In this document: piece after piece, positions 1 through 64,000 of the stretch
How the letters are laid out: each line of letters begins with the position of its first letter
Numbering within the stretch: position 1 is the stretch's first letter
DNA from: Candidatus Hydrogenedens sp.
Lineage (GTDB): Bacteria; Hydrogenedentota; Hydrogenedentia; Hydrogenedentales; Hydrogenedentaceae
Assembly: GCA_049968235.1 (NCBI GenBank)
Contig: JBMFRC010000011.1
Span: 35,251 to 99,250 of the forward strand
DNA: 64,000 bases
Direction of reading: 5' to 3'
Translations under genes and position numbers: made by a program
Notes under the pieces: generated by a model
Database searches by the model: none
Told to the model about the DNA's origin: nothing
Seen by the model: the letters and a program-made list of their open reading frames with translations, nothing else

Positions 1-159
1 CTGGACCATTACTTCATCTTTTAATAAAGATAAATCCTCAGTTTCTTTTAAAGCAAAGACAGTGTTAGAAGTTATAATGATGGAGATAAGATTTGAGAAT
101 ATAAAAAACCCTATTCTATTTATCACATTGTAATACCTGTTTTATGTTATTCAATTAAT

Positions 160-1206
160 TTATAAAGTAATAGGCTTTCTAAGACGGGCAGATTTATAAA
201 TTTTTTCAATAAGTGCAACTGCATTTCTTCCTTCCCTACCGTCTACAGCAGGTTTACGACCTTTTATAATCGCATGGGCAAAATCTTCAATCTGACGCCG
301 ATGTCCTTCAATTTTTAAGGCAGATAATGGGTCACCGGCACCTGAACCCAACTCTGATTCTTTAGCCATAGATTGTTCCACTTTTGTATCAATAGGCTTT
401 TTCTTACTAAATCTCCAGAAAACTAATTTTCCATCTTCAAGCACGGCACTACCTTCAAAACCATGGATTTCTACACGAGCAGGATGACCGGGCCAGATAG
501 CGGTACTTCCTTCAATTACACCGTATGCACCGTTTTGAAATTCAAGAGTTGCGGTAGCCAGGTCTTCTACTTCCAAGCCTTCATGAGCAATACATTGCGT
601 TTGGGCATATAGTCTCTTTACCGGACCCATAAACCAGAGGAGTAAATCGATTTGATGAATTCCCTGATTCATTAAGGCACCTCCCCCATCCAATTTCCAA
701 GTCCCTCTCCATGAGGCACTAGCATAATATTCTTTAGAACGGAACCATTTAATATAGGCATCACCTAAAACTAATTTGCCAAAGCGATTTTGTTCTATAG
801 CTTGCTTGACTAACCGAGAACCTTCTGCAAAACGACTCTGGAAAATACAACCTAAAAGGACACCGTATTTATCTGCGGCTTTTATAATACGGTCAATCCG
901 TTGTGTAGTAACTTCCAAAGGCTTTTCCGAAAGGATATGTTTTCCAGCCATAGCACAGTTTTCAGCAATTTCAGCACGCAGACCGCTTGGCACACAAATA
1001 CAAATTGCCTGTATATCTTTTCGTTCTAACATTTTTTTATAATCGGTATAGGGTTCTGCATTATATTGGCTTGCCAGTTTTACCGCATTCTTTTCAACAA
1101 CATCTGAAACAGCAATTAATTTTGCATTAGGAATTGCATTTATTGCAGATGCATGAACAGGACCGATATTCCCACAGCCAATAATTCCAAATCCTACTTT
1201 CTTCAT
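160..1206 (-). CDS. Gfo/Idh/MocA family NAD(P)-dependent oxidoreductase
   Basis: N-terminal Rossmann motif MKKVGFGIIGCGNIG, EKP motif (SEKPLE) and the C-terminal alpha/beta domain typical of the family. Start moved to the internal ATG (Met37 of the track ORF), which is preceded by GGAGGAG. Confidence 0.75.
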   Translation of the reverse strand: MKKVGFGIIGCGNIGPVHASAINAIPNAKLIAVSDVVEKNAVKLASQYNAEPYTDYKKMLERKDIQAICICVPSGLRAEIAENCAMAGKHILSEKPLEVTTQRIDRIIKAADKYGVLLGCIFQSRFAEGSRLVKQAIEQNRFGKLVLGDAYIKWFRSKEYYASASWRGTWKLDGGGALMNQGIHQIDLLLWFMGPVKRLYAQTQCIAHEGLEVEDLATATLEFQNGAYGVIEGSTAIWPGHPARVEIHGFEGSAVLEDGKLVFWRFSKKKPIDTKVEQSMAKESELGSGAGDPLSALKIEGHRRQIEDFAHAIIKGRKPAVDGREGRNAVALIEKIYKSARLRKPITL

Positions 1207-1359
1207 TTCATACTCCTCCAATAATTTGTTTATACATGTTAAAACTTTTACTTTTTGAGATAATATAAGCGGACTACATCGTAAATTATAACTATGATAT
1301 AATAGCAAATCCAACCTTATGTATTACGATGTGTTATCTATTTTTGTAAGGATATTTTT

Positions 1360-2532
1360 ATGAAATTGTCTCTGCAATTTGGTGCAGGAAATATTGGTAG
1401 AGGTTTCTTAGGTCAACTTTTCTTTGAAAGTGGCTATCATACCCTTTTTATAGATGTTGTCCCTGAACTTGTGGAACACATAAACAAAATAAAGAAATAT
1501 CCCATCAAAGTTGTTGGAGATATTGAATACACTATATTTGTTGAGAATGTATCTGCTCTTTTACTTACCGAAAAAGAAAAAGTGGCAGAAGCGGTTCAAA
1601 AATCGGACATAATTGCTACAGCGGTAGGGGCAAAGGGAGTACCGGCTGTTGCGGAAATTCTTTCTAAGGGAATTGCAAAAAGATTAGAGGAAAAAGTTAT
1701 AAAACCCTTAAACATTATCATCTGTGAAAACCTCCCTGAACCAAAGAAGACTTTTTATCAGGAAATAACCTCATATCTCCCGAAATATCTATTAGAACCT
1801 TTTGAAACATATATAGGATTGGTTGAGGCGTCTATAGGAAGAATGGTCCCTATTATTACAGAAGAGGATAAAAAGGAACATCCTTTGCTGGTTCGGGTTG
1901 AAGAATACTGTGAACTTCCTGTAGATGCAGATGCTTTCAAAGGAGATATTCCCCAAATTAAGGGGATGAAATTATGTCGTCCTTTTTCCGGATATGTTCA
2001 TCGTAAATTATATGTGCATAATCTTACTCATGCTGTATGTGCCTATCTGGGAAGGTTAAAGGACTATAAATTCATTTGGGAAGCCATCGAAGATAATGAA
2101 ATATATACGATAACAAAGGATGCAGGGATAGAAAGTGCAAAAGCCATTCATAAATTAGATGGACTTCCTTTTTCTGAACTTGAAGAGTATATCAATGACC
2201 TATTGATAAGGTATAGGAATAGACATTTAGGAGACCAGATAGAACGCGTGGCAAAAGACCCTATTCGTAAATTAAGTGAGGGAGAAAGATTAATCGGTTC
2301 TGCTATGTATTGTTTAACTGCGGGAATAACTCCTTTAAATATCTCCTTAGGTATAGCAGGTGCTATATTCTACAATGGTAACGATGAATCCTCCCAAAAA
2401 TTGAAGCAGATAAGAGATTTGAATGGTGTTCATGGAGTGTTAAAAGATATATGTAAAATAGATGAAATACATCCACTATTTAATCTAATAATAGAAGCAA
2501 TAAACAAATTAAAAAATAAAAACTGGTTATAA
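1360..2532 (+). CDS. mtlD: mannitol-1-phosphate 5-dehydrogenase family (MtlD-like) polyol dehydrogenase
   Basis: N-terminus MKLSLQFGAGNIGRGFLG matches the MtlD MKALHFGAGNIGRGFIG signature. Also present: LNIIICEN, GMKL, RKLYVHNLTHAVCAYLG, ERVAKDPIRKLSEGERLIG, corresponding to conserved MtlD blocks. Confidence 0.7.
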   Translation: MKLSLQFGAGNIGRGFLGQLFFESGYHTLFIDVVPELVEHINKIKKYPIKVVGDIEYTIFVENVSALLLTEKEKVAEAVQKSDIIATAVGAKGVPAVAEILSKGIAKRLEEKVIKPLNIIICENLPEPKKTFYQEITSYLPKYLLEPFETYIGLVEASIGRMVPIITEEDKKEHPLLVRVEEYCELPVDADAFKGDIPQIKGMKLCRPFSGYVHRKLYVHNLTHAVCAYLGRLKDYKFIWEAIEDNEIYTITKDAGIESAKAIHKLDGLPFSELEEYINDLLIRYRNRHLGDQIERVAKDPIRKLSEGERLIGSAMYCLTAGITPLNISLGIAGAIFYNGNDESSQKLKQIRDLNGVHGVLKDICKIDEIHPLFNLIIEAINKLKNKNWL

Positions 2533-2556
2533 AAACATCAACAGAAGGATAAAATC

Positions 2557-3891
2557 ATGTTTGAAGTAAAAATGCCTAAGTTAGGACAAACGGTAGAAGA
2601 AGCAATGATTGTCCAATGGCTCAAACAAGAAGGTGAGGAAGTTAAAGAAGGAGAACCCTTATTTACCGTTCAAACCGATAAAGCAGAAATTGAATTTGAA
2701 TCACCTGCAAGTGGGACGCTATTGAAAATATTGGTGGAAGCAGGTATTGAGATACCTGTGTTAACAGTAGTAGCCCTCATAGGGGATAAGAATGAAGCCA
2801 TTCCTTCGGAATATGCCCGGGGAGGTATATCGGAAGCATCCCCAAAATTGGCGGATAAAGAAAAACTTGAAATAAAAGAAGAGACACCTACCACAATGCC
2901 TCCTGCCCCAGTTGCAACAGGTCAATCGACCACAATGTCTGAAAAAGTTATTGCATCTCCGAGAGCAAAAAAGGTAGCAGAAATTCATAATATTCCTTTG
3001 CAAAATGTTTCGGGTTCTGGAGTTGGTGGGAGAATTATGTCTTCCGATGTTGAAAATGCTATACAATCGCAGGTTAAAGCAACACCTGTAGCACGAAAAT
3101 TAGCAGAACAGGGAGGAATTAATTTGCACAATGTTACAGGTTCAGGACCTCATGGGAAAATTATGAAAGAGGATGTTGAAAAAGTAAAGACATCTCCTCC
3201 CCCGGAAACCGCTACATCTACACTGCCTCCCACTATGAAAAAGATACCTCTTACACCCATGCGTAAAATTATTGCAGAGCGTATGGGACAAAGCATGCAT
3301 ATTGCACCTCATTACTACATAACCGTTGAAATAGATATGTCGAATGCTAAAATTTTACGCGGAAAACTACCCTTTAAGGTATCTTTTAACGATATTGTTC
3401 TTTATGCTGTAGTAAAGACACTTCGCGAGTTTCCATCCGTAAATGTGCAATGGGGGGGCGATTGTATTATTCAAATGCCGGATATTAACTTAGGGGTTGC
3501 TGTTGCTTTACCGCAAGGTTTAATTGTTCCTGTAATCCCAAAAGCACAGGAATTATCTTTAGAGGGGCTTTCCAAAAAAGCAAAGGAACTCATTACCAAA
3601 GCACAAAATAACAAATTACTCCCGGATGACTATACAGGCAATACATTTACAGTGTCTAATTTGGGACCGTATGGAGTAGACCATTTTACTGCGATTATAA
3701 ATCAACCTGATAGTGCTATTCTGGCGGTTGGACAGATTAAAGATAGACCGGTGGTTGTTGATGGGGGTATATTTATTCGTTCTATAATGAAAGTTACTAT
3801 GTCCTGTGACCATCGGGTTATAGATGGAGCATTGGGTGGTCAGTTTATGGGCAGGTTCCGTGAAATATTGGAATTGGCAGATTTTATGTGA
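2557..3891 (+). CDS. dihydrolipoamide acyltransferase (E2) of a 2-oxoacid dehydrogenase complex: one lipoyl domain, two peripheral-subunit-binding domains, catalytic domain
   Basis: Lipoyl-lysine context TVQTDKAEIEF. Two PSBD-like segments (ASPRAKKVAEIHNIPLQNVSGSGVGGRI and TPVARKLAEQGGINLHNVTGSGPHGKI). Catalytic DHRVIDGA motif near the C-terminus. Confidence 0.85.
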   Translation: MFEVKMPKLGQTVEEAMIVQWLKQEGEEVKEGEPLFTVQTDKAEIEFESPASGTLLKILVEAGIEIPVLTVVALIGDKNEAIPSEYARGGISEASPKLADKEKLEIKEETPTTMPPAPVATGQSTTMSEKVIASPRAKKVAEIHNIPLQNVSGSGVGGRIMSSDVENAIQSQVKATPVARKLAEQGGINLHNVTGSGPHGKIMKEDVEKVKTSPPPETATSTLPPTMKKIPLTPMRKIIAERMGQSMHIAPHYYITVEIDMSNAKILRGKLPFKVSFNDIVLYAVVKTLREFPSVNVQWGGDCIIQMPDINLGVAVALPQGLIVPVIPKAQELSLEGLSKKAKELITKAQNNKLLPDDYTGNTFTVSNLGPYGVDHFTAIINQPDSAILAVGQIKDRPVVVDGGIFIRSIMKVTMSCDHRVIDGALGGQFMGRFREILELADFM

Positions 3892-3919
3892 TAACCCAAA
3901 AAGAAAAGGAGAAAGAATA

Positions 3920-5308
3920 ATGGCTGATTATGATGTTATCGTAATAGGTGCTGGTCCAGGAGGATATGTTTCTGCAATTCGTTCCGCACAAAGAGGTGCC
4001 AAAACAGCAGTGATTGAGAAAAAATATTTAGGTGGGGTATGTTTAAATATTGGTTGTATCCCGACAAAAACATTAATAAACACTGCGGGTCTCTACCGTA
4101 AGTTGAAAAAAATAGACGAATTCGGTATTCATGTTGGTAATGTCCAATTAGACCTTAATCAATTGAAGCAACGGAAAGATAAAGTCATTTCTTTAAATAC
4201 CGGTGGTATTGAACGACTTTTCAAATCTTACCATATTGATTGGATTAAGGGCGAAGCAATCATTCATAAACCCAATGAAGTTACTGTTGATGGTAAACAA
4301 ATTACCTCTAAAAACTTAATAATAGCCACGGGTGGGAGGCCTATCGAATTACCTATTTTACCTTTCGATAAAAAACAAATTATTGATAGTTCGCAAGCGT
4401 TGGAATTAACAGAAATACCCGAGCGAATTGGTATTATAGGAGCCGGGGCTATTGGGTGTGAATTTTCTAGTATCTGGAATAGTTTTGGAGCAGAAATACA
4501 TCTTATTGAAATGCTACCGCATATTCTTCCAAAAGAAGATGAGGAACTTGCAAAAAGACTTGAATCTATATTCAAAAAGGAGGGTATTCAGGTTTATACA
4601 GGTAGCAAATTAAAAGGGGCAAAAATAAATGATGGTGGTATTACTCTTTCTATTGAAGGAAACAAAAATGTTGAAATTACAGTTGACCTTGTTCTTGTAT
4701 GTGTAGGGATGCGATGTAATTCAGACTGTATACAGGAACCCCTTCGCAGTGCACTTAAAATCAATAAGAAAGGTGGAATTACAGTAAATGAGAAGATGGA
4801 GACAGGGGTTCCGGGTGTATATGCAATTGGTGATGTTATTGACCGTACATGGCTGGCACATGGTGCTTCTAATGAAGGTATTGTAGCGAGCACAAATGCT
4901 ACAGGTGGAAATAAGCGAATGGACTACCGTATTCTCCCAGCTTGTACCTTTACATTTCCGGAACTGGCAAGTGTTGGATTAACAGAAGCAAAGGCAAAAG
5001 AACTGGGTTATTCTGTTAAAACTGGGAAATTCCTCTTTTCTGGAAATGGTCGAGCACATACCATCGGTGAAGCAGAAGGTATGCTGAAGATAGTAGGTAA
5101 TACTCACACAGATGAAATTTTAGGTGTCCACATTTTAGGACCGGAAGCAGGTGAAATAATAGCAATTGCCAGTGTTGCCATGAAATTGGAAAGCACTGTT
5201 GAAGAATTAGCAGAGACTATCTTTACACATCCTACTTTATCCGAAGTGTTAATGGAAGCCAGTGAGGACTATTATGGAATGAGTATTCATAGTCCTGCGA
5301 AAAAATAG
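3920..5308 (+). CDS. lpdA: dihydrolipoyl dehydrogenase (E3)
   Basis: MADYDVIVIGAGPGGY FAD motif, redox-active disulfide GGVCLNIGCIPTK, C-terminal interface domain with HPT motif (FTHPTLSE). Start set at the ATG after AAGGAGAAAG RBS (Met33 of the track ORF). Confidence 0.9.
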   Translation: MADYDVIVIGAGPGGYVSAIRSAQRGAKTAVIEKKYLGGVCLNIGCIPTKTLINTAGLYRKLKKIDEFGIHVGNVQLDLNQLKQRKDKVISLNTGGIERLFKSYHIDWIKGEAIIHKPNEVTVDGKQITSKNLIIATGGRPIELPILPFDKKQIIDSSQALELTEIPERIGIIGAGAIGCEFSSIWNSFGAEIHLIEMLPHILPKEDEELAKRLESIFKKEGIQVYTGSKLKGAKINDGGITLSIEGNKNVEITVDLVLVCVGMRCNSDCIQEPLRSALKINKKGGITVNEKMETGVPGVYAIGDVIDRTWLAHGASNEGIVASTNATGGNKRMDYRILPACTFTFPELASVGLTEAKAKELGYSVKTGKFLFSGNGRAHTIGEAEGMLKIVGNTHTDEILGVHILGPEAGEIIAIASVAMKLESTVEELAETIFTHPTLSEVLMEASEDYYGMSIHSPAKK

Positions 5309-5372
5309 TTATATAATGTAAAAATCATCATCTTTTTTTGGGTTGATAATATAAATCCATTATAATGAATAC

Positions 5373-7643
5373 ATGACGAATATGAATGAGAATTCAAAAG
5401 CACATTTTAGAAGAGACGATGTATCGGTCTGTCTCTTCTTATTATTATTCCCTCTGGTAGTATTGGTAATTGATTTTTCACAAAATCAGATACCTGGGAA
5501 CTATACTTCTTTATATTATAGCCCACTATGGGTAGAGGGAAAATTAATAAGCAATGGGAGTTATAACAAAGATACACTTACGGATAGTTCTAAATATCTA
5601 TCCGATTATTTTTATATGTCTCAAGTAAAAAGTTTATCATCCCTATTGTGGGATAACACTTCGGGAGGAGGTATTCCTTTTCTTGCGAGATGGGAATCTC
5701 GTTGTTTTTCTATTTTTAGCATACCTTTTTATTTCCTACCTTTATGGAAATCCATTTACATTAGTATATGGTTAAAAATGATTATTGCGGGCATTGGAGC
5801 ATATCTACTTGCACTATCCATAGGTTTCTTACCATCTATAGGATTATTCGTCGCGATACTATTTCAGGTCAGCGGACATTTATTTTTCAATCCCATACAT
5901 CCTATAACAGATGTCATGGTTTGGTTTCCTTTATATCTATGTTTTGTAAATCTTGTTTTTTATCATTCATTTCGTTATTGGGTGTTATTATGTATATCTA
6001 TTGCTTTTATGTCATTGGGGGGTAGTATTGAAACATTAGTAGTTATTTTTGCTTTCACTATTTTATATATTCTCGTTGCATATTTCTTTGCTCGACCTGA
6101 AAATATCGTTTATTATATCCCCATTTTATTTGTTCTCTTTGCATGGATAACCGCATATGGACTTATTTCGTTTCAGATATTCCCTTATATGGAATGGAAT
6201 AATCACAGAGCAATTATTTCATCTATCTCCTCTATTCCTAATCTGGTTTACAAAGATTTATTAGGGCTATTTTTCCCAGCAGGAATCTCTGCAGAACATT
6301 CACATCTTATTCCCATTGTTTTGCTATGCTCTCCTGGCATCTGTTGTATTCTTTTATTGCCATTATGGCTCAGTGCTCGTTCTCTTATTCACTCAGAAAT
6401 GCGAGGGAAAACAGAGGCGTTTTTTGTTACAAGTTTATTTCTATTTGCAATTTTCTGTCTTATTTCTTGTTTGGACTTACAATTGCCCTATTTCAACAAT
6501 ATATCCCTGATTCATGTGGGTTGGTTTCTCATACTTTCAATGGGTTATATAATTGGAATGTCTATAGAATCTTGGAATTTGTTTTCTCCTGATGAATGTC
6601 GTCAGTGTGTGAAAAAATTATTAGTTTTTGCTGTAATATTCTGGATTTTATTATTCATGTCAGTTCTTGCAGGGAAATTATATGGTATCATAGGAACAGA
6701 ATGTTTCTGGAAAGAATTCGGAATTGCATTCTTCTTTTTACTATTAGTATTTCTATACTTGCTTTTTAGTCTTTTTTATCCTTCGCCCCGAAATTCAGGA
6801 TATATACTAACCCTTATTCTTTTGCTTTCCATTATCGTTATATATCGTCCCTATCGGATTACAACACCGATAGAATTATTAAAAGTAAATGAAGAATCCA
6901 TTAATAAATTAAAACAATATGGGACTCGTTTTGCAGGACCGGAACCTTTACAGAACTTTGTTTTCTCCATAGAGGGATTAAACATGATGGTTGTCCCACC
7001 GGAGAAATGTACCAAAAGATATTCCCTTTTCATGGAAAAGGCATTAGAGGACCCAAAACTCTGGTTTAGAACCGGAACTTCTTGTTTCCTTTTTACATCC
7101 ATTGAAAATTCTAATCCGAATAATTCTTTTTATAAAATAAGGTCCGAATTAAAATTAGCAGATATGTTCTCATCTGGAATGGCTATATTCAAATCCAACA
7201 AGAATGCTCCACGGGCATTTGTAATTTACAATGGAAAAACCACTGATACTATAAATCCTGATTTGCTTTCTTCGGATCTTCCTCATCTGGTTGAAAACGC
7301 TCTTATTCCCGAAACAACTTCTGTTACAGAACTTCCGGCGGTTGTCGAAGATATTTCTCCCACGCATGTCCGTATCAAAGTAGAAAAGACCAAACCCGGT
7401 ATACTTGTTTTAGCAGATACCTATTATCCGGGATGGTCTGTTAGCGTAGATAATATGGTCAAAGATATTATACCTGTTAACATTGCCTTTCGTGGAGTAG
7501 AACTCAGCGAAGGGGACCACCAGATTGATTTTGAATATCAATGTAAAGGTTTCTGGTGGGGTTTAACTATAAGTATTATTGCTGTCATTCTATTTCTTGG
7601 GATAATACGGTTTACTTTCCGTTTTTCCAGACAATTAATCTAA
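5373..7643 (+). CDS. YfhO-family polytopic membrane protein (putative glycan/lipid glycosyltransferase)
   Basis: More than 12 predicted TM helices followed by a C-terminal soluble domain with YYPGWSVSVDN...VNIAFRGVELSEGDHQIDFEYQ, resembling the conserved YfhO C-terminal block (Y-x-PGW-x-A-x-VDG...anlaFrgv.vpaG.H.vefrY). Confidence 0.55.
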   Translation: MTNMNENSKAHFRRDDVSVCLFLLLFPLVVLVIDFSQNQIPGNYTSLYYSPLWVEGKLISNGSYNKDTLTDSSKYLSDYFYMSQVKSLSSLLWDNTSGGGIPFLARWESRCFSIFSIPFYFLPLWKSIYISIWLKMIIAGIGAYLLALSIGFLPSIGLFVAILFQVSGHLFFNPIHPITDVMVWFPLYLCFVNLVFYHSFRYWVLLCISIAFMSLGGSIETLVVIFAFTILYILVAYFFARPENIVYYIPILFVLFAWITAYGLISFQIFPYMEWNNHRAIISSISSIPNLVYKDLLGLFFPAGISAEHSHLIPIVLLCSPGICCILLLPLWLSARSLIHSEMRGKTEAFFVTSLFLFAIFCLISCLDLQLPYFNNISLIHVGWFLILSMGYIIGMSIESWNLFSPDECRQCVKKLLVFAVIFWILLFMSVLAGKLYGIIGTECFWKEFGIAFFFLLLVFLYLLFSLFYPSPRNSGYILTLILLLSIIVIYRPYRITTPIELLKVNEESINKLKQYGTRFAGPEPLQNFVFSIEGLNMMVVPPEKCTKRYSLFMEKALEDPKLWFRTGTSCFLFTSIENSNPNNSFYKIRSELKLADMFSSGMAIFKSNKNAPRAFVIYNGKTTDTINPDLLSSDLPHLVENALIPETTSVTELPAVVEDISPTHVRIKVEKTKPGILVLADTYYPGWSVSVDNMVKDIIPVNIAFRGVELSEGDHQIDFEYQCKGFWWGLTISIIAVILFLGIIRFTFRFSRQLI

Positions 7644-7648
7644 TATTT

Positions 7649-10255
7649 TCATATAACTTTTTCTTCTCTCCTATCCACATTGAAGATTATTTCATTATTA
7701 TCGTTTGTATCAATGTGGACATGATCACCTTCTCGGATGCCCTGAGAAAGGATTTGCATTGCCAGAGCATCCACGACCTTACGCTGGATTAGGCGTTTTA
7801 ATGGTCTTGCTCCAAAAACGGGGTCATAGCCTTCTTCCGCGAGTAGTTCTTTAGCACTATCACTTACAGAAAGTCTGATTTCTCTATCCGATAATCGATT
7901 TATAACCTGATTTAATTGCAAATCAACAATTTGTCGTATCTCTTCTTTCTTCAACGGTTGGAATAGAATAATATCATCAACACGATTTAAGAATTCAGGA
8001 CGGAAATGATTATGAAGAATATTTGTTACATACTCAACCTGTTTCTCATAAGGCATGTTCGTTTTCTGGAATACTTCACTGCCTAAGTTTGATGTCATGA
8101 TAATAATTGTGTTTCTGAAATCTACTGTTCGACCTTTTCCGTCTGTTAATCGTCCATCATCAAGCAATTGTAGAAGGACATTGAATACTTCGGCGTGTGC
8201 TTTTTCAATTTCATCCAGAAGAACTACACTATAAGGTTTTCTTCTTACTGCTTCTGTAAGTTGTCCTCCTTCTTCATATCCGACATAACCGGGAGGTGCA
8301 CCAATAAGTCGTGCTACGGAATGTTTTTCCATGTATTCGGACATGTCAATCCGTATCATTGCCTGTTCATGGTCGAACAATAACTCCGCTAAAGCACGTG
8401 CCAGTTCTGTTTTTCCCACTCCTGTGGGTCCAAGGAAAATAAAAGAACCTATAGGACGATTGGGGTCTTTCAGTCCGGCTCTTGCTCTACGGACAGCATC
8501 GGACACAGCACGGATACCTTCTTTTTGTCCTACTACACGATGAGAGAGTCGTTCTTCCATATTTATTAATCTTTGCATTTCACCTTCCAATAGACGGTCT
8601 ACGGGAATTCCTGTCCAACTGGATACTATTTTGGAGATATGTTCATCGGTAACTTCTTCACTTAGAAAACTTCCGTTCTTTTGTATTTCCTCTAACTCTT
8701 TCTTTCTCAATTCTAATTCTTGTCTTAAGTGGTTCAATTCTCCATAGATAATTTCTGAGGCTTTTCCTAAATCACCCTGACGCTGTGCAATTTCAGATTG
8801 TCGTTTTGCTTCTTCAATGCGGGCATTAATTTCGCGGATTTGGTTTATTACCGCTCTTTCTGTTTGCCATTTTGCCTTTTTAGCGTTTAATTCTTCACGA
8901 ATTTCGGCAATTTCTTTTTCGATGGCTTCTCGTCTTTCGACACCTGACTTTTCCGTTTCTTTTTTTAATGCCAGATGTTCTATTTCTAATTGACGAATCC
9001 TTCTATCAAGCACATCAATCTCGTAAGGCATACTATCAATTTCTATCCGTAATCGGGAGGCAGCTTCATCAATCAGGTCAATCGCTTTATCCGGCAAAAA
9101 TCGGTCTGTGATATAACGATGGCTTAAATAAGCAGATGCAACAATGGCATCATCACGAATACGAACTCCGTGGTGTACCTCATATTTTTCTTTAAGACCA
9201 CGGAGAATAGCAATAGTATCCTCAACATCAGGTTCCTCTACAATAATTGGCTGAAATCTTCTTTCCAATGCAGGGTCTTTTTCAACATGCTTCCGATATT
9301 CATCGAGGGTTGTTGCCCCTATACAATGGAGTTCTCCGCGTGCTAAGGCGGGTTTTAACATGTTGGATGCGTCCATTGCTCCTTCGGCGGAACCCGCACC
9401 TATAAGTGTGTGCATCTCATCAATGAACAGGATTATATTCCCTTGAGACTCCTGGATAGTAGAAAGAACCGCTTTAAGTCGTTCTTCAAATTCACCACGA
9501 AACTTACTTCCAGCAATAAGAGCAGATAGATCTAAAGCATGAATTCGTTTGTTCTTTAATGATTCAGGGATATCTCCCGAAACTATTCGTTGTGCTAAAC
9601 CTTCTACTATGGCTGTTTTTCCGACACCGGGTTCGCCAATAAGCACCGGGTTATTTTTTGTTCTTCGGGATAAGACCTGAATCACTCTTCGTATTTCTTC
9701 GTCCCTACCAATAACAGGGTCTAATTTTCCTACCCGGGCTAACTGGGTTAAATCTCTACTAAACCGTTCCAGAGCATCATAGGTAGATTCCGCATTGGGG
9801 TCATCTACGCGTTGATTTCCTCTTACTTCTTTCAACGCAGATAATAGGGAAGTTTCCGTAATACCTAAATTTTTTAAGATTTTTCCTGCATGGTTCGTTT
9901 TTTCTCGAACCATACCTAACAGGACATGCTCGGAACTTAAATATTGGTCTTTTAATGTTTGGGCAAAATTCCATGATGTTTCTAATACCTGTTGAAGTTC
10001 ATAGGACAGATTGGGATTATGAAGACCCGATGAAATATGTGGAAGTTTCTCCATCTCTCTATTTATCGAAGCATTTATCTGTCCTTTTGAAAGCCCTAAT
10101 CTCTGTAGTATTGGAACAACTGCTGAATTTTCTTTCGTGATTAATGATGTTAGTAAATGTAAGGATGTAATTTCAGGATGTCCTTTATTTGTAGCTAAAT
10201 CAAGGGCTTCCGATAATGCATCCTGTAAAGGTATAGTTAATCTATCAAATCTCAT
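7649..10255 (-). CDS. clpB: ATP-dependent chaperone ClpB
   Basis: Clp N-domain repeats, two AAA+ modules with Walker A motifs ([16 protein letters not shown]), long coiled-coil middle domain between them, 868 aa. RBS AAGGAGG before the ATG. Confidence 0.95.
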
Positions 10256-10291
10256 AATTTATTACCTCCTTCTTTTTATTTATTTTTTATT

Positions 10292-10307
10292 AGCAATTGG
10301 TGTGCCA
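10292..10307 (-). promoter_or_regulatory. sigma-54 (-24/-12) promoter upstream of clpB
   Basis: On the clpB coding strand the sequence reads TGGCAC-ACCAA-TTGCT, with consensus GG/GC spacing, about 35 nt upstream of the clpB ATG. Confidence 0.5.
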
Positions 10308-10385
10308 GATTAAAAAGTAGATTTTCTGCTCATTTTACATAATCTTTGTTTCAAAAAGAGATTTGTTTTGTAACACTGTTCCAGT

Positions 10386-10427
10386 TTAAAACAAAAGAGG
10401 CAAACCTTTTTGCAAAGATTTGCCTCT
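10386..10427 (-). terminator. rho-independent terminator downstream of the outer-membrane protein gene
   Basis: 9-bp inverted repeat AGAGGCAAA / TTTGCCTCT followed (on the minus strand) by TTTTGTTTT. Confidence 0.55.
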
Positions 10428-10447
10428 AATAATTACGACCTATTAAA

Positions 10448-12013
10448 TTAGAATTTAAGGACTGTCATCCAGAAGATATATCCTGCATCGTTATTGTCTG
10501 AACCGCCAGAGAAATCTGTCCCATTTCCTTGAATATATGCTCCTTGTGCTAATCCATCACCAACGAATAGGTAATTTCCATAGAGCATAAACCAGAGGTC
10601 TTTGGAGTAGTTGTATCTAATCCATGCGGCGATTTCCCAACCTATATCACTTTCTCCTTCGTCAGTCCAGAAACTAAGTAATGGTGCTGCGTAGAATTTT
10701 CTCCCCAATACCTTAAATGTTTTGGGTGGGTCAAATGGAGAAACAATCCCATCATAAGCACCGTGCACATGGACTAAAATTTTATCTGTTGGTTTGACTT
10801 CAAACCCTAACTGAACCTGCCAGTAGTTTGATAACCAACCATTATCATTAACAGTGGGCAAATAGTTTTTATCGGAGAATAGACGATTAAATGAATGACT
10901 TGCTTCAGGTTCATAAAATGGATTTAACCAATCCCAGAAATCAATGCTTCGGTTGTCATGCCCCTGGAAATATACACCCAGAGTATAGATTCGTGGTGTC
11001 CACTTTATATCCTCAAAGGTATAACCCACCGTCAGTTCTGCACCTAAATCACCCCAATGGGCACTATCATCACCATAAAGGAAGCCACCTATGGGCTTAA
11101 AGGTTGCACCTAAAGAATCTGCGTCACCAAACTGGTATGCCAATTCTAAATCATAATCGAAACCAGTGGATTTTCCAAATGCACGGACACCTACTGTATG
11201 TAATTTTGTAACGCCATAATCATCACGACCGACTATATCTTCAGCAAATTCCATAATAGGATTTCCCGTAGTGTCGTGTGGACTTAAGCCATCTCTGAGA
11301 AAATACCAGTACGCCGAAACTGTAAGTGGTTTCCATCCTGCATAAGTCCCATAAATACCATAGAAATCTATATCCCCATCCTGTTCAATCTGGAATCGGT
11401 CATTAACTTTGGATGCGAATGCATCAACGGTCCAATCTCCTTGTTTATAAGTTAACCGAATGGCGTCATAGGAAGAATATTGTGATGGTGTTAACATGTT
11501 GGTTACTAACCAACCTTTGCCCATAATTAAATCCTGGCGACCTACGCGTAATGTTAAAGGAGATCCAAACAACTCACGAACTTCTACATAGGCTTGTTCA
11601 ATTTCTACATCATCATTAGAATTTGCTCGTGTATCTACTCCTGTAACATAATCTCGCGAACGGAAATCTTCACCCCAGATATGCCAATCATAAAATTCGA
11701 TAAAAGCAGATACATTATCCGTAAAATCTGCTTTGAAATTCAGTAACACAGAAGTTTCATACCTTGTCCAATCGGAACCCTGGTCATCCCATTTGTAAAT
11801 AGAAGAAATCCGATTTCCTCCGACAGGTCTTTTTGGAATAAACGCAGGTGGTATCCTTTCCGTTCTCGGTGCAAATGTGTTTATATACCAGCGTCCCCGA
11901 ATTCTCAATTCTCCCCCAACTGAGACGCTTTGTAATTCAGCAACCGCTACGGATGTAATTGTTACACATAGAATAAATACACATATCCCCTTTGCCAAAA
12001 GAGATTTGTTCAT
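10448..12013 (-). CDS. outer-membrane beta-barrel protein (putative porin/export channel)
   Basis: Signal peptide MNKSLLAKGICVFILCVTITSVAVA, alternating amphipathic beta-strand pattern rich in Y/W/G/D, and a C-terminal aromatic residue (…TVLKF) typical of BAM-dependent OMPs. Confidence 0.5.
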   Translation of the reverse strand: MNKSLLAKGICVFILCVTITSVAVAELQSVSVGGELRIRGRWYINTFAPRTERIPPAFIPKRPVGGNRISSIYKWDDQGSDWTRYETSVLLNFKADFTDNVSAFIEFYDWHIWGEDFRSRDYVTGVDTRANSNDDVEIEQAYVEVRELFGSPLTLRVGRQDLIMGKGWLVTNMLTPSQYSSYDAIRLTYKQGDWTVDAFASKVNDRFQIEQDGDIDFYGIYGTYAGWKPLTVSAYWYFLRDGLSPHDTTGNPIMEFAEDIVGRDDYGVTKLHTVGVRAFGKSTGFDYDLELAYQFGDADSLGATFKPIGGFLYGDDSAHWGDLGAELTVGYTFEDIKWTPRIYTLGVYFQGHDNRSIDFWDWLNPFYEPEASHSFNRLFSDKNYLPTVNDNGWLSNYWQVQLGFEVKPTDKILVHVHGAYDGIVSPFDPPKTFKVLGRKFYAAPLLSFWTDEGESDIGWEIAAWIRYNYSKDLWFMLYGNYLFVGDGLAQGAYIQGNGTDFSGGSDNNDAGYIFWMTVLKF

Positions 12014-12175
12014 TTAAGTACCCTTTCATTTAATTATTAGTTTTATTGTTTTTTTTATAACTTATCAATAAATCACAATTTTATAATCATAGTAAATAAA
12101 TAACAAAAAATTCAAATAATAACGAATATTTTTTAATATTTTTTTGTTTTTAATTAGAGAATTAGGAGATAGAAT

Positions 12176-12761
12176 ATGGTTGCAGTAAATTCTGTTATGT
12201 TACCTTTAGGAACTGAAACACCGGATTTTTGTTTAAAAGATATAACAGGCAAAATGGTACAAAGAGATAATTTTCGAGGACAAAAAGGTCTTCTTGTTAT
12301 GTTTATATGTAATCATTGTCCATTTGTAAAACATATTCAAAATGAATTGGTAAAACTGACCAATGAATACCAGTCTAAAGGAATAGGCATTGTCGGAATA
12401 AATTCTAATAATACAGAAAAGTATCCCGAAGACTCTCTGGAAATGATGAAGGAGGAAGTTGTAAAAGCAGGATATACTTTCCCCTATTTGTATGATGAAA
12501 CACAAGAAGTAGCAAAAAAATACAAAGCAGCATGTACGCCTGATTTTTTTTTTATTTGATGGAAACTTTAAATTGGTATATCGGGGTCAGTTCGATGATT
12601 CACGCCCGGGCAATAACAAACCCGTAGATGGCAAAGATTTGAGAAATGCATTAGATTGTTTACTGGAAGGAAAACCTTTACCGGAACACCAAAAACCCAG
12701 TATGGGATGCAATATTAAATGGAAACCGGGAAATGAACCCGAATACTTTTTGAATCGGTAA
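12176..12761 (+). pseudogene. thioredoxin-fold thiol-disulfide oxidoreductase (TlpA/AhpC-TSA-like) interrupted by a +1 frameshift in a T10 homopolymer
   Basis: ORF 12176..12559 carries CNHCPF (CxxC) and ends ...TPDFFFI* inside a run of 10 T (12544..12553). The ORF 12573..12761 in the next frame continues with the expected ...LVYRGQFDDSRP block. With 9 T the read-through is PDFFLFDGNFKLVYRGQ, a canonical thioredoxin-family sequence. Confidence 0.6.
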
Positions 12762-12873
12762 TTTATTAATCCTTTACCAAAATTTTAAAAACTCATAGTT
12801 GATATTTTTATAATTGCTTCCTTTTTATAGTATATTTTATTAGTTAACACCTTAAAATTAAAAGGAAGCTTTT

Positions 12874-13332
12874 ATGGAAAATAAAAGGGATACATTACCC
12901 TCAGGGGATTCTTTTCTTTATTTATTCAAATTGTCCATGAGAATTCTTGCCTTTGCCTATTTTTTAGGTGCCTTGTTTTTTTTCTTCATACCGGATGGTG
13001 TCAATTATATCCTCAATTTTCTTCCTATCTTTTTGAAAGTACTACAACCTTTACCTGAAAAAAATACCGATTATTTTTGGTTACCTCTGGTGGGTTCCCT
13101 TATGCTGGTATTGACCTATATTGCTTATCAATCATCCAAAGACCCACAAAATAAAATTCTCCTAAATGTTCACATCTTATCAAAATTTATCTCATCAGCA
13201 GGCTATCTCTTTCTATTTTTATCTGATAAACTTATTTTTGGATATTTAGTGGGTTGTGTATTGGATTTTGCTATTTGTATTTATGTTTTTTATCTAAAAA
13301 TGAAAATCCATCGATTAAATAGTTCTTTGTAA
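12874..13332 (+). CDS. small integral membrane protein (3-4 TM), function unknown
   Basis: Hydrophobic helices throughout; AAAGGAAG RBS; first gene of a tightly spaced four-gene plus-strand operon. Confidence 0.4.
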   Translation: MENKRDTLPSGDSFLYLFKLSMRILAFAYFLGALFFFFIPDGVNYILNFLPIFLKVLQPLPEKNTDYFWLPLVGSLMLVLTYIAYQSSKDPQNKILLNVHILSKFISSAGYLFLFLSDKLIFGYLVGCVLDFAICIYVFYLKMKIHRLNSSL

Positions 13333-13339
13333 TATCATT

Positions 13340-14374
13340 ATGAGATTCCCTTACCGAATAACAAATGAATCCTTTTTACTTCCTTATTACAAGAATAATG
13401 CTTATGAAGTTTGGTATTGGAAACTGAATCCTGTTGAGCAAGACTGGTCGTTTTGGTTTCGTTTCACATTATTAAAAAATGCTACAAAAAATGTAGCGGA
13501 AATATGGGGGATTTTTTCAAAAAAAGAAATTCAAGAAGGTAATTCAAAAGCATTAAATATAGCCATAAAGGAAACCTTTCCTATAGAAGAATGTTATTCT
13601 TCATCAGATAATAGCATCACTTTACATGATAATTATGTAAATTTTCATTCCTGTCATGGACAAATAAAGGGGAACAATGAACAACTTGTTTGGGATTTAA
13701 GTCTTATGCCTGTAGAGCCACAGGAATCTTATAATTTTGTTCCCTTTCTATTGTGGGAAACAGGAATTGTAAAAAACTATGCAGTAACAATTCATGAAAA
13801 AATTCTTTTTAATGGAACTATTCGGGCAAATCAGGAAACCTTGCAGGTAAATAATGCTTTGGGAATGCAAGGACATCTTGCTGGATTAAAACAAGGACAC
13901 TCATGGGCGTGGGCTCATAGTTGTATTTTTGTTGATGAGGATAATGGAGAATCTGTTCCTATAATCATTGATATTTTAACAGCCCGTGCTCGGATTGGAG
14001 GAATAATAGTCTCACCACCACTTACAACATTATATCTGTATTATGAAGGGAAATCTTACCCATTAAACTCTATACAATATACAACAAAGAATAAATCAAA
14101 ATATATTCCTTTATTCTGGGAATTCAGCACATCTACAGATAACATTCAACTTTATGCTTCAATTGAAGCAGATATATCAACGGTTGTTGGAGTAAAATAT
14201 GAAGATACAGATAGTAGTGAATTATATTGTTATAACACCAAAATGGCGACTATGAAACTCATTATTTATGATAAAGAAGTTAATAAGAAACGGAAATTTA
14301 TCAGTCTCAATAAGTGTGCCTTTGAATGGGTGCAACGAGAACTCTGGGAAAAAGTTCCTATTTCAATTTGGTAA
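13340..14374 (+). CDS. conserved hypothetical protein, Trp-rich, possibly a lipocalin-like lipid-modifying enzyme
   Basis: Starts 7 nt after the previous gene. Contains WYWKL, WSFWFRF and GHSWAWAHS Trp-rich motifs. No family confidently recognised. Confidence 0.45.
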   Translation: MRFPYRITNESFLLPYYKNNAYEVWYWKLNPVEQDWSFWFRFTLLKNATKNVAEIWGIFSKKEIQEGNSKALNIAIKETFPIEECYSSSDNSITLHDNYVNFHSCHGQIKGNNEQLVWDLSLMPVEPQESYNFVPFLLWETGIVKNYAVTIHEKILFNGTIRANQETLQVNNALGMQGHLAGLKQGHSWAWAHSCIFVDEDNGESVPIIIDILTARARIGGIIVSPPLTTLYLYYEGKSYPLNSIQYTTKNKSKYIPLFWEFSTSTDNIQLYASIEADISTVVGVKYEDTDSSELYCYNTKMATMKLIIYDKEVNKKRKFISLNKCAFEWVQRELWEKVPISIW

Positions 14375-14382
14375 AGAATATT

Positions 14383-14811
14383 ATGCAATCATTTATTAAA
14401 AAAAATAGTTATGCTATTTTAACCACATTACTTAATGACGATTCTTATTGGATTGAAAATGTTTCAATGGATGCATTCTGGGTAGAATTTAAAAAGACTC
14501 TGGATTCTTTACCTAAATTAAATCGTCTGGGTCTTGTATTTGCTTTCATTTTGATTTCGATAATCCCTCCTCCCTATTCTTTTTTTTCCCTTATGTATAA
14601 TTCACAGTTCCCCCTAAGAAAAAAGTGGCTCGAGTCGTGGGAACAATCAAAATGGTTATGGAGAAAATCGTTGTTTTTAGGAATACGCATTTTAATTATC
14701 GGGAGTGCACTTCAACTTCCTCAAACAATGATACATACGAATTATCAGGAATTATTATCAGAAAGAGAAAAGCATTCTTGTTTAAAGATAAGACAGATAA
14801 CCGATGAATGA
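14383..14811 (+). CDS. small membrane protein, function unknown
   Basis: Internal ATG (Met20 of the track ORF) directly after the upstream stop; one or two TM helices; its stop overlaps the start of the GMC oxidoreductase (ATGAATGA), suggesting translational coupling. Confidence 0.4.
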   Translation: MQSFIKKNSYAILTTLLNDDSYWIENVSMDAFWVEFKKTLDSLPKLNRLGLVFAFILISIIPPPYSFFSLMYNSQFPLRKKWLESWEQSKWLWRKSLFLGIRILIIGSALQLPQTMIHTNYQELLSEREKHSCLKIRQITDE

Positions 14812-16348
14812 GTATTTATTTGATATTTATAATCGTCCTAATGTGGTTAATTTAGTTACAGATGAAACCTCAAATTTAACGAACTCCATTTTTGACTTTA
14901 TTGTTATTGGCAGTGGAGCAGGTGGAGCGGTCCTTTCAAAAGAACTTACAGAACAAGGAGCCAAAGTAGCACTTATTGAAGAAGGTTCCATTCCCTTTCC
15001 ATGGGCGACATCTGCTTTTCGCTCTTTACTTAAACTTTATAGAGATAATGGATTTACAGGTACTATTGGAAAGCCCATGATACCCATTCCTCTGGGTCGC
15101 TGTGTGGGGGGAACCACAGTTATTAATTCGGGGACCTGTTTTCGTGTTCCACAAAAGGTATTAAATTTGTGGGAGTCGGAATTTGGTCTGGCAGAAGTAA
15201 CTAATGAAAATTTACAGGACTGTTTTACGAAAGTAGAAAGGGAGATACATGTTGAGGATGCGGACTGGAATGTAATGAATAAATCTAGCGACTTTATACG
15301 AAAGATATTTACCCGGAGAAATTTACCCTGTCTCCCCTTGCGACGGAACACATACAATTGTCAGGGATGTGGTATGTGCTGTTATGGTTGCACATCAGGT
15401 GCCAAAAAAAGTATGGAAATTTCATACATTCCTAAATCTATCCAGGCAGGATTGTTTTTATTCTATAATGCACGGGCAAAACGCATCCTTTTATCCGATA
15501 GGAAAACAGGAAAAGGTGTTTTAGTTGATGTGGTTCATCCAACAACACACAAGGTAATCAAGGAGATTGAGATAAAGGGAGAAAAAATAATAGTTGCGTG
15601 TGGGACAATGTTATCTCCTCTATTACTGAAAAGGAGTGGTATTGCTATTGACAATCCTAACTTAGGAGCACATTTGACAATACATCCTGCAAGTAAAATA
15701 TCTATTGAACTCGAAGGAGATGTTTCGTCGTGGGTAGGAATACCTCAGGGATGCTATAGCACAGCACTCGAAGATGAAGGGATTATTTTTGAAGGTGTAT
15801 CAATGCCTCCTGATTTAGGTCCTTCTGCCGTTCCTTTTTCAGGTAGTGAATTAATTCATTATTGGAAGAACTATAAAAATATCGCAACTTTTGGTTTTAT
15901 GATAAAAGATAGCAATGAAGGTTCATTGAGTTTTAATATAAAAAACCAACCCATCTATTCTTACCAATTAACAAATACAGATGTCCAAAAGTTAAAAAGA
16001 GCCATCACTTTTCTGGCGGAGTTGGCTCTGGAAGAGAATCCCATTCAGATTTTTGCTATGGTAACAAAACAACCCAATATAATAAAGAATAGAGATGATT
16101 TGAATATATTTATAAAACAAGAACATGCACCATCCGATTTTGAATGTATGGCATTTCATCCCTTAGGGACCTGCCGATTATCTGAAACACCTGAAAAGGG
16201 GGTCTGTGATTCCAATCATCGGGTATTTGGCATGAACAATATTTTTGTATGTGATGGAAGTTCAATTCCTACCTCACTTGGAGTGAACCCTCAATTAACC
16301 ATTATGGCATTAGCAACACGCTTAGCCCAGATACTTAAAACCTTTTAA
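14804..16348 (+). CDS. GMC-family FAD-dependent oxidoreductase with Cys-rich insert
   Basis: N-terminal FAD motif FDFIVIGSGAGGAVLSKEL...ALIEEG. Cys cluster CQGCGMCCYGCTSGAKKS (the GC-x-x-GAK block common in GMC enzymes; extra cysteines suggest a possible Fe-S site). C-terminal GMC substrate-binding domain with HPLGTCR. Confidence 0.8.
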   Translation: MNEYLFDIYNRPNVVNLVTDETSNLTNSIFDFIVIGSGAGGAVLSKELTEQGAKVALIEEGSIPFPWATSAFRSLLKLYRDNGFTGTIGKPMIPIPLGRCVGGTTVINSGTCFRVPQKVLNLWESEFGLAEVTNENLQDCFTKVEREIHVEDADWNVMNKSSDFIRKIFTRRNLPCLPLRRNTYNCQGCGMCCYGCTSGAKKSMEISYIPKSIQAGLFLFYNARAKRILLSDRKTGKGVLVDVVHPTTHKVIKEIEIKGEKIIVACGTMLSPLLLKRSGIAIDNPNLGAHLTIHPASKISIELEGDVSSWVGIPQGCYSTALEDEGIIFEGVSMPPDLGPSAVPFSGSELIHYWKNYKNIATFGFMIKDSNEGSLSFNIKNQPIYSYQLTNTDVQKLKRAITFLAELALEENPIQIFAMVTKQPNIIKNRDDLNIFIKQEHAPSDFECMAFHPLGTCRLSETPEKGVCDSNHRVFGMNNIFVCDGSSIPTSLGVNPQLTIMALATRLAQILKTF

Positions 16349-16358
16349 TTATTTTCAA

Positions 16359-19055
16359 CTAGTTCGGATGAAGCGTAAAGGAATCAATCCAGATATTTAC
16401 ATTATTAAGGGTACATGGGTCAATACGAATTGCCTTAATTTTTCCGTTCCAATTAGGATGGTCCCGTAAATTAAAGGTATAGGTATAATAACCTCCATCT
16501 ACACGAATAGGTATTGTAATGGAGTTTTCCTCATTGAATTGTAACCCTTTTGATGACCAATATAACTGTGCTTTATTTTCCATTGGTGCTGGATTTTCTA
16601 CACGCAATCGTAAAGTGGCTCTTGGAAATTGATTTGCATTAATACCTTTTGTACCATAGTAAAAGAAATAAATAGATGGGTCATCTGTATTCGTTCTACC
16701 TGTAAGACTTCCTTCCTCTACTTTTATATCATTCATACCTCTGAATACCTTCCATCCTGATAATGATTCATGGAAGTCCCATGATGTCTCAAAAGCAGGG
16801 ACAGGAAAGTCATACGGTCCCAATCCTATGTCATCGGGAGAAATATTAACAGGCAATGGTTGTGTATTGGATGAGACAAAAACATTGCGAATGGCTTCAT
16901 ACATTGTAAATCCAAATTCTGTATTAGGCTCGATATAACTACCTTCTCCCCATTCGTTTAATGGGCCTAAAATAATTATTGGTATTTTTTTCTCTTCCGC
17001 AAAATCACGAGCGGACAATAACATTGTCTTGAACAGTTCTGAAGTCCTTCCCTCAATAACCAATGCCTTGGAACCATGCCAGGGACGCGAATCCCAACCT
17101 GTTTCTACAATGGGATAATAAGTCATTCCTTCACATAAAGCGCTTTTCTCCATCCAAACAGTTGGTATTGTAGAAACAACATCTTCATATTTAGCACGGT
17201 TAGGGATTTGGCTCATATAAACTGCTTTATAAAATTCATGGTAATTTGTAAACGATGAATAACCTTCGTTTTTTAATGTTTGCAACTCAGAGGCAGATTG
17301 ATTGTTGTTTATCGCCATAAATTCAATACCTTCGTAGCCTGCTTCTTTAGCCCATTGCTGGGATTTTTCTAACAATGCCTTTACTGCTTCGGAACTACCT
17401 AAATCATGGCGAATATTCTCCGGGGACCAGATGCACACAAGTGGTTTATTATTAACCCTATAATAAGATGGTAAATTAAAATAGTTATCTATCCATTCTC
17501 TATTTACCTTTTCCCAGTCTTCGGCAGAGTGGGTATTGGGAGGATTATGGTTTGCCCACATAATTGCTACTTTCAAATAATCTCTATACTTTGCTTTGCG
17601 ATAGGCTTCGAACCAATGAGTTAAGGATTGTTTTCCCGCAACCCAATACCAATCAACAAGGAAACATTTAATTCCATTCTCTACAGCCCATTTAATCTGC
17701 CAATCCACACACTCCGGATTTCCTTCATTATAATAACCCAAAATAGGTTTTCTTATGGGAGCTGTTGTTTGAATACAATCCCATTTTTCGAGAGTATCCC
17801 AACCTGGGAAATAAAACGCACATATATCTATTTTAGTTTTAATTGGTTTCGGTTCAGGGACATATTCTGCGGATATTTTTCTAATTTCAGGTAATACCTG
17901 TAATTCTCCGGTATTGATAGTTAATACAGTTCCTTTGGATAAAGGTATAACCTCTATGGGATAGATGCCTGATTTTTCTGGAGTAACTTTCCAGTAAACA
18001 TCTATGAAATCATCATATTCAATTTCATACGGAGGCTCGGGAATGGGTCCTTTTTCTATTCTTAAAGAACCCGGATGATTAAATTTTAGATTATCAATAC
18101 GGGCAACACTACCTCCCTGATTGGAAAGTCGTAATAAAACAGGGACTTCTCTACCCGCTCGTATACCACCTTGAGCAGAACCGAAATAAGAGACTACGAC
18201 TTCAGGTTTGTTCAGTGGTTCTTCCCCAATAGACAGAGAATTTATTTTTATATTTGAACCATCGTGAATATAAAATCCTAAGGCAAGAATGGGTTCTTTC
18301 CATGTAGAATATTGAGACATGTCAATAACACTAACATGCATTTTGTTATCAGTAACCAATGGTAGAGAAATCGTTTGAGGTCCTAAAATATCCTGACTTG
18401 CCCAAATAAAATCTATTGAATTAGCACTTTTACTTGCAGAATACTCAATTGAAAGATATTTTCTCTTTCCAATAAGCAATGATATAGGTTTAAAGAAATA
18501 ATAGGGGCTATTTTCTGAATCAATTTTCCATGAGGAGATATCCCCTTCGGGGAATTGCCACTCGTAAACATCTGTAACAGGGGGTTCCCCTTTATCCCAT
18601 GTTTTTACAGAAATTTTCTCTAATTCAAATTCCAGAGCATCACACAAATCCAATCGTATTTTAATAATTTTCCCCTCTTTATGCCAGAATGGAAAAACAT
18701 AAATATCCTGCCAATCATTCTTTTCTTCAAAACTAAAATTGACAGATTTATCTCCCGATAGCCCTCCGTATTGTCCTTCATTTGTTCCGGACCAAAATAT
18801 CTGCCCCATACCTCCATGGTTTGTTTTCATACGAATATGTATGTATTGATAGGGAGTTGGAACAAATTCAATTCCTTTGCATAAAAGAAAAGGGTCTGTA
18901 CCTTGTGTTCTACCCTGCAATTTTCCACCTTCTATTTTTACATCCTGTATCTGTCCATTCGGAACCCATTTCTGTAATACTTCGGGATTATCAAATGTCC
19001 ATTCAGGAAGTTGACAATTTAGGAAATATAGGATAACTAAGGAAGTTAATAACAT
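16359..19055 (-). CDS. secreted multidomain protein with WbsX-like (GH99-related) glycoside-hydrolase-like TIM-barrel domain
   Basis: Signal-peptide-like N-terminus; N-terminal beta-sandwich region. Central block AFYFPGW...LGYYNEGNPECVDWQIKWAVENGIKCFLVDWYWVAGK...WANHN matches the pattern I recall for the Glyco_tran_WbsX family (AFYLPQFH...LGYYdl.dpev...GIdgFcyYhYWF...WANEnW). Confidence 0.5.
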   Translation of the reverse strand: MLLTSLVILYFLNCQLPEWTFDNPEVLQKWVPNGQIQDVKIEGGKLQGRTQGTDPFLLCKGIEFVPTPYQYIHIRMKTNHGGMGQIFWSGTNEGQYGGLSGDKSVNFSFEEKNDWQDIYVFPFWHKEGKIIKIRLDLCDALEFELEKISVKTWDKGEPPVTDVYEWQFPEGDISSWKIDSENSPYYFFKPISLLIGKRKYLSIEYSASKSANSIDFIWASQDILGPQTISLPLVTDNKMHVSVIDMSQYSTWKEPILALGFYIHDGSNIKINSLSIGEEPLNKPEVVVSYFGSAQGGIRAGREVPVLLRLSNQGGSVARIDNLKFNHPGSLRIEKGPIPEPPYEIEYDDFIDVYWKVTPEKSGIYPIEVIPLSKGTVLTINTGELQVLPEIRKISAEYVPEPKPIKTKIDICAFYFPGWDTLEKWDCIQTTAPIRKPILGYYNEGNPECVDWQIKWAVENGIKCFLVDWYWVAGKQSLTHWFEAYRKAKYRDYLKVAIMWANHNPPNTHSAEDWEKVNREWIDNYFNLPSYYRVNNKPLVCIWSPENIRHDLGSSEAVKALLEKSQQWAKEAGYEGIEFMAINNNQSASELQTLKNEGYSSFTNYHEFYKAVYMSQIPNRAKYEDVVSTIPTVWMEKSALCEGMTYYPIVETGWDSRPWHGSKALVIEGRTSELFKTMLLSARDFAEEKKIPIIILGPLNEWGEGSYIEPNTEFGFTMYEAIRNVFVSSNTQPLPVNISPDDIGLGPYDFPVPAFETSWDFHESLSGWKVFRGMNDIKVEEGSLTGRTNTDDPSIYFFYYGTKGINANQFPRATLRLRVENPAPMENKAQLYWSSKGLQFNEENSITIPIRVDGGYYTYTFNLRDHPNWNGKIKAIRIDPCTLNNVNIWIDSFTLHPN

Positions 19056-19133
19056 ACAATTATTCCACTCCTATAAAATGAAGGGATTGTTAAATAGATT
19101 CGCAAATAAAAGATAAAATTGGGTAAATTATAT

Positions 19134-19178
19134 CATAAAAGAATATACCCGCCGAAATTATCAAATCTCGGCGGGTAT
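19134..19178 (-). terminator. rho-independent terminator after the 1122-aa surface protein gene
   Basis: 11-bp perfect inverted repeat ATACCCGCCGA / TCGGCGGGTAT with a T-rich tract on the minus strand. Confidence 0.5.
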
Positions 19179-19205
19179 AAAACTATGTGTGAAGATTTCT
19201 AACTC

Positions 19206-22200
19206 TTACTTAAGCCCACCACAATAACCATCCTCTTCTTCAGGACATATTCTGTAACCACCCATGTTAAAGAACTGTATTAACCGCAATAATTCATTAA
19301 GGCCAATACGCCAATCTTGTGGAGCATAATCGCTGGTATGCGGTGGACAATTGTGGAATGAATCATTTCTTCCAGGGGCATATCCATCTTCTGTCGAACC
19401 TTCACAATGATACCCAAAGGAGTTAAATAGTTGAATAACGCGAAGTAGTTCTCCTATTTCAAATTTCCAATTAAAGTTTCTATCCGCAGAATGTATTCCA
19501 TGTGGGATTTCTCCTTCTGGCGTGCCTTCCGCAACACCTTCGGGTATGCCCTCTGGTGTCCCTTCTACAATACCTTCTGGCTGTCCCTCGGGTATGCCTT
19601 CTGGCGTGCCTTCCACAACACCTTCGGGTATGCCCTCTGGGGTTCCTTCAACGATACCTTCCGGTGTCCCTTCTACAACACCTTCTGGCTGTCCCTCGAG
19701 GACACCTTCGGCTGTACCTTCTAAGACACCTTCCGGTGTCCCTTCCGCAACGCCTTCGGGTTGTCCTTCCGGTATCCCTTCTGCAACACCTTCCGGTTGT
19801 CCTTCGGGTGTGCCTTCAACGACGCCTTCTGGGGTACCTTCTACGATACCCTCCGGTTGTCCTTCGGGTATGCCTTCGGGAGAGCCTTCTACTGTTCCTT
19901 CACCTTCAGGAGAAGGTAAGAAATCGGAGCAGTCAAGAACGCCATTATCATTCTTATCTGCAACATCAAACTGGTCTTGTGTAATTTTTGAACTCAAAGC
20001 ACGCACTTCCGTTAGAGTTAATTCATTATCACCATTCGAATCGAGTTTGGGTAGCAAATTAAATATGGAACTTACTGCTGTAAATTCTTCAAAAGTTAAT
20101 TGATTATCCCTGTTCTTATCTACCAGATACCATACGCCAGCAATAATTATATCACTCCAACCTGTCAGGGATTTAAATTCGCTTTTTGATAACAAACCAT
20201 CGCCATTGGTATCTCCAAATAGGAGCATAATCAGGAAATAATGTTCAATATCATCAATATCACAGGTAGGAGGTTCCCCTTCTATAACACCTTCCGGGAT
20301 GCCTTCAGGAGTACCCTCAACTATACCTTCACCTTCAGGTATACCTTCAGGAATACCCTCTTGTGTCCCCTCTGGTGTACCTTCCGGGGTGCCTTCCGGG
20401 GTGCCTTCAGGTGTTCCCTCTGGTGTGCCTTCCGGGGTACCTTCAACTACACCTTCGCCTTCAGGCAATACAAAGTCATTGCAATCAAGAACACCGTTTT
20501 GATTTAAATCCACTGCATTTAACTGGTCCATAGTTATATTGGAATTCAGGTTTTGCAATTCTATAAGCGTAAGGGCACCATCGTTATTTCCATCTAATCC
20601 TGGCAACAGGTTATACAACCACTCCACCTTAGAGAACTCTTCAAGAGATAACTGATTATCTCCATTCGTATCAACGGCACTCCATAATAATAGGACAGTA
20701 TCACTCCAACCTGTAATGGCTTTAAGTTCTTCTTTAGATAATAATCCATTCCCATCTGTGTCGCCGAACATAATCAAGATATAGTAGTAATGTGTAATAT
20801 CATCAATATCACAGGGTGGTTCACCTTCAAAAGTCCCCGGACAAGGTGGACAACCACCACCGTTCAGGGTCTGATTAATATCCAGTGCAGAAAGAATAAA
20901 GGTATCTATATCCGTAGGTGCAAATACATAGGCTTTATACTCACCTATATTACAGACTTCATCAAAATCCGGGTCACCGGCGGAAGCAAGGTATTGTCCT
21001 GCGGTTAAATCATATCCGTTTAATGTGAATGTGCCCCAGAACATTAATGTATCAATCACATTCACAATAGAATTGATAAACGATTGTTCACCTGTAGTAA
21101 GGACCCCAGCAACAACATTGATAAATGTTGTGTTCGAGAAAATCGTGCTTAATAATGGAATAGAATCCCATTTGCTTTGAGCCACAACACGATTATTCAT
21201 ATATGCGTTTTTCACACAGCAGAAAATAGGCAATTCCGGATGTGCAAGAATATAATCTAACAATCTTGCCTGTGCAACATCATACATACCATTACCATCT
21301 ATATCCGCTGTATCGGGATTTACGCTAAGGAAAGAAGCAATGCCATATAAACTGCGTAATGCTGTTTCAAACCCCGCATTTACTGCAGTTTGATTGCAGT
21401 TATCCCAGCACCATTCAGCATAACAAGATTCTGGAAGTGGACCCATAATATCGATGCAGTCGAGATAGCCATTGCCATCAATATCATGTTGATTAAATTG
21501 GTCTTGTGTAATTTTGGAACTCAATTGCCTTATTTCAGTTAAAGTTACCTGATTGTCGCCATTCGAATCGAGGTTTGCAGGTAAAAGTCCACCCAAACGA
21601 TTGCTGGCTACAAATTCGTCAAAGGACATAAAACCATCACCGTTTTTATCAATTATCCACCATCCTAAATCTAAAAGGAACCCTGTTACAAAGGCTTTTA
21701 ATTCATTTTTTGTTAACTTACCATCACCATTTGTATCACCAAACATTATTAACAATGCGAAATAGTTTTCATCAGAACGCATATTACAGGGAGGTGGACC
21801 TCCACCTTCGCCTTCACCTTCAACGGTTCCTTCTGCCCCACATGCGGGACAACCACCATAATAATCTGTAATACTACTATTAATAGCCGCATTCACAAAT
21901 GCATCAAAGTCCGCAGGTGTGTTCACAACCCATGCTTTGTATTCACCAATATTGCAGACACCGTCCAAATCCGCATCACCTTTGGCATTCAGATAAACAA
22001 TATTTGAGCCATCCAATTCTAATAAGGAAAGGTCGGGTAAGTTAGGAATTATCCAATTCAACGCTGATAGAATAGTATTAATAATTGCTGTGTTCCCCAT
22101 TGTTGCCAGTGCTGCGAAGAAGGTTTTCATACCTTCAAGGTCTGGTGGCGTTCCTAAATAGGATGGCCAGCCTGTCTGTATGGCAAGTGCTAACGCTTCC

Positions 22201-22574
22201 ACTTTCAAACGATTGCCTGCATACGCCCAATATATACAATTACGAGTGGGTATCCCACCAATTAATGAAAAACTTCCCATAATTGTATCGAATAAACGTG
22301 CCTGGGCAGTATCTTTCATTCCATCAAAATCTAAATCAAGATTATCTGGATTTCCTCCAATTAATGGGATTTTCGCATATAATTCCCGCATTGAATTTTC
22401 AAAACTTTCAGTATATACAGGACCGGGTATTAAATTATTGCAATTAGGAATATTGCAATAATCCACTTCTGCATCTGTTTGTGCAACTGATGAAGAAGAA
22501 AAAACAAAACATACACTCATGATAAGGAACAAAGTTCCTATGTATATTTTGCTTGTATTAATCTTAATGTTCAT
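19206..22574 (-). CDS. giant secreted/cell-surface protein: three EF-hand/dockerin-like Ca-binding modules, Pro/Glu/Gly (EG-x-PEG) tandem linkers, duplicated Cys-containing C-terminal motif
   Basis: Signal peptide MNIKINTSKIYIGTLFLIMSVCFVFSSSSVA. Three paralogous modules, each with FGDTNGDG(K/L)L(T/S)K.E(L/F)K, D.NGDNQ(L/V)(T/S)L.E and D.N.NGVLDC loops (D-x-D/N-x-DG). Two long runs of (P/V/I)EG-x-PEG repeats. C-terminus carries two copies of ...(I/L)GELLR(V/L)IQ(L/F)FN..GY..C. Confidence 0.7.
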   Translation of the reverse strand: MNIKINTSKIYIGTLFLIMSVCFVFSSSSVAQTDAEVDYCNIPNCNNLIPGPVYTESFENSMRELYAKIPLIGGNPDNLDLDFDGMKDTAQARLFDTIMGSFSLIGGIPTRNCIYWAYAGNRLKVEALALAIQTGWPSYLGTPPDLEGMKTFFAALATMGNTAIINTILSALNWIIPNLPDLSLLELDGSNIVYLNAKGDADLDGVCNIGEYKAWVVNTPADFDAFVNAAINSSITDYYGGCPACGAEGTVEGEGEGGGPPPCNMRSDENYFALLIMFGDTNGDGKLTKNELKAFVTGFLLDLGWWIIDKNGDGFMSFDEFVASNRLGGLLPANLDSNGDNQVTLTEIRQLSSKITQDQFNQHDIDGNGYLDCIDIMGPLPESCYAEWCWDNCNQTAVNAGFETALRSLYGIASFLSVNPDTADIDGNGMYDVAQARLLDYILAHPELPIFCCVKNAYMNNRVVAQSKWDSIPLLSTIFSNTTFINVVAGVLTTGEQSFINSIVNVIDTLMFWGTFTLNGYDLTAGQYLASAGDPDFDEVCNIGEYKAYVFAPTDIDTFILSALDINQTLNGGGCPPCPGTFEGEPPCDIDDITHYYYILIMFGDTDGNGLLSKEELKAITGWSDTVLLLWSAVDTNGDNQLSLEEFSKVEWLYNLLPGLDGNNDGALTLIELQNLNSNITMDQLNAVDLNQNGVLDCNDFVLPEGEGVVEGTPEGTPEGTPEGTPEGTPEGTPEGTQEGIPEGIPEGEGIVEGTPEGIPEGVIEGEPPTCDIDDIEHYFLIMLLFGDTNGDGLLSKSEFKSLTGWSDIIIAGVWYLVDKNRDNQLTFEEFTAVSSIFNLLPKLDSNGDNELTLTEVRALSSKITQDQFDVADKNDNGVLDCSDFLPSPEGEGTVEGSPEGIPEGQPEGIVEGTPEGVVEGTPEGQPEGVAEGIPEGQPEGVAEGTPEGVLEGTAEGVLEGQPEGVVEGTPEGIVEGTPEGIPEGVVEGTPEGIPEGQPEGIVEGTPEGIPEGVAEGTPEGEIPHGIHSADRNFNWKFEIGELLRVIQLFNSFGYHCEGSTEDGYAPGRNDSFHNCPPHTSDYAPQDWRIGLNELLRLIQFFNMGGYRICPEEEDGYCGGLK
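19495..19925 (-). repeat. coding tandem repeat: about 18-nt units encoding (T/I/Q)PEG-x-(V/A/L)EG linker
   Basis: Periodic ccttc(t/g)gg... DNA. Generates multiple spurious antisense ORFs in the track (19491..19724, 19502..19984, 19522..20103). Confidence 0.7.
20280..20470 (-). repeat. coding tandem repeat encoding EGTPEG x6 and related units
   Basis: Protein segment PEGEGVVEGTPEGTPEGTPEGTPEGTPEGTPEGTQEGIPEGIPEGEGIVEGTPEG. The antisense ORFs 20241..20507 and 20299..20502 are repeat artefacts. Confidence 0.7.
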
Positions 22575-22664
22575 TGTGTAACTCCTTATTCTTAATTATT
22601 TTTTATAATTAATTCTACCTGAAAAGTTTATCTTATGTAAAAAAATCTTAATAATGGGGGGTAT

Positions 22665-23123
22665 CTAACAAAGAAGAGGGAGGAAAGGTATTTTTGAAGA
22701 AATCTTCATTTCTACATCTTTTGAAAGTGAGTAATATTGCTTTGTGATATTTTCCTCTTTATTTTGACAAAAATTTGTCTCAATTAAATTATTATGATTA
22801 GTTAAATTTTTCAATAAAAGCGAAGTTTTTTCTGTTCTTAATATAGAACTAAATAAAATCATGTTTTTTAATGTTCTGGGTGTGGGAACTTTTGTTTTTT
22901 CATTCTTAATTTTTTGAACAATCAGACACAAATCACGAACATCAATTGTAGAATCCCCGTTCATATCTTTTATTTCTGCAGTAAGTGAGGAGTTCGCTTG
23001 ATTTAATATAGAAGTTAAGACACTTTGCCATAATATAACATTCAGATTTTGAAATGTGCTTATCATCATTAGGGGATATAAAAATAGTCCCAAAACTGTA
23101 AAAACACAAACAAACTTTTTCAT
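22665..23123 (-). CDS. small secreted protein with a single dockerin/EF-hand-like Ca-binding loop
   Basis: Start chosen at Met14 (MKKFVCVFTVLGLFLYPLMMIS, a signal-peptide-like N-terminus). Motif DMNGDSTIDVRDLCLIVQKI resembles a dockerin half-repeat. Lies immediately upstream of the giant protein on the same strand with no terminator between them. Confidence 0.4.
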   Translation of the reverse strand: MKKFVCVFTVLGLFLYPLMMISTFQNLNVILWQSVLTSILNQANSSLTAEIKDMNGDSTIDVRDLCLIVQKIKNEKTKVPTPRTLKNMILFSSILRTEKTSLLLKNLTNHNNLIETNFCQNKEENITKQYYSLSKDVEMKISSKIPFLPLLC

Positions 23124-23260
23124 TTCAAAACTCCTCATATATATATTATAACATATAAACACATAAAATAAATATCAAATTTGATGTTTTTTTTGTTAAA
23201 ATATTTTTGGAGTTTTTTATTTATTTTTTAAGAAGTATTTTTAATTATGGGATTTTGAGA

Positions 23261-24781
23261 ATGAATTTAGAAGCAAGGCAATTTTTGCAACAAAGGCAGG
23301 AATTACAATTATCGTTGTTCCAACAGCAATCATTACAAATACTACAAATGTCGACCATCGAATTAGAACAATACATTGTACAGGAGGCTGAAAGTAACCC
23401 ATATCTTGAAATAGAGTATAAATCATTAGATAGCGAAGTAGAATCAAATCTCCCTCTTGAAGATTCAGAATTATCTTCAACAGGTATAAGCAAGGATCAT
23501 CTCTTTGATAATGATACTACTTATACTCAAGATGGAACCATTGATATGAAGTCTGAGGAGCAATATGCAGATATAACAGAAGAAAAAGATGATATGGCAG
23601 AATTATGGGAGCATGAATACAATAGAACAAATACAAATACGGACCTGAGTTATAACCCGGACATAGATGAATGGGTAGAAAGTAAATTTAATAACATTAA
23701 AAGTCAGGAGACCCTTAGAAGCCACTTGATGAAACAATTATATATTGAGTTTAATGACCCCCAAGAAATCCAGATAGGTGAAAGTATTATAGCTAGTATT
23801 GACTCTCGCGGATATTTTGTTGGAAATATAGAAGATATATCTAAAGAATTTGATGTTACACCTGAAAAGGTCGAAAAAGTTTTGAAAAGAATACAGGGAT
23901 TTGACCCTTCCGGCGTAGGAGCAAAAGATGTAAAAGAATGTTTGCTAATTCAGATTAATCAAATATATCCTGACAATATCCTTCTGAAAAAATTGGTAGA
24001 AGAATATTTTGATGAACTTACCCATCGACAGATTCCCAAAATATCTCGGGGATTGAAAATTGAGCCTTATCAGGTAGAAGCATTGATTGACTTATTAAAA
24101 ACCTTAAATTTGTTTCCTGGACATTTGTTTCCGGAAGAACCAAATAATATCATCCCTGATGTTATTGTAAAATTTACCGAAGATGATGGACTTGCTATTG
24201 AAATACATGATAAGCGTCTTCCCGAAATAAAATATGTGGAACCTATAAAAAAAGAACAGATAAAGATATTACCCAAAGAAGAGAAAGAGCAGATAAAAAA
24301 ATATAAAGATTCGGCAATTCGATTAATAAAATGCCTTGAACTGAGAAAAAGTACCTTATATAAGGTTGCAAGAGAGATAGCAATTTTTCAAGAAGAGTTT
24401 ATGCGTAAAGGAGTTGATTATTTAAAACCATTAACTTATAAAACCATTGCAGACCGTATTAATATACATGAATCAACAATCTCCCGTTGTATTGCGGGTA
24501 AATACATGGCTACCCCACAAGGAATCTTTGAATTCCGTTATTTCTTTTCAGGGGGCATCAAAACAAGTGAAGGTGAAAATGAAAAATCATCGCGTACAGT
24601 TCAGAGCATCATCAAGAGAATTATTGAGGAAGAAGACAAAACAAAGCCTTTAAGTGACCAGCAAATCGCTGAATTCATTCTAAAAAAGGAAGGAATAAAA
24701 ATTGCACGGAGAACTGTATCAAAATATCGGGAGGCAATGAATATTCCTAATGCTTTTGAACGGAAAGTTTACAAGAAGTAA
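23261..24781 (+). CDS. rpoN: RNA polymerase sigma-54 factor
   Basis: Region I Gln/Leu-rich N-terminus (LQQRQELQLSLFQQQSLQILQMSTIELEQYI), acidic region II, C-terminal HTH and RpoN box ARRTVSKYRE. Start set at the ATG giving MNLEARQF (Met19 of the track ORF). Confidence 0.9.
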   Translation: MNLEARQFLQQRQELQLSLFQQQSLQILQMSTIELEQYIVQEAESNPYLEIEYKSLDSEVESNLPLEDSELSSTGISKDHLFDNDTTYTQDGTIDMKSEEQYADITEEKDDMAELWEHEYNRTNTNTDLSYNPDIDEWVESKFNNIKSQETLRSHLMKQLYIEFNDPQEIQIGESIIASIDSRGYFVGNIEDISKEFDVTPEKVEKVLKRIQGFDPSGVGAKDVKECLLIQINQIYPDNILLKKLVEEYFDELTHRQIPKISRGLKIEPYQVEALIDLLKTLNLFPGHLFPEEPNNIIPDVIVKFTEDDGLAIEIHDKRLPEIKYVEPIKKEQIKILPKEEKEQIKKYKDSAIRLIKCLELRKSTLYKVAREIAIFQEEFMRKGVDYLKPLTYKTIADRINIHESTISRCIAGKYMATPQGIFEFRYFFSGGIKTSEGENEKSSRTVQSIIKRIIEEEDKTKPLSDQQIAEFILKKEGIKIARRTVSKYREAMNIPNAFERKVYKK

Positions 24782-24816
24782 ATCGAAATAAGTATTAATG
24801 TAAGCATTTAAATAAG

Positions 24817-24852
24817 AAATAAGGCACAGGAAAGGTTTCCTGTGCCTTATTT
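24817..24852. terminator. bidirectional rho-independent terminator between convergent rpoN and hppA
   Basis: 10-bp perfect inverted repeat AAGGCACAGG / CCTGTGCCTT with an 8-nt loop, flanked by A-rich sequence on the left and T-rich on the right. Confidence 0.65.
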
Positions 24853-24858
24853 TATAAT

Positions 24859-26913
24859 TTATATAAATAATGGAGCTAATACCAAAGCAATAACGCACAT
24901 TAACTTAATCAAAATGTTAATGGAAGGTCCAGCGGTGTCTTTTAACGGGTCGCCGTAAGTATCACCAACAACCGCCGCTTTATGTGCTTCAGAGCCTTTA
25001 CCACCGAAATGACCTTCTTCGATGTATTTCTTTGCATTATCCATGGCACCACCACTGTTTGCCATTTGAATACCTAACATTACACCGGTTATAATAGCAC
25101 CGACAAGGAAACCTGCCAGAGCGGGGGCACCCAAACCAAATCCAATAACAACAGGGATTATAATGGCTAAAATTCCGGGGACCATCATACCTTTAATAGC
25201 AGACTGTGTCGCAATATCTACACATTTCTTGCTATCAGGCATAACATCTTCTTTACCTTCTTTAAGTCCGGGAATTTCTTTGAATTGCCGTCTTACTTCA
25301 GCGATGATAGCATAAGCATTTTTGCTTACAGCACCGAATAATAACGAGCAAAAAACGAAAGGTATCATACCTCCGATTAAACAGCCTGCAAGAATTTTCG
25401 GGTCAATTAAGGATACTTTTGAAGTGTCTAATTTAGCAGATAACATGAACGCACTCAATAAACCAATTGCGGCAAAAGCGGCACTACCAATGGCAAAACC
25501 TTTTCCGATAGCGGCTGTTGTATTTCCGACAGCATCTAAGTTATCTGTAATTTTACGGACACTGGGGTCAAGTCCGGACATTTCTGCAATACCACCGGCA
25601 TTGTCTGCAATGGGTCCATAAGCATCTACGGATAGAACCATTCCTGTTGTAGCAAGCATACCTAAGGAAGCAAGGGCTATACCATACATTCCACCTACTT
25701 TATAAGCGAGGATAACGGCAAGAGCAAGAATAATCGTAGGGATGGCGGTACTTAACATACCTATTGAAGTTCCACCAACAACCGCAACAGCAGGGCCGGA
25801 TTGTGCTTCTTCTGCTAATCTTTGTACAGGTTTATATTTTCCGGAGGTAAAATATTCACTGGTAAATCCAACAATAACTCCTGAAATAATCCCCAAAATA
25901 CATGCGACAGGAGGTCCCCACCATTGATATGCAGTCCCATCTAAATTAAAATTTGTTCCAATCATACGACCTAATAAAAGGACACCAATAATTGTAAGTC
26001 CAGCACTTACATAAGTTCCCCACATTAAAGCACTTTGTGGGTCATTTTTAGCAAAAAACTTAACATAAAATACACCTATAACTGAGGCAACAATGCCCAC
26101 TGATGCAGTAAGGAATGGAAATGAAGTGACATACATAGATTCACTTGCAGAGGAAACAGCAATCATACTTGCTACTGCTAAACTAGCAATGATAGATTCA
26201 ACATACGATTCTAATAGGTCGGCGCCTAAACCGGCAACGTCGCCTACATTATCACCTACATTATCTGCGATAACAGCAGGGTTACGTGGGTCATCTTCCG
26301 GAATGCCCGCTTCTACTTTACCAACAAGGTCTGCACCCATGTCCGCACCTTTGGTATAAATACCACCGCCTGACCTTGCAAACAACGCCACTAATGAAGC
26401 GCCCATTGCATATCCATTAACAATCTGTGCTTCTCCATTAAATAATTTGTAAACTACAACTAAAAGAAAAGTTGCAATACCAACCACACCTAATCCCATA
26501 ACCGAACCACCACTGACAGCCACATCAATAGCTGCTTTTATGCCACCGGCACGAGCCGCTTCTGTGGTTCTGGCATTGGAACGGGTTGCAATAAACATAC
26601 CTAAGAAACCTGCCATTGCACTGGCTACCGCACCTATGATAAAGGCGATGGAAGTTTTCCAGCCCAATGGTAAATCGGGTCTCATCTCCCCTACAATGGC
26701 TATTAATACCGCTATAATAAGCACTGTAGCCATTACATAGCGATATTCGCGTAACAGGAAAGCGAGAGCACCTTCCTGAACCGCTCTGGAAATCCGCGCC
26801 ATTTTTTCATTGCCCTGTGATTTTGTCAACACATACTGAATCATATAGGCAACGACTAACAATGCAAGAACCGACGCCGCTCCTGCAATTTTTAAATAAC
26901 CTAATCCCATCAT
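24859..26913 (-). CDS. hppA: membrane-bound H+/Na+-translocating pyrophosphatase (V-PPase)
   Basis: About 16 TM helices; GGIYTKGADMGADLVGKVE, DNVGDNVGDVAGLGADL and GDTYGDPLKDT signature motifs. Confidence 0.95.
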   Translation of the reverse strand: MMGLGYLKIAGAASVLALLVVAYMIQYVLTKSQGNEKMARISRAVQEGALAFLLREYRYVMATVLIIAVLIAIVGEMRPDLPLGWKTSIAFIIGAVASAMAGFLGMFIATRSNARTTEAARAGGIKAAIDVAVSGGSVMGLGVVGIATFLLVVVYKLFNGEAQIVNGYAMGASLVALFARSGGGIYTKGADMGADLVGKVEAGIPEDDPRNPAVIADNVGDNVGDVAGLGADLLESYVESIIASLAVASMIAVSSASESMYVTSFPFLTASVGIVASVIGVFYVKFFAKNDPQSALMWGTYVSAGLTIIGVLLLGRMIGTNFNLDGTAYQWWGPPVACILGIISGVIVGFTSEYFTSGKYKPVQRLAEEAQSGPAVAVVGGTSIGMLSTAIPTIILALAVILAYKVGGMYGIALASLGMLATTGMVLSVDAYGPIADNAGGIAEMSGLDPSVRKITDNLDAVGNTTAAIGKGFAIGSAAFAAIGLLSAFMLSAKLDTSKVSLIDPKILAGCLIGGMIPFVFCSLLFGAVSKNAYAIIAEVRRQFKEIPGLKEGKEDVMPDSKKCVDIATQSAIKGMMVPGILAIIIPVVIGFGLGAPALAGFLVGAIITGVMLGIQMANSGGAMDNAKKYIEEGHFGGKGSEAHKAAVVGDTYGDPLKDTAGPSINILIKLMCVIALVLAPLFI

Positions 26914-27006
26914 AACACTTACTCCTTTCGTTCAATTAATTTTTTTGTTTTAATCGTCTTTACATTTATTTGTTTATTTTCCTTACTCGCAAACTTTGAT
27001 ATTATC

Positions 27007-27735
27007 TCATACCCATGGTTCTTTTTGTAGGAGGGATAATGCCTTTTGAGCAGCAATCTGTGATGCACTTTTTTTGGTTTTACCCTCCCCTGCTGAAATA
27101 AATTTATCTTCAATAAAAATCCCCATTTGAAATTTTTTCTCGTGGTCAGGACCTTTTTCTTCCAGTAACCGATATTCCGGTAAAGGTATCAGGTTCCTTT
27201 GACACCATTCCTGTAATTTGGATTTGGAATCTTTACTTCCAGATAAATGGAAATCTTGTTTTAGATATTGTTCAAAAATCTTATATATAAATTTCTTTGT
27301 TAAGTTCCATCCTTTGTCTAAATAAAAAGCACCGATGAGTGATTCCAGAGCGTCTTCAAGAATAGTATCTTTATCTTTACCTCCAGCGTTCTCTTCTCCT
27401 TTACTCATAATAATAATACTGGAAAGATTTATTTTTCGAGCTACCTGACTTAGGGTCTGACACCTGACAATAGAAGAACGTAATAAAGTATAGTCTCCGG
27501 AGGATAATCCCGGGTATGCTTTATAAATATATTCGGTAATAGCCAGTTGTAAAACCGCATCACCTAAAAATTCCGTTGTTTCAAACATACAACGATTTAC
27601 TTTTGTTTTTCCACTATAGAATGAAGTATGTGTCATCGCCATCTTAAATAAGTAAATATTTTTGGGCTTAAATTTCAAATTTTTAGCCCATGATAAAAAT
27701 AAACTTTCCCAGTTACCCTCTTTATTTATCTCCAT
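27007..27735 (-). CDS. rnc: ribonuclease III
   Basis: RNase III signature ETTEFLGDAVLQ (ERLEFLGDA-type), catalytic acidic residues, C-terminal dsRBD (GEGKTKKSASQIAAQKALSLL). Confidence 0.9.
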   Translation of the reverse strand: MEINKEGNWESLFLSWAKNLKFKPKNIYLFKMAMTHTSFYSGKTKVNRCMFETTEFLGDAVLQLAITEYIYKAYPGLSSGDYTLLRSSIVRCQTLSQVARKINLSSIIIMSKGEENAGGKDKDTILEDALESLIGAFYLDKGWNLTKKFIYKIFEQYLKQDFHLSGSKDSKSKLQEWCQRNLIPLPEYRLLEEKGPDHEKKFQMGIFIEDKFISAGEGKTKKSASQIAAQKALSLLQKEPWV

Positions 27736-27817
27736 ACGATTAATTTATTTCAAAGGTAATACAAAGTTATTATATTTTATCAAATCTATTCCTTAATATC
27801 CAATTTAAAAGACAGGT

Positions 27818-27854
27818 AAAAAAATCCCTGTGAATAAAATTTATTCACAGGGAC
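27818..27854 (-). terminator. rho-independent terminator after acpP
   Basis: 12-bp perfect inverted repeat TCCCTGTGAATA / TATTCACAGGGA with a 6-nt loop, followed on the minus strand by TTTTTTT. Confidence 0.65.
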
Positions 27855-27873
27855 TATAAGTAATCTTTTTTAT

Positions 27874-28116
27874 TTATTTTATCCGGGATAACACATATTT
27901 AACGGCGTCACCCACGGTAATAATTTGATTGGCATCATCATCTAACTGGATATTAAATTCTTCCTCAAGTGTCATTAACAATTCTGTCAAATCCAGTGAA
28001 TCTGCGCCTAAATCTTCTATGAAACGCGCCTCATCCGTAACTTCGTCTATAGAACGACTCAAACGGTTGGCGATAACTTCCTTAATCTTATTAACTAAAG
28101 CATCCGTATCTGTCAT
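27874..28116 (-). CDS. acpP: acyl carrier protein
   Basis: 80-aa acidic protein with DLGADSLDLTEL (phosphopantetheine Ser motif). Start at MTDTD preceded by AAGGAGGTGA. Confidence 0.9.
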   Translation of the reverse strand: MTDTDALVNKIKEVIANRLSRSIDEVTDEARFIEDLGADSLDLTELLMTLEEEFNIQLDDDANQIITVGDAVKYVLSRIK

Positions 28117-28169
28117 TTTTTCACCTCCTTTCATAAAAATAAGAATTAATTCCCACTTTTGTAACATCT

Positions 28170-28199
28170 ATTTTATCAAGTCAGGATGTTAAATGTCAA
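28170..28199 (-). promoter_or_regulatory. sigma-70-type promoter for acpP (TTGACA-18-TAAAAT)
   Basis: On the minus strand: TTGACATTTAACATCCTGACTTGATAAAAT, about 55 nt upstream of the acpP ATG. Confidence 0.4.
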
Positions 28200-28362
28200 A
28201 CATTTTACATTCTAACAATTAAAATACATACAGATATATGTTGGATAGTTATTCTTACAAAAAAGTTTCAAAAATATTACTTTTTTGCATATCTTATTCT
28301 GTTATTGTATGATTATGATTATCGTTTGAAAGCAATTAAACATAATTGGAAAGGAGAACAAT

Positions 28363-29613
28363 ATGGGTAACTTTCGTTTAGGATTTATTGGTGCTGGATT
28401 TATCGCCCGTTTTCAAACAAAAGCATTACAAAGTGTACGTGGTGTAGAACTTGCAGGTGTTTATGCTCTCAAAGGGGCAGGAGAACTTTCCTCCTTAGCA
28501 AAACGGTTAGGCGTCGGCGATTGTAAAGTTTATAAGAACATTAAAGACCTTTGTGAAAATGTAGATGCGGTTGCAATATTTGCTCCGAATTTTGCGAGGA
28601 TAGAAATTATGCAAAAAATTGCTGAGGCAGTTAAGGCAGGAGCAAATATTAAGGGAATTATTTGTGAAAAACCTTTGGGAAGAACTGTAAAAGAGGCAAT
28701 GGAGTTAGTAAATATTGCAAAGTCAACAAAATTGCCAACAGCCTATTTTGAGAATCAACTTCATATGAAAGCAATCCGCAGTCAGAAAATGCAATTAGCC
28801 TCGGTGGAAGAAGTCATGGGACCTATAGCCCTGGCTCGTTCTTCCGAAGAACATTCCGGACCGCATGAAGGTTGGTTCTGGGACCCAACAAGACAGGGAG
28901 GCGGTGTCCTCTGTGATATGGGTTGCCATAGTATTGCCTGTTGTTGGTATGTGTTAACTCCTCAGGGGAAACCTGTGAATTATTTAAAACCTATTCGTGT
29001 ATCCGCAGAGGTGGGTTTGTTAAAATGGGGATTACCCCAATGGAGAAAATACCTGTTAAAAAGGACAGGGGTAGATTATAGCAAGACCCCGGGAGAAGAT
29101 TTTGCTACTGGCATAGTTACCTTCCAGAACCCTAAAACGGGACAAATTGTTAAAGGGCAGTTCACAAATTCATGGATGTATGACAAACAGGGACTACGAT
29201 TAATGATGGATGGATTAGGTCCTGGATATGCATTCGAGTTTAATTCACAAATGTCATCCTTGCAAGTATTCATTGGTGACTCGGCAGCGGAAGCCGTTGC
29301 CGATGCAGAATCAGCATTAGAAAAATCAACAGCAAGTCGCGGATTGTTAATTGTTGAACCTAACGAACCTGATTTGTATGGATATGTGGATGAGATATGT
29401 GATGCAGTAAACTCCTTCCAAAAGGGAAAAGATGCCTTCCTGAATTTTGAATATGGACTGGAAATAACCAAATTATGCCAGGCAAGTTACATGTCTGCAG
29501 AACAGAAACGCGTAATTGACCTGACAGATAAAAATATTCAGAAAGAGTTAGAAAATTATGTATCATTAATAGCTCAGGGTAAAGGAAGAGAAGTTCTACA
29601 AGTATTAGAATAA
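28363..29613 (+). CDS. Gfo/Idh/MocA family oxidoreductase
   Basis: MGNFRLGFIGAGFIARFQ Rossmann motif, EKP motif (CEKPLG), 416 aa. RBS GGAAAGGAG. Confidence 0.7.
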   Translation: MGNFRLGFIGAGFIARFQTKALQSVRGVELAGVYALKGAGELSSLAKRLGVGDCKVYKNIKDLCENVDAVAIFAPNFARIEIMQKIAEAVKAGANIKGIICEKPLGRTVKEAMELVNIAKSTKLPTAYFENQLHMKAIRSQKMQLASVEEVMGPIALARSSEEHSGPHEGWFWDPTRQGGGVLCDMGCHSIACCWYVLTPQGKPVNYLKPIRVSAEVGLLKWGLPQWRKYLLKRTGVDYSKTPGEDFATGIVTFQNPKTGQIVKGQFTNSWMYDKQGLRLMMDGLGPGYAFEFNSQMSSLQVFIGDSAAEAVADAESALEKSTASRGLLIVEPNEPDLYGYVDEICDAVNSFQKGKDAFLNFEYGLEITKLCQASYMSAEQKRVIDLTDKNIQKELENYVSLIAQGKGREVLQVLE

Positions 29614-29636
29614 ATTATAAAATATGTATCCATCCA

Positions 29637-29672
29637 ATAAATCGGAGTTTGCAACTCCGATTTATTGTTTTT
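29637..29672 (+). terminator. rho-independent terminator after the oxidoreductase gene
   Basis: Inverted repeat AAATCGGAGTT (loop TGC) AACTCCGATTT followed by ATTGTTTTT. Confidence 0.6.
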
Positions 29673-29758
29673 ATACCAAATTTTCATGCTTATGATCTTT
29701 TTATGTTAAAATATATTTGGTATTATTTTATCTAATACATAAAGCAAGGATATTTTGG

Positions 29759-32700
29759 ATGAAAGATTTATCTCTAATTTATAAGATGATAGGTAAAAAA
29801 AATTCGTATTCTTTTCTTTTTTCATTATTAATTTTTTTCTTTTTATTTATTTGTTCGGGATTTTCAGAAGTAAATACGGGGCAAAAAACCGTAGAAAAAC
29901 AGGGGATATTAAACATTACTCAAAGTCTCTCACAAAATCCGGATTGTGCTATAGATTCTTTTCTTGATGTAACTGTTGAGTTAACATACACAGGAGAAGA
30001 CCCCCTACTCACATTAGGTCTAAGGGAAATAGTGCCAGAAGGACTTGTTTACGAAGAGATTATAAGTGGTTCCGCACCTCCACTCCAACCTTCAAGAGGG
30101 GCTTTTGGAACCTTAGAATTTGGTTGGATTTTTGTTCCCTCTTTTCCAGCCTCTTTTACGTTTCGTTTAAGATTTGCACAACCTATTAGTGGTAATCAAT
30201 TTATTACAGGAATTGGTATTTTTGCATCATTTGGAGACCCTCAGGAAACTGAACCTGTCATTTCCTACTTTGACTGTCCAACTATTGAAGGTCAAACCGA
30301 AGGAGAAGGGATAGTCGAAGGTGAGGGGCAAATTGAAGGAGAGGGAATAATCGAAGGAGAAGGGAGCATAGAAACAGTATATTTAAATATATCATCAAAA
30401 TCAGGAGATATATATGCTCCCGAACAAGAAATGGAATTTGAAGTTAATATTTCGTATTTAAATCCTCTGGAAATCACTGCCTTAGGAGCAACGGTATTTT
30501 TGCCTGAGTATTGGCAATTTGTTAAATTTACTGCGGGTTCTCCTCCGCCTATTTATTATTTCGATACGGAAACAGGGAAAGCAGAATTTGCATGGATATT
30601 TCTTCCATCTGGAGGAATTACTTTTTCCTTTTCTGTCCTTGTTTCGCCTGAAACAGAGGGTATTCAGGAAATATCCGGTTATGGGATATATAGAACAACG
30701 GGAGAACCAATCACCACAACTATTTCGAAAATATATTTAACACCTGTCCCCAAACCAGACCTTACTTTGCTTTCGGGAATAGTTACACCGTCAAACCCTT
30801 TTTCCCAGGGGATTATATCAATTAACTACACGGCAAAGAATACAGGTTTTGTAAATATTGACAACAAAAGTTGGAGTGATTGTTTTTACTTATCTAATGA
30901 TGAATGGCTTGATGAAACAGATGTTGAAATAACCTGTATCACCAATAATACTTCTGTTGCGGTTGGCGGACAATATTCAAATTCATTAAAAGCAAAATTA
31001 CCTTCTTCTGCATTTGGAAATATGTATCTTCTTGCTTACCTAAATAAGACAAAGACTATTTATGAAGAATCAAGGGACAATAATGTTGGGGTTATAGGAA
31101 TTATTCAAATACAAGCCAGAGAATATGATTTTCGACTAACTACAGGTATAACAGAAGAGGATGTAGGCACACCTATTCCTATCAAAATATATGCGTATAA
31201 TCCTGAAACCCTACAACCTGCTGTAAATAAACAAATCGTTTTGCAAATTGCTCATCGAGGATTCTCAAAAACTTACACTTTCACTACTGACCAGAATGGG
31301 GAAATAAATTATACATATTTCCCTATATCCAACACAGAAGGAGGGATATATAGCATATCTATCAGAGACCCAAGGGAAGAAGATTATCCTATTACTGAAG
31401 AAGTCTTATTGCGAGGACTTGCGATAACCCCCTCCCACTATTTTCTTGAGGTTATACCTAACAAAACATATACCATTCCCTTTAATATTATCAATTTAGG
31501 GGATACGGAAGAAAAGCAATTATCATTCATGATAACAGGAATACCTCCTGATTGGAATTATGATTATGTTATTCCTTCCTCAATACAGGGACAATCTAAA
31601 GAAACTTGTAAACTTATCCTTTATTCCAAGCCAACAACACAGAATAGCTTCCCTATAATGCTTAATTTACAAAGTAATTCAAAAACTCTTGCAACCGCTC
31701 AATATGATATTCTACCCAAACCCTATCAAACGGTAATAACATCTATTCCTGAAGAGGTTTCTTTACCTTTACTTCTCGAGAAAACTCAGTTTTATACGAT
31801 AGAACTAAAAAATCAAGGAGGAAAAGATTCAGGACCCGCTCGAATACAAATCGAACCTGAAAACCCGAATATTCATTTAGTTACTCCAAACACAGTTTAC
31901 AATATTCCAGCAGGTTCAAGTTATTTCGTTTCATTACAGGTAGGAATCCCATTTATAGAAATTCCAGAACCTATAGAGACATCCCTATCTATTCGTTTTG
32001 AATCGGGATTAAATGTGAGCATTCCTATAAAAGTTATTGAGGATACGACAAAAAGTTTAACAATAAATGTATTTAACAAATATACGAATGAAGCTATCCA
32101 TAATGCTTCCGTTTCTATCGTTAGTGAAACAGGTATTCTTTCTACTTCTCAAATCAATAATGATGGAATAGTTGAAGTTAATAATCTACCTGAACCTCCT
32201 TTTTCTATTGTAATACTAAGTGAGGGATTTGAAAGCCAGACCTATTTTATATCAAATTTAAAGAGCAATCACGAAATGATTGATATTTATTTAGAACCGT
32301 TCTTATCTAAACAATTCTGGTCTTACACAATCGATAATAATCAGAAGCTATATCTACTATCAGTATCCAATAGTTCTGCTCTTGAACCAGACAACACTTC
32401 TGTATTAACAATATCGCCAGGTTATATTCCTTTTATTACAACAGAAATATCTCATAATTCTACACTTTCCATTACCAATCAAGGGATTAAACCTTTATAT
32501 GATGTTTATTTATATCCATTCCAAACTGACTTATTAAATATACAGTATCCTGTTCAATACTTAGGAACAATAGAACCGCAATCTTCTGTTAATATTCCTG
32601 TCCTTTCACAGATATCAGAATCATTTGATTTTGATTCCTCGTGTTCTTCATCGATCTTGACGGGTATCATTTTTTCGGAACAAACTAACAATTCGGATAT

Positions 32701-35700
32701 ATCCCAATTTATGGTAATGCCTTTATGGAATACAGAAGTTTTATGTCCGGATTTTACTCCTATCTATGGGGATTTTTATCAAATAAATAGAATAAATCCT
32801 GATACAACCATTGTTCCAGTAAACATTCAAATATCCCTGCCAGATAATCAATCCAATCAAAATGTACCTATTCTTTCCTACGCAACCGGGCAAATGACCT
32901 TAGCCACAGGAGAAATTCTACCCATTGTAATGAAAACTGCTACTCGGACAGGGCTTTATGAGCAAATAGATATTCAATGGCAAATTCATAATGCGGAAAA
33001 CAATGAGGATATAACTTCTCTATTCCAGATATTTGAATTATCTAATTTTGAGAAAACAGATTTGTTTAATAATATAGAGAAAAAACAATGGTTACTTTAT
33101 CCCTTGCATGAATTTTGGGAAAACCCGATATCGGAAATTCGATTATTCGCACAAATTCATATTATTTCATTACTGGGGACATGGGATATATCCTCTCCCC
33201 CGCTACCTTTGAAGATTCTTTCACAACCTATACTTATGGAACATATATTTGCTCCTCAAATTCACGAATTGCAAATTTCTTCCAGTGCGGATAACTCAGG
33301 AGAAACGGTTCTACCTTTAGCGATTCTTATTTCTCCAACAGATAATATTAATCTCCCTATAAAATTTGAATGGGAGAATATTCAATATTTACATGAAACA
33401 GGAAATATTGCTTCCTTATCCTTAATCCAAACGGCAATAAATGGAATAGGAACGCAATATCAACAAATCACATATAACAACATTTCTTTGCAGAAAGAAA
33501 AAACCAACTCTTATTTGTGGTACTTTTTATCTCCACCTCTTTCAAATAAATGGCAGTTAGTTTCTCGATGGACTTACAAAGACAATAAGGGTACTCTTTT
33601 ACCCCTTATTACCAGGGAACAATATCATGATTTACTGCATACTATTGAAGTTACAGGAGAAAATGCTTCAATAACAACTGGATTACTTAGTAATGATGAT
33701 AATGATGAACAGAGAATACCTGATATTATCTATTTGCCGGATGGAAAAACCTTAAGTATATCTACACCCTCCAATCCTATCTGGGTGTCTATAAATAATT
33801 CCCACAGAGAATATGGTATTGTCTATAGTTCTTCACAACAGTCTGATTATGTTTATTTGCATTCCAATTTTCCGGAGGATGTTCCTGAAGATGCCGTTAT
33901 CCTCCGTATCCTTAGAAGCGATTCAACTGTTATTCCATCTGCCAATTATTGGGTTAGTAAATCTATGAATATGAGTCATAAACATGACCCTGTAAAACCT
34001 TCCTTACATTTTGTTGATAAATCGGGCTACAACTCATATATTGTGGAATTTCAATCCGAATCGTTAGAGAATAAGCCTCCTATCGCTAATGCAGGAGAGG
34101 ACATAACAAATGTATATCGTCCCTCATCTATAACTCTTGACGGGTCTGGGTCCTATGACCCGAATGGAGACCGAATTAATTATTCATGGCGTCTTATCAG
34201 CAAACCTCTTGAGAGTTTTGAATATCTAAGAAACGCAGATACAGCAAATCCCATTTTAATTCCAGACCTTCCCGGAACTTATATTGCACAACTTATTGTT
34301 TCTGATGGTTTTGCTCAAAGTGAACCCGATACGGTTGTTATTGAAGTTGTTAATCGTTTACCGGAGATTGTAATTAATGCTCAACAAAAAGCAAGACCTC
34401 GCGATATCGTTGTCTTAGATGCATCATCCGTAGTAGACCCTGATGGAGATGAAATAGAATTTTTATGGAAACTGGCAACCAAACCCGATGGTAGTCGTGT
34501 ATCACTACAGGGAGTTTTTAATAATACAATAACAATTACACCGGATGTATTGGGTCAATATGAATTTATCTTATACATATCAGATGGCTTTGACAACTCA
34601 TTTGCCCATTGGAAATTAGATGTTTACAACCATCTCCCTGAAATTGCAATCGGGTTTCCACCGACTGTTTATTTAAATACAAATGTATCTATTTCTGCAC
34701 GGGATACTTTTGATATTGACAACGACCCATTATCTTATCAATGGAGATTGGTTTCTGCACCGGTGGGAAGCAATACAATACTTAGTTCTTTTACTCAGCC
34801 CGAAACCAGTTTTGTATCCGATAAAAGAGGCACTTATACATTAAAACTTGAAGTTTTTGATACTTATGAAAAAACAGACAAGACAATTTCTTTACAATGT
34901 GTTAATAGGAAACCTCAAACAATTGTAAATCCCAGTGCTATTGAAGTTCCACATGGTAAAACGGTTATTTTCGATGCTACGCAAAGTTCAGATTTAGATA
35001 ATGACCCACTCACTTTTAATTGGGGACTTCTTTCCCGTCCTATATTAAGTAGTGCGGAAATTTATTTAATTCAAAACAATATAGCTGGGTTAAAAACAGA
35101 CGCACCTGGAAAATATAGTGTAACCTTACAAATAAACGATGGATTTGAATCGGGTGAGATAGTAATATCTCAAATCACAGCAACCAATAATCCTCCAGAG
35201 ATACAATGTCCGGAACAACCTATTCCAGGTTCAGTAGGACAACCTTTAACAATACTATTACCCGAAATAAATGACCCGGAACAGGACCCTATCACATATT
35301 CATGGGAAATTATTTCAAAACCAGTAGAAAGTATGATAGGTCTCATTAACTCTGTAGAGCCTGCATTTACATTCACACCTGACCGTAAAGGAACTTATGA
35401 AATTCAAGTTATAATATCCGACGCATGGGGAGGTAATACATCTTGTGTTATTACAACAGAAATTACCAATCAACGCCCTGTGGCGGTAATTCAATCCGAG
35501 ACGCAGAGTTTTATAAATACTCCTGTATCTCTATCAGCAGAAAGTAGTTATGACCCGGATGGGGATGTTATAAAAGATTATCAATGGACAATTATCAGCA
35601 AACCACAGGGAAGTTTTGCTCAATTGTCCAACCCTACAGGTGTTACAACACAACTGATTCCTGACAAACACGGCAATTATCAGGTGCAACTTCAAATTTA

Positions 35701-37576
35701 TGATGGTAATATGTGGAGTAATCCTGCCATAACAACAATCACCACGGAAAACCGTCCACCTGTAATAACTGTCATTGCATCTGAATATCTTGAAATTGGG
35801 GCTTCTAATGTTTTAGATGCTTCTTTAAGTTATGACCCGGATGGAGATGAGCTTTCCTTTAACTGGAAACTTATCGATAAGCCCAAACAAAGTAAAACGG
35901 AATTAAATAGCGATAACGAATCTATTTGTTCCTTTATACCCGATTATCCAGGATACTATTCTATTGAATTACTTGTCTCAGACCCATATTCTTCTGTATC
36001 TCGTTCCGAAATCGTTCTCCGAACCTTTAATCTTCCACCGATAGCAATCATATCTGCACCTCAAATAATAAAAGTGGGAGATGAAGTAGTATTAGATGGG
36101 ACAAACAGTTATGACCCGGATGGAGATTTGATTACATACCAATGGCAATTATCTTTTCGCCCTAATGATAGTCAAACTACTTTAAGTTCATTAACAGAAC
36201 CTATAACACAATTGTATATTGATAAAGCGGGAACTTATACTATCGAACTTCAAGTCAACGATGGAAAAACGACATCGGATATAAGTACTATCTCCCTCTC
36301 AACAGGAAATGTTGCCCCTACTGCTGTCGTGGAAAAAGATAAAAATGCTGTTGTGGGAAGACCATGTTATCTCGATGCAAGCGCCAGTTTTGACCCTAAT
36401 AACGATGAGTTAGTTTACATCTGGACATTCATATCCCGACCTGATGGAAGTCAGGCAGAAATTTTTGAAACGAATTCCCCCAATCCTTACTTCATACCCG
36501 ATGTCGAAGGTAATTACGAAATACAATTAATTATTTCTGATGGGTACCTGTTTAGTAAACCTGTTGTTATCCGTATTAGTACCACAAACAATCCTCCAGT
36601 AGCACAATTAAAACAAGATGAGTTCCAAGTATATGTGGGGGATACTGTTATTATTGACGGTTCAGATAGTTATGACATAGATAATACTTCTATTTACTAT
36701 GAATGGATATTATTCTCAAAACCTGAAGATAGTAAACTCACAATTCAAAATGCTGACCAACCTATTATTACATTAAACATAGACAAAAAAGGGTTCTATC
36801 AGGGAACTCTTGTTGTTAATGATGGATTTTTAAGAAGTAATATAGTAAATTTCCAGATTACATGTATAAATCATCCTCCTATTGCTATTATCAAAGGACC
36901 TGAAACTGCATTTATTGGAGATACAATAACCCTGGATGGCTCGGATAGTTACGATTCTGACATGGATGTATCTGAATTAGGGTATAAGTGGTCTATTGTT
37001 TCGATGCCAACAGGGAGTTCTGTTACACTGTTAAATCCAAACTTAAAAGTTATTAATTTTATGGTGGACATAGACGGAGTTTATGAATTTCAACTTATTG
37101 TAAATGACCAGGAAACCGATAGTAGCCCCGTAACTCACAAGATAATTACAACCTGTAATAAACCTGCACATCCATCAGGGGTTTATGCAACCGATGGAAT
37201 TTACCCTGACAGGATATTTATTTCATGGAATTCTTCACCGGGGGCTGTGGAATATCGTGTTTATAGAAATGATGAAGATAACCTTGCCTCTGCCGTCCCT
37301 ATATCACCATGGACAGGTAACCTTTATTATGAAGACACAATAACTATAGATGTTCCGGAACCCAGTAAAACTGCTTGTGGATGTTCTGCTAATTGCAATG
37401 AAATGTGCAATCCTCTGGAAACAACCATAACGAAATTTTATTGGGTCATTGCAAGAATTAATGAAAACTGCGTCAGCGAATTTAGTAATTCGGAAAGTGG
37501 TTCTATTACGGTTTCTTCTTCCAATCAAAAGTTACCGAACTTTATTTGCAATATTTTAAGAATTTTCATGAAGTAA
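29759..37576 (+). CDS. giant (about 2600 aa) secreted/cell-surface protein: N-terminal EGEG-x-xEG acidic repeat, beta-rich regions, 11 tandem approx. 95-aa Ig-like (PKD/cadherin-like) domains, FN3-like domain, Cys-rich C-terminus
   Basis: Start at MKDLSLIYKMIGKKNSYSFLFSLLIFFFLFICSGFSE (signal-peptide-like; AAGGAT RBS 8 nt upstream). EGEGIVEGEGQIEGEGIIEGEGSIE repeat. Eleven repeats sharing (P/L)P.(I/A).(I/A)...........V.LD(G/A)S.S.DPDGD.(L/I).(Y/F).W.L.S.P..S...L........F.PD..G.Y...L.V.DG. C-terminal GAVEYRVYRNDED FN3-like segment and CGCSANCNEMCNP. Confidence 0.7.
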   Translation: MKDLSLIYKMIGKKNSYSFLFSLLIFFFLFICSGFSEVNTGQKTVEKQGILNITQSLSQNPDCAIDSFLDVTVELTYTGEDPLLTLGLREIVPEGLVYEEIISGSAPPLQPSRGAFGTLEFGWIFVPSFPASFTFRLRFAQPISGNQFITGIGIFASFGDPQETEPVISYFDCPTIEGQTEGEGIVEGEGQIEGEGIIEGEGSIETVYLNISSKSGDIYAPEQEMEFEVNISYLNPLEITALGATVFLPEYWQFVKFTAGSPPPIYYFDTETGKAEFAWIFLPSGGITFSFSVLVSPETEGIQEISGYGIYRTTGEPITTTISKIYLTPVPKPDLTLLSGIVTPSNPFSQGIISINYTAKNTGFVNIDNKSWSDCFYLSNDEWLDETDVEITCITNNTSVAVGGQYSNSLKAKLPSSAFGNMYLLAYLNKTKTIYEESRDNNVGVIGIIQIQAREYDFRLTTGITEEDVGTPIPIKIYAYNPETLQPAVNKQIVLQIAHRGFSKTYTFTTDQNGEINYTYFPISNTEGGIYSISIRDPREEDYPITEEVLLRGLAITPSHYFLEVIPNKTYTIPFNIINLGDTEEKQLSFMITGIPPDWNYDYVIPSSIQGQSKETCKLILYSKPTTQNSFPIMLNLQSNSKTLATAQYDILPKPYQTVITSIPEEVSLPLLLEKTQFYTIELKNQGGKDSGPARIQIEPENPNIHLVTPNTVYNIPAGSSYFVSLQVGIPFIEIPEPIETSLSIRFESGLNVSIPIKVIEDTTKSLTINVFNKYTNEAIHNASVSIVSETGILSTSQINNDGIVEVNNLPEPPFSIVILSEGFESQTYFISNLKSNHEMIDIYLEPFLSKQFWSYTIDNNQKLYLLSVSNSSALEPDNTSVLTISPGYIPFITTEISHNSTLSITNQGIKPLYDVYLYPFQTDLLNIQYPVQYLGTIEPQSSVNIPVLSQISESFDFDSSCSSSILTGIIFSEQTNNSDISQFMVMPLWNTEVLCPDFTPIYGDFYQINRINPDTTIVPVNIQISLPDNQSNQNVPILSYATGQMTLATGEILPIVMKTATRTGLYEQIDIQWQIHNAENNEDITSLFQIFELSNFEKTDLFNNIEKKQWLLYPLHEFWENPISEIRLFAQIHIISLLGTWDISSPPLPLKILSQPILMEHIFAPQIHELQISSSADNSGETVLPLAILISPTDNINLPIKFEWENIQYLHETGNIASLSLIQTAINGIGTQYQQITYNNISLQKEKTNSYLWYFLSPPLSNKWQLVSRWTYKDNKGTLLPLITREQYHDLLHTIEVTGENASITTGLLSNDDNDEQRIPDIIYLPDGKTLSISTPSNPIWVSINNSHREYGIVYSSSQQSDYVYLHSNFPEDVPEDAVILRILRSDSTVIPSANYWVSKSMNMSHKHDPVKPSLHFVDKSGYNSYIVEFQSESLENKPPIANAGEDITNVYRPSSITLDGSGSYDPNGDRINYSWRLISKPLESFEYLRNADTANPILIPDLPGTYIAQLIVSDGFAQSEPDTVVIEVVNRLPEIVINAQQKARPRDIVVLDASSVVDPDGDEIEFLWKLATKPDGSRVSLQGVFNNTITITPDVLGQYEFILYISDGFDNSFAHWKLDVYNHLPEIAIGFPPTVYLNTNVSISARDTFDIDNDPLSYQWRLVSAPVGSNTILSSFTQPETSFVSDKRGTYTLKLEVFDTYEKTDKTISLQCVNRKPQTIVNPSAIEVPHGKTVIFDATQSSDLDNDPLTFNWGLLSRPILSSAEIYLIQNNIAGLKTDAPGKYSVTLQINDGFESGEIVISQITATNNPPEIQCPEQPIPGSVGQPLTILLPEINDPEQDPITYSWEIISKPVESMIGLINSVEPAFTFTPDRKGTYEIQVIISDAWGGNTSCVITTEITNQRPVAVIQSETQSFINTPVSLSAESSYDPDGDVIKDYQWTIISKPQGSFAQLSNPTGVTTQLIPDKHGNYQVQLQIYDGNMWSNPAITTITTENRPPVITVIASEYLEIGASNVLDASLSYDPDGDELSFNWKLIDKPKQSKTELNSDNESICSFIPDYPGYYSIELLVSDPYSSVSRSEIVLRTFNLPPIAIISAPQIIKVGDEVVLDGTNSYDPDGDLITYQWQLSFRPNDSQTTLSSLTEPITQLYIDKAGTYTIELQVNDGKTTSDISTISLSTGNVAPTAVVEKDKNAVVGRPCYLDASASFDPNNDELVYIWTFISRPDGSQAEIFETNSPNPYFIPDVEGNYEIQLIISDGYLFSKPVVIRISTTNNPPVAQLKQDEFQVYVGDTVIIDGSDSYDIDNTSIYYEWILFSKPEDSKLTIQNADQPIITLNIDKKGFYQGTLVVNDGFLRSNIVNFQITCINHPPIAIIKGPETAFIGDTITLDGSDSYDSDMDVSELGYKWSIVSMPTGSSVTLLNPNLKVINFMVDIDGVYEFQLIVNDQETDSSPVTHKIITTCNKPAHPSGVYATDGIYPDRIFISWNSSPGAVEYRVYRNDEDNLASAVPISPWTGNLYYEDTITIDVPEPSKTACGCSANCNEMCNPLETTITKFYWVIARINENCVSEFSNSESGSITVSSSNQKLPNFICNILRIFMK
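34076..37160 (+). repeat. 11 tandem, diverged coding repeats (about 285 nt each) encoding Ig-like domains
   Basis: Repeat starts at protein segments PPIANAGEDI, LPEIVINAQQ, LPEIAIGFPP, KPQTIVNPSA, PPEIQCPEQP, RPVAVIQSET, PPVITVIASE, PPIAIISAPQ, APTAVVEKDK, PPVAQLKQDE, PPIAIIKGPE. Copies are divergent at the protein level, so they are ancient rather than recent duplications. Confidence 0.7.
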
Positions 37577-37954
37577 TTTTAGTTATAGAGAATTTGATAG
37601 GCTTATAGTCTATATATTTTGGTAATGCGATATTAATTTCAATATAAAAAATGAGATGCAATAGATGAGTAAAAAGAGTCTGATATAATAGAAGAGATAA
37701 TTCTATACTTTGCCTATAAATCAGCAGAAAATACATCTCTTCTGGAATTAATTTCGAAGAACACGGATGGGATAAATGGGAAAAAAGTGTGTAGCAGGGA
37801 AAAATTTTTTAGGATATAGGTTAAAAAAAATTGTTCCTTTTATTTTTTGCAATGAGGTTTCTTTTATTGTTTATAATATAACTGTTAGATATTAAACTGT
37901 TTTAATAGAAGGTAAATTTATACGATTAAAGCAAGAGCAGGCAAAGGAAACCTT

Positions 37955-38560
37955 TTGTTAGGTATCGGAGCCACATTAATTTTGCGATTATTGGGGTGGA
38001 GAGTACAGGGACCGCCTCCTCCCTATCCGAAATATGTTGTGATTTTTGCTCCCCATACATCAAACTGGGATGGATTGGTAGGGATTTTGTGTAGTTTTGC
38101 ATTACGGGTTCGTGGAAACTGGCTGGGTAAAGGTTCATTATTCAAAGGTGTTTTTGGATGGTTTTTAAAAAAGATCGGAGGAATTCCTGTAGACCGTTCT
38201 ACACCCAACCGATTCGTAGAACAGGCTGAAGAACTTTTTGAAGGAAATGAACAGGTGGTCCTTGCAATTGCTCCTGAAGGGACAAGGGAATTCAGTAACC
38301 ATTGGAAAAGTGGTTTTTATCATATCGCCTATCATTCCAGAGTTCCTATTGTTCTCGGATTCTGGGATTATAGGACCAAAAGAGTTGGAAATTCCGGTAT
38401 TGCAGTAATGCCAACAGGAAATATTGAAGAAGATTTAAAGATTATTCGCGACACATATAATCAATTTTTACCGAAATATCCTGAATGTAGAAGCCTTGTT
38501 CAGTTCAAAGACACACAAATCCTGCAAATAAACAAAGCATCCCAACAAGACCGCAAATAA
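37955..38560 (+). CDS. PlsC-family (lysophospholipid/1-acylglycerol-3-phosphate-type) acyltransferase
   Basis: H-x4-D acyltransferase motif (FAPHTSNWDG), PEGTR motif (IAPEGTREFS), about 200 aa. Apparent TTG start, so the start is uncertain. Confidence 0.6.
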   Translation: MLGIGATLILRLLGWRVQGPPPPYPKYVVIFAPHTSNWDGLVGILCSFALRVRGNWLGKGSLFKGVFGWFLKKIGGIPVDRSTPNRFVEQAEELFEGNEQVVLAIAPEGTREFSNHWKSGFYHIAYHSRVPIVLGFWDYRTKRVGNSGIAVMPTGNIEEDLKIIRDTYNQFLPKYPECRSLVQFKDTQILQINKASQQDRK

Positions 38561-38640
38561 AAATTTGTAAAATTGCTATCATTTTTGTAATATTACTCAT
38601 AAACATAAAATTCAATAAAAACAATTAAAGGGTATGAGAT

Positions 38641-39441
38641 ATGGGAACATTATCCTGTCCTTTCTGCAAAACAAAACAAGGTAATATTCAAAACGACATT
38701 AAAGCCTCGATTTACTTAAAGGCGGTATTACCAACTCTTGTTGACCTCGTTCAGTTAGATAAACCTGCAAAAGATTTAATTAACTCTGTAAACGAGAAGA
38801 TACTCTTTTCGCTCCGAAATGGAGAAAAAACCTTTTTGAGGATTGAAAATGGAGAGATTTTATATTCTCCTGAAAAAAAGGATAATCCAACTATCCATAT
38901 TCTTCTTATAAGCCCGGAACATGCGGTTCAAGTTTTTGAACAAGGGAAACTTCCTTTCTTATTAAAAGGTTTTACACGAATTTCTTTTCTTAAGAAAAAT
39001 TTTGATGCTCTTACCAAACGATTGGAGTATTACTTAAAAGGTCCCCAAAGTTATACAGAAGAAGAGAAAAAAATATATGCGATACTTCAACTTAAAACCG
39101 CTCTTCGTTCTGCGGAAGTTCTTGCCGAAAAAGAGGAAGTATCTAAAAAGATACTTGCAGGTACACCTGAGGGCATATTAAAAGTAGCCATAGAAAGCAT
39201 TGATTTTGCTGTATATTTTGGGAAAGTAGACGGGAAATGGAGATATATAGACCAACTATCGGGACAGAAATTTAATTCGGTATTAAGCTTAAAGGACCTT
39301 GAAACAACAGAACTTTTGCTTACAAACAAACTGGATACATTTGCAGGTTTAGGATTAGGGAAAATTCATATTTCCGGCATTATACCCATTATTGATAATG
39401 TAGGACTGGTTTTAGGGCGTATTACTCAATATATTTCTTAA
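38641..39441 (+). CDS. hypothetical protein with two SCP2-like (sterol-carrier/lipid-binding-like) halves; paralog of 42628..43407
   Basis: Segments ...GKLPFLLKGFTRISF and ...LLLTNKLDTFAGLGLGKIHISG resemble the SCP2 C-terminal helix pattern (gkl.p..af..GklkieGd). Collinear similarity to the ORF at 42628 (AVLP(T/V)...ARNGE...GKL.LP.IKGF). Confidence 0.4.
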   Translation: MGTLSCPFCKTKQGNIQNDIKASIYLKAVLPTLVDLVQLDKPAKDLINSVNEKILFSLRNGEKTFLRIENGEILYSPEKKDNPTIHILLISPEHAVQVFEQGKLPFLLKGFTRISFLKKNFDALTKRLEYYLKGPQSYTEEEKKIYAILQLKTALRSAEVLAEKEEVSKKILAGTPEGILKVAIESIDFAVYFGKVDGKWRYIDQLSGQKFNSVLSLKDLETTELLLTNKLDTFAGLGLGKIHISGIIPIIDNVGLVLGRITQYIS

Positions 39442-39461
39442 ATCATAAAGGAGTTGTATTT

Positions 39462-40700
39462 ATGCAAGTTTTCAACTATACCGAAAATCAAAAATGGTTT
39501 GAAAGAGCAACTCGTGTTATTCCCTGTGGAGTATATGGACATTTCAGTCCTGCTCCATGTGTTCCGACGAATGCCTATCCTTTCTTTAGCACTCGTGCAG
39601 ATGGTTGTAAATTCTGGGATGTAGATGGAAACGAATTTATTGATTACATGTGTGCTTATGGTCCTATGATTATGGGGTATCACAATCCTGTGGTAGATGA
39701 AGCATTTATAAAACAATTGAAACAAGCGGATGCAAATAGTATTGCTTCTACCAAAATGGTGGAGTTGGCAGAGTTTTTAGTTGATTTAATTCCTGTAGCA
39801 GATTGGGCATTTTTTGCTAAGAATGGAGCGGATGTAACAAATTATGCAGTGATGATAGCACGGGCAGAAACAGGCAGGAAAAAAATTATTGCTATAAAGG
39901 GTGGGTATCATGGAACAGCACCCTGGATGCAGGGAATTGGTCATCCCGGGGTTACAGAAGAAGATGTAGTTAATGTCATTCGAATTCCATGGAATGACCT
40001 GAAAGCATTGGAACAAGCACTGGAAGAAAACTATGGACAGGTTGCTGGCTTTATTTCTTCTCCATATCATCACCCTGTATTTACAGATAATGAGTATCCT
40101 GCAGAAGGTTACTGGGATGGTGTTCAGAAGTTATTAAAGAAACATGGTGTTGTTTTAATCTGCGATGATGTTCGTGCAGGTTTTCGACTTCATTTAGGGG
40201 GTTCTAACGAATATTTTAAGTTCAAACCTGACCTGATATGTTTTTGTAAAGCTATTGCCAATGGCTATCCGATATCTGCACTTGTGGGCAAAGAAGAATT
40301 AAAAGTAACAGCATCGAAGGTATTTCATACCGGCAGTTATTGGTATTCTGCTGCATTTATGTCTGCTGCCATAGCCAACCTTAATGAATTAAAAAGACTA
40401 AAGGCACCGGAATATCTGGAACAATTGGGGAACAAATTTAATGAAGGACTAATTAAATTAGCAAGAGATTATGGATTTAATTTGAAAGTTACAGGGCATC
40501 CTGCAATGGCATATTATCGGATTACAGATGACCCGAGTTTACAACTTCATCAAAGATGGTGTGCGGAATGCACACGACGGGGTGCTTTTTTCACTTCACA
40601 CCACAATTGGTTCTTATCGATGGCGCACACGGATGCGGACATTCAAAAAACATGGGAAATTTGCGAGGAAGCATTTAAGGTAATAAAATCATCTATATAA
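39462..40700 (+). CDS. class-III PLP-dependent aminotransferase (glutamate-1-semialdehyde aminomutase-like fold)
   Basis: GSA-aminomutase-like N-terminus (RATRVIPCGV...), DDVRAGFRLHLGGS block and PLP-Lys region (ICFCKAIANGYPISALVGK). RBS AAGGAG. Confidence 0.8.
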   Translation: MQVFNYTENQKWFERATRVIPCGVYGHFSPAPCVPTNAYPFFSTRADGCKFWDVDGNEFIDYMCAYGPMIMGYHNPVVDEAFIKQLKQADANSIASTKMVELAEFLVDLIPVADWAFFAKNGADVTNYAVMIARAETGRKKIIAIKGGYHGTAPWMQGIGHPGVTEEDVVNVIRIPWNDLKALEQALEENYGQVAGFISSPYHHPVFTDNEYPAEGYWDGVQKLLKKHGVVLICDDVRAGFRLHLGGSNEYFKFKPDLICFCKAIANGYPISALVGKEELKVTASKVFHTGSYWYSAAFMSAAIANLNELKRLKAPEYLEQLGNKFNEGLIKLARDYGFNLKVTGHPAMAYYRITDDPSLQLHQRWCAECTRRGAFFTSHHNWFLSMAHTDADIQKTWEICEEAFKVIKSSI

Positions 40701-40732
40701 TATTAAAAAGATTTGTAGAGGAGTAATCAATT

Positions 40733-41578
40733 ATGCCCTTAACAGAACTGGAACACAAAGAACTTAAAACTATTGCAAAAAAGATAAGAAAGGACATTGT
40801 AGATGTTACCCATTGGTCAGGAGGAAGTCATATCGGTGGGTCTTTAAGCATGGTGGATTTTATGGTTGTTCTTTACTGGAAATATATGCGAATAGATCCT
40901 AAAAATCCATCGTGGGAAGACAGAGACCGTCTGGTATTGAGTAAAGGACATGGAGGTGTAGGACATGCTGTTATCCTTGCAAATCGTGGTTATTTTGATT
41001 TTGAACTATTAAAAGAATTCAATCAATTTGGTTCTGCTTTTGGTATGCATTTAGATTCTAAAAAAGCCACCGGAGTTGAAGCCTCTACGGGTTCTATGGG
41101 GCATGGTCTTTCTCAGGCACTGGGCATGGCTTTAGGAGCCCGGGTATTAAAAAAAGATTGGAAAATTTACGCCGTTATTGGTGATGGTGAGTGTAATGAA
41201 GGTTCCATCTGGGAGTCAGCTATGGCTGCAAGTCATTATAAGACTGGCAACCTTATTGGCTTTTTAGACCGTAACCATATGATGATTGATGGACCCACGG
41301 AGTCGGTTATGAGTCTGGAACCCATTGATAAGAAATGGGAAGCATTCGGTTGGTATACACAGGTCATTAATGGCCATGATATGTCCCAGATATGCGATGC
41401 CATTGATAAAGCACTCGCTTATAACGAAGGACCTTCCATGATTATATGTGATACTATCAAAGGCAAAGGTGTCGATTTCATGGAAAACAATCCGGCATGG
41501 CATTATGGCGGACTTAATGCTGAACAAGCGGAAAAAGCAAAACTTTCTATAGATAAAATGTATCCAGATGTCTCATAA
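40733..41578 (+). CDS. transketolase, N-terminal (TPP-binding) subunit
   Basis: HIGGSLSMVDFMVVLY...NPSWEDRDRLVLSKGHG and TPP motif GDGECNEGSIWE. Confidence 0.85.
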   Translation: MPLTELEHKELKTIAKKIRKDIVDVTHWSGGSHIGGSLSMVDFMVVLYWKYMRIDPKNPSWEDRDRLVLSKGHGGVGHAVILANRGYFDFELLKEFNQFGSAFGMHLDSKKATGVEASTGSMGHGLSQALGMALGARVLKKDWKIYAVIGDGECNEGSIWESAMAASHYKTGNLIGFLDRNHMMIDGPTESVMSLEPIDKKWEAFGWYTQVINGHDMSQICDAIDKALAYNEGPSMIICDTIKGKGVDFMENNPAWHYGGLNAEQAEKAKLSIDKMYPDVS

Positions 41579-41611
41579 AAATTAACCCATTATATTGATA
41601 GGAGAAGTAAT

Positions 41612-42628
41612 ATGAGCCCTGTGGGAGGTTTAACATGGACGGTATATGATGCCGACAAAATGACCCAAGCAGAAACATACGGACTTGTTTTAAGTGAATT
41701 GGGGAAAATAAACCCCAAAATAGTAGGTCTTTCCGCAGACTTAGCCAAGTCCACTAAAATTGGGAAGTTTGGAGAGAAATTTCCAGAGCGTTTTTTTAAT
41801 TTAGGTATAGCGGAACAAAATATGTTTGGTGTAGCGGCAGGTTTAGCTAAAGTAGGACTTTTACCTTTTGTCTCTACATTTTCAGTTTTTGCATCCATGC
41901 GTGCAGTAGAATTTTTAAGAACTGATATTTGCTATCAGAATTTAAATGTAAAAATTATAGCAACGCATGGTGGAACCTCCTTTGGTTCTGCGGGGACAAC
42001 GCACCATTCTATAGAAGACCTTTCTATTATCCGTGCTATCCCTAATATACAACTTATTGTGCCTGCAGATGCGGTTGAAACAGCATTAGCGGTTCAGGCA
42101 TGTGTGGAAGTTGAAGGTCCTGTATATATACGAATTGGACGCAGTTTCGAACCTCGTGTGTATCAAACAGACCAATACGGGTTTCAAATTGGTAAAGCGG
42201 TAGAAATGAAATCTGGCACAGATGTAACGGTTATAGCTTGTGGTGCAGTTGTTTACCATGCTGTAGAAGCGGCGAATATCCTGGAACGGGAAGATGGTAT
42301 ATCGGTTCGCGTCTTAAATATGCACACCATCAAACCCATTGACCGTGAAGCCATTTTGAAAGCACTTATGGAAACACGAAGGATTGTTACTTTTGAAGAC
42401 CATAATGTTATTGGTGGTTTAGGTAGTGCGGTAAGTGAAGTAATTGCAGAAAGTGGGAAATCGTGTGCATTTACTAAGGTAGGGATACCCGACCAGTTCA
42501 CACCTCACGGTTATCCTGAGGATTTGATGCATTATTATAAAATTGATACAGATGGTATTGTAGAAAAGGTTAGAGAATTGCTTGGAAAGGAATTTGAAAA
42601 AGAAGAAGACTGGGAGGATGAATACTAA
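41612..42628 (+). CDS. transketolase, C-terminal (pyrimidine-binding) subunit
   Basis: ETYGLVLSELGKINPKIVGLSADLAKSTK, ...FNLGIAEQNMFGVAAGLA..., C-terminal transketolase-C domain. Its stop overlaps the next ATG (TAATG). Confidence 0.85.
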   Translation: MSPVGGLTWTVYDADKMTQAETYGLVLSELGKINPKIVGLSADLAKSTKIGKFGEKFPERFFNLGIAEQNMFGVAAGLAKVGLLPFVSTFSVFASMRAVEFLRTDICYQNLNVKIIATHGGTSFGSAGTTHHSIEDLSIIRAIPNIQLIVPADAVETALAVQACVEVEGPVYIRIGRSFEPRVYQTDQYGFQIGKAVEMKSGTDVTVIACGAVVYHAVEAANILEREDGISVRVLNMHTIKPIDREAILKALMETRRIVTFEDHNVIGGLGSAVSEVIAESGKSCAFTKVGIPDQFTPHGYPEDLMHYYKIDTDGIVEKVRELLGKEFEKEEDWEDEY

Positions 42629-43407
42629 TGGTGGAAAATGAAAAGGATATTTTAATTTCAAAAATCATCTTACGAGCGGTTCTACCTGTTATAAAGGTAT
42701 TATTAGAAGACCATCCTGCATTTCAGAAACGGTTTAAGGATGTTCAAGGCACGGTTCAATTTACAGCCCGAAATGGGGAACAAACCGCTGGAGCCTGTAT
42801 AAAATTTGATAAGTTAAATTTTGAAATATCTTATGAATTGTTAGAAAAACCGGATATAAGTTTTCATTTTAGTTCATTGAAAAAGATGAATGATTTTTTT
42901 ACAGGCAAATTAGTTTTACCTAAAATTAAAGGGTTTAAAAATTTCTCTTTACTGTGGAGAATGTTTAGTGTTCTTTTGAAATTAAAATTACTTATGCCGG
43001 ATGCCAGGCCTAAAAATCCGGTCGATAAAAGAATTAAAGTTAAAATGACTTTATACATGGTGTCAACTGCTTTAAGTCAGTTAAACAAATCCGGTGATGT
43101 TGATATGGTCAAGTGGACATCAAAACAGCCGGAACGAATATATCAGTGGTCCGTAGATAACGAAGATATTGCATGCTGGCTGAAAATCAAAGCGGGACAA
43201 TCCAAAGCAGGAAGGGGGTATTATACTTTACGAAAGCCGTTTGTCCACATGCGTTTTCCGGATATAGACTCTGCGATACCTGTATTAACAAACTCCGTAG
43301 ATACGGTTCAAGCCATGGCACAGGGCTTACTAATCACGGAAGGTTCCCCGGAGTATGCAGCAAAGTTGGGTGATTTTATGTTAAAAATAGCCGAATTGCT
43401 AACATAA
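42628..43407 (+). CDS. hypothetical SCP2-like protein, paralog of 38641..39441
   Basis: Collinear similarity to the 38641 ORF (RAVLPVIKVLLEDHPAF / KAVLPTLVDLVQLDKPA; GKLVLPKIKGFKNFSLL / GKLPFLLKGFTRISFL). Translationally coupled to the transketolase C-subunit. Confidence 0.4.
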   Translation: MVENEKDILISKIILRAVLPVIKVLLEDHPAFQKRFKDVQGTVQFTARNGEQTAGACIKFDKLNFEISYELLEKPDISFHFSSLKKMNDFFTGKLVLPKIKGFKNFSLLWRMFSVLLKLKLLMPDARPKNPVDKRIKVKMTLYMVSTALSQLNKSGDVDMVKWTSKQPERIYQWSVDNEDIACWLKIKAGQSKAGRGYYTLRKPFVHMRFPDIDSAIPVLTNSVDTVQAMAQGLLITEGSPEYAAKLGDFMLKIAELLT

Positions 43408-43551
43408 AACATTGTAAAAAATTATTTAATTTTTTCTGAATAAACATCCTTTCATATCTTACTTTGTCCATTATTCTTCAAGTTGTAAATTCCATTTTAA
43501 AATCAATACTATAATTACACTTTTTACTTAAACTTCAATTTATTTTTAAAG

Positions 43552-45015
43552 ATGAAACAGGAAGTAACATTAAAATTAGCATTAATTCCATGCATTATTC
43601 TTATTTCTTTATTAGTCATTAATGTCTGGATATTTGGAGATGAGGCTACTTCGGGACCCTGTCAGGTTGCTCTTCTGATATCCTCCATTATAGGAGGGAT
43701 TATTGGTCATACGAAATTAGGGCTTTCTTACAGAGAAATAGAACGAAATGCAATACATTCAATTGTTCTTGCGATGGAAGCCATTATTATTCTCCTGGTC
43801 GTGGGTGCAACAATTGCTTTATGGATTCAAGGAGGTATTGTGCCAAGTATTATTTACTATGGCATCCAGATACTAACCGCTAAATCCTTTCCTATAGTAG
43901 CCTGCATTATTTGTTCCATCGTTTCATTAGCCATTGGGAGTAGTTGGTCCACAATGGGTACGATTGGGGTAGCCCTTATGGGGATTGGAAAAGCCTTAGG
44001 CTATTCAGAATCTCTGGTGGCGGGGGCTATTATTTCAGGTGCCTATCTTGGAGATAAAATGTCTCCCCTATCCGATACTACCAATCTTGCACCTGCCGTT
44101 AGTGGAACCAATCTTTTTAGACATATAAGGAACATGCTAAACACAACTATACCTGCTTATATTCTGACTTTAATTATTTTTCTTTGTATTGGATTGTTCT
44201 CACATACAAAAGGACAGGACATTCTCCAAACAGATGAAATTATTCGGGGTTTGGAACAGAATTTTTTTATTCATTGGTCTTTCTTTATCGTTCCTCTTAT
44301 TGTTATTCTCCTTGCTATAAAACAAACGCCCGCAATACCGGCACTTACAGTGGGTTGTATTTTAGGAGGAATACTTGCGTTTGCATTCCAAAATAGTTAT
44401 CCTGAAAATGTCCATCAAATTCCTTCCTTTATCTCCAAAAATTATAAAAGTATCATTTATGTGGCTTACCATGGATACAAATTAGAGAGTGGTATTCCTG
44501 TTCTGGATGATTTATTATCTGCGGGTGGTATGGAAAGAATGTTTTCTACAATTTCTCTTATTATTATGGCAATGTTATTTGGAGGTGTGATGGAAGCCAC
44601 AGGAATGCTTCAGAAGATAGCGGAATCTATATTGAACCATGTTCATTCTGCAGGGGGATTAATGATTTCTACAGTATTGAGTTGCATCATTTTTAACATA
44701 TTAGCAGCGGAACAATATTTAGCCATTGTTATACCCGGTAGAATGTATCGGGCATCATATATAGCGAGACATCTGGATATGAGGAATTTATCCCGGACCT
44801 TAGAAGATGGTGCGACTGTAACCTCTGTATTAGTTCCATGGAATACCTGCGGAGCCTTCGCAAGTTCCGTTTTAGGGACTTCTACATTTCATTATCTCCC
44901 CTTTTGTTTCTTTAACTGGATAACGCCTATAGTATCCATTCTTATGTCTATGATAAATTATAATATTATTCCTGCGGAGAAACAGGAAAATGAAACACAA
45001 ACACACAAAGAATGA
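43552..45015 (+). CDS. NhaC-family Na+/H+ antiporter
   Basis: About 12 TM helices, length and N-terminal pattern (…LISLLVINVWIFGDEATSGP…) consistent with the NhaC family. Confidence 0.65.
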   Translation: MKQEVTLKLALIPCIILISLLVINVWIFGDEATSGPCQVALLISSIIGGIIGHTKLGLSYREIERNAIHSIVLAMEAIIILLVVGATIALWIQGGIVPSIIYYGIQILTAKSFPIVACIICSIVSLAIGSSWSTMGTIGVALMGIGKALGYSESLVAGAIISGAYLGDKMSPLSDTTNLAPAVSGTNLFRHIRNMLNTTIPAYILTLIIFLCIGLFSHTKGQDILQTDEIIRGLEQNFFIHWSFFIVPLIVILLAIKQTPAIPALTVGCILGGILAFAFQNSYPENVHQIPSFISKNYKSIIYVAYHGYKLESGIPVLDDLLSAGGMERMFSTISLIIMAMLFGGVMEATGMLQKIAESILNHVHSAGGLMISTVLSCIIFNILAAEQYLAIVIPGRMYRASYIARHLDMRNLSRTLEDGATVTSVLVPWNTCGAFASSVLGTSTFHYLPFCFFNWITPIVSILMSMINYNIIPAEKQENETQTHKE

Positions 45016-45039
45016 GTGTATTTACATCAAGGAAAGAAA

Positions 45040-46011
45040 ATGGCTTTAACCTTAACCCATATATATAAGCCTATTCAGGAACAAATATTAAAGGTAGCAG
45101 AAGAAGTTCAAAAAATATGGGAAGATGCATTAAAACTTGTAAATATAGATTTTTCTATGGCACCTAAGGCAAAAGGGAAGTTGCTCCGACCTGCTGTATG
45201 TTTGTTATCTGCAGGGGCTATTGGTGAGGAAGACCTAAATACCTATATATCTCTGGGAACTGCCTTTGAATTACTTCATCTGGCATCACTTACACACGAT
45301 GATGTTATTGACCGAGCGGTTCTCCGTCGAGGTGGACAATCCTTAAATATACTCTGGGATAACCATGCTGCGGTATTGGGAGGGGATTATTTAGTTGCAA
45401 GAGCTATCGAACTTTTAGGAATTTACAAAAACTATGAACTTATTATCAATGCAGTTCAATGTGTTCGTGAAATGGCAGAAGGTGAATTAAAATTTTTTGC
45501 CAAGCCTATAGAAACTTTTACTCTGGAAGACTGCACAGAGTTAGCCAAGAAAAAAACGGCTATGTTATTTGCTCGTTCCGCTTCTTCTTCTGCTCTTATA
45601 AAAAAATCGCCTGTCATGGAGACATTGTTCCGTTTCGGGGAAAACATTGGTATTGCATTTCAATTTATTGATGACTTATTGGATTTAACACAGGATACAA
45701 ATATTTTAGGGAAACCCAGATATAGTGACATCTACGAACAAAAAGTTACTTTGCCCATATTAACTTTATGGAACAAATTAACAGATAAAGAAAAGGAACA
45801 ATTTTTACATATTTTTGGCAAATCCATTGAAAAAAAAGAACAACAATGGTTAGAACAAAATATAAAGAAGTATAAAATTGAGGAAGATTTATTACAACAT
45901 ACGGAACGACTTAAACTTACAGCAATAGAAGAATTAAATCGTCTGCCGGATAGTATTTACAAAGATTCTTTAATACAACTATGTTACTTTGTGGTTCAAC
46001 GAGAAAATTAA
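45040..46011 (+). CDS. trans-polyprenyl diphosphate synthase (IspB/HepT-like)
   Basis: First and second Asp-rich motifs (LLHLASLTHDDVIDRAVLRRG and FQFIDDLLDL). Start chosen at the ATG after AAGGAAAG rather than the abutting GTG at 45016. Confidence 0.8.
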   Translation: MALTLTHIYKPIQEQILKVAEEVQKIWEDALKLVNIDFSMAPKAKGKLLRPAVCLLSAGAIGEEDLNTYISLGTAFELLHLASLTHDDVIDRAVLRRGGQSLNILWDNHAAVLGGDYLVARAIELLGIYKNYELIINAVQCVREMAEGELKFFAKPIETFTLEDCTELAKKKTAMLFARSASSSALIKKSPVMETLFRFGENIGIAFQFIDDLLDLTQDTNILGKPRYSDIYEQKVTLPILTLWNKLTDKEKEQFLHIFGKSIEKKEQQWLEQNIKKYKIEEDLLQHTERLKLTAIEELNRLPDSIYKDSLIQLCYFVVQREN

Positions 46012-46039
46012 TTGAATAAAAAACTCGGAATTTTCGTCC

Positions 46040-46639
46040 ATGATAAATAAGGATATTAGAACTTCCAGTAATGAAATACAAGACAAAGAACTTGTAGAAC
46101 GAATAAAAAAAGGTAATGAAGAAGCCTTTGATATTTTGATAAAAAGATATTATAACATGGTTTATTTCACCTGTATAAAAAAATTATATAATCCGGATAT
46201 TTCCAGAGAGGCAACACAGGATATTTTTATAAAAGTATGGAAAAGTATAAATACATGTGTAGATGGGACTTATTTTGTTTCCTGGCTTATGACGATAGCC
46301 AGGAATCATTGTATAGACATTTTGCGGAAAGAAAGAAACCGCAAAGAACGCGAGATTTCTATAGAATCCTTCGAAAATTCAGATAATATCTCCCCGTCTG
46401 CTTTTGAACATTCAAGTATAGACAAAAGTCTCGAATTTGAATACTTGAACATTCTCGTTGAACAACTTCCGGAACCCCAACGTATTGTATTCCAAAAAAG
46501 ATTGGAAGGTTGGAGCGTTCAAGAAATAGCGGATAACTTAAATTGTCCATTAGGCACTGTTTTGAGCAGGTTTTCTTTAGCCAAAAGAAAAATATATGAA
46601 CAGATGAAAAAGGCAAATATAACATTTAAGGAACTTTAA
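46040..46639 (+). CDS. ECF-subfamily RNA polymerase sigma-70 factor
   Basis: Region 2 (…YYNMVYFTCIKKLYNPDISREATQDIFIKVWKSI…) and region 4 HTH (…GWSVQEIADNLNCPLGTVLSRFSLAKRKIYE…). Confidence 0.8.
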   Translation: MINKDIRTSSNEIQDKELVERIKKGNEEAFDILIKRYYNMVYFTCIKKLYNPDISREATQDIFIKVWKSINTCVDGTYFVSWLMTIARNHCIDILRKERNRKEREISIESFENSDNISPSAFEHSSIDKSLEFEYLNILVEQLPEPQRIVFQKRLEGWSVQEIADNLNCPLGTVLSRFSLAKRKIYEQMKKANITFKEL

Positions 46640-46676
46640 GATATAAGGATAAGTAATAAATTACAGGGAAAGTAAT

Positions 46677-47183
46677 ATGAAAGATAACAGGATTTTAGAA
46701 TTATTTGAAGATAATAAAAATTTGATTAACTGTCCTCACTTTGAAACAATCGTAGAACAAATTGAATTATCTCAGGGAAAACCTACACAGGAGGTATTAG
46801 CACACATACAGAAATGTACTGAGTGTAGCAATTATTTTTCCTTCTGGCAGGAAATGGAGCAGGTTATTTCCTGGAACAACTCTCAAATGGGTAAAGCAAT
46901 TATATCGGAATGGGAACAACAACAATCTATACAAAAAATCAAACAATCAATAAAGAAAAAACAATATCAAAAGAAATTACTCATCTGGAGTGCTTTAAGC
47001 ATTGCTGCGGGGATTTTATTTCTTATATTAGCCCTCTTTTATTTTATTCCTGCTACGCAACCGCCTTCTGTTCAAGCCATAGAACAACCCGCTTCGACAC
47101 AACTTCCGGTTTCTGGTTATTCAGGAAATTCTATCCCGTATGATACCGCACCTGAGATAAGAACTCCGGATAAAGATTTGTAA
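46677..47183 (+). CDS. putative anti-sigma factor (zinc-finger N-terminus, single TM)
   Basis: Immediately downstream of the ECF sigma gene. CPHFETIV...HIQKCTECSNYF (putative C-x-x-H...C-x-x-C ZAS-like motif). One TM helix (LLIWSALSIAAGILFLILALFYFI). Periplasmic C-terminal tail. Confidence 0.55.
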   Translation: MKDNRILELFEDNKNLINCPHFETIVEQIELSQGKPTQEVLAHIQKCTECSNYFSFWQEMEQVISWNNSQMGKAIISEWEQQQSIQKIKQSIKKKQYQKKLLIWSALSIAAGILFLILALFYFIPATQPPSVQAIEQPASTQLPVSGYSGNSIPYDTAPEIRTPDKDL

Positions 47184-47187
47184 TTAG

Positions 47188-48096
47188 CTATTCAAGATTT
47201 ATAACAAAAGTTCTGTCTTCCTGAAGTCCCTGCACCACTTCTCTCCCTGGAATTAAAGATTGCCGTGCAAAATTTATATTAGATAACCCAAAAGTATGAA
47301 CTTCTATTTTATGAGTATGTACATAAAATTCACGAAATTCCATAGGATATTCACACAAAGCAGATGTAGTTACCTGAACAATATTTTTAGAATGGATAAC
47401 ATAATTCATGTGCATATGCCCTGAGAGAATAATACAGGGACGAGGATGTTTATACAACAATTCCAGTATTTCTTCTGCATTTGATAAAATACCACTATCT
47501 TTATATCCTTTAAATTTACATCTATCTGGAATAGGAAATAACGGGGTATGAATAGAAACAACTATAGGATAATTTTTATGTTCTTTTAATTCTTTTTCCA
47601 ACCACTGCAAGTGTTCCTTTGATAAAACCCATTGAAAGCCCTTGTGACTCTCTTTCATATTTATATGATGTTCCGGGTCCCGAACTGCATGAATTGTAGA
47701 GTCGTTCCACATCCAGCTGACTTCTAACATGCAAAATCGCAAATTTTTATGAGTAAATGCGTAAGTAAACTCACCCTCAGGAAGTTCTGTATCAAAATAT
47801 TTCAATTCACGTTCGCGAATTTGATGAGTACTTAAATCGTGATTTCCACCCAAAAGATACACGGGTATCCTGAAAGAATTAAACAAATCCTTTATTTTTT
47901 TGGGGACAACATCATCTTCACAAGAACAAATATCACCTGTTATGATGATAAATTCCGGAGAATAAACAAGGACATCATTCAAAAAACACTGGAATATATC
48001 AAAGGATTTTGTAGTTAGAATACGATTATTCCACATTCCATCCGGGTCATACCCTAAATGTAAATCCGAACATTGAATAAACGCCCATGGTTTCAT
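47188..48096 (-). CDS. calcineurin-like metallophosphoesterase
   Basis: Motifs D-x-H (CSDLHLG), GD (ITGDICS), GNH(D/E) (LGGNHDL), histidine-rich C-terminal motifs (SGHMHMN). Confidence 0.7.
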   Translation of the reverse strand: MKPWAFIQCSDLHLGYDPDGMWNNRILTTKSFDIFQCFLNDVLVYSPEFIIITGDICSCEDDVVPKKIKDLFNSFRIPVYLLGGNHDLSTHQIRERELKYFDTELPEGEFTYAFTHKNLRFCMLEVSWMWNDSTIHAVRDPEHHINMKESHKGFQWVLSKEHLQWLEKELKEHKNYPIVVSIHTPLFPIPDRCKFKGYKDSGILSNAEEILELLYKHPRPCIILSGHMHMNYVIHSKNIVQVTTSALCEYPMEFREFYVHTHKIEVHTFGLSNINFARQSLIPGREVVQGLQEDRTFVINLE

Positions 48097-48127
48097 GTAA
48101 AAACTTCCATTTCAAACAATTATCCTT

Positions 48128-48304
48128 TTAGTCATGAGGTCGTCTATTTAAAACCGCTAAGACGACACCAACAATTCCCACAATCCAAAAAATCCACACG
48201 GGACGACTTGATATAATTTGTAAAGATTCCGGTAAAACTCCCATAAAGATAGCCAATCCCGTACCAAAGCCAAAAAGCATAAGTAAAATAGCAATAATCG
48301 TCAT
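48128..48304 (-). CDS. small (58 aa) two-TM membrane protein, not in the supplied ORF track
   Basis: My own translation in an alternative minus frame: MTIIAILLMLFGFGTGLAIFMGVLPESLQIISSRPVWIFWIVGIVGVVLAVLNRRPHD, preceded by AAGGAAG. The track ORF 48144..48329 in another frame is low-complexity and lacks an RBS. Confidence 0.35.
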   Translation of the reverse strand: MTIIAILLMLFGFGTGLAIFMGVLPESLQIISSRPVWIFWIVGIVGVVLAVLNRRPHD

Positions 48305-48437
48305 CTGCCTTCTTCCTTAATATTTCCATTTAGAAATTAATAAACATTATAAAATACAATATTCCTAAGTGCAACATAAAAACAAAATTACAATAAGAGA
48401 TACTTCGAGAAAAGACATTTTATAAAGGTCAACTTCT

Positions 48438-50987
48438 TTGGGTAAAAACGATAAAAGAATAAAAGAATTAGAAGAACAAATACGACAATTAACACAACAA
48501 CTGGAATCATTAGTTCGAGAAAAAGATACAAACTATCATAGCGGGAACATATCTGAAAAGGAGGAATCAGCATTAAATGGATATTCTTCAAATAGTAATC
48601 CATTCATAACAGCAACAACCCAATCGTCTCCCCATAATCTATTATGGTCCAAAATTAAATCTGCAACAAAAATTAAATCTAAAGAGGATTTAGAGCAAAA
48701 AATTGGTTCTGTATGGGCAAGCCGAATTGGCGCATTATTAGTCATGACTGCTGTAGTTCTGGGGACAAGAACTACTTTTTATTCAGCAGGTATAGGAATA
48801 CGGGAAAAAATTATTATAGGTTATGCATTTTCAATTATGCTTATTCTGGGAGGATGGTTTAGTCGCAAAAAAAATATCTTTTCGGAAGTTATTCTGAGTT
48901 GTGGATTAACAGGGATATATTTCACAACCTATGCCGGGTTCTTTATCGAAGAAACTCACTTATTTCCTTTTTTGTCACAGGGCTATTGCTCCCTCCTTAT
49001 AGGCTTCCCTGTCCTTTTAGTATGCCTTTTTCCTCTTATTCTCATTGCCCATAAGAGAAAAAGTTCCACCATTGCCGGGATTGGACTTTTTCTGACATAT
49101 TACACAGTGGCTTTGAGTTGCTATAACGAACCGAACATACGGACACTCTCCTATGCACTGCTTACCAGCATAACGATAGCGTTTATCACCTTTGTATTCC
49201 ATCTAATTCATAACTGGTTTTTTCTTTCATGGCCCGGGGTTATTGCATCATATGCAACCTATCTTTATGTCTTTCCTTATCTAAATCCCCATACCTACTT
49301 CCATATTCCTGAAAAAGCGTATTTTTGGATTTCATTTTTGTTCTTAACAACCTGTTTTCTTTTATTTTCTATAACCTGCATTATGGATGCACGAAAACGA
49401 GGGGAATACCGCAAAGGGATTGCCCCTTTAGTAGGTCTTAACTCAGTTATATATTTTTGTCTTACCTTTTATGCTGTGAGAACATACTATTTACCCTACG
49501 AATATCTGTTTCGCACAGGTTTTGTGTTAATGTTGCTTACATTCTCTTTAATTGCACATTTCACAGGACCTCGAAATAATTATATTTTTCAGGTATTTAT
49601 CATAAAAACAATCATAATGATAACCCTTGCTATTCAGTCATACTTTTCCGGGGAAAAACTTTTAATAGCACTTTCAATTGAGTGTCTGGCTTTGGCACTG
49701 GCTCATAAACGAAGTGGTTATCTTGTGTATCGTGTAATGAATTTTTTTCTTCTCTGGGTTACTTTTTTCTGGGGTATCACTTATATAAAAACACCGGGGA
49801 TTGTTTCTTTTGGGGCTTATCATATTCCAGCGAATTGGTTTGCGATATGGGGAGCCTCATTATTTCTGTTTGTTATAGCATGGTTCTATGAACATTTTGT
49901 TTCCATGCACCAGAGCAATATTCCTGAATGGACTTATGAAATTAATATTTCCAATATCAAGTGGAGGTTTTCTCCATTATTAATGTCAGTACTACACGCC
50001 TGTGTAGCATCATTACTTATCCTTCTACTTACAGTTGTAGATTTTATTGATGACCTTCGTCTCCCTCTTGTGTTAACTACGGAACTTCTCCTATTATTAG
50101 GAATAGGCTTCATTTCCTCTACCCCTTCTATTGAATTTAGCGGGGTTCTTTTATTGGTTTCTGCGCAAGCATGTTATTTGTTTTATTTTTTCACCAACCC
50201 ACAGTCATTGTATGAACTCCCCTATTTTCTATCCATGAGTTTCCCGCTTGCTTTTATATCCTACATTGGCGCTTATGCATGGGAAAAATATTTAAATAGA
50301 ATTCACCCCAAACAGGATGACGATGTACATTTTACTCTCTCCATACTCCCTTATATTAGTAGCATACTTATTACCCTCATCGTAATAAATCAAATAACCA
50401 CACTTTCGCTATTCCCGGTAATTGTTTCTATATTAGGAATGGTTATATACGGTGTTAGCACCTACACACAACTTCCCTCTCTGGCTGTATCCGGAAAAGC
50501 ATTAATATTAACCGCTACTCTATACTTTCTCATCTACCTTTCAAAAATTCCAGAAGAATATGCCCCACTATCTAATTTTTTAGTTTCATTATTTATCTCT
50601 GGTATTCTCATAGGTGCTGAACGCATTAAATCCCACCAAGAAAAGGAGCTCTTAAAAACGGATTTCCCTGACATTATGATTCGTATTATGTTTTTGAGCG
50701 GGGTAGTGTCGGTTCATTTATCTTTTGCCTTTATTTGTCTTCCTAAAAATTTTCTAATCTTCTATTGGCTTGCTACAGGCTTGACCATTGTGTTTTTGGG
50801 TATGTTTTTACACGAATCTTTATACCGCTGGATAGGTTTTTGTGTATTGTTCGTTACCCTCTTTCGGACTTTCTTCGTTTTCCAATATATCTCCTCAGAA
50901 ATATATCAGGTACTCAGTTTTGCAGTATCTGCATTGGTTTTATTTCTTATCGGATGGATTTATTCGAGAAATCAAACCTCTAATTAA
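48438..50987 (+). CDS. large polytopic membrane protein with N-terminal coiled coil (DUF2339-like architecture)
   Basis: N-terminal KELEEQIRQLTQQLESLVREK coiled coil, Ser/Asn-rich linker, then more than 20 predicted TM helices. Apparent TTG start. Confidence 0.5.
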   Translation: MGKNDKRIKELEEQIRQLTQQLESLVREKDTNYHSGNISEKEESALNGYSSNSNPFITATTQSSPHNLLWSKIKSATKIKSKEDLEQKIGSVWASRIGALLVMTAVVLGTRTTFYSAGIGIREKIIIGYAFSIMLILGGWFSRKKNIFSEVILSCGLTGIYFTTYAGFFIEETHLFPFLSQGYCSLLIGFPVLLVCLFPLILIAHKRKSSTIAGIGLFLTYYTVALSCYNEPNIRTLSYALLTSITIAFITFVFHLIHNWFFLSWPGVIASYATYLYVFPYLNPHTYFHIPEKAYFWISFLFLTTCFLLFSITCIMDARKRGEYRKGIAPLVGLNSVIYFCLTFYAVRTYYLPYEYLFRTGFVLMLLTFSLIAHFTGPRNNYIFQVFIIKTIIMITLAIQSYFSGEKLLIALSIECLALALAHKRSGYLVYRVMNFFLLWVTFFWGITYIKTPGIVSFGAYHIPANWFAIWGASLFLFVIAWFYEHFVSMHQSNIPEWTYEINISNIKWRFSPLLMSVLHACVASLLILLLTVVDFIDDLRLPLVLTTELLLLLGIGFISSTPSIEFSGVLLLVSAQACYLFYFFTNPQSLYELPYFLSMSFPLAFISYIGAYAWEKYLNRIHPKQDDDVHFTLSILPYISSILITLIVINQITTLSLFPVIVSILGMVIYGVSTYTQLPSLAVSGKALILTATLYFLIYLSKIPEEYAPLSNFLVSLFISGILIGAERIKSHQEKELLKTDFPDIMIRIMFLSGVVSVHLSFAFICLPKNFLIFYWLATGLTIVFLGMFLHESLYRWIGFCVLFVTLFRTFFVFQYISSEIYQVLSFAVSALVLFLIGWIYSRNQTSN

Positions 50988-50996
50988 TAAAAGAAT

Positions 50997-52328
50997 ATGA
51001 ATGCAAAGAAAGATAAATATTGGGTGTTAGAAAAAGGAGCAAGAAAGATATGTAGCATCCTTCAAAAAAAAGGCTACATTGCTTATTTTGCAGGAGGGTG
51101 TGTGCGGGACCTGGTTATGAAAAGGGAACCGGTTGATTATGACATTGCCACGAATGCAATTCCCAAAGAGGTACATTGCCATTTTCCTGATTCCATTATG
51201 CTCTGGAAACATTATGGCGTTGTCCGTGTGTTACTACCTGAAGGAGAATATGAAGTAACAACCTTTCGTTCAGACGGTCCTTATCTGGATGGAAGACATC
51301 CATCTTCTGTGGTATTTTCTTCTCCTCAGGAAGATGCCCAACGGAGAGATTTCACCATTAATGCCTTATTTTTTGACCCGTCCACAAACGAAATTATTGA
51401 TTATGTAGGGGGACAGGAAGATATCCGAAAGGGAATTATTCGAACCGTTGGCAATCCTCATCATCGTTTCGCCGAAGACTACCTTCGTCTTTTAAGGTCA
51501 GCACGATTTTCCGCCCGATTCAATTTCAAAATTGAAAGAGATACCCTCGAAGCAATGAAAGAACTCCGTGCTGGGATACAAAAAGTACCGGCGGAACGAA
51601 TACGAGATGAGTTGATAAAAATCCTTACAGAAGGGAATCCGTACCGGGCATTTGAGATTCTTGACAGAACCGGTTTGTTAGAAGAAATTCTTCCAGAAAT
51701 TTCAGCCCTCAAAGGTATTGAACAGGATAAAGAATATCATCCCGAAGGAGATGTGTTCATACATACCCTTCAAACACTGAAATATTTAAATAATCCATCC
51801 CCTAAATTAGCTCTGGCAATTCTTTTACATGATGTCGGGAAAAAACAAACCATCACCTACACAGACCGTATCCGATTTCCTAAACATGAAGCCATTGGCG
51901 CCCAGATAGCCACAAACATAATGGAACGATTACGATTTTCGCGTTCTGAAATTGAAGATGTAGCATGGTTGATAAGAAATCACATGACTTTACTTCAATA
52001 CCCACAAATGAGGGAAAGTACTCGAAAAAGATTATTTAAGAATCCTCTTTTTCCTCTCCTTTTAGAATTGGTAAGCATTGATATTCAAGCCAGCTTTGGG
52101 GAATTATCTTCTATAAACTCTATAAAAAAAGATTACCAAATGTTTCAACAAACAGTTTCTGAATATCAACCTTTACTTCGCGGTAAAGACCTGATTGGAT
52201 TAGGATTTTCTCCGGGTCCTTTATTTCGAACTATTTTAGATGAGGTGGAAAATGCTCAATTAGAAGGTACCATCAAAACCCACGAAGAAGCCATTCAATT
52301 TGTTTTACAACACTGGCAACCCTCCTGA
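50997..52328 (+). CDS. cca: CCA-adding tRNA nucleotidyltransferase / poly(A) polymerase family with HD domain
   Basis: Pol-beta-like NTase motif GGCVRDLVM...DYDIAT, HD-domain motif (LLHDVGK). Confidence 0.8.
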   Translation: MNAKKDKYWVLEKGARKICSILQKKGYIAYFAGGCVRDLVMKREPVDYDIATNAIPKEVHCHFPDSIMLWKHYGVVRVLLPEGEYEVTTFRSDGPYLDGRHPSSVVFSSPQEDAQRRDFTINALFFDPSTNEIIDYVGGQEDIRKGIIRTVGNPHHRFAEDYLRLLRSARFSARFNFKIERDTLEAMKELRAGIQKVPAERIRDELIKILTEGNPYRAFEILDRTGLLEEILPEISALKGIEQDKEYHPEGDVFIHTLQTLKYLNNPSPKLALAILLHDVGKKQTITYTDRIRFPKHEAIGAQIATNIMERLRFSRSEIEDVAWLIRNHMTLLQYPQMRESTRKRLFKNPLFPLLLELVSIDIQASFGELSSINSIKKDYQMFQQTVSEYQPLLRGKDLIGLGFSPGPLFRTILDEVENAQLEGTIKTHEEAIQFVLQHWQPS

Positions 52329-52404
52329 TTATTGTTTACATACCTGCAAACATTCCCATCTCAAGATTTGATAAAATGAAAAGAAAGAAAGGTAGTATTC
52401 ATCG

Positions 52405-54708
52405 ATGAATATTGCTCAAATTATTGACTATCTACAAAATAATTCCTCTTTTAAACAAAACCTGACTGCATGGAAAATCCTTCCTGCAGAACCCGCACAA
52501 TATGATGAATTTCCGGAGGGGCTGGATGACCGACTTATTTCCGCATTGGCTCATCGTGGGATTCACCGTTTGTATACTCATCAGGCGGAAGCAGTCAAAT
52601 CTGCTTTTCGTGGAGAAAATTTATGTATTGTAACACCGACTGCTTCTGGAAAAACTCTTTGTTATAATCTACCCGTATTGCAATCTATTTTGAACAATCC
52701 TAACTCACGAGCATTATATCTTTTCCCGACAAAAGCCCTCTCTCAGGACCAGGTTCATGAACTTAAAGAACTCAATGAAACACTTAAGTTAGGCATCAAA
52801 ACTTATACCTTTGATGGAGATACTCCCACTACCGCAAGACAAGCCATACGCAGTGCCGGTCAAATCGTTGTAACCAATCCCGATATGTTACATACAGGAA
52901 TACTCCCTCACCATACGATATGGATACACTTATTTGAGAATTTGAAATATGTTGTCATTGATGAAATTCACTACTACCGTGGCGTTTTAGGAAGCCATCT
53001 AACAAACATTCTAAGGAGACTTAAACGAATCGCTACTTTTTATAATTCAAAGCCACAGTTTATCTGTTGTAGTGCAACTATTGCCAATCCGAAAGAACTG
53101 GCAGAAAAATTGATAGAGGAACCTGTAACCCTGATTGACCGCAATGGAGCACCTCGAAGTGAAAAACACTTTCTTTTTTACAATCCTCCCGTGATTGATG
53201 CGGAATTAGGAATTCGCAAATCTTCCACCAAAGAAGTTACACGAATCGCATCTCAGTTGATTTCCAAAGATATACAAACTATTATCTTTGCTCGAAGTAG
53301 GCTCCAGGTGGAAATTGTTACTACTTATCTCAAAGATACGGCTCGTCGGATGAACCTTAATGAACAGCGTGTTTGTGGCTATCGGGGAGGGTATCTCCCT
53401 ACAGAACGAAGGGCAATTGAAGAAGGTTTGAGAAAAGGAGAGATATTATCCGTGGTGAGTACAAATGCCTTAGAATTGGGAATTGATATTGGGTCTCTGG
53501 ATGCTTGTATTATGTTAGGTTATTCGGGTAGTATCTCCAGCACATGGCAACAGGCAGGGAGAGCCGGTAGAAGACAGGGGACATCTCTTGTTATTCTGGT
53601 GGCATCCAGTTCCCCTTTAGACCAATTTATTATCAGTCATCCGGAATACTTTTTTGGACAAAATGCAGAGAGTGCTACACTGGACCCCAACAATCTTTAC
53701 ATTCTAACCAGTCATTTGAAATGTTCCGCTTTTGAACTTCCTTTTGTCGAAGGGGAAACTTTTGGTATAGATACTCATTCCACGCAGACAATTTTAGAAT
53801 ACCTGCAAGAGCAAAGAATACTTCATAAAGTAAAGGAACAATGGCATTGGAGTGCAGACTCCTATCCTGCTCAGGATATTAGCCTTCGGACTGCGGCACC
53901 GGGCAATATCGTTATTCTTGACAGTCAAAATCATGGCCGTGTTATTGGTGAAGTAGATTATTTTTCTGCTCCCTCCGAAATCTATGAAAATGCCATCTAT
54001 ATGCATCAAAGTGAAACCTATACGATTGAACATCTTGACATGGAAGACCGAAAAGCATATGCTCGAGCTGTGGAAACAGATTACTATACAGATGCAGAAC
54101 TAAAGGTCGATTTAGGAATTCTTAATATTTGTGAACAAAAGGAGGAGCCTTTACATAGACGGGTATGGGGAGAAATAAAAGTTACATGGTTACCTACAAT
54201 ATATAAAAAAATAAAATTTGGGACCCATGAAAATGTCGGCTGGGGAGAAATACATCTTCCGGAGCAAACCATGCATACACTGGGATATTGGATGGAATTG
54301 TCCGACTCTCTTATTCAACAGACAAAAATACCTATAGAAAATCTCAGTGATGCTTTAGTATCCCTGGTAAATGCACTACGACAGGTGGCTCCCGTTCAGG
54401 TTCTCTGTGACCCTTCGGACATTCGTGCCCATGCTATCTTAAAAGCACCCATTTCACAGAAACCCACTCTTTTCCTGTATGAACGCTACCCTGGTGGAGT
54501 AGGGTTTAGTGAAAAAATTTTCCATCAGCACTACGATTTAATATCCGCAGGACTTTCTTTACTTGAAAAATGTCCCTGTAAGAATGGATGTCCAAGTTGC
54601 GTTGGACCTGCCATCGAGGTTGGACACATGGGGAAACAACATGCCTTGCAATTAGCACGAATTCTAATACAGAACCCCAAAGGTCAACATCGTCTTTTGA
54701 AGAATTAA
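52405..54708 (+). CDS. MrfA/YprA-like DEAD/DEAH-box helicase with C-terminal DUF1998 zinc-ribbon domain
   Basis: Walker A TPTASGKT, DEIH box (VVIDEIHYYRG), helicase C motifs (QQAGRAGR), C-terminal four-Cys cluster CPCKNGCPSC typical of DUF1998. Confidence 0.75.
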   Translation: MNIAQIIDYLQNNSSFKQNLTAWKILPAEPAQYDEFPEGLDDRLISALAHRGIHRLYTHQAEAVKSAFRGENLCIVTPTASGKTLCYNLPVLQSILNNPNSRALYLFPTKALSQDQVHELKELNETLKLGIKTYTFDGDTPTTARQAIRSAGQIVVTNPDMLHTGILPHHTIWIHLFENLKYVVIDEIHYYRGVLGSHLTNILRRLKRIATFYNSKPQFICCSATIANPKELAEKLIEEPVTLIDRNGAPRSEKHFLFYNPPVIDAELGIRKSSTKEVTRIASQLISKDIQTIIFARSRLQVEIVTTYLKDTARRMNLNEQRVCGYRGGYLPTERRAIEEGLRKGEILSVVSTNALELGIDIGSLDACIMLGYSGSISSTWQQAGRAGRRQGTSLVILVASSSPLDQFIISHPEYFFGQNAESATLDPNNLYILTSHLKCSAFELPFVEGETFGIDTHSTQTILEYLQEQRILHKVKEQWHWSADSYPAQDISLRTAAPGNIVILDSQNHGRVIGEVDYFSAPSEIYENAIYMHQSETYTIEHLDMEDRKAYARAVETDYYTDAELKVDLGILNICEQKEEPLHRRVWGEIKVTWLPTIYKKIKFGTHENVGWGEIHLPEQTMHTLGYWMELSDSLIQQTKIPIENLSDALVSLVNALRQVAPVQVLCDPSDIRAHAILKAPISQKPTLFLYERYPGGVGFSEKIFHQHYDLISAGLSLLEKCPCKNGCPSCVGPAIEVGHMGKQHALQLARILIQNPKGQHRLLKN

Positions 54709-54713
54709 AAACA

Positions 54714-56102
54714 ATGGATATGAAAAAAGACATTTCGTTGAATAAATTAGCGGAGAAATTGGGATTAATAAAAGCATCCCAACTCCACACTACCGAAGAA
54801 ATATCTGAAAGAAGGAACCCAAACTCCAGCAACCCCAGTCCTTCTTCGAATAGTTCTCCAGAACTATCAAAGATTCAAGGGACCTCTTCTTTACTTCAAA
54901 GATTACGAGAACGGCTTGGAATAACATCCGTAACCTCTTATCCTACGGAAAAACATCCCGCTCGTACATATAAAAAATCTATAGGTGGAACGCTTATTGA
55001 TTGTAAAACGAGTCAGTGCCTTTATTTTTCTGAAATATATCCGCATCCCTACACCTATGGCGAGGTTCTTCTTTCGGATGCACTACATTTTTCCGTACAT
55101 GAAGCAAAAATCTCCTCAGCGGGAAATGAAATCGCAGAATTTAATCCCGAAAAAGCGTTGTTTATTGATACAGAAACAACTTCCTGTTTTGGAGGAACAG
55201 GAACCGTTGCTTTTCTTGTCGGTATTGGATATTTTGTGGGTAAGGACTTTCATCTGGAACAATTTTTTATGAGGGACTATGATGATGAACCTGCATTATT
55301 AACCGCACTGGATAAACGAATACAGAATGCTTCTCTATTTATAGGGTATAACAGCAAATGTTTCGACCTGCCTTTGTTGCGAAATCGATATCGGATGAAT
55401 CGTCTACCCTTCCATGGAGAAACGTTATCCCATTTCGACTTGATGCATGTGGCCCGCAGATTCTGGAATCGTCGTTTAAGTGATTGTTCCTTAAATACTG
55501 TAGAACGTTTCATCTTGAATATTCGAAGACAGGGAGATGTGCCGAGTTCCCTTATACCCCGGTTATGGCTGAATTATATTAATACAGGACAATCCCACGG
55601 GATACCTCGCATTTTAGAACATAATCAAAAAGATATACTATCTTTAGCAGGGCTTATGGCATGGATTGCCCAACGCGTTCAGATACCGAAAGGACAGGGG
55701 TTTGAAGAAATCATGGACCGTTGTGCTTTAATAAGACTACAAATGAAATGTGGTCATTATTCGGATGTGATTGAAACAGCAGAGGATTTGCTACAACAAA
55801 CCGATTACCCTCCTATTCGAACAGAATGTTTAAAAATTCTTTCGGAAGTATATAGGAAATTACAAAAAACAGAAGAACGAGAGCAAACCCTTATTCTCTG
55901 GGCAAAAGAAGAAAAAGAAAGTGTATTCCCAAGAATTGAATTGGCAAAATTTTACGAACATCACCAAAAGCAATGGGACCACGCCCTTTACTGGACGGAA
56001 CAGGCTCTGGAAATTGAACCTAAAAATACCCAGATTATTAAAAGAAGAGAACGACTTTTACGAAAAATGAATTCTGCACAGAATTTAGAATATCTCGATT
56101 GA
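54714..56102 (+). CDS. MrfB/YprB-like RNase H-fold (DEDDh) 3'-5' exonuclease with C-terminal TPR-like region
   Basis: Exo motif I (FIDTETTS), motif II (YNSKCFDLP), motif III (H-x4-D: EHNQKD). C-terminal helical repeats (…AKFYEHHQKQWDHALYWTEQALEIEP…). Starts 6 nt after the helicase gene. Confidence 0.65.
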   Translation: MDMKKDISLNKLAEKLGLIKASQLHTTEEISERRNPNSSNPSPSSNSSPELSKIQGTSSLLQRLRERLGITSVTSYPTEKHPARTYKKSIGGTLIDCKTSQCLYFSEIYPHPYTYGEVLLSDALHFSVHEAKISSAGNEIAEFNPEKALFIDTETTSCFGGTGTVAFLVGIGYFVGKDFHLEQFFMRDYDDEPALLTALDKRIQNASLFIGYNSKCFDLPLLRNRYRMNRLPFHGETLSHFDLMHVARRFWNRRLSDCSLNTVERFILNIRRQGDVPSSLIPRLWLNYINTGQSHGIPRILEHNQKDILSLAGLMAWIAQRVQIPKGQGFEEIMDRCALIRLQMKCGHYSDVIETAEDLLQQTDYPPIRTECLKILSEVYRKLQKTEEREQTLILWAKEEKESVFPRIELAKFYEHHQKQWDHALYWTEQALEIEPKNTQIIKRRERLLRKMNSAQNLEYLD

Positions 56103-56130
56103 AATCGGAAAAATTGTTTTTTTATATTTG

Positions 56131-57537
56131 TTAATACGCCCCCTTTTTCCAGGGACAATCCACACATCGTGGATGAATAGAACAACCTGTCTTATACCAT
56201 TGGATCAATGCTTGCTGTTCAAAAAACTTTAGAGGTTTTTGGCAAAATAGAAATTCTGCATGTGTTTTCATTCTTTTTAATAACCAGTGATTGTTTTCTC
56301 CGGGTAAACGATAATACATATCCCATATCCTTTCTTCTCTTTGTCCCCAGAGTCCTTCCTGGATACTAAATATGAAAAAGGGAAACAATATATTCCCTAA
56401 TAGAGAATACATCCGTTTTCTCCCTATAAGAGCATGTGGGGTTTGATTTCTTTTCATTTCCCAGTTATTGTAATAAGACCAATAGTAGTGATGGGCATAA
56501 AAGACTCTTTCCCACAACATCACGGGAGAATTTATTTGCATACAACGATGTGCTAGAGAATATAAAAATTCAGAGAGGGAACCTTCTATTTTTGATAAGA
56601 AACTTACCATGTACGCTATTCGTAAAGCAGGGTTCGCATTAGGATATACCGAAGATATAACATAAGTATTATCTTCCTGTATAAGGTTTATGGATGAGTA
56701 ATCCTGTCCATATTGCTTTCGAATATTTTCCAATACTAACGCATAGGAATTTTTTAAATTTACTCCCTTTTGAAGATATCCTATTGTATGTAACAAGACC
56801 GATTCTAAGATACGCGGGTCTTCTTTTAACTGTTCTTTTGCCTGAGAATAGGGGATATATTGTGCTAATTTTAAGTACAAAGGGGCATATTTTGTTCCCA
56901 TACCCAGTCCATAGAAAAGAAATTCATAAATGAGTTCGTCAAGCGATACCTCCCGGAATCGATAACGCATCTGTTCTACTCGATTAAGAACCCGTTGTTG
57001 TGCTAAAACACGGATAAATACTTCATAATCGAATTGAATTTGTTCGAGACAGGGCGGAATTTTTAAAGAGGGAATATGACCGGTGTGTAGAGCATTTTCC
57101 GTATCATCATTTTGTTTGTCCCTGTAAAAATGAGGTAATACCAATGTAGGTATAGCATGCCCTTTAGAAGTAATGGCGGTAGTGAAATTCCTTTCTTTAT
57201 ATAACACAATATGCAATAAAACACGGTCATATCGGATATCCTTATGATGTCCATGTTGATACCAGTCCCCTGCTTTCGGGTGAATTTCTATATCTCCTCG
57301 GAAAGATAAGCCATTAATTTCCAGTAGAGCATCCTTAAAATCGGGACCTCCATATAAATTATGGTATCCTGGCGATAGAATACGAACCCGATGCCCTTCT
57401 TCCGTTTGCCATTCCTTAGCGGATGTTATGTTACGTAGCCATTTCTGTTGAACTTCATACTCATGAATACCCCCCCGTAAAACAGATACCTGGGGGCTTG
57501 TTTTTTCTACATATATTTTATAGAGACCCGTTGCCAT
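56131..57537 (-). CDS. DUF2851-family protein
   Basis: N-terminal block ...GHRVRILSPGYHNLYGGPDFKDALLEINGLSFRGDIEIHPKAGDWYQHGHHKDIRYDRVLLHIVL matches the conserved DUF2851 signature as I recall it. Overlaps the upstream phosphoesterase gene by 31 nt. Confidence 0.5.
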   Translation of the reverse strand: MATGLYKIYVEKTSPQVSVLRGGIHEYEVQQKWLRNITSAKEWQTEEGHRVRILSPGYHNLYGGPDFKDALLEINGLSFRGDIEIHPKAGDWYQHGHHKDIRYDRVLLHIVLYKERNFTTAITSKGHAIPTLVLPHFYRDKQNDDTENALHTGHIPSLKIPPCLEQIQFDYEVFIRVLAQQRVLNRVEQMRYRFREVSLDELIYEFLFYGLGMGTKYAPLYLKLAQYIPYSQAKEQLKEDPRILESVLLHTIGYLQKGVNLKNSYALVLENIRKQYGQDYSSINLIQEDNTYVISSVYPNANPALRIAYMVSFLSKIEGSLSEFLYSLAHRCMQINSPVMLWERVFYAHHYYWSYYNNWEMKRNQTPHALIGRKRMYSLLGNILFPFFIFSIQEGLWGQREERIWDMYYRLPGENNHWLLKRMKTHAEFLFCQKPLKFFEQQALIQWYKTGCSIHPRCVDCPWKKGAY

Positions 57538-58409
57538 TCACCATCTTTCCATTCCATCCGTTCACAATGTATGTTTTCTGGTGTTACTTCATATAATAAA
57601 TAATGATGGATTTGATGTTCTATATTCAACCGGTTTTCCAACCGGGCTCCACCACCTGCGGATATGGTATATCTTACTCCATCTATAATTTTTGATACAA
57701 ACCCATGAACATGCCCCATAAAAACCTCCGTAACATTATTTTCTCTCATGATTTTATAAAATTTTTGAGTACGATGATGCACCCCTCTTCCTTCCTCTGT
57801 CTTTACAAATACAGGGAGGTCTTCGGGCGGTTTATGCATAATCACATAACGATATTTGACTCCCTCTTTTTTCAAATGTTTTTCCAGGAAGTCCAGTTGT
57901 TCTCGTGTAAATGACCAGAACGAATTGTTATTAAAACCCACAAATCGTGCTGGACCTAAATCAAAGCAAAATTGGTCGGTCTGGTATATTTTTAAAAATG
58001 CGGTATATTTTCGGTCGGGACCCTCTTCATGATTACCGGGAATCGGAATTACGGGAATAGGATATATCAATTCTGCCATACGCAGATGATGGGCTAAATA
58101 TTCTTCTACACGCCCTCTGCGAACAATATCTCCCGTCATTAAAACAAAGGAGGGCTTCTTTTCGGCTATCGAAAGAATAATATCTCGTGCTACTCGATAA
58201 TCACCACGGGTATCCCCAAATACTGCAAATCGAAATTGACTTTCTTTTGTCCGTGATTCTTCTTTTAATCTTCTTATTACATCAGGAATATTATGCTTTG
58301 GGACATACGTTTCTAATTTTTTTAATTCATCTTCAGTAAGGGCTTCCCTCTTTCGACTCCAAGGAAATCCTCGTTGGATAAAGTCAAACCACACTTTTAA
58401 AATTTCCAT
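57507..58409 (-). CDS. calcineurin-like metallophosphoesterase
   Basis: FAVFGDTRGD, MTGDIVRRG, GNHE, MGHVH motifs. Confidence 0.7.
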   Translation of the reverse strand: MEILKVWFDFIQRGFPWSRKREALTEDELKKLETYVPKHNIPDVIRRLKEESRTKESQFRFAVFGDTRGDYRVARDIILSIAEKKPSFVLMTGDIVRRGRVEEYLAHHLRMAELIYPIPVIPIPGNHEEGPDRKYTAFLKIYQTDQFCFDLGPARFVGFNNNSFWSFTREQLDFLEKHLKKEGVKYRYVIMHKPPEDLPVFVKTEEGRGVHHRTQKFYKIMRENNVTEVFMGHVHGFVSKIIDGVRYTISAGGGARLENRLNIEHQIHHYLLYEVTPENIHCERMEWKDGEWQRVSIKYM

Positions 58410-58560
58410 CTTGTAATTACCAATATTGTTTTAAATATTTTTTATTTTACATACAGGAAATAAAGGACACAGAAAATTTTGACTTTTTTTGTCACTTCTA
58501 TATCCTTTTTATATCTTTGGATACCTAAAACTTTATTTCAGCATCTTTAATTTTCAGGAT

Positions 58561-60234
58561 TTAACATTCAAAAACGGCACCCGTATCTGCACTTGTAACA
58601 AATTTCTGATATCTTTTCAGCCAACCCGTAAGTTTTCGGTCAGGGGGAGGAGGTAATTGTGCTTTTCTTCGCACTAATTCCGATTCATCTACCAATAGAT
58701 TGATTTTTCGTGAAGGTATATCGATTTCAATCTTATCGCCATTTTGAACCAGGGCTATGGGTCCCCCTGCAGCCGCTTCGGGACTTACATGTCCAATACA
58801 GGCTCCACGGGTCCCTCCCGAAAAACGACCATCTGTAATTAAACTCACTGAATTCCCCAAACCTTTTCCCATAATGGCAGAGGTAGGTGCTAACATTTCA
58901 CGCATACCGGGTCCTCCCTTGGGACCTTCGTAACGAATCACAACGACATCTCCCGGTTTAACCTTATCACTTAAAATACCCATCATGGCTTCTTCTTCGC
59001 TTTCAAAAACAACCGCAGGTCCTGTATGTTTCAAAATTGAAGGGTCAACTCCTGCCTGTTTAACTACAGAACCGTTGGGGGCTAAATTTCCAAATAGGAC
59101 AGCCAACCCACCTGTAGGACTATATGGATTTTCAAGGGTGCGGATTACTTCCCTATCTTTAGAACGACAGCCCTGAATATTCTCCCCTAAGGTCCTTAAT
59201 GTTACAGTCTTACAATCCAGATGTAGGGAACCCTCTTTAAGGGATAACTCTCCCAAAATGGCAGAAATTCCTCCTGCACGGTCTACATCTTCCATATGAT
59301 ATTTTGATGATGGAGATACCTTGCAGATATTGGGAACACGAGTAGATACCTCGTTAATTCGAGCAAAAGGATAATCTACTCCCGCTTCATGGGCTATTGC
59401 TAATGTATGTAATACCGTATTGGTAGAACCTCCCATTGCCATATCTAAAGCAAATGCATTGTCAATAGCTTCGCTGGTAATAATATCTCGGGGTTTCAGA
59501 TCTGCTTCGACAAGTTTTAAAATCTGTCTACCTGCTTTACGAACCAATTCTTTCCTTTCGGGAGTATCTGCAAGAATAGAACCATTGCCGGGCAGAGCAA
59601 TGCCAATGGCTTCACACAAACAGTTCATGGAATTGGCTGTGAACATTCCGGAACAGGAACCACATCCCGGACAGGCATTGCGTTCCAATTCCTCCAATTC
59701 TGCATCAGATAAATTTCCTTGCATATAACTTCCCACACCTTCAAAAACACTTATTAAATCTACAATCTTTCCATCCTTTAATCGTCCAGCACGCATAGGA
59801 CCCCCTGAAACAAATATAGTTGGTATATTGCACCGAACTGTTCCCATTAACATTCCCGGAACAATCTTATCGCAATTAGGAATACATACCAATCCATCAA
59901 ACGGATGTGCCTTTACCATAGTTTCAAGAGAATCAGCGATTAATTCACGGGAAGGAAGACTGTATTTCATACCCCCATGTCCCATTGCAATCCCATCATC
60001 GACACCAATTACATTGAACTCAAAAGGGATTCCACCTGCCTCAATTATGGCTTCTTTAACAATCTGACCCAATACATTAAGATGGACATGACCGGGAATA
60101 ATCTCAACAAAACTATTACATACACCAATAAAAGGCTTGTTAAAGTCTGATGAATGTTTTATTTTACCCGTAGCCCATAATAATGAGCGATGGGGAGCTC
60201 TTTCAAAACCTTTTTTAAAAATATCACTACGCAT
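58561..60234 (-). CDS. ilvD: dihydroxy-acid dehydratase
   Basis: IlvD/EDD family: N-terminal MRSD...RSLLWATG, Cys ligands for the Fe-S cluster (CDKIVPG, CPGCGSC), 557 aa. Confidence 0.95.
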
Positions 60235-60327
60235 ATCTCGATTCCTTGTTTTACAAGTTTATAAATTTAGATTTGAAAATTCTATCATATATATAATGTT
60301 AAAATAAAAGAAAAGGAAATATATGGA

Positions 60328-61269
60328 ATGCCATTTACTCCAATTAAAGAACTCCCCGCCAATTTTAATCTCTTCTTAAGAAAAATAATTCATAATGAAT
60401 CGTATCGTTTCGGTAAATATATACATGAGTTTCTTCCTTTCTTGAATCCACTCACTTATACTCGCCTTATAGAACTTCCCTATATTGAATGCTTGCAGGA
60501 TTCTTATTCCGGAAAAAATCCCTCCACTTTTATTATTGCTTCTTGTAATAACCCAAATACTCGTCGTGAAGTACTCTTATTGGAACACCTTGAAAATGAT
60601 AATCGGGATAACTTTGAACTTTTCATAAATGGACTTCTTCAATACTGGAGGGACCATCAGATACAGGAAATCATTTTTGATATTCCGGTTCCTATGTACT
60701 ATTTTTTAGACCAAATTTTATGCCCATTATCTTTTCAATCTATACCCCGTCTTATCATGATTCGGGAATTATCAAAATCTGACATCACTGAAATTCAGGA
60801 TAAAAACATTTCTATTATTTCTGTAGGAGAAATTCCTTCCGCTTTTCAGTGTTTATCATCTGCATACCAGAATACAACATGGAAATACCTTCATCCAGAA
60901 GTCAACTATACTTACGATGGATTTAAGTTTCTGGAAAACTTAATAAATATCCACAAGGATACGGGGTGTCCTGCGGTCCTCCAATATAAATTAAATAATC
61001 AAACCATTGGAATTCTTTTGGGGAACTATACTGGGTTACAAAGTGCCTGCCTTATCCATTTAGCAGTTCACCCATCATACCGCCGGCAGGGGATTGCCAC
61101 ACTACTTCTTCGAACATGGTGTTTTTTAATTTACCAACAAGGTATAAAAAATATTTTTCTCTGGACACATCTGACCAATCCTGCATTAAAACTTTATCGA
61201 AAAGAACATTTCCGTTCTCTGCATGCTTATCCAGCATTCTACTATAACTCACAAAAGGATTCTTTATGA
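60328..61269 (+). CDS. GNAT-family N-acetyltransferase with an N-terminal extension
   Basis: C-terminal GNAT motif A (IHLAVHPSYRRQGIATLLL). N-terminal about 200 aa unassigned. Confidence 0.6.
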   Translation: MPFTPIKELPANFNLFLRKIIHNESYRFGKYIHEFLPFLNPLTYTRLIELPYIECLQDSYSGKNPSTFIIASCNNPNTRREVLLLEHLENDNRDNFELFINGLLQYWRDHQIQEIIFDIPVPMYYFLDQILCPLSFQSIPRLIMIRELSKSDITEIQDKNISIISVGEIPSAFQCLSSAYQNTTWKYLHPEVNYTYDGFKFLENLINIHKDTGCPAVLQYKLNNQTIGILLGNYTGLQSACLIHLAVHPSYRRQGIATLLLRTWCFLIYQQGIKNIFLWTHLTNPALKLYRKEHFRSLHAYPAFYYNSQKDSL

Positions 61270-62222
61270 ACACAATTTTAAATACAATGAGGAAGCCTCT
61301 CTTTTTGCTTCTTTTTCTCTTCTTCTTTTTATTATTCTGGCTTTCCTGGATATTTATTTCACCTATCTTCTCACGGGCAACAGCATATAAACCATACATT
61401 CAAGAAACTACAACGGGATATATCATCTTGCAACCTTATAAAATTCAGAAATACATTCGGAAATTAGCGCCCACAGCAACCCGTTGGATAAAACAAATAC
61501 CCCGATTTACATCATTACAACCCGGCCCCATAAGGTTAGATTGGTTTCACAATCTACCCCGGGAATTCTCACTACTTTTTGACTATATACCGGGCACCGG
61601 ATTTGAAACCCATCTGATTATTCGAGAAAAAAGAAATAGCACCGCTTTTATGGAAGAACTCAATGCTTCTCATTTCCTGAACGAATTCTGTTTTATTACA
61701 TGGAGAAGTCCTTTATCTTCTCATATACAAAGAGATTTATGGGTAAATGAAGGAGTCGTTTATAAAAAAACATCTTCAATTTCCATTAGCGATTTTAATT
61801 CCTTTCCTCCTTCAGAATTGTTAACGAACAAACATTTTTTTGAATTCCTCTGGATAAATCGGGAACAAAATTCTATAGATATTCTTGAAAATCTTGTTCC
61901 ATGTTTTCCTCGATTGAACACTGCATACTTACCGGGATGGCGAAATGCATTAACTAATATAGAGTGGATTTATCTTAACTTAAATCTTATTGAAGACAAC
62001 CTTATTGCAGGAACCATCAGCATACAGCCCTTAAATCCCACTACTACAACGGAAATAAAAGAAGGCATGCTTACCTTAAAAGAATGGATACAATCTCAAC
62101 TTCCATCACCCCTTCAACTGGAAATAAACGAATCTACAAGTTCAGAGCATTTGAATTGGGAAATTCGTTTTTATGATTTTGAAATACAATTGAAAAGAGC
62201 CCTCGGTAATTTTTCAAATTAG
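61266..62222 (+). CDS. hypothetical membrane-anchored/secreted protein
   Basis: ATGA start/stop overlap with the GNAT gene; N-terminal hydrophobic segment (LFLLLFLFFFLLFWLSWIFISPIF). Confidence 0.4.
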   Translation: MNTILNTMRKPLFLLLFLFFFLLFWLSWIFISPIFSRATAYKPYIQETTTGYIILQPYKIQKYIRKLAPTATRWIKQIPRFTSLQPGPIRLDWFHNLPREFSLLFDYIPGTGFETHLIIREKRNSTAFMEELNASHFLNEFCFITWRSPLSSHIQRDLWVNEGVVYKKTSSISISDFNSFPPSELLTNKHFFEFLWINREQNSIDILENLVPCFPRLNTAYLPGWRNALTNIEWIYLNLNLIEDNLIAGTISIQPLNPTTTTEIKEGMLTLKEWIQSQLPSPLQLEINESTSSEHLNWEIRFYDFEIQLKRALGNFSN

Positions 62223-62316
62223 CGTCTATAAAGTTGGAATATTATTCAAAACTTATGTAAAATGTGTATTCATTTAGAGTTAATATATTTTCCATTTCAA
62301 CCGAAGGATGATAACC

Positions 62317-63315
62317 ATGAGTCCACAGTTAAAAAAAGGATGCCTTATTTCAATTATCGTTTTTGTAATTACATTAATTCTTTTTGGAACCATTATTACA
62401 TGGCAAATCAGCAAAAGCTACGGTTTGACATCTGCTCCTTATACCCCTATCCCCGATAAAATTTCGGACCATGCAAGTTGTCAGATTGTCGTTCGTATAC
62501 CGCCTGCCTCTCCCATTTTAGAACGAGTGCTTCCCTGGGAACAATTGAAAAAAAATACTCCCATTCCTCTACCGCAAACGACTATCCCAATGGCACTTCC
62601 TTATGAATTAGGGTTCTGGGCAACAACAGAATTTGCACGAAATCGAGTTTCATTTACACTGGCTATCAATGAAAAACGACTCGGGCCTATTGCTTACGAA
62701 ATACTTCAGAGTTCTCAACCATGGAAAGATGTTCAACAAATTGAATGGGATAAAAATGGATTACAATTTCCACAACGAGGCTATCTGTCCCTATCGGGTT
62801 CAATTAAGATTCCAGAAGGAGTGGAAGAGCGTGTACTAAAAGACTGGAAAGTCGAAAACAAAACTATTCCGAAATTAGATTCCCAATCCAAACATCTTTG
62901 TGAAATACAAATGGATTTAGTTAACGGTGATTTTCTCGTTTGGACAGCATGTATCTTGAATGCTCAAGGAACAAATTGGGAAGAAGAACTAAAAAACAAT
63001 AAATTCGCTGAAATGATATATGAAATAGCCAAAAAACTTCGCAAATTAAACATAATCATGGACACTACACCAACACCAGATGAAATGGATGTAAAGGTAA
63101 GTTTACAGGCAGACCCTGAGGTCCAGGGACAATTAGAACTCTTTCTCGGAGGAATGGGTTTCCCAATGTTTCAGGATTATTTAAAAAACCAATTCGGAAT
63201 GACCTTAGAAGGAAAACTAACCTGGGATTCCAATCAAAATGCATTAACAGGTAATTTGAAATTGAAAAATTTTGAAAAATTCTTAAAAACACAACTTACT
63301 TCTCTCATCAAATAA
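62317..63315 (+). CDS. hypothetical N-terminally anchored protein
   Basis: Start at ATG after AAGGATG (Met4 of the track ORF); single N-terminal TM (CLISIIVFVITLILFGTIITW) then a soluble domain. Confidence 0.4.
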   Translation: MSPQLKKGCLISIIVFVITLILFGTIITWQISKSYGLTSAPYTPIPDKISDHASCQIVVRIPPASPILERVLPWEQLKKNTPIPLPQTTIPMALPYELGFWATTEFARNRVSFTLAINEKRLGPIAYEILQSSQPWKDVQQIEWDKNGLQFPQRGYLSLSGSIKIPEGVEERVLKDWKVENKTIPKLDSQSKHLCEIQMDLVNGDFLVWTACILNAQGTNWEEELKNNKFAEMIYEIAKKLRKLNIIMDTTPTPDEMDVKVSLQADPEVQGQLELFLGGMGFPMFQDYLKNQFGMTLEGKLTWDSNQNALTGNLKLKNFEKFLKTQLTSLIK

Positions 63316-63430
63316 AAATACCTTCCTAAATATTTTTTCATATCGAAACAAAATATATCGTAATAAGTATATACGGTTGAGAGATAAGATATAACGGTTA
63401 TTTTTAGAAAAGCAAAAAGAAAAATATATA

Positions 63431-63480
63431 CCCGCAATTAAGTATCCCGCAAATACTAAGGCTATCACGCAAATATAAGG
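63431..63480 (+). other. three direct repeats of a 14-16 nt motif (YCMCGCAAWTAYTAAGG), possible regulator binding sites
   Basis: cccgcaattaagta / tcccgcaaatactaag / tcacgcaaatataagg at about 15-17 nt spacing, in an otherwise gene-poor 3' stretch. Confidence 0.3.
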
Positions 63481-64000
63481 AAAAAGGAACCCAACTTCTC
63501 TCCCAGACAAGGTAACTATGATATCCTTTACATTCGCTATCATTCGTGGATTCATGACTTGAATTTTATAATAACATACGCATCCCAGTTACGATAATTT
63601 CTTTATATTCCGTAGCATAGGCATTCTTATCTGTGTATAATAGCAGTATTCTATTCCTGTGTTATCGATAGCTTTGCTACCCCCTTCATAGATAAATACA
63701 AAACATCGTATATTTGATATTGCGGTGAATAACTATTCGCACCTACATAACAAATAAAATGATTCCTGTCATGGAATACTTTGGTTCTTATGCTTTTTAT
63801 TTTCTTATGCTTCATATTTAAAACCCTCTGTTTGGGAAATTGTTAATTCCGCAATATTATAAGGAGCGAAGTATTTTTAACCTAAATGTAGCACAGGGAT
63901 TCCCGTTTGCGTTTCTGCAAGCACAATCGGGACGGTTGTGTCATTCTTTCACTTCATTTTCTGTTCGCAAATTCGTGCTCAAATTATTGTGTAGGGGGGG

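Follow-up and report, generated by a model that had tools for sequence, protein, structure and literature searches.

How is the chaperone gene clpB switched on in Candidatus Hydrogenedens, where the DNA directly ahead of it offers an exact match to the sigma-54 promoter consensus? We examined this question in a 64,000-nucleotide stretch of one Candidatus Hydrogenedens sp. contig (hereafter the window; 36.6% GC), starting from a preliminary description that had placed clpB under a sigma-54 promoter dependent on an enhancer-binding protein (bEBP).

The clpB locus and its -24/-12 element

The features on which the question turns are, in order of coordinate:

7649..10255, minus strand: clpB coding sequence, 868 aa (TIGR03346 and Pfam)
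10265..10271, minus strand: ribosome-binding site AAGGAGG, 9 nt before the ATG, read from the sequence
10281, minus strand: transcription start predicted from standard sigma-54 geometry, 12 nt past the C (10293) of the -12 element
10292..10307, minus strand: putative sigma-54 promoter core, with the -24 element TGGCAC at 10307..10302, a 5-nt spacer ACCAA, and the -12 element TTGCT at 10296..10292
10396..10427, minus strand: intrinsic terminator of the Alginate_exp gene, a 14-bp stem followed by TTTGTTTT
10448..12013: upstream Alginate_exp outer-membrane gene, ending at 10448
23207..24781, plus strand: rpoN (sigma-54), TIGR02395 at 402 bits, with Sigma54_AID, CBD and DBD domains and the RpoN box ARRTVSKYR

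The open reading frame at 7649..10255 scored 1330.7 bits against the ClpB model TIGR03346 (cutoff 1232.1) and 872.9 bits against the type VI ClpV model, under that model's cutoff of 884.95. Its Pfam domains (Clp_N, AAA, AAA_lid_9, AAA_2 and ClpB_D2-small) comprise two AAA+ modules, and its N-terminus aligns with homologues from residue 1. The closest proteins belong to Candidatus Hydrogenedens and Hydrogenedentes MAGs, at 94, 89, 88, 80 and 79% identity, followed by a large set at ~70%.

Upstream of clpB, the outer-membrane gene whose 3′ end had been placed beyond 10330 in fact stops at 10448 and is followed by a strong terminator hairpin (10427..10396; -20.2 kcal/mol, z = -5.8; 1 found by the scan against 0.1 expected), so that read-through into clpB is unlikely and the gene appears insulated. 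Between this hairpin and the promoter lie ~90 nt of non-coding DNA (10395..10308), which hold the candidate enhancer sites described below. An Rfam search of the window detected no rRNA or other family, including any leader RNA element or thermometer family.

Between the terminator and the ribosome-binding site, in an intergenic position and in sense orientation, the minus-strand sequence TGGCACACCAATTGCT (10307..10292) reads TGGCAC-ACCAA-TTGCT, an exact fit to TGGCAC-N5-TTGCW with the -24/-12 spacing given in the preliminary description; the GG and GC doublets are exactly one helical turn apart. The minus strand across this region reads ...aatcTGGCACaccaaTTGCTaataaaaaataaataaaaagAAGGAGGtaataaattATG. 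No other exact match to TGGCAC-N5-TTGCW occurs on either strand of the 64-kb window (0.05 expected; 5 of 100 shuffles yielded one), and the 1-mismatch matches elsewhere in the window fall inside genes or lack the GC. The -12 GC occupies 10294-10293; from its C to the A of the clpB ATG (10255) is 38 nt, where the preliminary description had given about 35. The description of the element is otherwise borne out throughout. From standard sigma-54 promoter geometry we infer a transcription start at 10281 and, with it, a 26-nt clpB leader.

The window also supplies the sigma factor. rpoN lies 12.9 kb from the clpB promoter, matching the 13 kb reported earlier, and is intact, with activator-interacting, core-binding and DNA-binding domains as well as the RpoN box. 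The reading frame is listed from a TTG at 23207; region I (MNLEARQFLQQ...) begins at an ATG at 23258, which is probably the true start.

Searches for other promoter types around clpB were negative. A sigma-70 scan of 10150..10550 returned 0 promoter-like sites against 1.6 in shuffles, using an E. coli consensus that could miss a lineage-specific housekeeping promoter; within that scope the scan agrees with the earlier judgement that no sigma-70 pair in this spacer is as good. The CIRCE operator (TTAGCACTC-N9-GAGTGCTAA) was absent from the whole 64-kb window at up to 3 mismatches. Neither the CIRCE search nor the sigma-70 scan thus gave any sign of HrcA/CIRCE or sigma-70-type heat-shock control at clpB.

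Several other features of the window were recorded in passing. An AhpC/TSA thioredoxin-like gene at 12176..12761 (plus strand) is split into two reading frames, 12176..12559 and 12573..12761. Its relatives are single 194-aa proteins and tblastn places a +1 frame change at a ten-T run near 12543..12552, so that the gene is a pseudogene unless the homopolymer was misassembled. A DEAD/MZB (MrfA-type) helicase gene followed by an overlapping RNase_H_2-domain gene (52405..56102, plus strand) resembles the MrfAB DNA-repair pair. Two large proteins are encoded at 29717..37576 (plus strand; 2619 aa, with PKD, Big_9 and CARDB repeats) and 19206..22574 (minus strand; 1122 aa, with EF-hand repeats). At 46040..47183 (plus strand), an ECF sigma factor gene precedes a 168-aa reading frame with no Pfam match, possibly an anti-sigma factor. 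The window closes on a run of G's (63989..64000), perhaps the contig end.

Conservation of the element among clpB promoters

To place the element in its lineage, we retrieved the DNA surrounding eight graded ClpB relatives by exact-protein look-up. All eight loci carry TGG[C/T]A[C/T]-N5-TTG[C/G] starting 53-68 nt before the clpB start codon, over ClpB identities falling from 94% to 68% and GC contents of 36-62%. In the near relatives redoxin, OMP, clpB, yfhO and lpdA follow one another as they do in the window; at the four loci with 68-73% ClpB identity, GC content is ~58-62% and the neighbouring genes are unrelated.

Further loci came from scanning metagenomes with aligned N-domains of Hydrogenedentes ClpB, clade membership being assigned by blastp of the full ClpB, and nearly all of those whose ClpB falls in the Hydrogenedentes clade carry the element. 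The 35 distinct clade promoters with the element belong to ClpB proteins 65-94% identical to that of the window, in DNA of 36-66% GC, and synteny is lost among them. Anchored on TGGCAC, they yield the consensus TTGGCACG-N4-TTGC, in agreement with the extended sigma-54 consensus. The GG doublet and the A of TGGCA are present in 35/35, the -13 G in 33/35, and the element starts 48-68 nt before the start codon in 33/35. At -12, 11 of the 35 promoters have GT, not the consensus GC (for example L097, L101, L103, L116, L123 and L125); in another four, TC, GA or GG takes its place.

As a negative control, we took 78 clpB loci of other phyla (ClpB ~60% identical) from a full-length ClpB scan of genome contigs. 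None had a match with 1 mismatch or fewer; three had one with up to 2 mismatches, against two on the antisense strand. Because the motif is kept across GC contents of 36-66% and is absent from these 78 loci, it is not a product of chance; judged by this pattern of sequence conservation, selection has maintained it upstream of clpB as a trait of this lineage.

Three AT-rich clpB loci outside the clade, L134 (clpB at 693), L153 (2398) and L164 (3001), also have -24/-12 elements that match perfectly or nearly so. Upstream of these lies a different 13-bp dyad, TGTCAAAATGACA or GCCATAATGGCA, which suggests a related sigma-54 clpB module in another lineage. With good elements at such out-of-clade loci, the arrangement would be wider than one phylum.

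Upstream dyads and candidate activators

Activators of the NtrC family classically act from tandem dyads that are spaced by about two helical turns and centred 85-106 nt ahead of the transcription start; at glnAp2, tandem 17-bp dyads with the NtrC half-site TGCACC lie upstream of a -24/-12 promoter. When the clade promoters were aligned on TGGCAC, a 17-bp dyad, TGTTTC-N5-GAAACA, emerged at offsets that hardly vary, ~-88 and ~-67. A dyad starting 85-92 nt upstream of TGGCAC is among the three best matches in 28/35 clade promoters, and one starting 65-71 nt upstream in 19/35. Perfect copies occur at L097 (TGTTTCAAAATGAAACA) and L123 (TGTTTCGATATGAAACA), and copies with one mismatch at L086, L089, L094 and L103; in most loci, no more than 5% of 200 shuffles of the upstream region matched as well. 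Counting the T of TGGCAC as about -26 puts the dyad centres of GC-rich relatives near -106 and -85, two helical turns apart. In the window, the corresponding matches are:

10377..10393, minus strand: distal candidate UAS dyad TGTTTTAAACTGGAACA, 2 mismatches, starting 86 nt upstream of TGGCAC, centre about -104
10375..10359, minus strand: weaker dyad match TGTTACAAAACAAATCT, 4 mismatches, at the canonical -68 offset
10347..10363, minus strand: proximal candidate UAS AATCTCTTTTTGAAACA, 3 mismatches (the right half-site is good), start 56 nt ahead of TGGCAC

The preliminary description had proposed a search for an upstream activator site 80-150 bp before the promoter; counted from the predicted start, the conserved TGTTTC-N5-GAAACA dyads of the clade fall in about that range as candidate sites. 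The proximal dyad of the window is degenerate and sits ~11 nt (about one helical turn) closer to the promoter than the -65 to -71 dyad of GC-rich relatives; its T5-GAAAC block is invariant in the AT-rich genus.

As a stand-alone motif in the AT-rich window the dyad is not enriched (4 matches against 4.9 expected), and the significance of the clpB dyads derives from their position and conservation. A composite scan, pairing a promoter of up to 2 mismatches with a dyad of up to 3 mismatches at either offset, was run on both strands of 683 kb comprising the window and related loci; of its 35 matches, 34 lie immediately upstream of clpB. As a search for other regulon members it returned only clpB, from flanks that contain no other chaperone genes. 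One further copy of the dyad in the window, TTTTTCATATCGAAACA at 63334..63350 (1 mismatch), is followed by no evident gene.

GC-rich clade loci (for example L096, L114, L121 and L123) share a third conserved element, TAAGTCnTTT...(A/T)TCAA, ~15-35 nt upstream of TGGCAC. It is flanked by the dyads and the -24 element and may bind a bending protein of the IHF type; as an IHF site proper it gives no clean fit to WATCAA-N4-TTR.

Which protein might bind the dyads? Neither an ORF search for GAFTGA nor Pfam scans found a GAFTGA-type activator in the 64-kb window, bearing out the earlier remark that no bEBP gene is visible there, and no such gene was found within 3-4 kb of clpB in clade members or in L081-L090. 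Among loci L081-L170, a GAFTGA gene is present only in L127, whose ClpB lies outside the clade and is 63% identical to that of the window. Here a 455-aa REC-AAA+(GAFTGA)-HTH gene stands directly upstream of clpB; the dyad TGTCTCAATTTGAAACA lies in the 3′ end of this activator gene and is followed by a CGGCAC-N5-TTGCA promoter. The activator gene itself has CGTTGCATATCGAAACA ~45 nt upstream of TTGACA-N17-TATAAT. Its product has near relatives up to 100% identical, and its homologues at 50-56% identity are mostly named Hydrogenedentes or Abyssubacteria. Hydrogenedentes relatives encode many REC-AAA+-HTH_8 proteins, some of which have the dyad at the 5′ end of their own gene.

Four genomic contexts of L127-activator homologues were examined (P0160, P0194, P0137 and P0135). 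In P0160 and P0194, from different genomes with different neighbours, the dyad xGTTTCGATGCGAAACA lies exactly across the gene's own start codon, each copy preceded by TTTTGGTACAAT, which resembles an extended -10; P0137 and P0135, located after dapA-dapB, have no dyad. By coordinate, the dyads at the 5′ ends of NtrC-family genes of Hydrogenedentes relatives are at L171, L172, L173 (7994..8010) and L127 (1317..1333), those of L171 and L172 (xGTTTCGATGCGAAACA) falling exactly across the ATG. The start-codon pattern would fit negative autoregulation by a dyad-binding protein, and the 5′-end dyads are suggestive, and no more, of autoregulation and of which protein activates clpB. With the dyad in only P0160 and P0194 of the four contexts, these proteins are at most candidate orthologues of a clpB activator; that the L127/P0160/P0194 family is the clpB activator strikes us as a possibility short of a probable one.

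Acidic pockets are degenerate in the receiver domains of the candidate activators (LIASSD and LIVESE are examples), which makes the control of these proteins by phosphorylation uncertain. P0160 lies near glnB-amtB, which has its own perfect sigma-54 promoter without a dyad; the glnB-amtB promoter of L171, from a Hydrogenedentes relative, is TGGCACGCAGGTTGCA (11293..11308), a perfect match ~100 nt ahead of the genes that has no TGTTTC dyad close by. A sigma-54 promoter lacking the dyad at glnB-amtB implies that sigma-54 serves at least two separate regulons in the Hydrogenedentes phylum.

The resemblance to NtrC and glnAp2 is close in layout: two 17-bp dyads of 6-N5-6 form, separated by about two helical turns and lying ~80-110 nt ahead of the start, together with candidate activators of the REC-AAA+(GAFTGA)-HTH_8 type. 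It differs from glnAp2 in the half-site (TGTTTC versus TGCACC), in having a chaperone gene as target, and in the degenerate receiver pockets of the candidates.

Proposed sigma-54 control of clpB: precedents, rival readings and meaning

Links between sigma-54 and stress are known from E. coli, in pspA/PspF and a sigma-54 promoter at ibpB, and from HsfA/HsfB-lonD of Myxococcus xanthus. In Chlamydia, a tandem sigma66/sigma54 promoter lies at hrcA-grpE-dnaK (PMC8762339). What these cases share with the proposed control of Hydrogenedentes clpB is that genes of protein quality control are transcribed by sigma-54 in dependence on an activator. In E. coli and Chlamydia, however, sigma-54 is an accessory beside sigma-32 or HrcA, whereas at Hydrogenedentes clpB it appears to serve the sole promoter.

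Closer precedents qualify the preliminary description's view of sigma-54 chaperone control as unusual, a view that is only partly right. In 5′-end RNA-seq of Flavobacterium psychrophilum, a -24/-12 motif with mapped starts, SM4, drives groES-groEL, lon, dnaK, grpE-dnaJ, htpG and clpB (Guerin et al. 2021, PMC9723704, Table 2A). As in Hydrogenedentes, a bacterium that is no proteobacterium has a -24/-12 promoter directly upstream of clpB, which implies that a gene of protein quality control is subject to an activator. In Flavobacterium, a member of another phylum, starts are mapped and a whole chaperone cluster shares the motif, whereas in Hydrogenedentes the chaperone gene covered is clpB, its promoter being predicted from sequence; conversely, a specific enhancer dyad is defined in Hydrogenedentes, and the parts of PMC9723704 drawn on here describe no enhancer sequence for Flavobacterium. 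A 2025 PSSM survey in PLoS One predicted enrichment of sigma-54 promoters at chaperone and Clp COGs in Bacteroidota and Planctomycetota, covering GroEL/ES, IbpA, GrpE, DnaJ/K, HSP90 and COG0542 (the ClpA/ClpB family) (PMC12316311). That survey resembles our analysis in its gene class, COG0542 including ClpB, and in arguing from promoter motifs; it differs in being a single-genome PSSM scan with no enhancer analysis, and it mentions Hydrogenedentes 0 times.

The clade-wide element, its absence from the 78 loci of other phyla and the tandem dyads together support the original proposal that clpB is under a sigma-54 promoter dependent on an enhancer-binding protein. We conclude with good confidence that TGGCAC-N5-TTGCT (10307..10292) works as an activator-dependent sigma-54 promoter of clpB; it is probably the principal promoter of the gene in this organism, if not the sole one. 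Under such a scheme, sigma-54 RNA polymerase would bind 10307..10292 as a closed complex, and a hexameric AAA+ enhancer-binding protein, presumably encoded elsewhere in the genome, would bind the dyads at 10393..10377 and 10363..10347, centred ~105 and ~75 nt upstream of the predicted start (~106 and ~85 in GC-rich relatives). The activator would reach the polymerase by DNA looping and open the promoter by ATP hydrolysis; transcription would then start near 10281, giving the 26-nt leader with its strong ribosome-binding site, and clpB would be switched by whatever signal activates the enhancer-binding protein. By analogy with the sigma-54 chaperone cluster of Flavobacterium, that signal would most likely be proteotoxic or envelope stress.

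Two rival readings deny the element its role as the productive promoter. It might be a non-productive sigma-54 site or a chance match, with clpB transcribed from an unrecognised housekeeping or sigma-32-like promoter; for E. coli, many sigma-54 binding sites are reported that are conserved and yet start no transcript (PMC4591121), the conserved T5-GAAAC block resembles a TTGAAA -35 hexamer, and the housekeeping consensus of Hydrogenedentes may differ from the E. coli one used in our scan. Chance is ruled out by retention of the element across the clade's range of GC content and its absence from the 78 control loci. As a -35 hexamer, the TTGAAAC block was rejected on spacing and on the sigma-70 scan: in the window TAAAAT follows TTGAAA after only 11 nt, and no -35/-10 pair occurs at 16-18 nt spacing. 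The block is better read as the right half of a dyad held at fixed enhancer offsets throughout the clade, and we consider this first reading very unlikely. Still less credence, to the point of being extremely unlikely, attaches to tandem promoters at which the chief effect of sigma-54 holoenzyme is to restrain a sigma-70-type promoter that overlaps its site or lies upstream, as hypothesised for Chlamydia, where sigma-54 polymerase is proposed as a de facto repressor (PMC8762339). The GT found at -12 in 11 of the 35 promoters could alter closed-complex behaviour, but the scan with the E. coli consensus detected no second promoter, and the ~90 nt of non-coding DNA left by the terminator are taken up by the dyads.

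A further alternative accepts a real sigma-54 promoter and reassigns its control: the dyads might bind another regulator, such as a repressor or an accessory or bending protein, or the signal might be unrelated to protein damage (nutrient status or development). The TAAGTCnTTT...ATCAA element between dyads and -24 in GC-rich relatives indicates that more than one factor may bind, and so lends this some plausibility; against it stand the NtrC-family layout of the tandem dyads, the same dyad at the 5′ ends of relatives' own NtrC-family activator genes, and the L127 gene of that family directly upstream of clpB. We regard this alternative as unlikely, and retain activator-dependent sigma-54 transcription of clpB as the best explanation.

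A broader reading can be put forward as a tentative one, which we think doubtful in its entirety: that the Hydrogenedentes phylum, along with a few uncultured lineages near it, relies on sigma-54, not on sigma-32 or HrcA, to respond to protein damage, by means of a dedicated dyad-binding activator of the NtrC family. That activator may have a degenerate, probably non-phosphorylatable receiver and may bind dyads both upstream of clpB and across its own start codon, in negative autoregulation; it might detect unfolded proteins directly or by chaperone titration.

A sigma-54 clpB promoter in Hydrogenedentes overturns no current view. Sigma-54 control of chaperone genes is not new, and Hydrogenedentes clpB adds a lineage to a known pattern. 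For a core chaperone gene such control had been documented in Bacteroidota and predicted in Planctomycetota; it now extends to another deep lineage, within which it is ancient. The novelty lies in conservation across the phylum, in a defined enhancer dyad and in a candidate family of activators. Regulation in candidate phyla without cultured members is almost unknown, and Hydrogenedentes gains here a concrete, testable regulatory module of promoter, enhancer dyad and candidate activators, with a dyad consensus that can be used to scan Hydrogenedentes genomes for the rest of the regulon. If the reading of a sigma-54 damage response is true, the dyad and its activator would constitute a new heat-shock regulator-operator pair.

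Follow-up and report, generated by a model that had tools for sequence, protein, structure and literature searches.

Five adjacent genes of the window (the whole stretch of Hydrogenedens DNA analysed, 64,000 nucleotides) form a conserved module, which is tentatively proposed to form or cleave a fatty amino-alcohol of the sphingoid type. The genes encode, in order, an SCP2-like protein (SCP2-A), a FumI-like aminotransferase, the two subunits of a split transketolase (TK-N and TK-C), and a second SCP2-like protein (SCP2-B). TK-N, TK-C and SCP2-B constitute the invariant core. A sphingoid-like route served by a transketolase, an aminotransferase and SCP2 proteins has been undescribed so far. The module and the genes at its two sides are the following:

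37955-38560, + strand: PlsC/LPLAT-type acyltransferase (PF01553)
38641-39441, + strand: SCP2-A, 266 aa, tandem SCP2 fold, paralog of SCP2-B
39462-40700, + strand: class-III PLP aminotransferase of the FumI / GSA-aminomutase-like branch (PF00202)
40733-41578, + strand: TK-N, split transketolase N (PP-domain) subunit (PF00456)
41612-42628, + strand: TK-C, split transketolase C subunit, Pyr and C-terminal domains (PF02779 and PF02780)
42628-43407, + strand: SCP2-B, 259 aa, tandem SCP2 fold, coupled to TK-C
43552-45015, + strand: NhaC-family transporter (TIGR00931, 407 bits)

The first six reading frames occupy the positions and follow the order given in the first-pass annotation, and all are on the + strand. 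The coupling of TK-C to SCP2-B noted there is likewise present, the stop codon of the former overlapping the start of the latter as TAATG. In 45 of 46 informative species-level genome loci, belonging to several phyla, and in all informative metagenome loci, the TK-N and TK-C pair immediately precedes SCP2-B. Sequences from Desulfobacterota-type, Spirochaetales and unclassified MAGs are included, at 35-50% identity. SCP2-A and the aminotransferase accompany the core in most loci; in one case (L128) all five genes are present in permuted order. The recurrence of the arrangement in dozens of species, from several phyla, puts it far beyond chance. Within Hydrogenedentota the cassette is found through much of the phylum (56 species-level genome loci), with identities declining gradually. 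In most of these loci it resides amid unrelated genes, and neither regulators nor transporters were found among the conserved neighbours surveyed; in the window it is surrounded by housekeeping genes.

The cassette had originally been drawn to include the acyltransferase. The wide co-occurrence holds for the five genes, but the acyltransferase was found in 5/36 informative loci only, all from close Hydrogenedens relatives, and is best viewed as a lineage-specific neighbour. It lies 80 bp upstream of SCP2-A, scores 43 bits against PF01553 (cut-off 23 bits) and 39 bits against the AGPAT model TIGR00530 (below the 103-bit cut-off), and carries the HX4D (HTSNWD, residue 34) and EGTR (residue 108) motifs of PlsC/LPLAT enzymes. 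Any functional tie to the module would be speculative. The NhaC gene, 145 bp downstream of SCP2-B, is similarly co-located only in close relatives (L003-L008 and similar loci); its product is possibly an importer, outside the core. A prenyl synthase gene likewise flanks the module only in the closest Hydrogenedens relatives.

SCP2-A and SCP2-B are full-length paralogs, as had been proposed (25% identity over 240 aa, E 9e-9 by BLASTP; 99.6% probability, E 6e-25 over 247 columns in profile-profile comparison), and the predicted models of both match SCP2 structures best. SCP2-B exceeds the gathering score of PF02036 in the C-terminal half only (22.5 bits against 21.3), and a PF02036 match is precomputed for many members of its family; SCP2-A has no PF02036 match. 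SCP2-A evolves fast, identity being about 30% across the phylum. SCP2-B, the invariant partner of the transketolase, features many conserved polar residues (QPERIYQW, GSPEY). Its family includes 287 matches, all of 258-265 aa except for a partial one of 206 aa. These double-SCP2 tandems of about 260 aa form a family of their own, and a search of the literature returned no report of SCP2 proteins linked to a transketolase.

The aminotransferase belongs to PF00202 (E 2e-41) and falls under every NCBIfam cut-off. Assignment to HemL (glutamate-1-semialdehyde 2,1-aminomutase) was rejected, scores being 218 bits for TIGR00713 and 229 bits for NF000818, against cut-offs of 527 and 398 bits. The best solved relative is the aminopentol aminotransferase FumI (6hbs, 297 bits; 39% identity over 401 aa), the best GSA aminomutase reaching 167 bits. 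The PLP lysine, K263, aligns with that of FumI and is invariant in 40/40 sequences. By its class-III fold, PLP lysine and closer relation to FumI than to GSA aminomutase the protein is of the FumI type, and this type is found in 31/36 loci. In the reaction of FumI, for which a KM of 1.1 uM is given, the 2-amino-3-ol of hydrolysed fumonisin loses its amino group to pyruvate (PMC3136697). The FumI family is large (>6000 matches), and in Variovorax a 70%-identical member has peptide transporters and amidases as neighbours; an identity of 39% is therefore insufficient to assign the substrate.

TK-N (PF00456, E 3e-49) carries the PP domain, TK-C the Pyr and C-terminal domains, on adjacent genes, the layout of split-gene (alpha2beta2) transketolases. 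The closest solved chains are those of the C. hydrogenoformans enzyme, 6yak for TK-N (267 bits) and 6yaj for TK-C (313 bits). Residues were counted in 39 clade sequences for TK-N and 51 for TK-C, and are numbered as in E. coli transketolase. Equivalents of D155, D183 and N185, for the ThDP/metal-binding motif (GDG...N), are present in 39/39 TK-N, and that of the cofactor-activating E411 in 51/51 TK-C. H26, H66 and H100 are kept in 38-39 of the 39 TK-N sequences, H261 in 38 (one gap), H124 in all and Y258 in 38; F437, S385, H461, H473 and R520 are retained in 51/51 TK-C, and F434 in 48/51. The window enzyme has all the catalytic and donor-binding histidines (H26, H66, H100, H261, H473). Three of the four phosphate-binding residues (S385, H461, R520) are conserved, and the fourth, R358, is Arg in 32/51 and Ala in 16/51 (Ala20 of the window protein and 15 relatives). 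Given the retained residues, a sugar phosphate would still be bound.

The position of Asp469, a mark of canonical transketolase (EC 2.2.1.1), is occupied by Ala in 45/51 TK-C and by Gly in 6/51, never by Asp; in the window protein the residue is Ala127, and GSAG replaces the GEDG motif. Asp469 is retained in the E. coli, human and C. hydrogenoformans transketolases, and GEDG/GPDG dominates among 150 representative homologs. Q118H, L466F and Q474H are clade-invariant, and a WHG to WHY change next to H261 in TK-N is clade-specific. Asp469 hydrogen-bonds a sugar hydroxyl, discriminates between stereoisomers, and is the standard target of mutations for acceptance of aliphatic aldehydes (PMC11387542, PMC5073344). 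The residue (Asp477 in yeast) senses either the acceptor, at the C2-OH, or the donor, at the C4-OH. Canonical transketolases as a rule require a 3S hydroxyl, whereas common D-erythro sphingoid bases are 3R, a point against a sphingoid substrate; fumonisin, by contrast, is 2S,3S. Judged from residues, the active-site changes may alternatively denote an altered sugar specificity.

Given the anatomy, conservation, folds and active-site changes of the module, we infer the substrate class and the direction, and tentatively propose, at chances somewhat short of even, that the module acts outside the pentose-phosphate pathway and interconverts a hydrophobic 2-amino-1,3-diol with the cognate 2-ketone, and the latter with an aldehyde and a C2 unit. 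The PLP aminotransferase would interconvert the sphingoid-base-like aminodiol and the ketone, with pyruvate and alanine as the partner pair. The ketone, a 1,3-dihydroxy-2-alkanone, would chemically be a lipid-tailed ketose, and the split transketolase would make or break its C2-C3 bond, cleavage yielding a (fatty) aldehyde that lacks an alpha-hydroxyl. The partner that supplies or receives the C2 glycolaldehyde unit would probably be a sugar phosphate, as in the glyceraldehyde-3-P/xylulose-5-P pair. The tandem SCP2 proteins would hold the water-insoluble substrates: SCP2-A is proposed to carry the hydrophobic substrate of the aminotransferase, and SCP2-B to present the lipid to the transketolase, or to be a subunit of it, probably docking on the enzyme in a putative physical complex. 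The many conserved polar residues of SCP2-B could point to a function of this protein other than lipid carriage. ThDP-dependent C2 transfer and transamination of a lipid-like amino-polyol had been suggested in the first-pass annotation, and the general idea fits, as FumI acts on a sphinganine-like aminopentol; nothing points to the lipid-linked aminosugar also envisaged there.

Neighbours in other lineages bear on the direction. Alanine dehydrogenase adjoins the module in at least four distinct lineages: it is directly upstream of SCP2-A together with a TetR gene in L092, and is found with an enoyl-CoA hydratase and an ADP-forming acyl-CoA synthetase in L116. A Zn-dehydrogenase gene (L106), a DAGK/YegS-type lipid kinase gene (L088) and, in another lineage, a single-domain SCP2 gene also reside beside the module or its core. 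Along with the putrescine-aminotransferase-like, V4R and permease genes described below, these are further neighbours that generate carbonyls or relate to lipids, and they speak for the proposal. Hydrogenedentota are predicted lipid degraders (PMC10866078). Because of the alanine dehydrogenase, TetR, permease and acyl-CoA genes found elsewhere, and of the parallel with the fumonisin cluster, the module would run mainly in the catabolic direction, from an amino lipid to a fatty aldehyde and a pentose-phosphate intermediate; the synthesis originally assumed is not established. The lack of regulators and transporters among the conserved neighbours of most Hydrogenedentota loci, and the unrelated surroundings, would be compatible with constitutive biosynthesis as well.

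Other contexts suit smaller substrates. TK/SCP2-B is surrounded in L052, L063 and L064 by two putrescine-aminotransferase/PigE-like genes (373-399 bits), two APC permeases, alanine dehydrogenase and three V4R proteins, and the putrescine-type aminotransferases and APC-type permeases of L052 suit small polar amines. An HDAC/acetylpolyamine-amidohydrolase-like gene is directly upstream of SCP2-B in L048. On an alternative reading, the module would degrade or detoxify primary amines that are small or aromatic, such as polyamines and biogenic amines. Transamination would produce a reactive aldehyde devoid of the alpha-hydroxyl, the variant transketolase would condense it with a ketol donor or cleave the corresponding hydroxyketone, and SCP2 and V4R proteins would sequester hydrophobic or reactive intermediates. 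Loss of Asp469 suits any aldehyde of this sort. We consider this reading unlikely, as the putrescine-type aminotransferase is not the rule, the conservation of two tandem SCP2 proteins is unexpected for small polar amines, which require no such carriers, and C2 addition to an aminoaldehyde brings no obvious metabolic gain.

Also improbable, to a like degree, is the biosynthesis of an amino lipid or secondary metabolite typical of the phylum, in which the transketolase would join an aldehyde to a ketol or 2-oxoacid donor, the aminotransferase would then add the amine, as in AniP/AniQ, and the acyltransferase would acylate the product in the lineage of the window. The spread and gradual divergence of the Hydrogenedentota loci, the housekeeping context of the window, the proximity of the acyltransferase, and the neighbours in L054 (a metallo-beta-lactamase-fold protein and a downstream carbamoyltransferase), which look biosynthetic, are consistent with it, and natural-product pathways do include transketolase-aminotransferase pairs and split transketolases (PMC11387542). 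The acyltransferase, however, is not conserved, and the alanine dehydrogenase, TetR, permease and acyl-CoA contexts look catabolic. Moreover, AniP is described as devoid of the histidine-rich motif (PMC11387542), whereas TK-N/TK-C keeps H26, H100, H261 and H473, and is therefore a true ketol-transferring transketolase, not of the AniP type. A housekeeping pentose-phosphate enzyme as in Carboxydothermus, with SCP2-like and aminotransferase genes as unrelated neighbours, is very unlikely, in line with the earlier annotation: among solved structures the enzyme is nearest to an active split one, the only transketolase of C. hydrogenoformans (PMC7661550), catalytic and most phosphate-binding residues are kept, and no further transketolase was seen in a partial survey of the window, but the Asp469 replacement in 51/51 sequences sets the clade apart from canonical enzymes, SCP2-B linkage spans phyla and survives a change in gene order, and the TAATG overlap suggests coupled expression.

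The sphingoid-type module favoured here has its nearest counterpart in the fumonisin cluster of Sphingopyxis (FumD esterase, FumI and an acetolactate-synthase-like ThDP enzyme), which independently pairs a FumI-type aminotransferase with a ThDP enzyme, encoded two genes from FumI. The latter would act on the alpha-hydroxyketone produced by FumI; we know of no experimental demonstration of this step. It is a single-chain enzyme of the acetolactate-synthase type, not a transketolase, and the substrate of the cluster is 1-deoxy (methyl ketone). SCP2 proteins are missing from the fum cluster, and the esterase, TonB receptor and tricarballylate genes from the module. The C. hydrogenoformans transketolase (6yaj/6yak) shares the two-chain architecture and all the ThDP-binding and catalytic residues, and accepts bulky aldehydes such as phenylacetaldehyde (PMC7661550). 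It keeps GEDG and Arg358, whereas the module enzyme features GSAG, Q118H, L466F and Q474H, and almost without exception has an SCP2 gene behind it. AniP/AniQ of the anisomycin pathway and engineered transketolase-transaminase cascades similarly couple a transketolase-type C-C step with transamination, to yield amino-polyols; Asp469 variants of the E. coli enzyme have been used for aliphatic and aromatic aldehydes (PMC11387542, PMC5073344, PMC5813273). AniP is single-chain and uses aromatic 2-oxoacid donors, the engineered 2-amino-1,3-diol cascades are artificial, and both lack lipid-carrier proteins. The double-SCP2 proteins of the module, in turn, differ from known SCP2-domain accessory proteins (UbiJ/UbiT, the SCP2 domain of alkylsulfatases, SCP-x) by their tandem build, separate family and transketolase linkage.

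An ORF check placed six genes on the plus strand, with limits identical to those of the first-pass annotation:

37955-38560, plus strand: acyltransferase, 201 aa, TTG start; Pfam PF01553
38641-39441, plus strand: sterol-carrier-like protein SCP2-A, 266 aa; no Pfam match
39462-40700, plus strand: aminotransferase, 412 aa; Pfam PF00202
40733-41578, plus strand: N-subunit of a split transketolase (TK-N), 281 aa; Pfam PF00456
41612-42628, plus strand: C-subunit of the same enzyme (TK-C), 338 aa; Pfam PF02779 and PF02780
42628-43407, plus strand: sterol-carrier-like protein SCP2-B, 259 aa; PF02036-type Pfam match in residues 169-248

The start of SCP2-B overlaps the TK-C stop (TAATG), as previously read. 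The GC content of the window is about 36%, and housekeeping genes (sigma-54, H+-pyrophosphatase, RNase III, ECF sigma factor, CCA-adding enzyme) surround the cassette. Identical copies of the aminotransferase, in unchanged gene order, reside on two Candidatus Hydrogenedens MAG contigs. In a promoter and terminator scan, sites were fewer than in shuffles, and the scan was uninformative.

A 2619-aa ORF (29717-37576, plus strand) lies directly upstream of the cassette, and flanks the acyltransferase also in close Hydrogenedens relatives. It features a hydrophobic N-terminal segment, GEGxxEGEG repeats and about 12 PKD/K319L-like repeat units. The sole Pfam matches of a 1122-aa protein encoded at 19206-22574 (minus strand) are many short EF-hand-type calcium-binding motifs, which is unusual in a bacterial protein of this length. 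A polyprenyl synthase gene (45016-46011) has a GTG start at the base right after the NhaC stop codon; an ECF sigma factor gene and one for a putative anti-sigma protein come next, at 46040-47183. This polyprenyl synthase/ECF sigma/anti-sigma block accompanies the cassette in close relatives only.

Scanning the SCP2-B alignment against one genome per species identified 56 loci. Most belong to Hydrogenedentota, the remaining ones (35-50% identity) to MAGs labelled Desulfobacteraceae, Deltaproteobacteria, Thermodesulfobacteriota, Zymogenus and Spirochaetales. ORFs of high-GC loci were clustered with a GC3-based filter against long antisense ORFs, and counts were obtained by tblastn. TK-N and TK-C are found directly upstream of SCP2-B at 45 of 46 informative loci. 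An aminotransferase resembling FumI, the aminopentol aminotransferase of fumonisin-degrading Sphingopyxis, is found upstream at 31/36 informative loci, and a recognisable SCP2-A at 28/36. Mean identities of high-GC Hydrogenedentota to the window proteins measure 74% for TK-C, 67% for TK-N, 66% for the aminotransferase, 58% for SCP2-B and 30% for SCP2-A. A metagenome scan gave the same conservation pattern. According to these counts and identities, the conserved unit is made of five genes, with an invariant core of three (TK-N, TK-C and SCP2-B). Of the six-gene cassette initially proposed as a unit, five genes thus hold together, and the acyltransferase, present at 5 of 36 informative loci, all in the closest low-GC relatives, is a local neighbour.

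Because of their narrow distribution, the acyltransferase, the NhaC transporter and the polyprenyl synthase, the latter two confined to close relatives, were rejected as core pathway members. Sulfatases, Gfo/Idh/MocA proteins, pyrE/pyrF, 5'-nucleotidase and other neighbours in high-GC Hydrogenedentota lack conservation, and were set aside as clues. The order of the module is permuted to TK-N, TK-C, SCP2-B, SCP2-A, aminotransferase in a metagenome contig of 69% GC (L128, 6011-10800), where it adjoins a GH31 glycosidase. The one locus without TK-N and TK-C upstream of SCP2-B is on a short contig of 3.8 kb (L048), and the transketolase may be encoded elsewhere. There, a histone-deacetylase/acetylpolyamine-amidohydrolase-like gene ends 4 nt before SCP2-B (2093-3629).

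Outside Hydrogenedentota the module resides in different contexts. At three loci (L052, L063, L064) two putrescine-aminotransferase/PigE-like class-III enzymes, a single-domain SCP2, two APC permeases and three V4R-domain proteins precede, on one strand, TK-N, TK-C, SCP2-B and an alanine dehydrogenase. In L052, from a Thermodesulfobacteriota MAG, the V4R-domain proteins are tandem paralogs of about 205-240 aa (5849-7973), and the single-domain SCP2 protein of the TK/SCP2-B operon measures 119 aa (2471-2830); both features are identical in L063 and L067. With the V4R proteins, the module has recruited another type of small protein that binds hydrophobic ligands. A TetR regulator and alanine dehydrogenase precede the five genes in L092 and L094; alanine dehydrogenase, enoyl-CoA hydratase and ADP-forming acyl-CoA synthetase follow the core in L116. 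Elsewhere, a Zn-dependent alcohol dehydrogenase is located directly upstream of TK-N (L106), a DAGK/YegS-type lipid kinase upstream (L088), a metallo-beta-lactamase-fold protein and a carbamoyltransferase downstream (L054), and in L050 the core is found by itself. The common denominator is transketolase plus SCP2-B, joined by varying carbonyl-generating or -consuming enzymes and hydrophobic-ligand-binding proteins. Alanine dehydrogenase recurs in at least 4 distinct lineages, which matches a pyruvate/alanine-dependent transaminase.

SCP2-A and SCP2-B had been described as paralogs, each half of which resembles the SCP2 fold. The paralogy extends over the full length (BLASTP 25% identity over 240 aa, E 9e-9), and a profile-profile comparison of the two ortholog alignments gave a probability of 99.6% (E 6e-25, 247 columns). 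SCP2 is barely detected by sequence profiles: SCP2-B residues 169-248 alone reach the Pfam threshold, SCP2-A has no Pfam match to SCP2, and N-half and C-half match each other weakly in direct profile comparison. In the SCP2-A model both halves feature the same order, helix-helix-four strands-helix-strand-helix. In the SCP2-B model the SCP2-type order is clear in the N half only, residues 168-198 being of low confidence, and the C half is assigned by the Pfam match. Both proteins are read as tandem double-SCP2 proteins, as these models and the Pfam match suggest. The SCP2-B family includes 287 detectable members, all unnamed, which measure 258-265 aa except one partial of 206 aa. Conservation in SCP2-B peaks at residues 167-207 (window 43126-43248; QPERIYQW ... 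KAG ... GRG ... PFVHM). This stretch falls on the sole low-confidence segment of the model (residues 168-198, pLDDT <50), and may fold only upon binding of a partner or ligand.

The aminotransferase scores under every curated NCBIfam cut-off, and labels such as HemL or GntE denote family-level resemblance only. Identity with GntE (guanitoxin) or HemL was rejected, all scores being far under the cut-offs. By far the best solved match is 6hbs, the FumI of Sphingopyxis (297 bits; 39% identity over 401 residues), the best glutamate-1-semialdehyde aminomutase match reaching 167 bits. K263, the PLP lysine, does not vary. In Sphingopyxis granuli (L059 10001-16212) the genes around an 88%-identical FumI were examined. 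Upstream are the FumD esterase, regulators and transporters; downstream are a TonB-dependent receptor and, two genes after FumI, a 567-aa acetolactate-synthase-like ThDP enzyme. This neighbourhood is a precedent, in a catabolic cluster, for the pairing of a FumI-type aminotransferase with a ThDP enzyme. The latter, to our knowledge uncharacterised, would act on the resulting alpha-hydroxyketone, and is a plausible candidate for cleaving 2-keto-hydrolysed fumonisin. FumI uses pyruvate as preferred acceptor, and its KM for the lipid is 1.1 uM (PMC3136697). The family is very large (>6000 members), and in Variovorax (L061 8001-17290) a 70%-identical homolog is the first gene of an operon that also encodes an Opp-type peptide ABC transporter, an amidase and a penicillin-amidase-like protein. 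Other native substrates clearly exist within the FumI family; given family size and the Variovorax context, membership alone cannot assign a substrate to the aminotransferase.

The closest solved relative of the transketolase is the active split enzyme of Carboxydothermus hydrogenoformans (313 and 267 bits). In an alignment of 39 to 51 clade members with E. coli TktA and the human and C. hydrogenoformans enzymes, H26, H66, H100, H261, H473, E411, D155, D183, N185, F434, F437 and the phosphate-binding S385, H461 and R520 are retained in the clade (E. coli numbering). Asp469 is replaced by Ala in 45/51 members and by Gly in 6/51, GEDG being changed to G[S/P/Q]AG. Its absence from all 51 sets the enzyme apart from standard transketolases, and supports the early claim that its use is not the central pentose-phosphate one. 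Other changes are clade-invariant: Q118H (39/39), L466F (51/51) and Q474H (51/51). At position 358, 32 members have Arg, whereas the window and 15 relatives have Ala. GEDG/GPDG is the prevailing motif in the best 150 cluster representatives from the wider split-transketolase family, and several other variant clades occur. Asp469 hydrogen-bonds a sugar hydroxyl and selects stereoisomers, and is the standard site altered for acceptance of aliphatic or aromatic aldehydes (PMC11387542; PMC5073344). The residue pattern suggests a catalytically competent ketol-transferring enzyme, one substrate of which would lack the hydroxyl read by Asp469; the other may still be a sugar phosphate.

A tentative mechanism is proposed. 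SCP2-A would carry a hydrophobic, sphingoid-like 2-amino-1,3-diol to the aminotransferase, which would yield a 1,3-dihydroxy-2-ketone and alanine. SCP2-B would present this "lipid ketose" to the transketolase, which would pass on C1-C2 in the form of glycolaldehyde-ThDP; the acceptor would probably be glyceraldehyde-3-P, converted to xylulose-5-P. The fatty aldehyde released would have no alpha-hydroxyl, so that Asp469 would be dispensable. The analysis establishes the genes, folds, synteny and active-site substitutions; from these we infer the substrate class, the direction and the docking of SCP2 proteins to the enzymes. Stereochemistry imposes a caveat: the ketoses used by canonical transketolases have 3S configuration, common sphingoid bases 3R, and fumonisin 2S,3S.

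Every step is reversible in principle, and run backwards the steps would assemble the amino diol. A biosynthetic role is kept alive by the wide conservation of the cassette in the phylum, with no regulator or transporter detected among conserved neighbours in most loci, by the acyltransferase adjoining the module in the lineage of the window, and by the carbamoyltransferase context of L054. We lean towards the catabolic direction because of the contexts with alanine dehydrogenase, TetR, permeases or acyl-CoA genes, the likeness to the fum cluster, and the lifestyle of Hydrogenedentota, which are predicted lipid degraders (PMC10866078). A bolder reading, given a low probability, makes the module a hitherto undescribed, ThDP-dependent route of sphingoid-base metabolism, with dedicated double-SCP2 proteins supplying the lipid and C2 units entering the pentose-phosphate pool. 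If true, the route would be an alternative to both kinase/S1P-lyase degradation and serine palmitoyltransferase-based synthesis; in the opposite direction, fatty aldehydes would be turned into sphingoid bases with no need for that enzyme.

Split transketolase, class-III aminotransferase and SCP2 fold are known families. Literature searches found nothing relevant on split transketolase with aminotransferase and SCP2, on transketolase and sphingoid bases, or on sterol carrier protein and transketolase gene clusters; for Hydrogenedentes and transketolase, no statement on a second transketolase was found. No description was found of a split transketolase that lacks Asp469 and is obligatorily tied to a tandem-SCP2 protein, as well as, in most cases, to an aminotransferase of FumI type. 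If the inferred chemistry holds, nature would have a transketolase that works on a lipid and comes with its own carrier for it, anaerobic lipid-degrading bacteria would have a new oxygen-independent breakdown or synthesis of sphingoid-like amino lipids, and several hundred "hypothetical" double-SCP2 proteins would gain a function. Biocatalysis of long-chain amino alcohols is a possible use of the enzymes, and those of FumI type already attract interest for mycotoxin detoxification. Most similar to the module are the fum cluster, AniP/AniQ of anisomycin biosynthesis, and engineered transketolase/transaminase cascades. Were the chemistry correct, the module would be a natural counterpart of the Asp469-mutant cascades engineered for chiral 2-amino-1,3-diols.
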